Shown here one piece after another: positions 1 to 32,000 of a stretch of DNA of 32,000 nt (positions are counted from its first letter, which is position 1; every line of letters starts with the position of its first letter). A program made the position numbers and the translations under genes. The notes below the pieces were generated by a model, which saw only the letters and a program-made list of their open reading frames with translations, was not told where the DNA came from and did no database searches. Source of the DNA: Halomicronema hongdechloris C2206 (GTDB lineage: Bacteria > Cyanobacteriota > Cyanobacteriia > Phormidesmidales > Phormidesmidaceae); assembly GCF_002075285.3 (NCBI RefSeq), contig NZ_CP021983.2, forward strand, positions 5,280,001 to 5,312,000, given 5' to 3'.

Positions 1-1
1 G

Positions 2-1204
2 TTGGGGGTACTGCAAGGAGCTGAACTTCAGGCCTATGACCATCTGTTGCGACGACAGCCCAATGAAGCCCCAGATGATCGATTCTTGATCGTGACTGTC
101 GATGAGAACAGTGGTTCCCTGCTGCGAGAGCGCCTGATTGCCGGAGACTATGCCCCGACTATCGGCACCATTCCTGATGCTGCCTTGCAAGAAACCCTGA
201 GGATTTTGGCAGAGCATCAGCCGCGTCTGATCGGCCTCGATTTTTATCGAGATTTTCCGGCAACCCCTGAATTGGCTAACAGCCTACGCAGCAGAGACAC
301 CATCATCACCCTCTGCAAGGCCAGCTATGAGGGCGAAGGGGTGCCCAAGTCCCCGGAAGTCCCCTGGGAACGGGTGGGCTTCAGTGATTTGGTCAGCGAC
401 ACCATGACTGGTCCTACCTATATCCGGCGTCACTATATCATGCAGGCCCCTGACCCTGACTTTTGTAATACCCCTAGGTCCTTTAGTTTGCTGCTGGCCA
501 GCCGTTACCTAAAGCAGGAGGCAGCCATCAGCCGCACTGATCCCTTGCTCCCAGTGGGGAACACCTATGAATTTCGCCGCGATGGTCTGGCCTTTGGCGA
601 GACAGTCATCTCCAACCTGACCTTAGGCCGCGGCCCCTATTACCAGGATCCAGACTTCTTCAATGGCTATCAAACCCTGCTGAACTATAGAACTGGCCCC
701 AATCCTGATACTGGTAAGGCGCGAGATCCGGGACAATTTGCTCCGCGGGTGTCCCTAGCAGACCTGCTGACCAATCAAGTGCCTAGACAATGGGTGGAAG
801 ATCGCATTGTGCTAATTGGCTATAGCGATCTGGCCGATCGCAATGCCGACTACTGGCAAACGCCCTATGGCGAGGTGCCCGGGGTAATTTTACAGGGACA
901 AATGGCAAGTCAGCTGATTAGTCGCGTGCTAGATAATCGCCCCCTGATTCGCTGGTGGCCCCTGGGGGCAGAGGTGCTCTGGATTGCAGCCTGGGCCATG
1001 GTTGGCGGGCTAATCTTCTGGCGCATCGTGCGGTCGCGACGACTGATAGTTGCGATTGTTGTGAGCCTCGGCCTCTTATATGGCACAGCTTATATATTGA
1101 TGGTTAGTAGTGCTCTCTGGATTCCCTTGGTTCCCCCTTTGATCACCTTCCTGCTCACGGCAACGGGAGTGGCTGTTCTAAATCACCGACTGCGGAATCC
1201 TTAG
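2..1204 (+). CDS. CHASE2 domain-containing membrane sensor protein (5' end cut by window edge)
   Basis: ORF is open to the window start. CHASE2-type motifs: DDRFLIVTVDENS, RLIGLDFYRDFP, IVLIGYSDLADRNADYWQTPYGEVPGVILQGQ. These are followed by three hydrophobic helices (WWPLGAEVLWIAAWAMVGGLIFW; LIVAIVVSLGLLYGTAYILMV; ALWIPLVPPLITFLLTATGVAVL). TAG at 1202-1204 comes only about 8 codons later, so there is no C-terminal output domain. Confidence 0.8.
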   Translation: MGVLQGAELQAYDHLLRRQPNEAPDDRFLIVTVDENSGSLLRERLIAGDYAPTIGTIPDAALQETLRILAEHQPRLIGLDFYRDFPATPELANSLRSRDTIITLCKASYEGEGVPKSPEVPWERVGFSDLVSDTMTGPTYIRRHYIMQAPDPDFCNTPRSFSLLLASRYLKQEAAISRTDPLLPVGNTYEFRRDGLAFGETVISNLTLGRGPYYQDPDFFNGYQTLLNYRTGPNPDTGKARDPGQFAPRVSLADLLTNQVPRQWVEDRIVLIGYSDLADRNADYWQTPYGEVPGVILQGQMASQLISRVLDNRPLIRWWPLGAEVLWIAAWAMVGGLIFWRIVRSRRLIVAIVVSLGLLYGTAYILMVSSALWIPLVPPLITFLLTATGVAVLNHRLRNP

Positions 1205-1369
1205 GGTGTTGAATGATGTCATCTACTAGTGCTCGACGGTGGCAATAGCCCCCTATTGGTTAAAGGCAGCAGCCTTGAGACGTCGAGAATTCTCCTTCTG
1301 CCTTCTGCCTTTCTGTACTAGTGGTGTTATCTACCGTATCTCCTAGTCATCTAAGGATGCTCTGACGCT

Positions 1370-2542
1370 ATGCCTACCCCCACCTTTCGTCGTCGCCTCG
1401 TCCGCAGACTCGTACCCTTGGTTCTGGCAGTACCGATCATGGCTGCGATCGCACCCCAGGCTGAGGCTGGATTAATCGAACGCATCCAGTCTATTTTCGG
1501 TGGCGGTAATACTGGTGGCCAAGTCAGCAATGGCCGCAGCCGCGGTGGGGCCATCCGGAGAGAAGTCTGCGGGCAACCAGTAGCAGGAACTAGCGAGCTC
1601 GGCAGCACTAGCGAGTCGCAGCAGCCCAATCAGGGGGCCTCTCAGGCATCTGCGGCAGACGTCACCACGGAGCCCAGCTCTAACATGCTGGTAGTCCTAA
1701 GCCCGCCTACACGGCAAAAAACCACCCAGGCCCGCCCTTCGTTTTACCTCTACGTACCCTACGGGCAATCTGCCGAGAACATACGACTGTTCTTCGAATT
1801 GAGCCAGATTAATCCTGAAGTGCCTGTTCCCCATGCCCCCCGCACCATTGCCAACCTACCCCTACAGCTGCCAGAGACCCCAGGATGGGTCAGATTTCAG
1901 GTTCCCGAAGAGATCGCCCTGGAAGTCGGCAAGACCTATGCCTGGAACTTTAATATCCAATGCGTTGCCTCCGAGTCTGCCACTGCAACCGCGTCGGCTG
2001 AGACCGTCTCAGAGCCAGAGAGTACTTCTGAACCTCTAGACGATTCGGTTGATAGTTCGGTCGATAGTAATAGCGCAGGGTTCCCTATCATTACGAGTTT
2101 GCCAGCTAACAGTAGTGGTACCTCGGCTCAACCATCTGGACAAGAAGATACGTTATCAGTCACAGCAGACAACAGCTTAGAAACCGATGGCATCTGGGGA
2201 CAAGTTGAGCGCATTGAGATGCCGCCCAGGTTGATGGTGCGGTTGGACGAACTGGCCGCCAGAGAGTACTTCCCGGTCTATTTAGAATACGAACTCTGGT
2301 TTGAGATGGTGTCTAACCTGGCCACCTTTCAACCGCCCGAATGGCAGGAATTACTGGCCAATTATGAGGCCCTACTGCCATCGCCGGCAGCATCAGACAC
2401 CACAACGGCGGATGCCGAGGCGGTGACAACTGACACTGATACCGCCAGTCCCGCTGAAAGCAGTGAGATCTCGGCAATCACGGCAGACTCAGAGATTGAG
2501 TTACAGGTGATCCGCCCGCTAGAATCCTTACCCATAGAGTAG
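1370..2542 (+). CDS. DUF928 domain-containing secreted protein with Ser/Thr/Asp/Glu-rich insertions
   Basis: ATG at 1370 with AAGGA upstream. Arg-rich leader MPTPTFRRRLVRRLVPLVLAVPIMAAIAPQAEA. DUF928-like signature, recalled from the family: NGRSRGGAIRREVC, LVVLSPP...RPSFYLYVPY, FFEL, PGWVRFQVP, LEVGKTYAWNFNIQC, GIWGQVERI, YLEYELWFEMVSNLA. A low-complexity acidic S/T-rich segment (about aa 200-273, nt 1967-2188) splits the domain, and a similar tail follows. Confidence 0.75.
   Translation: MPTPTFRRRLVRRLVPLVLAVPIMAAIAPQAEAGLIERIQSIFGGGNTGGQVSNGRSRGGAIRREVCGQPVAGTSELGSTSESQQPNQGASQASAADVTTEPSSNMLVVLSPPTRQKTTQARPSFYLYVPYGQSAENIRLFFELSQINPEVPVPHAPRTIANLPLQLPETPGWVRFQVPEEIALEVGKTYAWNFNIQCVASESATATASAETVSEPESTSEPLDDSVDSSVDSNSAGFPIITSLPANSSGTSAQPSGQEDTLSVTADNSLETDGIWGQVERIEMPPRLMVRLDELAAREYFPVYLEYELWFEMVSNLATFQPPEWQELLANYEALLPSPAASDTTTADAEAVTTDTDTASPAESSEISAITADSEIELQVIRPLESLPIE
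1445..1452. repeat. HIP1 octamer GCGATCGC
   Basis: exact match read in sequence. Confidence 0.95.
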
Positions 2543-2561
2543 GCGTCAGAGTAGGATCGAC

Positions 2562-5267
2562 CTAACGCCAACTCCCCACCAGCACGTAGGGCGCCCAGAA
2601 ACGGGGGCGGCCACCATAGCGATCGAACAGGGCGACCTGGGCTCGGCGCAAGGCCTCAGCCCGACTGACCCCTGGTTGTCCTAGGTGCTGATATAGGGTC
2701 TCGGTAAAATACACACTGGCTTCGTCGTCCACACTCCAGAGGGTGGCGATGGTGCTGCTGGCACCGGCCTGGACAGCCGCTCCGGCGATGCCTAGGGCCG
2801 ATCGATCATCCCCTTCAGCCGTCTTGCAGGCGCTGAGAATCAGCAGTTCCAAGCGGTCCTCGGGGGATTGCTGATGCCGACGGAAGACACGTCCCAACTC
2901 ATCGATATTGACGCGACCGTCAGCAGCCAGGATATAAGTGCTGTCGCGGCTACCACTGAATTGGCCGTGGGTCGCTAGGTGCACGATGGTGTAGTCATCT
3001 TGCATCAGGTCTCGTTGCAGAGTTGCTTTCGTAAAGGCCCCATCTCGGATGAAGGTGCCGGAAAAGCCGGCCGCCTGGATTCTGTCCAACTCAACATTGA
3101 CATTGGGCAATGGGACATAGTTATTGGCTTCTTCCGAAGGGGGGGTGGTGAGACCGGCCGCTAGAACAGACAGGTCATCGGGCTCCGGCAGTGGTTGCGG
3201 ATCCCGCAATTCCAGTCCCAACATTAGTGACATGGCATAGGTGCGCAGGAGAAAGTCGCGCCCGTCGTGGAGGGCGGCCATGGGCACCAGGCGTAATGGC
3301 CCATCCAGCACGAAGAGCAGCGTTTTAATCGTCTCTGGGGATAGATAGCCCTGCTCGACCGCCGGTTGCAGTAGCCACTGGTAAAGCGTTTGGCCATTCG
3401 TTTGAACCTCGGTTAACCCCTGCAGTGAACCCCGCTGTAGATTTCGCCGCAGTTGGACCAGGGTGTTGCCAAGGGTCGCTTGGGGCACCGGCGACGCGTA
3501 GTGAACCAACGCCGGCTGGCGAGGGAGCTTGAGAATCACCTCCAGACGATCGTCTAGCAAGATCGAGTAAACCACGGCGGCCGTGGGATCCCCTTGATCG
3601 ACGGCCTGATCGATGTTGACGGTGGTTTCGACACAGGCGGCCTGGAAAAAGTTTTCCAATTCCGCTATCCGTAGGGCTTCCATGACGGTGCGAGCCTGTT
3701 CTAGATTGGTCTGGCTAATCCGGGACTGGTGGGCCTTATGGTGGGCAATGGTGCCATCGACGGGGGTCAGCAGCAGGTCCACCAGGTCTCGATAGACCGG
3801 TTCGACGCTTTCCCGGAAGGAAAACCGTACGTCTGGATTGGCGGCCACCAGATCATTCCGCAGGGTTCGCAGGGAATCAAAGGCCTGTTTGTAGGCACCA
3901 ATGGCTCCCTGGGTGTATCCCTGGGCCTTGAAGATACGCCCCAGCTGCCATTGCCAGCGATAGCTGATGTCGTCGGCTCGCAGGGCTTGAGACAGGGCCA
4001 GGGCCTGCCGTGAAAACTGCTCGGCAGATCGCCAATGGGCTCTCTGTTCATACAGCTTACCCAGAGTGCCCAGGACAAAGGAGTGCGATCGCATGTCTCC
4101 CAGGTCCTCCGCCTGGGCCTGGGCCGTCAGCAACAGGGCCTCGATATCCTGCCAGGGGGGGGTCTGAGTCTGGGTGTTTTGCTTCAGGGTGATTAAACTA
4201 TCGGCCAGCTTGACATGGCCGTAAATGGCCGGACGGCCAGGGGGGAGTTGGCTGAGGCTGACTTCCACACTGGGATAAAACTGCAGGGCCGATGTCCATT
4301 GAGCAATGGTCGGGGACGTCAACAGCGCCAGGGTATTCAGCCGAGCCTGGGCGGCAATGGCCGCCGTATTCATGGCGGCGGCGGCTCGATAGGCTTGCAG
4401 CGCAGCATTGGCATGGTCTAAGGCTGCCCGCCCTTGCCGTTGATCGAAGGCCACGACGAAGCGGCTCTGCTCCAGGTTGCCCAGACTCAGCTGGGCTGCC
4501 GCCACCTGCTCAGGGAGGTTGAGTTCTGCCGCCAGGGCCAGGCTGCGACGCAGGATATCTTCCGCCTCGGCCAGATTTCCGTTGGTCCTAAAGGCATCCC
4601 CCAACCACTGCAGGGTTTGGACCTTGGCGATGGAATCGGGCTGATCCTGTAGGAAGGCTTGTAATTCCTGTAACGTTAGCAGCACCCGACGGTACAACCC
4701 TTTAGCCCGAAAGACTTGAACTTGATGGATACGGCTAAGCATCTGCCGTTGAACATCGCCGGCCTGTTTATACGCCGCCTCGCTCCGCTGCCAGCTCTCC
4801 AGGGCGGCCTCTAACTCGCCCTGGGAAAATTGCAATTGCCCCTGCACATCGTAAATCTGGGCCTGGACCATGAGGGGCACCGAAGGCTGCTCCGCCAGGA
4901 GTGTACGCGCTGTGGTCAAATCGGCGGTGGCGGCATCCCATGCCCCCCCAGCTTTTGATGGGCCAGGGAGAGATTACTCAGGGTAATTGCTGCCTGGAGG
5001 GGGTTTCCCTGATCCAGATACAGCTGTTGTAGATCTCGGAGTAACGAGGCCGCGGCTTGATAGTCACCGTTGTCGTAGTGGGCTTTGGCCTGATGCCGCA
5101 GATCCTGGGGGAGATTGGGCCACCTCAGGAGAGGCCACGGCTAACATATCTGAGGTCGACGGGGACAGGTCTTGCTGGGCAATGGCCGGACTCAGCAGCA
5201 CACAGAAAACGATCGTCACGGCCCCCAGTAGGAGAAAGCGCACCCCAGAGAATCGAGTCATGATCAT
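2562..5267 (-). pseudogene. TPR-CHAT (caspase-fold) protease with Sec signal peptide; reading frame broken twice as the sequence stands (longest intact ORF 2562..4919)
   Basis: ORF 2562..4919 starts at an internal TTG (Leu of ...ATADLTTARTLL...). The N-terminal ~400 aa are TPR-like repeats. The C-terminal CHAT fold has His in IVHLATHGQF (codon 2967-2969) and Cys in LLILSACKTAEGD (codon 2826-2828). Upstream in the same frame, ORF 5064..5267 encodes the leader MIMTRFSGVRFLLLGAVTIVFCVLLSPAIA/QQ. The ~55 codons between them read as TPR sequence (QDLRHQAKAHYDNGDYQAAASLLRDLQQLYLDQGNPLQAAITLSNLSLAHQKLG) only in another frame. That frame is entered near the G5 run 5107-5111 and left at the C7 run 4943-4949. 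Sequencing error cannot be excluded. Confidence 0.7.
4085..4092. repeat. HIP1 octamer GCGATCGC
   Basis: exact match read in sequence. Confidence 0.95.
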
Positions 5268-5314
5268 CCCGTAACACAGCTTGAATCGGCTCCACAGGCA
5301 CCGGTGTCCCGCCG

Positions 5315-7125
5315 CTAGAAAAAGGCATAATCCACGGTGAAGTAAACGCCCCGTTCCTGCAGGGAATTGGCCTCTGTATTGGTATCCACCAGGGGCAGGC
5401 CGATGTCTAGGCGAGCCCGGAGAGCCTCCATCTGAAATAATAGTCCGGCCCCCAGCCCCGCGATGAAGTTGGTATCCGGATTGGCCTCCTCGGTATTCCA
5501 GCCGTAGCCCAAGTCAATGAAGGGCACCACCACCTGCAGTAGGGCGTCATGCTCCGGATTACGGTAGATGGGAAGCCGCACCTCCAGGGAGGCCAAGGCA
5601 CCATTATCGGTGAGGAGCTCGTCCTGACGATAGCCGCGCACCGTAGCCTGACCCCCAATGCCGATTTGCTCCAGCCCCAGTAGGGAATCTGGCGTCAATT
5701 GCACACTGCCCTTCAAAAGCAATAGGGTGTCGGGGGCCAGCAATCTCACCCACTGGGCCTGGCCTTGCCAGGAGAAGAAGCGACTATCGGGACCGGTTTC
5801 GTTGATGGTGGCCCCCAGCATGTCGAAGCCCAGGTTGAATTGCGATCGCACCGCGAGCACCTGCTCAAGGCTACGTTGGGTCCATTCCTGAAAGAAGCCT
5901 AAGGATGACACCACCGTCTGGCCATCCTCATCGGCCCCCCGGGACAGGGGAAACCCGCCGATATCGGCAATCCCCAGAAAGGTTTGAGTGCGTTCTCGCG
6001 AGAGTTGCAATCCCAGGGCCACTTCCCGGGTCGGGGTTTCGATCAGGGGATGGCGCAAGGTCAGGGCCAGGGCTCCGGAGTCCGCCGTGATGTCTAGGAC
6101 ATCGAAGGGATCTTCAATCACCTCGCTGTCGGTGGTGGTAAAGTCAACGGCCAGGGTAGTGTTGTCGGGGCTGACGGGCAGAGTATAGGTTAAATCGAAG
6201 CCCTTACTGCCGGACGTGCTGGTATACCCCAGGGTGAGGCGGTCGCCGAAGCCGCTGACGTTGCCTTCTCGCAGCTCAACCTGATGGCGCAGGCTACCGA
6301 CAGCCGGGGAGCGATTATTGTCCAGGGTGTAGCCCACATCGAAGCTGTCGGCCTCCACCACAGACACCGCCAGGAAATTGGTGTGCCGGGCCGAACTCCG
6401 GCCTGTAAATCGGCGGAAATGCTGTCGATCAACGGATCCAGTTGTAACAGTTGCAGGCGATTCAACAGCCGATTCACATTCAGCGGGGCCTGGGCTCCCA
6501 CCGCTAGACGGCTGCTGATATAGCCGGGATGCAATCGCCGGGTGCCCGTAACCTTGATGTCTTCCAGGCGGCCTTCGATGACCTGAATTTGCACTACCCC
6601 ATCTACCAGGGGTTGAGGCGGCAAGATCGCCCCGGAGGTGATGTAGCCGTTGTCCAGATACAGCTGGGTCACCGCCGAGCGGGCCTCGAGAATCTCGGCG
6701 AAGGTGACGGGACGATTGGTAAAGGGCTCGGTTACCGCTGCCAGGGTCTCAGGGGAAAACACCGTACTGCCCACCACCTCAAAGCGCTCGATGACGAGGG
6801 TGGCTCCATTGCCAGGGGGGGCAATTTCCGGGCTCGGGGGTTGGGCCTCCGGGCTCGGTTGCAGTAGATCTGGCGAGGGTGGCTCTAACGGCAGAGAATC
6901 TGGCAGCGGCTCCGGCTGATCGGGGAGAATATCCTGCTGGGTCGGGGGCTGTTGAGCTAGGGGCTGGGGGATCGCTATTGGGGCAGGCTTGAAGCTCTGC
7001 TCCCAGACAGGTCCAGGAGGATGTGAACTCTCCGCTATGGCAGGCCCAACGCCATTGCCGCTGCAGGTGATGGCCAGACCCCACCCCCAGCAACAATATT
7101 GGTAAACGCTCATGCGCCTGCTCAT
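5315..7125 (-). pseudogene. ShlB/FhaC/HecB-family TpsB outer-membrane transporter (POTRA + beta-barrel), interrupted by one frameshift
   Basis: The N-terminal part (ATG at 7125, forming ATGA with the tpsA1 stop at 7122-7124) has a signal peptide MSRRMSVYQYCCWGWGLAITCSGNGVGPAIA and a Pro-rich linker. It also has a POTRA-like region LVIERFEVVGSTVFSPETL...VIEGRLEDIKVTGT...LLQLDPLI. The C-terminal part (5315..6367) is a ShlB-type barrel ending in the aromatic YAFF. The two parts are in different frames. The junction ...DLQAGVRPGT / NFLAVSVVEADSFDVGYTLDN implies one missing base near 6379-6382. The 6367 'start' is an internal GTG. Confidence 0.75.
5842..5849. repeat. HIP1 octamer GCGATCGC
   Basis: exact match read in sequence. 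Confidence 0.95.
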
Positions 7126-10100
7126 GGCTCCATCTCTGACACCAGTGCACATCCCTGGTTAGTCACGGTACTGGCGGGTACTGGAGCTGCAGCAGACTCT
7201 GCCGCGATGAAGTAGACTTGGCCATCGGCTCGGGTAATCCAGCCATCGGCCTCCACTAGCGAACCCGCTGCAGCGGCAGGGGTATCCGGCACCCTGGCGG
7301 CAGCACCGTCTTCATGGGTGACCCAGGGTACAGAGATGGCGGACTGTGCGATCGCATCTAAGGTTCCCGGACTAGGGGGCAATCCTCCCCGGCCCGAGAC
7401 AATAAACTCACTCTGCTGGGCGGCGACGGCGGCATCTGGGCCACATCCCTCCGCAATTTGATCCGCCGGATCATCCAAATTGACCGGCAGTTCTGCCAAC
7501 CCACGACTGGGATCTAAATCCAGCGTGTCGATATCGATCGTGCCCTGGAGGCCAAACTCAGAGCTGGCACTGATGTCATTGCTGGTATTACTGCGAAGCT
7601 GCCCGAAGGTGAGGCCACTGGGCTGAGTAAACCCGAAGATATTGTTGGCGGAAATGGTAATATTGCCCCCGTCTCCCAAGATCGAGTTGGCAATGATGTC
7701 GCTGTTTTCCTGGGGAACAGCAACGACAAAATCCGCAGAGATGCTGATATCCCCGCCATTTACGAGACTATCCCCAAAGGCATCTGCAAGCATTAGACTA
7801 CCCTGGCGCAGCACCAACACCTCCACATCACTGACAGCAATATCACCGGCCTCGCCTGCCCCTTCAGTATCTGCCTTGATCTCGGTGTCATTGAGGATGA
7901 TGACCTTGGCTGATTCCAGGGTGATTCGCCCTCCCGTACCGGCACCACCCGTTGTCGTGGTGGTGAGGTCACTGCCATTAAATACCATGTCCCCAGATGC
8001 GGAGCTAACTATCTGAATGCCACCCGCATCGCCAGTGCCACTGGAATCAGCCCTTAACTCCGTTGAATTGAGCGTCACTCCATCGTCGCCAGATAAGCGG
8101 ATACCTCCCCCATCTCCCGTTGCCTCAGTGCTACTGGTAAAGGCACTGTCGTGAACGGTGAGTCGGCCGGAACTGCTGATATTGATCAAGCCTGCCGGCA
8201 GACCACTCTGGGTGTTACTTTCCAGGATCACCTCCTCCAGGCTGAGATTCCCTGAGCTTTCAACGGTAATATTGCCGGACAGGCCGACACCGTCGACGGT
8301 AATCGTTCCCCCGGTCAGATCAGGCAGCATCGCCTGGGAGGTGCGAATCTCTAGATCGCTAATGTGCAGGTCGCCAAACCCTGAAATCCTCACATTGCCG
8401 GCATCACTGAAAAAATCAGAGGATAGGGTGAAAATCTCCAGGTTACTAATCTGGGTACCGGCTTCTAAGAGCACATCCCCTCCGGAGCCAGCTCCCTGTC
8501 CCGCCGTATCGGCTACGGCAAAGGTAATGATTTGAGACCCCATCGTTGGACCCATGATCTGCCCCTGGGGAGCAGACAGGCGCACATCCCCACCATTGCC
8601 AGCATTCCCATCCTTAGAAAAAGACGACGCGGCAATCACATCCATGAGGCTGATATTGCCATTGCTGGCGATGAAGGTAACGGCGCCTCCATTGCCAGAA
8701 TCACCTGTGCTTTCGGCAAAGGAATCTGCAAAGACCGATCCATTGACCGTGATATCGCCATGCTCGGCCCTCAGGGTAATGGCACCGCCATCGCCCGCAT
8801 CCCCCCCTGAGGATTGAGAAAAGGCCAATAGGTCCCCGGTGGTTATATCGCCCAGGGCGGACAGGAGAATCGGGCCGGCATCATTAGGCCCAGGGGCACT
8901 GGTATTGACTTCGCCGATCAGGATGCTACCGGGTTGCAATCCCGCGACGGCGACACCGCTAGCAAAGATGGTACCACCGGTGGTGATCGCAATATTGGGA
9001 TTGGTCACGGCGGGCACCCCGGCCCGCAGAATCAGGGCCGGCAGAGTGCTGAGAATGTCAACGTCTGGATCGGAGGCAGGAATGCCCACATCAGGTCCGG
9101 TAATACGGATATTTCCCCCCTCAATGCTGCCGGTGGCTTCCACCTTCAGGGCGGCTCCAGTGTAGTCGCCGAATACCACATCTCCGTTGGCCTGGATGAT
9201 GGGGTCATAGAGGCTGACAAAGTCGCCTGGAGTTCCCGCCAGAGTCAGCACGTACCATCCGCCACCACTGGCAAAGCGAGCATCTCCCGAGATGATGCCA
9301 TCACTCATCAGCCGCAGGGCACCCCCACTCACAAAGGGAGTGTGGTCTGGATGGTTCAGGGCCAGGATATCAATGGCACTATCCCCCTGAACCGTGAGGT
9401 CCCCTGCGGCATGGGCTGAGAAGACCTCCGCCGGAGTATCACGAATGACAATGGTATCGGCAGCATGGAGGCTCAGGTCTCGGCCAGCCAGCAACTGCCC
9501 CGTCAGCAATAGATACTTACCCCCCAGGATCAGGTCCTGCCCCGTTTCCAAGCGACCAGCGGTGATGATATCTCCCACCGGCAAGCGATTGGCCTGGACT
9601 CCCAGCGGTACACTGAGGCTCAGCAGCTCCCCGGCGGCAGGGATGGCACTGAACTCACGGCCATCGGCGAAGTCGATTCCTTCAGTTGTCGTCGCGACGA
9701 AGGAGCCCCTGACGTCCAACTGGGCGTTGGGCCCAAACAGGATGCCATTAGGATTGAGCAGAAACAGATCGGCGGTACCGTCTACCCCTAATAACCCATC
9801 AAGGGTAGACAGGCTCCCCCCTGTGACCCGGCTCAAGATGGTGTCGATGCCGAGGGGATTAGCGAAATAGACCCGCTGACCGGTGTTGACGTTGAACTCC
9901 CGAAAACTATGGAATAAGTTAGCACCCCGCTGGGCACCCCCATCGATGTGAATGGCACCATTCCCGTTAATCAGGACATGAGGGGTAATGACAGAGCTTT
10001 CTCCTGCCAGACTGGCATCGGGAATCAGTTGTGCTTTTGCCGACCCTGTCCCTGATACCCCACTGCCTGCCAGGACAACTAGCCCCCAACAGAGTTGAAT

Positions 10101-10127
10101 CGAGCAGTAGGACGCAGGGAGTCGCAC
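7122..10127 (-). CDS. TpsA-type exoprotein 1 (filamentous-haemagglutinin N-terminal/TPS domain, beta-helix repeats, conserved C-terminal module)
   Basis: GTG at 10127 with GAAGGTGA 4 nt upstream. Signal peptide ends ...GTGSAKA/QLIPD. TPS-domain motifs: GAQRGANLFHSFREFNV, YFANPLGIDTILSRVTGG, LFLLNPNGILFG (NPNG). Repeated G-x-GG-x-(I/V)-x-(L/I) beta-helix units: GDGGAITL, GNGGAVTF, GNGGDVRLS, GSGGDVLLE, GDGGGIRLS, GDAGGIQIV, GTGGRITLE, GDGGNITISANNIFG. C-terminal module: C...FIVSGRGGLPPSPG...VPWV...LVEADGWITRADGQVYFIA...C. Confidence 0.85.
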   Translation of the reverse strand: MRLPASYCSIQLCWGLVVLAGSGVSGTGSAKAQLIPDASLAGESSVITPHVLINGNGAIHIDGGAQRGANLFHSFREFNVNTGQRVYFANPLGIDTILSRVTGGSLSTLDGLLGVDGTADLFLLNPNGILFGPNAQLDVRGSFVATTTEGIDFADGREFSAIPAAGELLSLSVPLGVQANRLPVGDIITAGRLETGQDLILGGKYLLLTGQLLAGRDLSLHAADTIVIRDTPAEVFSAHAAGDLTVQGDSAIDILALNHPDHTPFVSGGALRLMSDGIISGDARFASGGGWYVLTLAGTPGDFVSLYDPIIQANGDVVFGDYTGAALKVEATGSIEGGNIRITGPDVGIPASDPDVDILSTLPALILRAGVPAVTNPNIAITTGGTIFASGVAVAGLQPGSILIGEVNTSAPGPNDAGPILLSALGDITTGDLLAFSQSSGGDAGDGGAITLRAEHGDITVNGSVFADSFAESTGDSGNGGAVTFIASNGNISLMDVIAASSFSKDGNAGNGGDVRLSAPQGQIMGPTMGSQIITFAVADTAGQGAGSGGDVLLEAGTQISNLEIFTLSSDFFSDAGNVRISGFGDLHISDLEIRTSQAMLPDLTGGTITVDGVGLSGNITVESSGNLSLEEVILESNTQSGLPAGLINISSSGRLTVHDSAFTSSTEATGDGGGIRLSGDDGVTLNSTELRADSSGTGDAGGIQIVSSASGDMVFNGSDLTTTTTGGAGTGGRITLESAKVIILNDTEIKADTEGAGEAGDIAVSDVEVLVLRQGSLMLADAFGDSLVNGGDISISADFVVAVPQENSDIIANSILGDGGNITISANNIFGFTQPSGLTFGQLRSNTSNDISASSEFGLQGTIDIDTLDLDPSRGLAELPVNLDDPADQIAEGCGPDAAVAAQQSEFIVSGRGGLPPSPGTLDAIAQSAISVPWVTHEDGAAARVPDTPAAAAGSLVEADGWITRADGQVYFIAAESAAAPVPASTVTNQGCALVSEMEP
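7348..7355. repeat. HIP1 octamer GCGATCGC
   Basis: exact match read in sequence. Confidence 0.95.
9594..10034 (-). repeat. Paralogous TPS-domain segment (copy in tpsA1)
   Basis: Aligns codon-for-codon with 12267..12710. My manual count gives 26 mismatches in 181 nt, about 85 percent identity, for 9720-9900 versus 12396-12576. Confidence 0.8.
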
Positions 10128-10157
10128 GATATCACCTTCAGAAATGAGTCAACCGTA

Positions 10158-12806
10158 TCACGGGAGCCAGGCATTACACGGCACAGCGGCAGTCAGGCTT
10201 CGAGGCGTTATCGAGGAAGCGTCCGCCACAAAATATATTTGACCATCGGCATCGGTGATCCAGCCTTGGGCTTCCACTAGCCTTGGCAGTTGCTCCGTTC
10301 TGGTGTCTGACCGGGTGATGGATGGTAGGGCCTCTGTCGTCACCGCTGGCAACTCCTCATCGACAGCCACCCAGGGAATCTCCACAGGGTCAGCGGCTTG
10401 TGGATCGGTTGGCCCTGGGGGCAATCCACCCCGCCCGGAGACAATGAAGCGATCGTCGGTGTTGCACCCGATGGCGCTACTGAGCGTCAGGTTTTCGGAG
10501 GCTGGTTCTGCGGGCAAGTCAGGATAGCCATCGTCTGCTTCTACATCGTCTCCGGTGTTGTCAGCAGTGGCTCCAGGAGGGCTGATGTCATTGGTGGAGT
10601 TATTCCTAAGTTCATCGAAACTCAGCCCCTCCTGGAAGATAAACCCCTCAATTTGGGCCACATTTAAGCTCAGTTGATTGTCGGAAATAATATCTGCATT
10701 GACAGTGTCGGAGACAAATACTGTAGACGTAAATGAGTCAAAATCCAAGGCCCGTAATCGATCGGCCTCAATCTGAATCAGATCCGTGGCAAATACTAAG
10801 CTATTGAAAAATAAATCGAGTCTATCGCCAGCATCTATCTTGACAGTTTCCCCTTCAACGGTCGTATCTTCTCCGAAACTAATGTTGTTCCCAGTCAGCA
10901 AAACTTTTCCTTGATCGGCATCAATAGTTGGCCCAGAAGATGTAGATATTCCATTGAAATCACCCATTCCAGTGATAGAGATGGTGCCCCCACTGCTGGT
11001 AATATCTTCCATGGCAATAAACACTCCAATGCCATTGACACTATTACCAACAATTTCAATATTTTCCCCATCGCTATCAATGGGCGAGGCGAAAAGCCTG
11101 ACTCCGTTCCCAGAGCCAAAGGTTGAATTGCTGTTGCTTCCTGTAATCGAAATAGTGCCGCCGCTACTCTCAATGGATGTTGAGGAAATAGTGACTCCGT
11201 TGCCAGAGCCGGTGTTTGCATTTCCTCTGATTGAAATCTTGCCGTCGCCGCTCTCGATAGTTGACGATGTTAACGAGACGCCATTAATGGCATCCATGGT
11301 GGCATTTCCCGTGATGAAAATATCGCCGCCGTCACTCTCAATGGATGCCAAGAAAAGATCGACGCCGTTGCCAAACTCAATATTGTTGGCGTTTCCCGTG
11401 ATGGAAATATCGCCGCCATTACTCAAAATTGATACAGAGCCTGAGGGAAAGGGAGCAATACTGACATTGCCGTCGCCATCGCCATCGCGATCTCCTAACA
11501 AGATCACAGGCAACGGACCCGCCATAGACAAAATATCAGCCTGAATCAAAATATTTCTGTCTGCTTCTAGGGTGAGGGTGGCCGCCCCACCATCTGTCTT
11601 TTCGATGACCGCACCTGGTTCCTGAGTGATGTCTCCAGCCTCGCTGCCGCCAATGTTGGTGGTGATGGTGACGCTGGTGCCATTATTGAGGGCTAAGTTA
11701 ATCTGATCCGCCCCCACAATACTGATGTCGATGCCAGTGACACCCATGGGCACGATGGTGATGTTAGTGGGGTCGATCAGCCAGAGGCCGCCGCTGCCAC
11801 TGGGGGCACTGGCGTCAACACGGGCGGTGACATGCAGGGTGTCCTTGGCCGAGGTTTCAATTAGGCCACCATCGCCTCCTAGGGTGCCGCCTCGGGCTGT
11901 GAGCGAGCCCTGGATGTCAGCCGCTTCATCGGCCCAGATAATAATTTGCCCTCCCTGGCCCCACTCTCCGGCATCGGCTCGGATGGTGGCGCCTGGTGCC
12001 ACTGTGGTTCTGCCGGCGGTTGGAATGGTTCCCTGTCCCTGATAGTCCCCACCCACTAGAACCGTGCCGCCATCGGTCAGCCCAGAGACATTGATGCTGG
12101 CGTTGTTTTGCAGATTGACCTGATTGCCTAACACCTGCACAGTGCCGCCAGGCACCTGTAAGCTGCCGCTGCTGGTGACAGTATCGCCAAACAGGGTTAG
12201 GGTTTGCTCGGGAGCCAGCGCTAAGGATCCTCGTACGGCAATATTGCCCTGAGGAGCCGTCCAGGTCTGCACCCCCAAGGGCATACTGACACTCAGCAGG
12301 TCTCCACCGGGAGAAGGGATGGCGCTGAACTCATGGCCATCGGCTAGGGGCAGGCTGTTGGCGGTGCTGACGAAGAAAGAGCCGTCTAGATCTAACTGGG
12401 CGTTGGCACCGAAGAGGACGCCATGGGGATTGAGCAGAAACAGGTCGGCGGCACCGTCTACCCCCAGCAGGCCATCGATGGTAGACAGGCTCCCCCCGGT
12501 GACTCGGCTCAAGATGGTGTCGATGCCGAGAGGGTTGGCGAAATAGACCCGTTGACCAGCATTGACGCTGAACTCCTGGAAGCTGTGGAACAGGTTGGCG
12601 CCCCGCTGGGCCCCGCCATCGATGCGCGTGGCACCACTGCCATTGATGACAGCATTGGGGGTAACCACAGAACTGTCTGCTCCGAGGCTGGCATCGGGGA
12701 TTAACTGCGCCCCTGCGGCAGACATACCAGTGGTGATACCGACTCCAAGGGAGACAACACCCAGGAATGAAGAAACACCAAACCGGCACCAGTAGGCTTG
12801 CACCAT
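10158..12806 (-). CDS. TpsA-type exoprotein 2 (TPS domain, GGDGGLIETS...WLIDP motif, six tandem beta-helix repeats, same C-terminal module)
   Basis: The ORF extends to a TTG at 12872, but the ATG at 12806 (MVQAYWCRFGVSSFLGVVSLGVGITTGMSAAGA/QLIPD) gives a normal signal peptide. TPS motifs: GAQRGANLFHSFQEFSV, YFANPLGIDTILSRVTGG, LFLLNPHGVLFG. Central IIIWADEAADIQGSLTARGGTLGGDGGLIETSAKDTL...GGLWLIDPTNITIV is typical of large TPS exoproteins. C-terminal module: C...FIVSGRGGLPPGP...IPWV...LVEAQGWITDADGQIYFVA...C. Confidence 0.85.
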   Translation of the reverse strand: MVQAYWCRFGVSSFLGVVSLGVGITTGMSAAGAQLIPDASLGADSSVVTPNAVINGSGATRIDGGAQRGANLFHSFQEFSVNAGQRVYFANPLGIDTILSRVTGGSLSTIDGLLGVDGAADLFLLNPHGVLFGANAQLDLDGSFFVSTANSLPLADGHEFSAIPSPGGDLLSVSMPLGVQTWTAPQGNIAVRGSLALAPEQTLTLFGDTVTSSGSLQVPGGTVQVLGNQVNLQNNASINVSGLTDGGTVLVGGDYQGQGTIPTAGRTTVAPGATIRADAGEWGQGGQIIIWADEAADIQGSLTARGGTLGGDGGLIETSAKDTLHVTARVDASAPSGSGGLWLIDPTNITIVPMGVTGIDISIVGADQINLALNNGTSVTITTNIGGSEAGDITQEPGAVIEKTDGGAATLTLEADRNILIQADILSMAGPLPVILLGDRDGDGDGNVSIAPFPSGSVSILSNGGDISITGNANNIEFGNGVDLFLASIESDGGDIFITGNATMDAINGVSLTSSTIESGDGKISIRGNANTGSGNGVTISSTSIESSGGTISITGSNSNSTFGSGNGVRLFASPIDSDGENIEIVGNSVNGIGVFIAMEDITSSGGTISITGMGDFNGISTSSGPTIDADQGKVLLTGNNISFGEDTTVEGETVKIDAGDRLDLFFNSLVFATDLIQIEADRLRALDFDSFTSTVFVSDTVNADIISDNQLSLNVAQIEGFIFQEGLSFDELRNNSTNDISPPGATADNTGDDVEADDGYPDLPAEPASENLTLSSAIGCNTDDRFIVSGRGGLPPGPTDPQAADPVEIPWVAVDEELPAVTTEALPSITRSDTRTEQLPRLVEAQGWITDADGQIYFVADASSITPRSLTAAVPCNAWLP
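10938..11438 (-). repeat. Six in-frame tandem repeats (26-31 aa each) inside tpsA2
   Basis: Protein units: SILSNGGDISITGNANNIEFGNGVDLFLA / SIESDGGDIFITGNATMDAINGVSLTSS / TIESGDGKISIRGNANTGSGNGVTISST / SIESSGGTISITGSNSNSTFGSGNGVRLFAS / PIDSDGENIEIVGNSVNGIGVFIAME / DITSSGGTISITGMGDFNGISTS. The DNA shows the recurring ...gtgatggaaatatcgccgcc... pattern. The region looks more AT-rich than its surroundings. Confidence 0.8.
12267..12710 (-). repeat. Paralogous TPS-domain segment (copy in tpsA2)
   Basis: See 9594..10034. The offset is constant at 2676 nt with no indels across the compared stretch. Confidence 0.8.
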
Positions 12807-12842
12807 GGTTCCTGGGGGATAGACTGCACGAGATTTGCAGGG

Positions 12843-12872
12843 ATAGTACAGCCTGACTATTCGACAACGCAA
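12843..12872 (-). promoter_or_regulatory. Candidate sigma70-like promoter upstream of tpsA2 (TTGCGT-18 nt-TACTAT on the minus strand)
   Basis: Plus-strand acgcaa at 12867-12872 and atagta at 12843-12848. A better -35-like TTGACC (ggtcaa 12895-12900) lies further upstream without a matching -10. Weak, by eye only. Confidence 0.2.
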
Positions 12873-12921
12873 GCGATCGTTACACTGCTCAACCGGTCAA
12901 GGGTGGAGAAGGCAGGAGGTA

Positions 12922-13866
12922 TTAGGGCTGGGTCGTGGCTTCAGGGCTTAGATCGACCCAGGTTGTCTGGAGGGGGACCGCTTCTCGATGTTTGGGATGA
13001 ATCCGTAGAATATATAGGGTTTTCTCAGGTAGGGCAGGGATGCGGTGCTCTGGAACCGTCAGGGGATACCAGTCCAAGGGAAAGCAATCGCGGCTGTAGT
13101 GGCTGAGGTAGACGGCATAGTCGTTGAATAGGGCTGGAGCCAGCTGTATAGTGAGCCTCTCTCCGGGGGCGAGGGCACCGAAGTAGAAGTGGGTCTCGGG
13201 ATTGGGGACCGGCAGAAAGGTATCGTGCACGAAGCGGGCCGGCAACCAATGGCGATAGCGCAGCAGCGGATAGACGTAGTAGTTTAGCCAGCGGTGAATC
13301 CAGCGACGCCGTTGGATCAGATCGCGGTAAAACCAGTTGGCATCGGGAGGAGCCGGTCGAGTTTCAGCAGTTAGGGCCAACTGACCATCGACTGTAATGG
13401 CCGGCAGCTCAATCGGATCAGACCAGTGGTAATGGCGCAACCCCACCAGATAGCGCCCTGGTGGCAGTGATATCTCTACCGGGGAATCTGTGGGGTCGGT
13501 GGTGAGGGAACTGATGCTGGTCAGGGTTTTGAAGCCCTGCAGGGTGTATATCACGGCGGTCCAGGAGGGGGCCGAGCGGAATAGGGAGGCGGTATCAAGT
13601 TGTAAGCTGGTTTGGACGGTAAATGGACCTGCGATCGCAATTAAGGCATGGAGATTCCAGCGGGCCCGACTCATGGTCCACAGCAGCTTCAGCGGGCTGG
13701 CCAGAAATTCGGCGGAGACCACCTGCCAGTCCGGTTTGGCCTTGCGATTGGCCGGATTATAATAACGGCTCAGCAGGGTCAGGGTGGCCTTTAAGGCTCG
13801 GGAAAAGAGGAAAGACAGCAACCCCAGGGGAACTTCCCAGAGGACATCCCAGGATGGCCTGCTCAT
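12922..13866 (-). CDS. Hypothetical protein (314 aa), translationally coupled to the Ols PKS
   Basis: The ATG at 13866-13864 overlaps the PKS TGA at 13865-13863 (ATGA). The ORF is long and uninterrupted, with composition like its neighbours. It has a hydrophobic N-terminal stretch (VLWEVPLGLLSFLFSRALKATLTLL) and is rich in W/Y/R/H. I recognise no motif. Confidence 0.6.
   Translation of the reverse strand: MSRPSWDVLWEVPLGLLSFLFSRALKATLTLLSRYYNPANRKAKPDWQVVSAEFLASPLKLLWTMSRARWNLHALIAIAGPFTVQTSLQLDTASLFRSAPSWTAVIYTLQGFKTLTSISSLTTDPTDSPVEISLPPGRYLVGLRHYHWSDPIELPAITVDGQLALTAETRPAPPDANWFYRDLIQRRRWIHRWLNYYVYPLLRYRHWLPARFVHDTFLPVPNPETHFYFGALAPGERLTIQLAPALFNDYAVYLSHYSRDCFPLDWYPLTVPEHRIPALPEKTLYILRIHPKHREAVPLQTTWVDLSPEATTQP
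13631..13638. repeat. HIP1 octamer GCGATCGC
   Basis: exact match read in sequence. Confidence 0.95.
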
Positions 13867-16800
13867 GGCAAAGGGCCTCGCTGCTGTAGGATGCGAGCCA
13901 AGGCGGCTGGGGTCTCTAGGGGCAGATGATGCCCGCCATCCAGCTGCAGTTGTTCTGCCTCGGCTAGGGCCTCTTGTTGTAGGGCCAGGTCCTCGGGCCG
14001 GTTGAACCGACTGTGACTACCGAAGACCAGGGTAGTGGGCACCTGAATCTGGCCCAGCAACTGCTGATAGTGGCGGCGACTGAAGACGGCACTGCCCAAA
14101 CCAGCATTGGTGCGCAGTTGCAAGCGCGGATCCCAGCGCCAGCGAATGCCACTTTCCCAGGGTTCCGTGACGCGACCGGCCAGGGCCTCGGCCAGAGACG
14201 GATCGAGCTGGGGGATCACCTGTTGCAAACGATGGGTAGCTGCAGTCAAATCTGGCCAGACTGGATGGCTAGGGGTGCTGCTGAGGTAATCGAGCTGCGT
14301 CGCCAGCCGTTGCGGCTGGGTGTCGGTGTCATCGCGATCGGGCACGATGGGCTCTACCAGTATCAGTCGATCGGCCAGCTGGGGCCGGGCACTGGCCAGG
14401 GTGGCGGCGATTACCGCCCCCACTGAGTGACCCACCAGGAGACAAGGTTGTCTGTCTAGGGCCTGCAGTAGGGCATCGATGTCAGCCACAAAGTCCAGTA
14501 GCTGATAGCTGCCGCCTGCTCCGATATGGTCAGAGCGCCCGTGCCCTCGCAGATCCGGGGCGATGACTCGATAGCCCTGGGCTGCCAGAGACGATGCGAT
14601 CGCATCCCAGATTGCCCCCTGCTCCAAAATGCCATGGAGACAAAGGACCACGGGTGCCGAGGCTGGCCCCCAAGTACAGAGACAGAGAGAGAGCCCCCGC
14701 AGCGTGAGCTGCTGCTCCGTCATGGTAGCCAGGGGTGATGCGGTCGGGCTGGACGGTGATGGAGTAGTCGTCAGGGGATAGTGCAAGTCATGGGCCAGAG
14801 CCTCAGCCTTGTCCCCCAAGGGATGGGGCAACTGTACCTGCTGCCAAGCATGGGCCAGAGTCGGATCGATCTGGCGGCGGCGGTGAAAACTGGGGTCGTC
14901 AATGCTGCGCGACTGGGCCTGCACCCCATCAGTCATGCGGTTGCCCTCATAGGGGGCCAGTACAGCCGGATCAAAGGGCACCGCTAAAAAGTCACAGAGA
15001 TCCCGTAGGATCGGTTCTGGCTCCCTGACCAGGTCTTCGTATCGGAGCTGGTGGCCACGGTCAGGTCCCACCTGTTGCAGAAACTGGAGAATGTTGTGAT
15101 TGCTCTCCCACCAGGCCTGTTCGGCGATGCGGTACGGATCCCTATGGGCCAGCGTATCCAGAGTAAACAGCTTCTCCATGCGGTGGCGCACGAAGGAGTC
15201 GATCACCGCATAGGGATGGCGCACCAGATGGATGTAGCGGGCGTCTTCAAAGAGCTGCTCGGCCCGCTCCAGGGCCGCCAGGCTAAAGCCATAGGTGGGC
15301 GACTTATCCAGCAATAGTCGGGGAGCCGCCAGTTGTTGCAACTTGTCGTAGATGTCGGCCACGCCATAGCCCAAAGTCAACCATTCCTGTAACAGGGCCT
15401 CACTGGCCGCAGCATCCAGGTCCATCAGGTCCATCAAAGCCCGCTGCAACCCTTCCTCCAGGTAGCTTTGCCCCAGGGCTTGGCGGCGCTGGACCAGGGT
15501 CTGAAAGGGCAGCAGATGGAGTTCGGGCGGGCAGAATAGCTGGGAATGGCCGGCCAGCATCACCCGCAGCAGGGTGGAGCCAGAGCGGGGACTGGAGAGC
15601 AAAAAGACGGCCCGACCATTGCGCCGTGGTGGCGGTGTCGCCTCGACGAGGGTGGGCCAGAGATGGGCGCCTAGGGAGGGAACTGGCTCCGAGTCAGGGG
15701 CAGCCGTTGGGTTGGGTTGGGAGCGGGCCAATTCTCGGGCCAAGTAGGCACTGAGGGCATCCAGGGTGGGGTGCTTCATTAGACCTCCCGGCCGATAGAG
15801 CATCAACTGTAGGTCCCGCTGGCAGGTGTTGAGCAGGTCCATGGTCATGAGGGAATCTAGGCCCAGCTCCATCAAAGTTTGCGAATCGCACGCCAGCGTC
15901 CCTTCATGGCCCATGACCCGAGCTAATTGCCTCTGCAAATAGTGCTGTAGGGCCCGGCTGCGTTCAGCCTGATCCAGCCGCAACAATTCCTGCCGCAATC
16001 GGTAATCGCCTGATCCGATGGCACCGCAGACTCTGGTGTCTATCAGGGAGCTCAGATAGGGAGACCCCGGCAGATAGCCCTTGAGGACGGCCCAATCAAT
16101 GGCTGCAACCCCCACCTGAGCCGGTAGGGCATCCGCCCAGCCTAAGAGATGCCCCAGGCAGGGCAACGCCTGGGCCGGGGCCAAGGGTTCAATCCCTTGG
16201 GACTGCAGGCGCTCTTGCACTCCGGCAGTAGCCATACCAGCACCAGCCCAGGGTCCCCAACTCAGGCTCAGGCCCGGTAGCCCTCGCTGGCGACGGTATG
16301 CCATGATTGCCGCCAGCCCAGTATTGGCAGCGCCATAGCTACCCTGGCCCGGAGGCCCCAGCAGGGCCGCCAGGGACGAAAACCCCACAAAGAAGTCCAG
16401 GGGAATATCTTTAGTGGCTTGGTGTATCTGCCAAGCCCCCTTTAGTTTCGGCGCCAGCACAGCCTGAAACCGCGACCAGGATTGGTGTCGTAGTAAACCA
16501 TCATCCAGGCGACCGGCCAGATGCAACACCCCCTTCAAGGGCGGCAACTCCGTCTGAATTCGGTCGACCAAGGTGGTTACCGCCGCCGCATCGGTAATAT
16601 CAACGGCCTCTAGCCTGACCTGTATGCCCATCTGGGTCAGGGTATCTAGGGCCGGGTCAGGGCGGGGATGGCGACTGACTAGCACCAGCTGTCGGGCGCC
16701 CTGTTGAGCCAGCCATTGAGCCACCTGTACCCCCAAAGCACCAGTGCCGCCTGTAATCAGATAGGTAGCCTGGGCCTGAATCGGAATGGCCATCGGTGCG

Positions 16801-19800
16801 GCTGGCCGCTGCAGGGGCTGCAGCCGAGCGGCGTAGAGCTGGCCCTGGCGCCAGGCCAATTGCTCAGTAAACGCCCACTGAAGACACGCTCCTAGGGCAG
16901 CGGCAGCGGTCTCAGGAACCGTGGCGTCCAGATCGATCAGGCCTCCCCATAGTTCGGGATGTTCCAGGGCAATGGTGCGTCCCAAACCCCATAGGCAGGC
17001 GGCGGCTGGATTTACCTCAGCGTCTGTGTCTGTCACCGCCATGGCCTGGCGGGTGAACAGCCAGAGCCGGGATGCCTGGGCATATCCCGAGACTCGATGC
17101 TCCCGAGCCGTCACCAGGGCCTGGAGTAAGTGCAAGACGGCCTGGCAGTCAGGGCTGTCATCGGCCTCAGCCGCGAGGGCCCAGAGATAGACGATACCCT
17201 GTGGCTCCGCCTCTAGATGCTGCAGTAGCGCCTGGAAATCCTGGGGCTGCTGGGGATTGAGGCAGTAAGTGTCTTGGCCCAAGTAGGCGAAGGTGTCCCC
17301 TGGCCAGGCTTGCAGCACCTGATGTCCAGCTGCGCTCAGGTGTTGGGCTAACGACTGGCCTAACCCTTGAGGCTCTACCAGCAACAGCCAACGCTGCGGA
17401 GACGAGGGCATCGCTGCTGCCGGCTCGGTGAAGGGCTGCCAAACTTGCTGATACAGCCAATTGGGAAGGGGTTGCGGCGGCTGAGTCCAGGGGCTTGGTT
17501 TGGAAGCAGGTTTGACCAGCGTAGGCTCGAACCAGTAGCGCTGACGTTGGAATGGGTAGGTGGGCAATCCGGCTCGACGACGGCGGGGGTAGGGATGATC
17601 GAATCCCTGCCAATCGACCGGGTTGCCGCCGACATAGAGCTGGGCCAGGCTATGGAGGATATCCCAGTCGTCATGGCCGCGACGCAGGGAGGGCAACCAG
17701 GTGGCTGCCTGGGTAGGCAAACACCGTTGCCCCATGCCCAGCAAGACCGGCTGCGGGCCAATCTCTAAAAACCACTGATGACCGGCCTGATGCAGGTTGG
17801 CCATGGCTTCGGCAAAGCGCACGGGGTGACGGGTATGGCGACGCCAGTAGCCAGCATCAGGGACTTCCCCAAGGGCCAGTAAGCACCCAGTTACATTAGA
17901 CACCAGGGGAATCTGCGGCGGTTGATAGGCGATCTGGCTGGCCTCGTGCTGAAAGGCATCCAGGATCGGCTCCATCAGGGGCGAGTGGAAGGCATGGGAG
18001 ACCTGCAGGGGTTTGGCGTCAACGCCTTGGCTGGCTAGGACCTCCAGGACTCGTGCCACCGCCTGCTGGTGACCGGCGATGACAGTATTGCCAGGGCCAT
18101 TCAGGGCGGCTAGGGATATCCTCTGCTCAGCGCCCTGCTGATAGGCAGCAGCTCCCTCGGAAAGCTGCGCTAGTGCCGCCTCTACCGTGTCTGGATCGGC
18201 GAAGACTACCGCCATAGTGCCAGTTTGGGGCAGTGATTGCATCAGCTGAGCCCGACGGGCAATCAGTTTTAAGCCGGCCTCCAGGGAGTACACCCCGGCC
18301 ACACAGGCAGCCACATACTCGCCGACGCTATGGCCCATGACAGCGGCTGGCCGAATGCCCCAAGACTGCCAGAGTTGGGCCAGAGCATACTCAACGGCAA
18401 ACAGGGCCGGTTGTGTGTAGGCGGTTTGGTGCACCCGGTGGCAGCCATCCTCTCCATAGAGCACCGACAGCAAGGAGCGCTCCAGATAGGGGGCCAGAAT
18501 CTCGGCACACCGGTCCAGCACCTGCCGAAACACTGGTTGAGTATCGTACAGGCGACGCCCCATGCCCCAGTATTGGGCTCCCTGGCCCGTGAATAAAAAG
18601 ACGACAGTCGGTGTCTGTGACCCTAGCCCAACCGGTAGATTGTTTGTCCCGGCAGTCACCCAGGTTTGCAACTGAGTGGCCATCTCCTGGGGAGTCTCTC
18701 CCGTCACCGCTAAACGGTGAGGAGGCCAGCTGGCTCGGCCCGTATTCGCCGTGAAACAGATATCCGCCAGGGGGTACGAGGTGGTGGCCAGGAAGTCACG
18801 GTACTGCTGGGCCATGACCCGCAACCCCGCTTCGGTTTTAGCCCGTAGGGCGAGCAGATGTCGGGGCCGATCGATGGTCGCAGCCGCAGCAGATAACTCT
18901 GGCAGAGCCTGTAATACGGCGTGGGCATTGGTGCCGCCGAAGGCAAAGGCACTCACCCCCGCTGTCGCCCGTTCCCCTTGGCTGGGCCAAGGTTCACACG
19001 CTTGTTGCACCTGCAGGGGCAACTGATCGAAGGGGATGTGGGGGTTGGGCTGCTGAAAGTGCAGGCTCGGCACTAGGGTGCGGTGGTGTAAGCAGAGGGC
19101 CGTCTTGATCAGACTGGCAATGCCAGCCGCAGCCTCTAGGTGGCCCAGGTTGCTTTTAACGGAGCCCAGCCGCACCGGTTGGGCTGGGGGTTGATTGTCA
19201 GTGAGGACATTGCCCAGGGCCTTGGCTTCGATCGGGTCCCCCAATAGGGTGCCAGTGCCATGGGCCTCAATATAGTGACTCTGGTGGGGGGCTAACCCGG
19301 CCTGGCGATAGGCCTGGCGAATCACTGCTTCCTGGGCTTCCCGGTTAGGGGCGGTGAGGCCGTTGCTGCGACCATCCTGATTGATGGCACTGCCCCGCAG
19401 CACGGCATAGATGGGATCCCCGTCGGCTAGGGCACGGCCCAAGGGTTTCAACACCACGGCACCAGCTCCTTCCGAGCGCACAAAGCCATTGGCATTGGCA
19501 TCGAAGGCTTTACAGCGCCCGTCAGGGGAGAGGGCTGTCAATTTACTGAAGCCGATGGTCAGTTCTGGGCGCAGAATTAGATTCACCCCCCCGGCGATGG
19601 CCAGGGAAGATTCTCCTTGCCGCAGACTCTGGCAGGCCAGATGCACGGCCACTAGCGAGGAGGAGCAGGCGGTATCGATGGCCAGACTCGGCCCCCGCAG
19701 ATTCAACAGATAGGACAGGCGATTGGCCACCATGGGGGGAGGCCAACCCGGTGGTGTGTAGGTGTCTACGGCCTCGGGATGGGCCAGTAGAAATTGCCCG

Positions 19801-20267
19801 TAGTCATTGGTGGAGATGCCGACAAAGACGCCGGTCTGGCTGCCGCTGAGTCGGGATGGCTCTAGGGCAGCATCTTCTAGGGCTTCCCAAACCACTTCCA
19901 GAAAGAGGCGCTGTTGTGGATCGATGTAACTGGCCTCCCGGGGGGCAATGCCGAAAAACAGCGGGTCGAACCGATCCACCTGGTCTAAGAACCCTCCCCG
20001 GTGGCTGTACATCTTGCCAGGGGCGCTGGGATCGGTGTCATAGAGCTGCTGCCAGCTCCAGCGATCGGGGGGGACCGATGCGATCGCATCGACTCCATCT
20101 CGCAGCAATTGCCAAAATCCCGGCAAGCTCCTGGCCCCTGGAAATCGACAGCCCATGCCCACGATAGCGATAGGCTCAGGGATGCCTTTTTTCTTCAGCA
20201 ACTGAAGTTCCAGCAGGACTCGCTTTTCTGGAGATAGATTTGCAATTCGCCTTGCCAGATCATCCAC
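13863..20267 (-). CDS. ols: Olefin synthase type I PKS module: KS-AT-KR-ACP-sulfotransferase-thioesterase (Ols/CurM-like)
   Basis: GTG at 20267 with GAGGG 7 nt upstream. KS: DTACSSS (Cys201, codon 19665-19667), HGTGT, GHLE. AT: GHSVG (Ser647, 18327-18329) plus the malonyl-type HAFH (17985-17996). KR Rossmann: TYLITGGTGALG (about 16740-16770). ACP: GLDSLM (Ser1472, 15852-15854). ST PAPS-binding loop: SSPRSGSTLL (15573-15590). TE alpha/beta-hydrolase: GHSVG (Ser1948, 14424-14426). Confidence 0.9.
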   Translation of the reverse strand: MDDLARRIANLSPEKRVLLELQLLKKKGIPEPIAIVGMGCRFPGARSLPGFWQLLRDGVDAIASVPPDRWSWQQLYDTDPSAPGKMYSHRGGFLDQVDRFDPLFFGIAPREASYIDPQQRLFLEVVWEALEDAALEPSRLSGSQTGVFVGISTNDYGQFLLAHPEAVDTYTPPGWPPPMVANRLSYLLNLRGPSLAIDTACSSSLVAVHLACQSLRQGESSLAIAGGVNLILRPELTIGFSKLTALSPDGRCKAFDANANGFVRSEGAGAVVLKPLGRALADGDPIYAVLRGSAINQDGRSNGLTAPNREAQEAVIRQAYRQAGLAPHQSHYIEAHGTGTLLGDPIEAKALGNVLTDNQPPAQPVRLGSVKSNLGHLEAAAGIASLIKTALCLHHRTLVPSLHFQQPNPHIPFDQLPLQVQQACEPWPSQGERATAGVSAFAFGGTNAHAVLQALPELSAAAATIDRPRHLLALRAKTEAGLRVMAQQYRDFLATTSYPLADICFTANTGRASWPPHRLAVTGETPQEMATQLQTWVTAGTNNLPVGLGSQTPTVVFLFTGQGAQYWGMGRRLYDTQPVFRQVLDRCAEILAPYLERSLLSVLYGEDGCHRVHQTAYTQPALFAVEYALAQLWQSWGIRPAAVMGHSVGEYVAACVAGVYSLEAGLKLIARRAQLMQSLPQTGTMAVVFADPDTVEAALAQLSEGAAAYQQGAEQRISLAALNGPGNTVIAGHQQAVARVLEVLASQGVDAKPLQVSHAFHSPLMEPILDAFQHEASQIAYQPPQIPLVSNVTGCLLALGEVPDAGYWRRHTRHPVRFAEAMANLHQAGHQWFLEIGPQPVLLGMGQRCLPTQAATWLPSLRRGHDDWDILHSLAQLYVGGNPVDWQGFDHPYPRRRRAGLPTYPFQRQRYWFEPTLVKPASKPSPWTQPPQPLPNWLYQQVWQPFTEPAAAMPSSPQRWLLLVEPQGLGQSLAQHLSAAGHQVLQAWPGDTFAYLGQDTYCLNPQQPQDFQALLQHLEAEPQGIVYLWALAAEADDSPDCQAVLHLLQALVTAREHRVSGYAQASRLWLFTRQAMAVTDTDAEVNPAAACLWGLGRTIALEHPELWGGLIDLDATVPETAAAALGACLQWAFTEQLAWRQGQLYAARLQPLQRPAAPMAIPIQAQATYLITGGTGALGVQVAQWLAQQGARQLVLVSRHPRPDPALDTLTQMGIQVRLEAVDITDAAAVTTLVDRIQTELPPLKGVLHLAGRLDDGLLRHQSWSRFQAVLAPKLKGAWQIHQATKDIPLDFFVGFSSLAALLGPPGQGSYGAANTGLAAIMAYRRQRGLPGLSLSWGPWAGAGMATAGVQERLQSQGIEPLAPAQALPCLGHLLGWADALPAQVGVAAIDWAVLKGYLPGSPYLSSLIDTRVCGAIGSGDYRLRQELLRLDQAERSRALQHYLQRQLARVMGHEGTLACDSQTLMELGLDSLMTMDLLNTCQRDLQLMLYRPGGLMKHPTLDALSAYLARELARSQPNPTAAPDSEPVPSLGAHLWPTLVEATPPPRRNGRAVFLLSSPRSGSTLLRVMLAGHSQLFCPPELHLLPFQTLVQRRQALGQSYLEEGLQRALMDLMDLDAAASEALLQEWLTLGYGVADIYDKLQQLAAPRLLLDKSPTYGFSLAALERAEQLFEDARYIHLVRHPYAVIDSFVRHRMEKLFTLDTLAHRDPYRIAEQAWWESNHNILQFLQQVGPDRGHQLRYEDLVREPEPILRDLCDFLAVPFDPAVLAPYEGNRMTDGVQAQSRSIDDPSFHRRRQIDPTLAHAWQQVQLPHPLGDKAEALAHDLHYPLTTTPSPSSPTASPLATMTEQQLTLRGLSLCLCTWGPASAPVVLCLHGILEQGAIWDAIASSLAAQGYRVIAPDLRGHGRSDHIGAGGSYQLLDFVADIDALLQALDRQPCLLVGHSVGAVIAATLASARPQLADRLILVEPIVPDRDDTDTQPQRLATQLDYLSSTPSHPVWPDLTAATHRLQQVIPQLDPSLAEALAGRVTEPWESGIRWRWDPRLQLRTNAGLGSAVFSRRHYQQLLGQIQVPTTLVFGSHSRFNRPEDLALQQEALAEAEQLQLDGGHHLPLETPAALARILQQRGPLP
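14596..14603. repeat. HIP1 octamer GCGATCGC
   Basis: exact match read in sequence. Confidence 0.95.
20080..20087. repeat. HIP1 octamer GCGATCGC
   Basis: exact match read in sequence. Confidence 0.95.
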
Positions 20268-20284
20268 AGACTAACCCTCGAGCA

Positions 20285-22504
20285 CTATCGGCCTTGCTTA
20301 CCCAGCAATTCCTGGATTTCGCTATCAGACAGCATCTCTAATTCTCTAACGAGCTGATCCACTTCCGGGTCATCTGGGGTGAGGGTCGTTGCATGACTAG
20401 CATGGGCAGGGCTGTCGGCGGGGGCGGCTAAATAACCCGCCAAGGCAGCGATAGTAGGATATTCATACACCAACGTCGGGGATAGGGGACGACCCAGGGC
20501 CGTCTCCAAGGCTTCTACCAGTTCTATGGCCGTCATCGAATCTAGCCCGAACTCGGCAAACGGTTGCGTCGCATCAATAGCCGTCACTGGCAGTCTCAGG
20601 GCCTGGGCCAACCAGGCAACCATCCAATCCTGCATGGCCATGGCAGTGCGCTCCGTGGGTGGGGGTAGCGCTACGGTGGCGACACCATCATCAGGCCGCA
20701 TCCCTGCAGCGCCCTGCTGCAGCAGGGAACCAGCCAGAGTCTCATCTTCCCATGTATAGACACTCTGCAGGTGTTGATCTAAGAAACCAATGCGACAGAG
20801 ATAGCGCTGCACCTTGCCGCTGGAGGTCTTGGGCAGGCTCCCCGTTTTCAGCAGCACCAAGGCATAGAGCTGTAAATCATGGCCCTCGGCAACTCGACGG
20901 CGCACCGCCGCCACAATCGCCTCTGGCTCTAAGTGACGGAGATGACGGCGCTCCACCTCCTGGACCACCACCAGGCGCTCAGCCCCGGCGATGTTGACTG
21001 AAAAGGCGGTTCCTGCCCCTGGCCGCAGGGCCTCATGGGCTTTTTCCACCGTCGCCTCAATATCTTGGGGATAGTGATTTCGTCCCCGAATGATAATTAA
21101 ATCCTTCAAGCGACCGGTGATGTAGAGTTGCCCGTCCCTGAGAAATCCCAGGTCGCCTGTCCGCAGGCAGGGACCTTCCCCAGTGTCGCGGCGGTAGGCC
21201 CGGAAAGCATGGGCCGTTGCCTGGGGTTGCTGCCAATAGCCCTGGGCAATGCTGCGGGAGGAGCCTAGCCAGATTTCCCCGACCCGATCGGCGGGGCAGG
21301 CCCGGCCGGTGTCTGGGTCGACAATGACGATGGATTGATCGCGTACCGCCTGGCCACAGCCGACAAAGACCTGAGCCTCTGTCGAGCCGTCTGTGGAACT
21401 AGCGGCGGCGGTCAGCACCCGGTGATGGCGTAGGGCCTTACTATCAACGGTGCAATGCTGCGGCGGCTGTCCCGGACGATTTCCACTGACTAACAGGGTG
21501 GCCTCGGCCATGCCGTAGCACGGGTAAAAAGCCCGTCGATCGAAGCCCGCTGGCGCAAATGCGGCCGCGAAGTGCGCTAAGGTCTCATGGTGAATGGGCT
21601 CAGCCCCGCTAAAGGCCAAGCGCCAGGTGCTTAGATCCAACTCGGCTCGTTGCTGAGGAGTAGTTTTACGCACACACAGATCGTAGGCAAAATTGGGGCC
21701 ACCGCTGGTGGTGGCCTGGTAACGGCTAATGGCCTGCAGCCAGCGCAGGGGTTTCTGCAAGAAGGCCACGGGAGACATCAGGGTCATGGGTGCCCCCACA
21801 TAGAGGGGCTGCAGGATGCCTCCCACCAGTCCCATGTCGTGGTAGGGCGGCAGCCAAGAGACCCCAGCACTGTCGGGGGTGTCTTGAAAGGATTGATGGA
21901 TCAAAGATGAGTTGTGCAGCAAATTATCGTGGCTGATCATCACCCCCTTCGGAGCAGCCGTGGAGCCAGAGGTGTATTGCAACAGGGCCAAATTATCGCT
22001 GCCAATCTCAACCCCTGACCAATCATCGGCTAAGGCATCATCTACAGCGTCGGTATTCAGCCAATGCAGTCCCTTCAGATCAGCACAGTCGCCGAAGCGT
22101 TTTTCCAGGGTGGGCAGAATGGCGCCGTCAGTCAGGGCAATGGTGGCTTCGGCATCATGGATGATGGCTTGAATGCGCTCCAGAGAACGATTAGGCCGGG
22201 GTGGATAGGCCGGCACGGCGATGGTGCCGGCATAGAGGCATCCGAAGAAGGCGGCAATGTAGTCTAGCCCTGCCGGATACAGCAGTAAAGCCCGCTGACC
22301 AGTGCAGTTGAGAGCTTGCAACCGATGTGCGATCGCACGGGCCCGTCGATCCAACACCTCATAGGTGACACTTTGTACCTCAGTCTCACCATCCACAAGA
22401 AATCGATAGGCCAACCGCTGCGGCTGCCACTGAGCTCGCCAGCCCAACAAATCGACCATGGTAGACAGGGCCGAGGGAATATGTGCAGAACCCTTCTTCA
22501 TCAC
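20285..22504 (-). CDS. Fatty acyl-AMP ligase (FAAL) fused to ACP; loading module of the olefin synthase
   Basis: GTG at 22504 is immediately followed by ATG at 22501, which has AGGTGA 9 nt upstream and is the likely true start. Adenylation core: LLQYTSGSTAAPKGVMISH. N-terminus is FAAL-type: LGWRAQWQPQRLAYRFLVDGE. C-terminal ACP: FAEFGLDSMTAIEL (Ser656, codon 20537-20539). The helical tail EVDQLVRELEMLSDSEIQELLGK resembles a docking element. It ends 17 nt before the PKS start. Confidence 0.85.
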   Translation of the reverse strand: MMKKGSAHIPSALSTMVDLLGWRAQWQPQRLAYRFLVDGETEVQSVTYEVLDRRARAIAHRLQALNCTGQRALLLYPAGLDYIAAFFGCLYAGTIAVPAYPPRPNRSLERIQAIIHDAEATIALTDGAILPTLEKRFGDCADLKGLHWLNTDAVDDALADDWSGVEIGSDNLALLQYTSGSTAAPKGVMISHDNLLHNSSLIHQSFQDTPDSAGVSWLPPYHDMGLVGGILQPLYVGAPMTLMSPVAFLQKPLRWLQAISRYQATTSGGPNFAYDLCVRKTTPQQRAELDLSTWRLAFSGAEPIHHETLAHFAAAFAPAGFDRRAFYPCYGMAEATLLVSGNRPGQPPQHCTVDSKALRHHRVLTAAASSTDGSTEAQVFVGCGQAVRDQSIVIVDPDTGRACPADRVGEIWLGSSRSIAQGYWQQPQATAHAFRAYRRDTGEGPCLRTGDLGFLRDGQLYITGRLKDLIIIRGRNHYPQDIEATVEKAHEALRPGAGTAFSVNIAGAERLVVVQEVERRHLRHLEPEAIVAAVRRRVAEGHDLQLYALVLLKTGSLPKTSSGKVQRYLCRIGFLDQHLQSVYTWEDETLAGSLLQQGAAGMRPDDGVATVALPPPTERTAMAMQDWMVAWLAQALRLPVTAIDATQPFAEFGLDSMTAIELVEALETALGRPLSPTLVYEYPTIAALAGYLAAPADSPAHASHATTLTPDDPEVDQLVRELEMLSDSEIQELLGKQGR
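22329..22336. repeat. HIP1 octamer GCGATCGC
   Basis: exact match read in sequence. Confidence 0.95.
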
Positions 22505-23082
22505 CTCATCTCACCTATACGGTGTGCTCTCAACTCATACATCTCGCTACAGCCGTAGATGGCTAGCGACGATACCTGCCATTGGCCTAGCGCTGCCTTT
22601 GCGGCCATCCCAGATGGCTCTCTAGACCCTAGCGCCGCCCCACCATCAACACTCCTGCCACCCTGGGCAGCGGTCGTTCTACTCCGACAGTCCTCTGCCA
22701 GACACTGAGGAGGCACCGACACCAAACCGCGACTACCGCAGAGGCTTTTGCTAGATATTACCGTTCGATGGGGAGGCTCTAGGAAACAGCTAGGTACCAT
22801 CACCCCTTCAGGACGTATAACACCTGTCACCCGATTTGCCTCACACTAGACTCGCGGTTAATCATTAATAATTCTTAACCATACTACAGAGGGGTTTCGA
22901 CCATCGCCATAACGCCTTTGACTACTCTACCCAATTCGCTCAAGATAACCGGCCCGGCAGACCTCAACTCCCAGCATCTACTACGGCTAGATCGAATTCA
23001 GCCCCCTCCGCTGGTTGCAGCAAGCGTCCCTTTGATCAGACACTGACTTGATAGCCTGATTGCTGACAGGTACTGAGACACA
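22505..23082. promoter_or_regulatory. 578-bp divergent intergenic region between the ols operon and accA (promoters not mapped)
   Basis: No credible ORF. An AT-rich island at 22857-22890 sits in otherwise GC-rich DNA. Repeated short motifs: AGATGGCT at 22557-22564 and 22612-22619; CCTAGCGC at 22586-22593 and 22628-22635. Confidence 0.4.
22858..22868. promoter_or_regulatory. Perfect palindrome TTAATcATTAA in the AT-rich island (candidate operator)
   Basis: Read directly: ttaatcattaa, flanked by g...taattcttaac (GTTAA-N13-TTAAC). No binding protein can be assigned from sequence. Confidence 0.2.
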
Positions 23083-24078
23083 ATGCCAACCACGGAACGC
23101 CGACCGATCCTCTTAGACTTCGAAAAACCCTTGGCAGAACTAGAAGCCCGCATCAAACAGATTCGCGAACTGGCCGAAGACAATGATGTGGACGTCTCCA
23201 TTCAAATCTGCCAACTCGAGTCACGGGCGAACCAATTGCGTCACGAAATTTTCAGCAATCTGACTCCGGCCCAGCGATTACAGGTTGCCCGTCATCCTCG
23301 CCGTCCTAGCACCCTCGATTACATCCAAGCCATCAGTGACGAGTGGATTGAACTCCATGGGGACCGTCGCTCTGGTAAGGATGACCCTGCCCTCGTGGGG
23401 GGGCTGGCTCGGCTGAATGGCCGCCCAGTTGTGATGTTGGGTCATCAAAAGGGGCGAGACACTAGAGACAACGTCGTCCGTAATTTTGGTATGGCGTCCC
23501 CCGGTGGATATCGCAAAGCCCTGCGGCTGATGCAGCACGCCAATCGCTTCAACATGCCCATATTCACCTTCATTGATACACCGGGGGCTTGGGCCGGACT
23601 AGAGGCCGAGGAAATGGGCCAAGGGGAAGCCATTGCCTATAACCTGCGAGAGATGTTTGCCTTGGATGTGCCCATTATCTGCACGGTGATTGGGGAAGGG
23701 GGCTCGGGAGGCGCCCTTGGCATCAGTGTGGGGGATCGGCTGCTGATGTTTGAACATGCGGTCTATACCGTGGCCAGTCCAGAGGCCTGTGCCGCGATTC
23801 TGTGGAAAGATGCCAGTCGCTCTGCCGAAGCCGCCGAAGCCCTTAAAATTACGGCCCATGATCTGAAAACCCTGGGGATTCTGGATCAACTCTTGCCAGA
23901 ACCCGTGGGAGGCGCTCACGCTGATCCTTTGAGGGCTACCGAAATCCTCAGGAACGCCTTGATGCAGGCGATGCAAGAACTCCTACAGCTGACGCCGCCA
24001 GAACGGCGACAACAACGGTATCAGAAATTTCGTCAGATTGGGGTCTTTGCCGAAACCCTGACTGAGGAGGAAGACTAG
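23083..24078 (+). CDS. accA: Acetyl-CoA carboxylase carboxyltransferase subunit alpha
   Basis: Collinear with E. coli AccA as I recall it: [87 protein letters not shown]. Confidence 0.95.
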
Positions 24079-24429
24079 CCACAGCCATGGCTACCTCGAC
24101 CCACCCTCGATGCCTGTTCTTTCGGCCCTCAAAAGCAACGTGGGGGTCAGTTTACTCATCAGTTTTTCACATGGCCACCAGCGATTGACGCTATGCTGAC
24201 CAAGGGCCATAGCAGTACAGATGCTGATGGCTGGCCATCTCACTCATAAATTCGTAACGTTTGTTAACATGATGAGCGGCAGCCGATGCCTCACGATGCT
24301 GAGGAGTGGGAAGCTTTCGTAAATTATGAATCTTTGTGATATCGAACGCGGTATCCAAGGGGACAGTTGGGGAGGCAAGTCGGTTGCCGCTGCTGCACAA
24401 AATGTCTCGATGGAGCGTTAACACAGTCT

Positions 24430-25152
24430 ATGACTCCCGATGCAACCCGTCGTGCTCTCATCACGGGGGCGAGTAGTGGCATTGGAAAATCAACGGCAAT
24501 CGCGTTCGCCCAAGCTGGGATTGATGTCGCCCTGGTCAGTCGCTCTCAGGATAGATTAGAGGCCATCGCCCAAGATCTTGGCTGCCAAGGTGTCGTGGCT
24601 AAGGCCTATGGGATTGACTTGGCTCAGGTGGCACAAGTATCGGCTCAGATGCAGGCCGTGCTAGCAGATTTTGGCCCCATTGATATCTTGGTGAACAATG
24701 CTGGCATGGGGTATACCGGAGGCTTGGCCGACATGCCCCTGGCTGACTGGCAACGGGTGTTGGACCTGAATCTCACCAGTGTATTTCAATGCATTCAGGC
24801 GTTGCTACCTGGCCTGCGCGATCGCAACGGCACGATTGTCAATGTGGTGTCCATTGCCGGCAAATCGGCTTTTCCCAATTGGGGCGCCTACAGTGTCAGT
24901 AAGGCCAGCATCTTGACCCTATCTCGTATCCTGGCGGCTGAGGAGCGTCAGCATGGGGTGCGCGTGACGGCCATTTCCCCTGGAGCGGTTAACACTCCCA
25001 TCTGGGATACGGAGACAGTACAAGCAGACTTCGATCGCGCTAGCATGCTGACCCCAGACGTAGTGGCTCAAACAATTTTGCATGCCGTTCAGTTACCTGC
25101 CCAGGCCGTGATCGAAGATTTAAACCTAATGCCCAGTGCCGGGGCCCTCTAG
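24430..25152 (+). CDS. Classical short-chain dehydrogenase/reductase (SDR) family oxidoreductase
   Basis: TGASSGIGKS cofactor loop right after the ATG at 24430. The ORF opens at 24367, but that extension is Cys-rich and unlikely to be translated. NNAG motif; catalytic YSVSKAS (YxxxK); ISPGAVNTP. Confidence 0.85.
   Translation: MTPDATRRALITGASSGIGKSTAIAFAQAGIDVALVSRSQDRLEAIAQDLGCQGVVAKAYGIDLAQVAQVSAQMQAVLADFGPIDILVNNAGMGYTGGLADMPLADWQRVLDLNLTSVFQCIQALLPGLRDRNGTIVNVVSIAGKSAFPNWGAYSVSKASILTLSRILAAEERQHGVRVTAISPGAVNTPIWDTETVQADFDRASMLTPDVVAQTILHAVQLPAQAVIEDLNLMPSAGAL
24828..24835. repeat. HIP1 octamer GCGATCGC
   Basis: exact match read in sequence. Confidence 0.95.
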
Positions 25153-25250
25153 ACCGTCTCAGGCGATCTTGGCGGCTCTACGGAGTCTAGATCGCGGAAA
25201 TGGTCCAGTTAACTTTTCAATTAGCCAGGAGATTTCAACTATTATTTGCC

Positions 25251-25958
25251 ATGACTATTGCCTCTTCTAGTGGTCTCAATGGGGCGTCAAGCCCCACTGC
25301 CAATAATGGCCGCGTGCCCTCTGCTAGCTCAGTGCGTCCAGATCGGAGCAAATCCCATGGCCTCATGCCTCCGACCACCGATGAGTCGGATCAAGAAGCC
25401 ATGCAAGATGCCGTGCGGACCTTGCTGATCTCGGTCGGAGAAGATCCAGATCGGGAGGGACTGTTGAAGACTCCGAAGCGGGTGGCTGAGGCGATGCGCT
25501 TCCTCACCAGTGGTTATCACCAGTCCTTAGAAGACCTGGTGAATGGGGCTATTTTTGACGAGGGGCATAACGAAATGGTGTTGGTGCGCGATATCAATGC
25601 CTTTAGCCTCTGCGAGCATCACATGTTGCCCTTCATGGGCAAGGTCCATGTGGCCTATATCCCAGATCAAAAGGTGGTGGGCTTGAGTAAGCTAGCCCGG
25701 ATTGTGGAGATGTATTCTCGCCGCCTGCAGGTGCAAGAGCGCCTGACCCGGCAAATTGCTGAGGCGGTTCAATCCATTCTCGACCCCCAAGGCGTGGCCG
25801 TGGTGATGGAAGCTAGCCACATGTGCATGGTCATGAGAGGCGTGCAAAAACCTGGTTCCTGGACCGTCACCAGTGCCATGTTAGGAGTATTCCAGGAAGA
25901 TTCTAAGACCCGAGAAGAGTTCCTGAGCTTGATTCGTCATCAGCCCGCCTTCACGTAG
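25251..25958 (+). CDS. folE: GTP cyclohydrolase I (FolE type 1) with Ser/Pro-rich N-terminal extension
   Basis: [35 protein letters not shown]...[29 protein letters not shown]. The start is ambiguous between ATG 25251 (MTIASSSG...) and ATG 25200. Confidence 0.9.
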
Positions 25959-26072
25959 AGGGGCGGTAGTGGGTCTGGATCTGCCGTGAGTAGCTCCCGC
26001 CCATGGCACCATAGGAATATCTACTTCTTAGAATTGAGCTAGTGCTGTCAAGTATTTCAAGGAGATGCCATC

Positions 26073-26312
26073 ATGCAAACCCTGGCACTGACTAGTGAAA
26101 ACGTCGAGAAAGTCCTGGACGAAATGCGTCCTTACCTATTGGCCGATGGTGGCAATGTGGAGCTGATGGAGTTAGATGGACCAGTTGTAAAGCTGCGCTT
26201 ACAGGGGGCCTGTGGCTCTTGTCCTAGCTCTGCTATGACCCTGCGCATGGGGATCGAACGGCGACTGCGGGAGTTTATCCCCGAGATCGCCGAGGTTCAG
26301 CAGGTCATGTAA
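26073..26312 (+). CDS. nfu: NifU-like (Nfu) Fe-S cluster scaffold/carrier protein
   Basis: 79 aa with [38 protein letters not shown] (CxxC). AAGGAG lies 8 nt upstream of the ATG. Confidence 0.85.
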
Positions 26313-26330
26313 TTGGCCGTTGAGACGTCG

Positions 26331-26369
26331 AATCCCCCGAGCCAGCCATGTCCTCGGGGGATTTCTTAT
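26331..26369 (+). terminator. Rho-independent terminator candidate after nfu
   Basis: Perfect 11-bp stem, aatcccccgag (26331-26341) pairing with ctcgggggatt (26353-26363). The loop is 11 nt and the tail is the T-rich tcttat. Confidence 0.6.
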
Positions 26370-26497
26370 AGCGATGCCGTTAGGCTGGGTGCGGCTGCCA
26401 ACCAATCAGCTGTCTGGGCCTTAGCAATGTATTTCCTGCTATGGTGATGTATTGGCAAGATAAGGCCGCGTCAGTGCAACGGACCTGAGGAATTGTC

Positions 26498-27772
26498 GTG
26501 CTTGACTTAAAGCAAATTCGGGACTACCCCGATACGGTACAGGCCGCCTTGAGTCACCGAGGGGACTATGATCTGACCCCCTTGCTGGAGTTAGACCGGC
26601 AACGGCGGGCCTTAGAAACGATGCGATCGCAACTGCAGGCCCAGAGCAATGACATCGGCAAACAGGTGGGGCAGGCCATCAAAGCCGGGGCCGACCCCAA
26701 AGGGGCTGAGGTGGCGACCCTGAAGGCGGAGGGCAATCGGCTCAAGACAGAATTGGCCCAACTAGACCCCCAGGAGCGAGACCTTAAGGCCCAACTGGAT
26801 CAGATGCTACTGGGTCTACCCAACTTGCCCAGCGATACCACCCCGGTTGGCCGCAGTGAGGCCGACAATGTAGACGTGCGCTACTGGGGCGATGATCAGA
26901 TTCCCACCATTGAGGTCAAGCCCCATTGGGACATTGGTGAAACCCTCGGCATCCTCAACTTCGAGCGCTCCGTCAAGCTGGCCCAAAGCCGTTTCGTCAC
27001 CTTGCTAGGAGCGGGGGCAGCCCTAGAGCGAGCCCTGATCCAGTTCATGCTAGATAGCCATATCCATGCCGGCTACACCGAGGTGATTCCACCCTATTTG
27101 ATCAACACGGCTGCCATGACGGCCTCCGGTCAGCTGCCTAAGTTTGCCGACGAAAGCTTTAGATGCGATCGCGACGATCTCTGGCTAACGCCCACGGCTG
27201 AGGTGCCCGTTACCAACCTGCACCGTGACGAGATCTTCACCAGCGATGAGCTGCCCCGACACTACTGCGCCTACACCCCCTGCTTCCGCCGGGAAGCTGG
27301 TAGCTATGGTCGCGATACCCGCGGCCTGATTCGACTACACCAATTCAACAAAGTGGAACTCTACAAGTTTGTCCACCCCGATCAGTCTATGGACGAACTG
27401 GAAGCCCTAGTCCGAGATGCCGAGACTATCCTGCAGCAACTCCAGTTGCCCTACCGAGTGATTGAACTCTGTAGTGGCGATCTGGGGTTCTCCGCCTGCA
27501 AAACCTACGACCTAGAAGTCTGGATGCCCTCCTCGGGAACCTATCGAGAGATCTCGAGTTGCTCCAACTGCGGCGACTTCCAAGCCCGACGCGCCAATGT
27601 ACGATTCAAAGCCCCCAATCAAAAAGGCACCCGCTTTGTCCACACACTCAACGGCTCCGGATTAGCGGTAGGACGCACCATGGCCGCCATCCTAGAAAAC
27701 TATCAACAGGCCAATGGGGCCGTCCAAATTCCCTCGGCCCTGCGGCCCTACCTGAAGCGAGACTATCTTTAG
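26498..27772 (+). CDS. serS: Seryl-tRNA synthetase
   Basis: GTG start with GAGGA 6 nt upstream. N-terminal coiled-coil arm (MLDLKQIR...). Class II core: [41 protein letters not shown]. Confidence 0.95.
26623..26630. repeat. HIP1 octamer GCGATCGC
   Basis: exact match read in sequence. Confidence 0.95.
27165..27172. repeat. HIP1 octamer GCGATCGC
   Basis: exact match read in sequence. Confidence 0.95.
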
Positions 27773-27785
27773 AGACTATCTTTAG
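27760..27785 (+). repeat. Perfect 13-bp tandem duplication agactatctttag x2 spanning the serS stop codon
   Basis: Copies at 27760-27772 and 27773-27785. The first copy holds the serS TAG (27770-27772). Confidence 0.9.
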
Positions 27786-27851
27786 GGTTGATGCCAGGGC
27801 AGCGCTAGAATAGGAAAGCGTATCAATTCAGCTGTATCTCATCCGCTCAAT

Positions 27852-28943
27852 ATGTCCGTCTTGGCCGCGATCGCAGTTCTGGCAGTGCTCATTGTCGTGC
27901 ACGAGCTAGGGCATTTCCTAGCTGCCCGATTACAAGGCATTCACGTCAACCGCTTCTCCATCGGGTTTGGCCCCATTCTCTGGAAGCTTCAGGGTCCGCA
28001 AACGGAGTATGCCATCCGAGCCATTCCCCTGGGGGGATTCGTAGGCTTCCCCGATGATGACCCCGACAGTATTATCCCAGCAGATGATCCCGATCTACTC
28101 AAGAACCGCCCAATCTTGGATCGGGCCATTGTGATCAGCGCCGGGGTGATTGCCAACCTACTCTTTGCCTACTGCGTCTTCGTGGCTCAGTTTTCTACTG
28201 TGGGGGTGCCAGAAACCTTCAATCCGCAGCCAGGAGTGCTGGTGCCCCAGGTGCTCTCCGAGACAGCCCCGGCTGCCGATGCCGGCATTCGCGCCGGAGA
28301 TCTGATCGTGGCCGCCGAGGGAGAGCGGTTGGGAGCCTCAGAAGAGGCGATTCAATCGCTGATTCAGTTGATTCAAAACAGCCCGAATCAGCCCATTGAT
28401 CTTACAGTCGAGCGTGGCAGTCGGGAAGTTGCCCTGACGGTCACGCCAGAGTTAGGCGCTGATGGTAAAGCCATTATCGGGGTGCAGTTGCAACCCAATG
28501 GCACCCTAGAGTATCGCCAGGCCAGCAATGTCAGCGAAGTCTTCACCATGGCGGCCCAAGAATTTCAGTCTATGCTGGTGCGAACGGTACAGGGCTTTGC
28601 CATGCTGATTACCAATTTTTCAGAGATGGCTAGCGAAGTGGCCGGACCCGTGCGCATTGTAGAACAAGGGGCTGGATTGGCTGAAAACAATGCCATTAGC
28701 CTGTTTCCCTTTACCGCCATCATCAGCATCAACCTGGCCATCATCAACATTCTGCCCTTACCGGCCTTAGACGGGGGGCAGCTGGCATTTCTAGCAGTAG
28801 AGGCTCTGCGGGGCAAGCCCCTGCCTGCCCGCGTTCAAGAGAATGTGATGCAGACTGGCCTGGTGCTGCTATTAGGCCTGGGAGTCTTTCTGATTGTGCG
28901 CGACACCACGCAACTTGAAATCTTTCAAAACTGGTTGCAGTGA
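27852..28943 (+). CDS. rseP: RIP (site-2) zinc metalloprotease, M50 family, with PDZ domain
   Basis: HELGHF (HExxH) in the first TM helix. Central PDZ-like AGIRAGDLIVAAEGERL. NILPLPALDGG (LDG) motif. Multiple TM segments. A TAGAAT at 27806-27811 could be a -10 element. Confidence 0.85.
   Translation: MSVLAAIAVLAVLIVVHELGHFLAARLQGIHVNRFSIGFGPILWKLQGPQTEYAIRAIPLGGFVGFPDDDPDSIIPADDPDLLKNRPILDRAIVISAGVIANLLFAYCVFVAQFSTVGVPETFNPQPGVLVPQVLSETAPAADAGIRAGDLIVAAEGERLGASEEAIQSLIQLIQNSPNQPIDLTVERGSREVALTVTPELGADGKAIIGVQLQPNGTLEYRQASNVSEVFTMAAQEFQSMLVRTVQGFAMLITNFSEMASEVAGPVRIVEQGAGLAENNAISLFPFTAIISINLAIINILPLPALDGGQLAFLAVEALRGKPLPARVQENVMQTGLVLLLGLGVFLIVRDTTQLEIFQNWLQ
27867..27874. repeat. HIP1 octamer GCGATCGC
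   Basis: exact match read in sequence. Confidence 0.95.
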
Positions 28944-29638
28944 GCACTCCCCGCCAGCAGATTGCCAAGCAGCAACGGGCCCTAGACATTCTCAACCGGC
29001 TGCAGCGGCTGTATCCTGATGCTAGCTGTTCCCTTACCCACAGCACACCCTTGCAATTGCTAGTGGCGACTATCTTGTCGGCCCAATGCACTGACGAGCG
29101 GGTGAATCAGGTGACTCCGGCCCTATTCGAGCGCTTCCCTACGGCGGAGGCCTTTGCCGCTGCCGATAGGCAGGAGCTGGAATCATTGATCAAGTCCACG
29201 GGCTTCTATCGCAACAAGGCCAAAAATATTCGTGCCGCCTGCCAAAAGATCGTGAATGAGTTTGAGGGTAAGGTGCCGGCTCAAATGCAAGCCCTGCTGA
29301 GCCTACCCGGGGTGGCTCGCAAGACCGCTAATGTGGTGCTGGCCCATGGCTTTGGGATTAATGCTGGAGTGACCGTCGACACCCATGTGAAGCGTCTCAG
29401 TAAACGCCTGGGACTCACTGACCATGAGGAGCCAGGCAAGATTGAGCGGGACTTAATGGCCCTATTACCTCAACCAGACTGGGAAAACTGGTCGATTCGA
29501 TTGATTTATCACGGTCGAGCCATCTGTATGGCCCGTACCCCCCGATGCGATCGCTGCCAACTGGCTGAGCTTTGTCCCTCAGCGGGAAAGATCGGGTCGA
29601 CTGCTGCTAAGGGCCAAAGCAAAGGCCGCAGATCATAG
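28940..29638 (+). CDS. nth: Endonuclease III (DNA glycosylase/AP lyase)
   Basis: The GTG start overlaps the rseP stop (GTGA at 28940-28943). LVATILSAQCTD, the HhH motif LPGVARKTANVVL, VDTHV.R and the 4Fe-4S Cys ligands C-x6-C-x2-C-x5-C (CMARTPRCDRCQLAELC). Confidence 0.9.
   Translation: MSTPRQQIAKQQRALDILNRLQRLYPDASCSLTHSTPLQLLVATILSAQCTDERVNQVTPALFERFPTAEAFAAADRQELESLIKSTGFYRNKAKNIRAACQKIVNEFEGKVPAQMQALLSLPGVARKTANVVLAHGFGINAGVTVDTHVKRLSKRLGLTDHEEPGKIERDLMALLPQPDWENWSIRLIYHGRAICMARTPRCDRCQLAELCPSAGKIGSTAAKGQSKGRRS
29547..29554. repeat. HIP1 octamer GCGATCGC
   Basis: exact match read in sequence. Confidence 0.95.
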
Positions 29639-29887
29639 TCCACCGCCATCAACGAACTGGCTGAGCACGATCGCAATTGACCACAGGAACAGACCTAAGG
29701 TTAGCAACCAAGGCATCGTTGCAAATCCCTTACCATCTCATTCAGCCTATCAACCCTAACGATGGCGGTTCTAGGGAGAATGGCCGTACCCCTGCTCACT
29801 GCCAACCGCCCGTTTACGGGTTAGAATACTTTGGGTTAATATAAGAGACTGTGGCTTTGAAGGAAGGCGAGAGGCAAAGTACATTGC

Positions 29888-30190
29888 ATGGCTAAGAAAA
29901 GCATGGTGGCGCGGGAGCGCAAGCGGGAAAAACTAGTCGCCAAATACGCTAAGAAGCGGGAAGAATTGCTGGAGCAGTTTCGGCAGGCAACCAATCAACA
30001 AGAAAAGCTGGACATTCACCGCAAAATTCAACAATTGCCCCGCAATAGTTCCCGCACTCGGCTACGGAACCGCTGCTGGATGACGGGTCGCTCTCGCGGT
30101 TACTACCGGGATTTTGGCCTGTGTCGCAACGTGATGCGAGAGATGGCCCACGAAGGGCTGTTGCCCGGGGTAGTCAAATCGAGTTGGTAG
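29888..30190 (+). CDS. rpsN: 30S ribosomal protein S14
   Basis: 100 aa: [21 protein letters not shown] and [18 protein letters not shown]...RE.A..G.LPGV.KSSW. Confidence 0.95.
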
Positions 30191-30264
30191 TGATGTTTTG
30201 GGCCGAGTGGGTTGAGCCAGGTCAGTCATTACCTGTGGGAAGCGCCTTGCGTTTCAACTTCATC

Positions 30265-30288
30265 TAGGGCTACTGATAGGGCTACTGA
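30265..30288. repeat. Perfect 12-bp tandem duplication tagggctactga x2 in the rpsN-downstream spacer
   Basis: Copies at 30265-30276 and 30277-30288, read directly. Confidence 0.9.
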
Positions 30289-30594
30289 GTCAAGGCATCC
30301 GCTCGGCAGATAGTTTACCGGGGCTTACGTATACCGGGCCTATAGCAAATGCTAAGGCCCCGCCTGCTAACGAACAAAGCTGCCAGTGCCGGGCTGCGCC
30401 CTATATAGGATAGGCCTAGGCTGTCGGCACCGTAGCCAATTCCTGACAACTGAACTGCTGCTGCAGTTTGCTAGTACTTTGTAATAGAAATAATGCCTCT
30501 GATGAACAGAGCATAAAAGAAAGCCCCGGTTATCGAGATTTCCCTTGTTGCTAACCGCTAGATAGCGCCTGAATAGAGGGCACTGGCGGGGGAG

Positions 30595-30927
30595 TTAACC
30601 GGCACCACAGCAATGCTCAATCCCTAAGCTGTCCAGCAGCAGATCGCTCACGGCATTTGCGATCGCAAATTCACTGTAAAAACTACTTGAGAAATCAAAC
30701 CCCTGCATCTCGGTCAAAATGGCCATGACCAGAGCATTAACGTCATTCTCCCCTTCAATGCGTTGACGCACAAATACCCGAGCAGCACGCTCAGCAATCT
30801 CCCCATTCACAGGCTCCGGAATAAACTCACTATCTAGCCAGTGATGCAGCGAAGCTTGCAGCCACTGCCCCTCTCGCTGAGGATGCTGAGCTGGGGGCAG
30901 AGTCAGAGATGGAATTGGATCAGCCAT
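30595..30927 (-). CDS. Hypothetical protein (110 aa)
   Basis: Clean ORF with protein-like composition: WLQASLHHWLDSEFIPEPVNGEIAERAARVFVRQRIEGENDVNALVMAILTEMQGFDF..., ending HCCGAG. It is divergent from aat. I cannot name the family. Confidence 0.55.
   Translation of the reverse strand: MADPIPSLTLPPAQHPQREGQWLQASLHHWLDSEFIPEPVNGEIAERAARVFVRQRIEGENDVNALVMAILTEMQGFDFSSSFYSEFAIANAVSDLLLDSLGIEHCCGAG
30659..30666. repeat. HIP1 octamer GCGATCGC
   Basis: exact match read in sequence. Confidence 0.95.
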
Positions 30928-31142
30928 AGGGGTAAGTCAACTGCTGTGTCAACGTCCTCAACGAGGAACACAAGCTACTAAATGCATATTGCCTAGTTAG
31001 CTATTCTATGATCTAGTCTAATGATGTACTCGACCACATCCAAGGCCAAACTTGGAGAGTTGCTGCAAGGGAAATTCCAGATCCCAAATGGGATGGGTGA
31101 TAGCAACTGCTTGTTGTCCATAGTCGTGGCCCATGCCCTATC

Positions 31143-31730
31143 GTGACTGAGTTCCGTTACGACACCAACGCCATTATTCGAGGCTATTGCCAAGGCTATT
31201 TCCTCATGGCCGACGAATTTGGCAAAACCCTGAGCTGGTATACCAGCCGCCAACGGGCCTTAATTCCCCTAGACGAGCGATTTCGGTATCCAAAATCCCT
31301 GCGGCGCATCCTCAATCAGAACCGCTTCCAAGTCAAGATCAATGGCGCCTTTATGGACGTAGTCGAAGGCTGTGCCGATCGAGACAGCACTTGGATCTCC
31401 CAAGAGTTGAAACAGGTGTATTGGGAATTAGCCCAGGCGGGGTGGGCTTATAGTTTTGAAACTTGGCAGGGCAACGTTTTGGCCGGAGGCATCTTGGGCA
31501 TTGCGATCGGGGGGGCTTTTATTGGCGAGTCGATGTTTTATCGAGTGCCTGAGGGCTCTAAAGTCGCTATGGTCAAGCTCGTAGAGCGCTTGCGGCAGCA
31601 AGGATTTTTGCTGTTCGATGCGCAAATGATGAATCCCCATTTAGCCCGCTTCGGGGCCCACATGATCTCTAACAAGGAGTATTTAGCGAAGTTACAACAA
31701 GCTTGTCAGCAAGCTTGCTCGTTTCTTTAG
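31143..31730 (+). CDS. aat: Leucyl/phenylalanyl-tRNA--protein transferase
   Basis: GTG start. [20 protein letters not shown]...KSLRR, GAF..V...CA.R..TWI, W..G.LAGG..G...GGAF.GESMF, SKVA...LV..L...GF.L.D.Q..N.HL..FGA..I....Y. Confidence 0.9.
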
Positions 31731-31754
31731 GGAGATATAACTACAGACAATCGT

Positions 31755-31787
31755 GGCACCCTGTTTTTCCCAACGGTGCCTTTTCCC
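31755..31787 (+). terminator. Weak terminator-like hairpin after aat
   Basis: ggcacc (31755-31760) pairs with ggtgcc (31775-31780). The loop is 14 nt and is followed by ttttccc. The stem is short and the loop long. Confidence 0.3.
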
Positions 31788-31929
31788 AGGGATCGCTGCA
31801 ATGGGGACCGTTTAGTGAGTTTGGTGCCGAGTTAGGCACTTGATTCGTACCTACGACCGCACTGGAGCCTGGTACCGTTTGACCCTAGTACCGAACATCT
31901 TGTGGAGGCCAATGGTTGAGTCTCCCCTC

Positions 31930-32000
31930 TTAATTCTCGAAGAGGGTTTCAAATTCATCCCGCAGCCAGGCCACATTGGCGACCCTGGCCACAACCACAC
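31930..32000 (-). CDS. 3' end of an unidentified minus-strand gene (partial)
   Basis: One frame reads ...VVVARVANVAWLRDEFETLFEN then TAA (plus-strand tta at 31930-31932). It is too short to identify, and another frame is also open. Confidence 0.3.
   Translation of the reverse strand, partial: VVVARVANVAWLRDEFETLFEN

Follow-up and report, generated by a model that had tools for sequence, protein, structure and literature searches.

Clustering of two TpsA exoproteins, their transporter, a caspase-like protease, DUF928 and a membrane receptor in cyanobacteria

The window, by which we mean the whole 32,000-nucleotide stretch of DNA that was analysed, derives from Halomicronema hongdechloris C2206. 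It contains a cluster of genes for two secreted TpsA proteins, a transporter, a caspase-like protease, a DUF928 protein and a membrane receptor, and this cluster is found in many, mostly filamentous, cyanobacteria. The features are the following:

2..1204, plus strand, 3′ part of the CHASE2 receptor gene (last 400 codons and stop); Pfam CHASE2, E = 1.5e-47
1370..2542, plus strand, DUF928 gene (390 aa); Pfam DUF928, E = 7.5e-21
2562..5267, minus strand, TPR-CHAT protease gene (interrupted); Pfam TPR and CHAT, E = 2.1e-52, on ORF 2562-4919
5315..7125, minus strand, tpsB (interrupted); ShlB, E = 6.9e-24 (ORF 5315-6367), and POTRA_2, E = 5.9e-23 (ORF 6190-7152)
7122..10127, minus strand, tpsA1 (1001 aa); Pfam TPS (PF05860), E = 4e-45
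10158..12872, minus strand, tpsA2 (904-aa ORF; likely start at the ATG at 12806); Pfam TPS (PF05860), E = 2.9e-42

The domains assigned to these six genes in an initial annotation made from the sequence (CHASE2, DUF928, TPR-CHAT, POTRA_2/ShlB and two TPS) were all matched by Pfam. The spacings given there were exact as well: 30 nt separate the tpsA2 stop (10158) from the tpsA1 GTG (10127), the tpsA1 stop overlaps the tpsB ATG at 7125 (ATGA), and the CHAT ATG at 5267 follows the tpsB stop (5315-5317) after 47 nt.

Taken earlier for a single intact gene, tpsB changes frame near 6381-6385, where DNA alignment with an intact relative revealed an extra AC (+2 nt); the tblastn match breaks at residue 247. 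The CHAT gene had been described as encoding a protease with a signal peptide. A signal-peptide-like N-terminus is present, but the gene is split by frameshifts and does not form one ORF. Alignment to an intact relative placed 1 additional nt in a C5 run (5107-5111), where the frame shifts, and 2 additional nt in a G7 run (4943-4949), where the original frame is regained; between the two runs are two stop codons in the frame continuing from the signal peptide. Because both genes are frameshifted, either the tpsA2-tpsA1-tpsB-TPR-CHAT unit (module A) is possibly inactive in C2206 or the deposited sequence is wrong. If all three insertions are real, the strain makes neither TpsB nor a secreted CHAT protease and its system is a recent relic, a serious possibility, compatible with the other readings given below, although we lean against it. 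The three indels fall in two neighbouring genes, and no other ORF of 150 aa or more in the 32 kb shows a similar overlapping split. In addition, one indel is an AC dinucleotide rather than part of a homopolymer, and the one assembly of the strain that was found annotates a 769-aa CHAT protein without signal peptide (orthologues are about 850-980 aa). On the other hand, 454 and early PacBio reads are prone to indels, the former especially in homopolymer runs, and two of the three indels lie within such runs (C5 and G7). The genome was assembled from 454 (17x), early PacBio RS (14x) and 36-bp Solexa reads (PMC6416890). Removal of 2 nt from tpsB also yields a clean 602-aa ORF, 88% identical to its 601-aa relative, and removal of 3 nt from the CHAT gene a clean 900-aa ORF, 82% identical to its 898-aa relative. 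After removal of these 5 nt both genes are full-length without other lesion, and they are conserved like their neighbours (82-88% versus 78-89%), which again argues against a relic.

The TPS secretion domains of the two TpsA proteins are marked by NPNG/NPHG and NLFHSF motifs. In tpsA1 the domain lies at about 9354-10034, with NLFHSF and NPNG motifs, and is followed by a beta-helix; TIGR01901 also matched TpsA1 (7.5e-26). The tpsA2 domain lies at about 12030-12707, and the beta-helix of this protein contains 28-aa (84-nt) repeats (D2 and D3). Identity between TpsA2 and TpsA1 is 62% over the N-terminal region with the TPS domain and 35% over the C-terminal region. A C-terminal domain with two Cys and a GRGGLP motif, missed by Pfam, is common to both proteins. 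We defined this domain, designated TpsAC, by C-terminal alignment over 32 homologues. In tpsA1 (7125-7742) it comprises Cys895, SGRGGLPP (7374-7397), an EADGW hairpin (7239-7253) and Cys993, and in tpsA2 (10161-10778) Cys803, SGRGGLPP (10416-10439), EAQGW (10260-10274) and Cys899. All eight TpsA genes with a readable C-terminus in six CHAT-anchored loci encode GRGGLP and exactly two Cys in the last 200 residues. In the AlphaFold2 model of TpsA1 the GRGGLP motif is in a low-confidence linker, while the hairpin has a pLDDT of about 84. The Arg of GRGG, at a putative cleavage site, is about 90% conserved; a strict cut after it is doubtful since Ser takes its place in four homologues. The product of tpsB, the gene adjoining tpsA1, has POTRA_2 and ShlB/Omp85 barrel domains, its frame being broken here and intact in the relative. 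TpsB is predicted to export the TpsA proteins.

Two tandem TPS paralogues whose C-terminal module is distinct could also belong to a CDI or polymorphic-toxin system, with a toxin at the TpsA C-terminus and neighbouring genes that provide immunity or maturation. We regard this as highly improbable. TpsAC is conserved across cyanobacterial lineages rather than polymorphic, and AlphaFold2 predicts for the most part a low-confidence linker and a hairpin instead of anything enzyme-like in fold. Pfam matched no toxin domain, and no small immunity-like ORF follows either tpsA.

In the protease, the CHAT domain (PF12770) is preceded by TPR, and a Sec-type signal peptide is predicted (AIA|QQ). The His/Cys dyad noted in the initial annotation is present, with His encoded at 2967-2969 (HLATHG) and Cys at 2826-2828 (LSACKT). 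Both residues are invariant in 38 of 38 homologues, and the N-termini of most of the CHAT homologues are hydrophobic. Fusion proteins also exist. Two of these (1746 and 1660 aa) join TPS to CHAT; they have neither the TPR part nor the C-terminal anchor-like domain, and CHAT in them could be cargo rather than a processing enzyme. A third, of 1513 aa, has the order POTRA-POTRA_2-TPR-CHAT with no match to the ShlB barrel. The dedicated link between protease and TpsA that had been proposed is well supported by gene adjacency, by the fusion proteins and by the common C-terminal TpsA domain. Given the gene linkage, the proteolytic substrate would be this TpsA domain or DUF928. Csx29 of the type III-E CRISPR 'Craspase', which is encoded with gRAMP/Cas7-11 and acts in the cytoplasm, also has a CHAT protease domain and its His/Cys dyad behind TPR repeats. 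The window protein has the same two-part architecture but carries a signal peptide and adjoins TPS genes. PADLOC gave no CRISPR-related match for it, and no cas genes were found among window ORFs of at least 150 aa. The signal peptide, the tpsB, tpsA and DUF928 neighbours and the PADLOC result do not fit a type III-E CRISPR identity.

The DUF928 protein, 100% identical to XM38_050260 of H. hongdechloris C2206, matched PF06051 with 75 bits against a cut-off of 26. The Arg-rich leader described earlier was confirmed, with a hydrophobic stretch after it, and forms the signal peptide. It is followed by a disordered N-terminal part with GRSRGGAIR (1532-1558), then Cys67, an Ig-like beta-sandwich that holds Cys198, and a four-helix C-terminal part (AlphaFold2 core pLDDT >90). 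Both Cys67 and Cys198 are conserved. A sample of 222 family representatives was collected at E ≤ 0.001; typical members have about 250-280 aa, and the window protein contains long low-complexity inserts. Comparison of the model with the PDB gave no match below E = 1e-3, only generic beta-sandwiches.

The left edge of the window truncates the CHASE2 gene, of which the last 400 codons remain. Their product is 89% identical to residues 658-1057 of an orthologue (locus L001:6662-9835). This protein of 1057 aa has three cytoplasmic TIR domains (Pfam TIR_2, 5.8e-73), a TM segment, CHASE2 and a C-terminal TM block; the corresponding TIR part of the window gene falls outside the window and is deduced from the orthologue. 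A hydrophobic segment precedes the CHASE2 domain (PF05226), as seen in L001, and a hydrophobic block follows it. The three TM helices claimed for the window protein agree with this C-terminal block, which we read as about three TM segments. N-terminal heads were assigned in 59 CHASE2 partners of DUF928: CHAT in 35, AAA_35 in 12, TIR in 9, and kinase, EAD1 and trypsin in one each. A (Y/S)CxxE(L/I/V) motif is present in all nine TIR-CHASE2 proteins, three times in L001; the role ascribed to its conserved Glu is general knowledge. The initial annotation had placed the system under control of the CHASE2 sensor. This is unsupported: the heads found by Pfam are of effector type, and the CHASE2 protein has no regulatory output domain, the cytoplasmic part of the orthologue consisting of the three TIR domains. 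Similar effector domains and EADs have been listed for counter-invader conflict systems (PMC8195603). Because the heads resemble these, the receptor looks like the output of the system rather than its controller.

The gene order is strongly conserved in many cyanobacteria. Among 68 DUF928 loci with at least 2.4 kb of upstream sequence each, CHASE2 was the next upstream gene on the same strand in 61, at a median gap of 62 nt. A TpsA gene immediately preceded TPR-CHAT, on the same strand, in 18 of 27 loci. In the independently retrieved CHAT-anchored loci this order was seen in six of six, with TpsB between the two genes in three; overall, most loci lack an adjacent tpsB. Of 35 fully covered DUF928 loci, 16 had TPR-CHAT nearby. 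Every one of the 38 secreted-type CHAT genes that were found lay within 5.7 kb of DUF928, and none at 5.7-10 kb. Eight loci that have CHASE2 upstream also have a TpsA gene on the DUF928 strand, beginning 31-64 nt beyond DUF928, and five of these have the order CHASE2>DUF928>TpsA>CHAT (L029, L034, L039 and L066; L049 by map). The convergent layout with TIR-CHASE2 recurs in Desmonostoc, in Lyngbya aestuarii and in a metagenome.

The locus might instead hold two unrelated neighbours with no functional coupling, one being a TPS adhesin operon that includes its own protease and the other the CHASE2-DUF928 pair. Indeed, about half of the loci have DUF928-CHASE2 alone, with neither CHAT nor TPS, and TpsA-CHAT occurs without DUF928 in three of the six CHAT-anchored loci (L083, L085 and L087), where DUF928 and CHASE2 are missing within 10 kb. 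However, the two modules lie side by side repeatedly, in distant lineages and in either of two orientations, the 31-64 nt gaps between DUF928 and tpsA look operonic, and every CHAT gene found is close to DUF928. We therefore consider mere neighbourhood to be quite unlikely. The genes had been proposed earlier to form one system. The frequent linkage agrees with this, but they are better described as two modules, TpsA-(TpsB)-TPR-CHAT and receptor-DUF928, which are often but not always linked and are separable in many loci.

Our tentative reading, to which we give slightly less than an even chance, is that two coupled envelope modules are conserved in cyanobacteria and signal from the outside in to the TIR heads. 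In module A, TpsB would export two beta-helical TpsA surface proteins whose C-terminal domain (two Cys, GRGGLPxxP) would stay in the periplasm as a disulfide-locked anchor, as in HMW1/HxuA. The Sec-exported TPR-CHAT protein would be a dedicated caspase-fold protease; its TPR part would bind the C-terminal segment of TpsA, and cleavage of this segment would release or mature TpsA. In module B, (3xTIR-CHASE2)-DUF928, the periplasmic CHASE2 domain of an inner-membrane receptor would work with the secreted Ig-like DUF928 protein, which may act as its co-receptor or ligand. The effector would be the cytoplasmic head of the receptor, which is TIR in this case and caspase, AAA_35 or another domain in other loci. 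A change at the envelope in which TpsA and the protease take part would be reported via DUF928-CHASE2 to the TIR domains, and NAD+ cleavage or TIR signalling could then result in growth arrest, death or another switch of cell state.

The same parts, a TpsA with a predicted periplasmic Cys tail, TpsB, a periplasmic cysteine protease and an inner-membrane protein, would also fit an adhesin release system that works from the inside out, like LapD-LapG-CdrAB. Here the TIR, caspase or AAA head would read the cytoplasmic state, and the CHASE2 receptor, perhaps via DUF928, would hold or free the periplasmic TPR-CHAT. The freed protease would cut the periplasmic TpsA tail, and shedding of the adhesin would control aggregation, biofilm formation or dispersal. 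There is a documented precedent, as LapG cuts the periplasmic tail of CdrA (PMC4694147; review PMC5422565), and in several loci the four genes run in one direction with short gaps. Nevertheless, the heads (TIR, caspase, trypsin, EAD1) resemble conflict-system effectors or EADs and include no known second-messenger receptor. Pfam found no LapG, LapD-type, GGDEF or EAL domain here, its matches being CHAT with TPR and TIR with CHASE2, and about half of the loci have DUF928-CHASE2 without nearby TPR-CHAT. We judge this direction of signalling unlikely, and retain outside-in signalling as the preferred reading.

Regarding earlier work, the initial annotation knew of no description of such a system. 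No experimental study of this gene set was found in the literature searched, where nothing connects CHAT with TPS genes and a single paper mentions DUF928, and the locus tags of the cluster were not found in the proteome supplements of the strain's genome paper. There is, however, a partial computational precedent, which the literature search on CHAT/TPS did not return: Kaur et al. 2021 (eLife, PMC8195603) predict EACC2-caspase-(CHASE2) systems with an ECF sigma factor and DUF1822. Similarly, most DUF928 loci encode caspase/CHAT-CHASE2 proteins (CHAT-CHASE2 in 35 of 59) with variable effector-type heads, and in the loci scanned the gene ahead of CHAT-CHASE2 encodes DUF1822, sometimes accompanied by one for a sigma70_r4 protein, or else an AAA_35 protein. 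In contrast, the clade of the window has 3xTIR instead of caspase, with a hybrid histidine kinase gene upstream as seen in L001, where no DUF1822 or sigma gene was called. DUF928 is absent from the main text of that paper.

Compared with LapD-LapG/CdrAB of Pseudomonas aeruginosa, the cluster would share a TpsB-exported TpsA whose periplasmic C-terminal tail is cut by a cysteine protease of the periplasm, and an inner-membrane protein that reaches into the periplasm with one domain. LapG is transglutaminase-like, whereas the protease here combines a CHAT (caspase) fold and TPR repeats; the counterpart of TIR-CHASE2 there is a GGDEF/EAL protein that binds c-di-GMP, and DUF928 is an extra constant partner. 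The resemblance would be functional only. With respect to the proposed periplasmic tether, C-terminal disulfide anchors have been described for HMW1 and HxuA (review PMC5422565). As in these, a short two-Cys C-terminal region ends a beta-helical TpsA, but there is no detectable sequence relationship with TpsAC, in which the Cys pair spans about 100 residues including the variable linker, GRGGLP and EAxGW; its disulfide and topology are predicted. Finally, maturation or release of a TpsA adhesin by a dedicated protease, as proposed here, is also seen for FhaB and SphB1 of Bordetella. SphB1, a subtilisin autotransporter, works on the surface of the cell, and its gene lies apart from fhaB and fhaC (PMC5422565). 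The protease described here, in contrast, has the fold of a caspase and a predicted periplasmic location, and its gene is part of the TPS operon, an arrangement that the same review calls unusual for TPS maturation proteases.

Pfam searches bore out each of the domain calls that the initial annotation had made from the sequence alone, and a filamentous-haemagglutinin N-terminal domain was found in both TpsA proteins (NCBIfam). Two genes on the plus strand converge on a minus-strand row encoding two TpsA proteins, a TpsB transporter and a TPR-CHAT protease.

Genes and ORFs of the cluster in the window, with Pfam-based assignments
2-1204, plus strand, CHASE2 gene
1370-2542, plus strand, DUF928 gene
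2562-4919, minus strand, ORF with TPR repeats plus CHAT domain
5315-6367, minus strand, ShlB/Omp85 ORF
6190-7152, minus strand, POTRA_2 ORF
7122-10127 and 10158-12872, minus strand, TPS ORFs (tpsA1, tpsA2)

The junctions described earlier are exact: a 30-nt gap lies upstream of the tpsA1 GTG, the tpsA1 stop and tpsB start overlap as ATGA at 7125, and the tpsB stop is followed, after 47 nt, by the CHAT ATG at 5267. Using simple hydropathy analysis, we also recovered the signal-peptide-like N-termini of the TPR-CHAT and DUF928 (Arg-rich) proteins and the TM block at the C-terminus of the CHASE2 protein. The N-termini of TpsB and both TpsA proteins read as signal-peptide-like, yet all are below the hydropathy threshold used. 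The DUF928 protein is 100% identical to XM38_050260 of H. hongdechloris C2206; the locus tags of the cluster were not found in the proteome supplements of the genome paper (PMC6416890). DNA repeats in the window are explained entirely by the tpsA paralogues and by the periodicity of the beta-helix. In tpsA2, an array repeating every 84 nt or 28 aa (10967-11433, minus strand) corresponds to successive beta-helix coils, and its G+C content of 52-53% is below that of the neighbouring genes. No RNA families (Rfam), tRNA genes or known defence systems (PADLOC) were found in the window, the last search giving just domain-level TIR matches and weak TPR and BovA matches. A promoter and terminator scan of the window gave counts near those of shuffled sequence.

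The right-hand border of the cluster is sound. It is followed by a DUF6208-family gene that belongs to the operon of an olefin-synthase-type PKS, whose stop codon this gene overlaps. The adjoining olefin-synthase-type pathway occupies 12922-22504 on the minus strand.

Genes of the adjoining olefin-synthase-type pathway
12922-13866, minus strand, DUF6208 gene, ATG overlapping the PKS stop codon
13863-20267, minus strand, KS-AT-KR-ACP-sulfotransferase-thioesterase PKS
20285-22504, minus strand, FAAL-ACP loading protein

This overlap suggests that DUF6208, a family of unknown function, is translationally coupled to olefin synthesis.

The initial annotation missed that tpsB and the CHAT gene are both frame-broken in the deposited sequence. 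The tpsB frame shifts near 6381-6385. In the CHAT gene the frame is lost in a C5 run (5107-5111) and regained in a G7 run (4943-4949); between these runs, the frame continuing from the signal peptide holds two stop codons. Relative to an intact close relative, the insertions are +2 (AC) in tpsB and +1 (C) and +2 (GG) nt in the CHAT gene. Removal of these 5 nt restores uninterrupted ORFs of 602 aa for tpsB and 900 aa for CHAT, 88% and 82% identical to the relative, respectively. The deposited annotation gives only a 769-aa CHAT protein lacking a signal peptide; orthologues have lengths of about 850-980 aa. Homopolymer sequencing errors are plausible, since 454, early PacBio RS and 36-bp Solexa reads went into the C2206 assembly (PMC6416890), although the AC insertion is no classic error of this type. 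Should the lesions be real, the cluster would be a decayed relic in strain C2206; we give this reading, which is compatible with those discussed below, a substantial but minority share of the probability.

In order to examine gene neighbourhoods, GTDB genomes were scanned for DUF928 motifs, giving at least 589 confirmed matches, and 79 loci were fetched, mostly from named cyanobacterial genomes, many of them filamentous. ORFs were called in these loci and labelled using jackhmmer seeded with the proteins of the window and of L001, the orthologous locus of a close relative. Since the locus search used a 22-sequence DUF928 subset with the motif PTFWFY[VLI]P, the DUF928-anchored sample is biased to one subfamily. 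Conservation of synteny between the CHAT, DUF928 and CHASE2 genes and TPS genes had been proposed as a test, and it is strong. CHASE2 is the next gene upstream of DUF928 on the same strand in 61/68 loci with at least 2.4 kb of upstream sequence, with a median gap of 62 nt. Each of the 38 CHAT genes found is at most 5.7 kb from DUF928, with none at 5.7-10 kb, and a TpsA gene is directly upstream of TPR-CHAT on its own strand in 18/27 testable cases in DUF928-anchored loci. When six protease orthologues were looked up independently, a TPS gene was directly upstream in 6/6, with TpsB between in 3/6. An adjacent TpsB is rare in the DUF928-anchored loci: six have a TpsB match, and in two of these the match is to POTRA domains fused to TPR-CHAT rather than to a barrel protein.

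Two layouts recur. One is convergent as in the window, CHASE2>DUF928> <CHAT<(TpsB)<TpsA; the other is co-directional, CHASE2>DUF928>TpsA>CHAT, with a DUF928-tpsA gap of just 31-64 nt. Convergent DUF928 and TIR-CHASE2 genes follow CHAT in three of the six CHAT-anchored loci (Desmonostoc muscorum, Lyngbya aestuarii and one metagenome), and these match the window except that the metagenome locus has no TpsB. The window layout recurs in clearly different cyanobacterial lineages. Rather than the one system proposed initially, the six genes are read as two separable modules, TpsA-TpsB-protease and CHASE2-DUF928. Of 35 loci with 9 kb or more of sequence on either flank of DUF928, 16 carry a secreted-type TPR-CHAT, 19 a TPS gene and 14 both. 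That the two modules are independent and merely adjacent is rather improbable: they recur side by side in two orientations, the gaps are operon-like and the distances are tightly distributed.

Other neighbours, among them genes for a tRNA synthetase, KAS, a CCG-domain protein and DNA polymerase III, were judged to be housekeeping genes outside the system. ABC transporter genes (ABC_membrane plus ABC_tran) adjoin TpsA or TPR-CHAT in two loci, L047:15441-18482(+) and L063:1-1332(+); the L047 protein has 1013 aa, with an N-terminal part of about 450 aa without domain assignment. Conflict-system-type genes occur near some loci: L087 has a 771-aa Peptidase_C14 protein (L087:17307-19622(-)) and WD40 proteins, and a Ser/Thr kinase-WD40 protein follows DUF928 at L036:10708-12543(-). 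These neighbours echo the WD40-CHASE2-DUF928 cluster of Nostoc punctiforme (PMC5587647).

The CHASE2 gene is truncated by the window edge, which was also missed initially. We used the relative's loci L001-L003 as the reference for this gene; their DUF928 is 78% identical and the visible part of CHASE2 89% identical. The orthologue has 1057 aa, with three TIR domains, one hydrophobic TM-like segment, the CHASE2 domain and a C-terminal hydrophobic block that we read as three TM segments. Across 59 CHASE2 partners of DUF928, the N-terminal cytoplasmic heads are CHAT/caspase in 35, AAA_35 in 12, TIR in 9, and kinase, EAD1 and trypsin in one each. Dyad-like GH and SC motifs are retained in the caspase-type heads, and a (Y/S)CxxE(L/I/V) motif occurs at least once in each of the nine TIR-type proteins. 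In the closest relative, the gene immediately preceding TIR-CHASE2 (L001:4277-6592(+)) encodes a GAF-HisKA-HATPase-REC hybrid histidine kinase, and at L042:6870-9782(+) a GAF-PAS hybrid kinase takes the usual CHASE2 position directly upstream of DUF928.

DUF928 is a family of modest size, with 222 representatives at E<=0.001 among 1.84 billion proteins. Its members consist of a signal peptide, a disordered basic Gly-rich motif, a conserved Cys, an Ig-like beta-sandwich with a second conserved Cys, and four helices; in the window the motif and first Cys read GRSRGGAIRxxxC. No solved structure was matched by sequence, and a fold search against the PDB returned generic Ig-like or beta-sandwich matches only, none below E=1e-3, giving no hint of function. 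The window protein (1370-2542, plus strand) has 390 aa versus about 250-280 aa for typical members, the excess being acidic, Ser/Thr/Pro-rich low-complexity stretches before, inside and after the core, mostly with pLDDT below 60. Tandem or duplicated DUF928 genes occur in single loci (L059:6785-8900(+) and L007), and two or more separate loci occur in genomes of Dendronalium, Nostoc minutum, Stenomitos and Mastigocoleus; some genomes therefore have several copies of the system.

Both TpsA proteins end in a conserved module that the initial annotation had overlooked and that has no Pfam match; the two copies have 35% identity across about 220 aa. From N to C the module's consensus is DPSxGLxELP, a Cys, xFxxTGRGGLPxsP, a variable linker, vEAqGWxxxxGxVxLxA and a second Cys. 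GRGGLP and exactly two Cys in the last 200 residues were found in 8/8 TpsA proteins with a readable C-terminus, from six CHAT-anchored loci. In an AlphaFold2 model of the 206 C-terminal residues, the beta-helix runs on into the first ~70, the Cys-GRGGLP segment is of low confidence and a hairpin forms at EAxGW; past the last beta-helix coils, confidence did not suffice for a fold search. Extended peptides are typical ligands of TPR repeats, which makes the GGLPxxP segment a candidate for docking or cleavage. A G-R-x-x-G-G motif present in both DUF928 and the TpsA C-terminus was considered as a common Arg-specific cleavage site and demoted to a lead, because Ser replaces the TpsA Arg in four homologues and the strict DUF928 variant follows phylogeny rather than the presence of TPR-CHAT. 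A CDI-type toxin system is very improbable: the TpsA C-terminus is conserved rather than polymorphic, Pfam detects no toxin domain, and neither tpsA is followed by a small immunity-like ORF.

The catalytic His and Cys are invariant in 38/38 TPR-CHAT homologues, whose N-termini are mostly hydrophobic. Two types of fusion physically tie the protease to the TPS pathway. Two TpsA proteins carry a C-terminal CHAT domain (L007:11631-16871(-), 1746 aa; L011:1660-6642(-), 1660 aa); they are without TPR repeats and without the GRGGLP/EAxGW domain, their catalytic Cys is the sole Cys outside the N-terminal signal region, and they look like a caspase-fold protease as TPS cargo. In one lineage (L072:6298-10839(-) and L074, Mastigocoleus testarum), a 1513-aa protein combines a signal peptide, POTRA, POTRA_2, TPR and CHAT and has no ShlB-barrel match. 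POTRA domains are the periplasmic, TpsA-binding part of TpsB (PMC5422565). This protein amounts to a soluble protease with TpsB-type TpsA-binding domains.

Taken separately, the TpsA-protease pairing is probable and the CHASE2-DUF928 pairing slightly more so. In the first module, TpsB would export the TpsA beta-helices while the two-Cys C-terminal domain would be kept in the periplasm and anchor the protein, on the model of HMW1 and HxuA (PMC5422565). The co-encoded periplasmic TPR-CHAT would be a dedicated TpsA protease, comparable to LapG cutting the periplasmic tail of CdrA (PMC4694147; PMC5422565). In the second, DUF928 would be the periplasmic partner of the CHASE2 domain, and the receptor head, TIR here, the output. 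The initial annotation had placed the protease under control of the CHASE2 sensor; with effector-type heads, the TIR receptor looks like output and not controller. Coupling would then run outside-in, from an envelope event to TIR. We prefer this direction to receptor control of the protease because the heads are effector-like and include no known messenger-binding domain. A LapD-like inside-out release switch is judged unlikely. The analysis documents the domains, export signals, catalytic residues, conservation, gene order, spacing and fusions; protease substrate, cleavage site, binding, TIR activity and signalling direction are inferred from them. The complete chain, with the cluster as two coupled modules, is proposed tentatively, at slightly below an even chance.

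A further and speculative extension, to which we assign a low probability, is that TpsA filaments serve as trip-wires outside the cell for an alarm that crosses the envelope and feeds TIR or caspase effectors. Damage to the surface protein, or its engagement by phage, predator or neighbouring filament, would set off TPR-CHAT, which would cut the anchored TpsA C-terminal domain and/or DUF928 in the periplasm. The cleavage product would be read by the DUF928-CHASE2 receptor, turning on the cytoplasmic TIR (elsewhere caspase) effectors with an abortive or altruistic outcome. If true, CHASE2 would have its first defined protein ligand, and type Vb secretion would for the first time be seen to feed an immune-type effector.

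To our knowledge, the natural ligands of CHASE2 remain undefined, and the DUF928-CHASE2 pair makes this question testable. DUF928 itself gains a context as the almost invariable companion of a group of CHASE2 receptors, and the TpsA C-terminal domain offers a concrete experimental handle. Orthologous clusters are present in Nostocales, an order with some genetically tractable strains. The link of envelope proteins to TIR and caspase heads in cyanobacteria, mostly filamentous, is relevant to programmed cell death and immunity in bacteria.

The system is uncharacterised and consists of known parts in an undescribed combination. In the literature searched, DUF928 is mentioned in one paper only, which describes the CHASE2-DUF928 neighbourhood in Nostoc punctiforme and the acid-stress response of sll1891, and we found none connecting CHAT with TPS genes. 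Caspase-CHASE2 fusions were already listed in 2010 (PMC2853523). Kaur et al. 2021 (PMC8195603) predicted systems that combine EACC2-caspase-(CHASE2) with an ECF sigma factor and DUF1822; their main text does not name DUF928, and these systems match the neighbours seen in the caspase-type DUF928 loci that we scanned. Maturation proteases are generally encoded outside TPS operons (PMC5422565), whereas the family described here would be, as far as we found, the first with a dedicated in-operon protease, and one of caspase fold.
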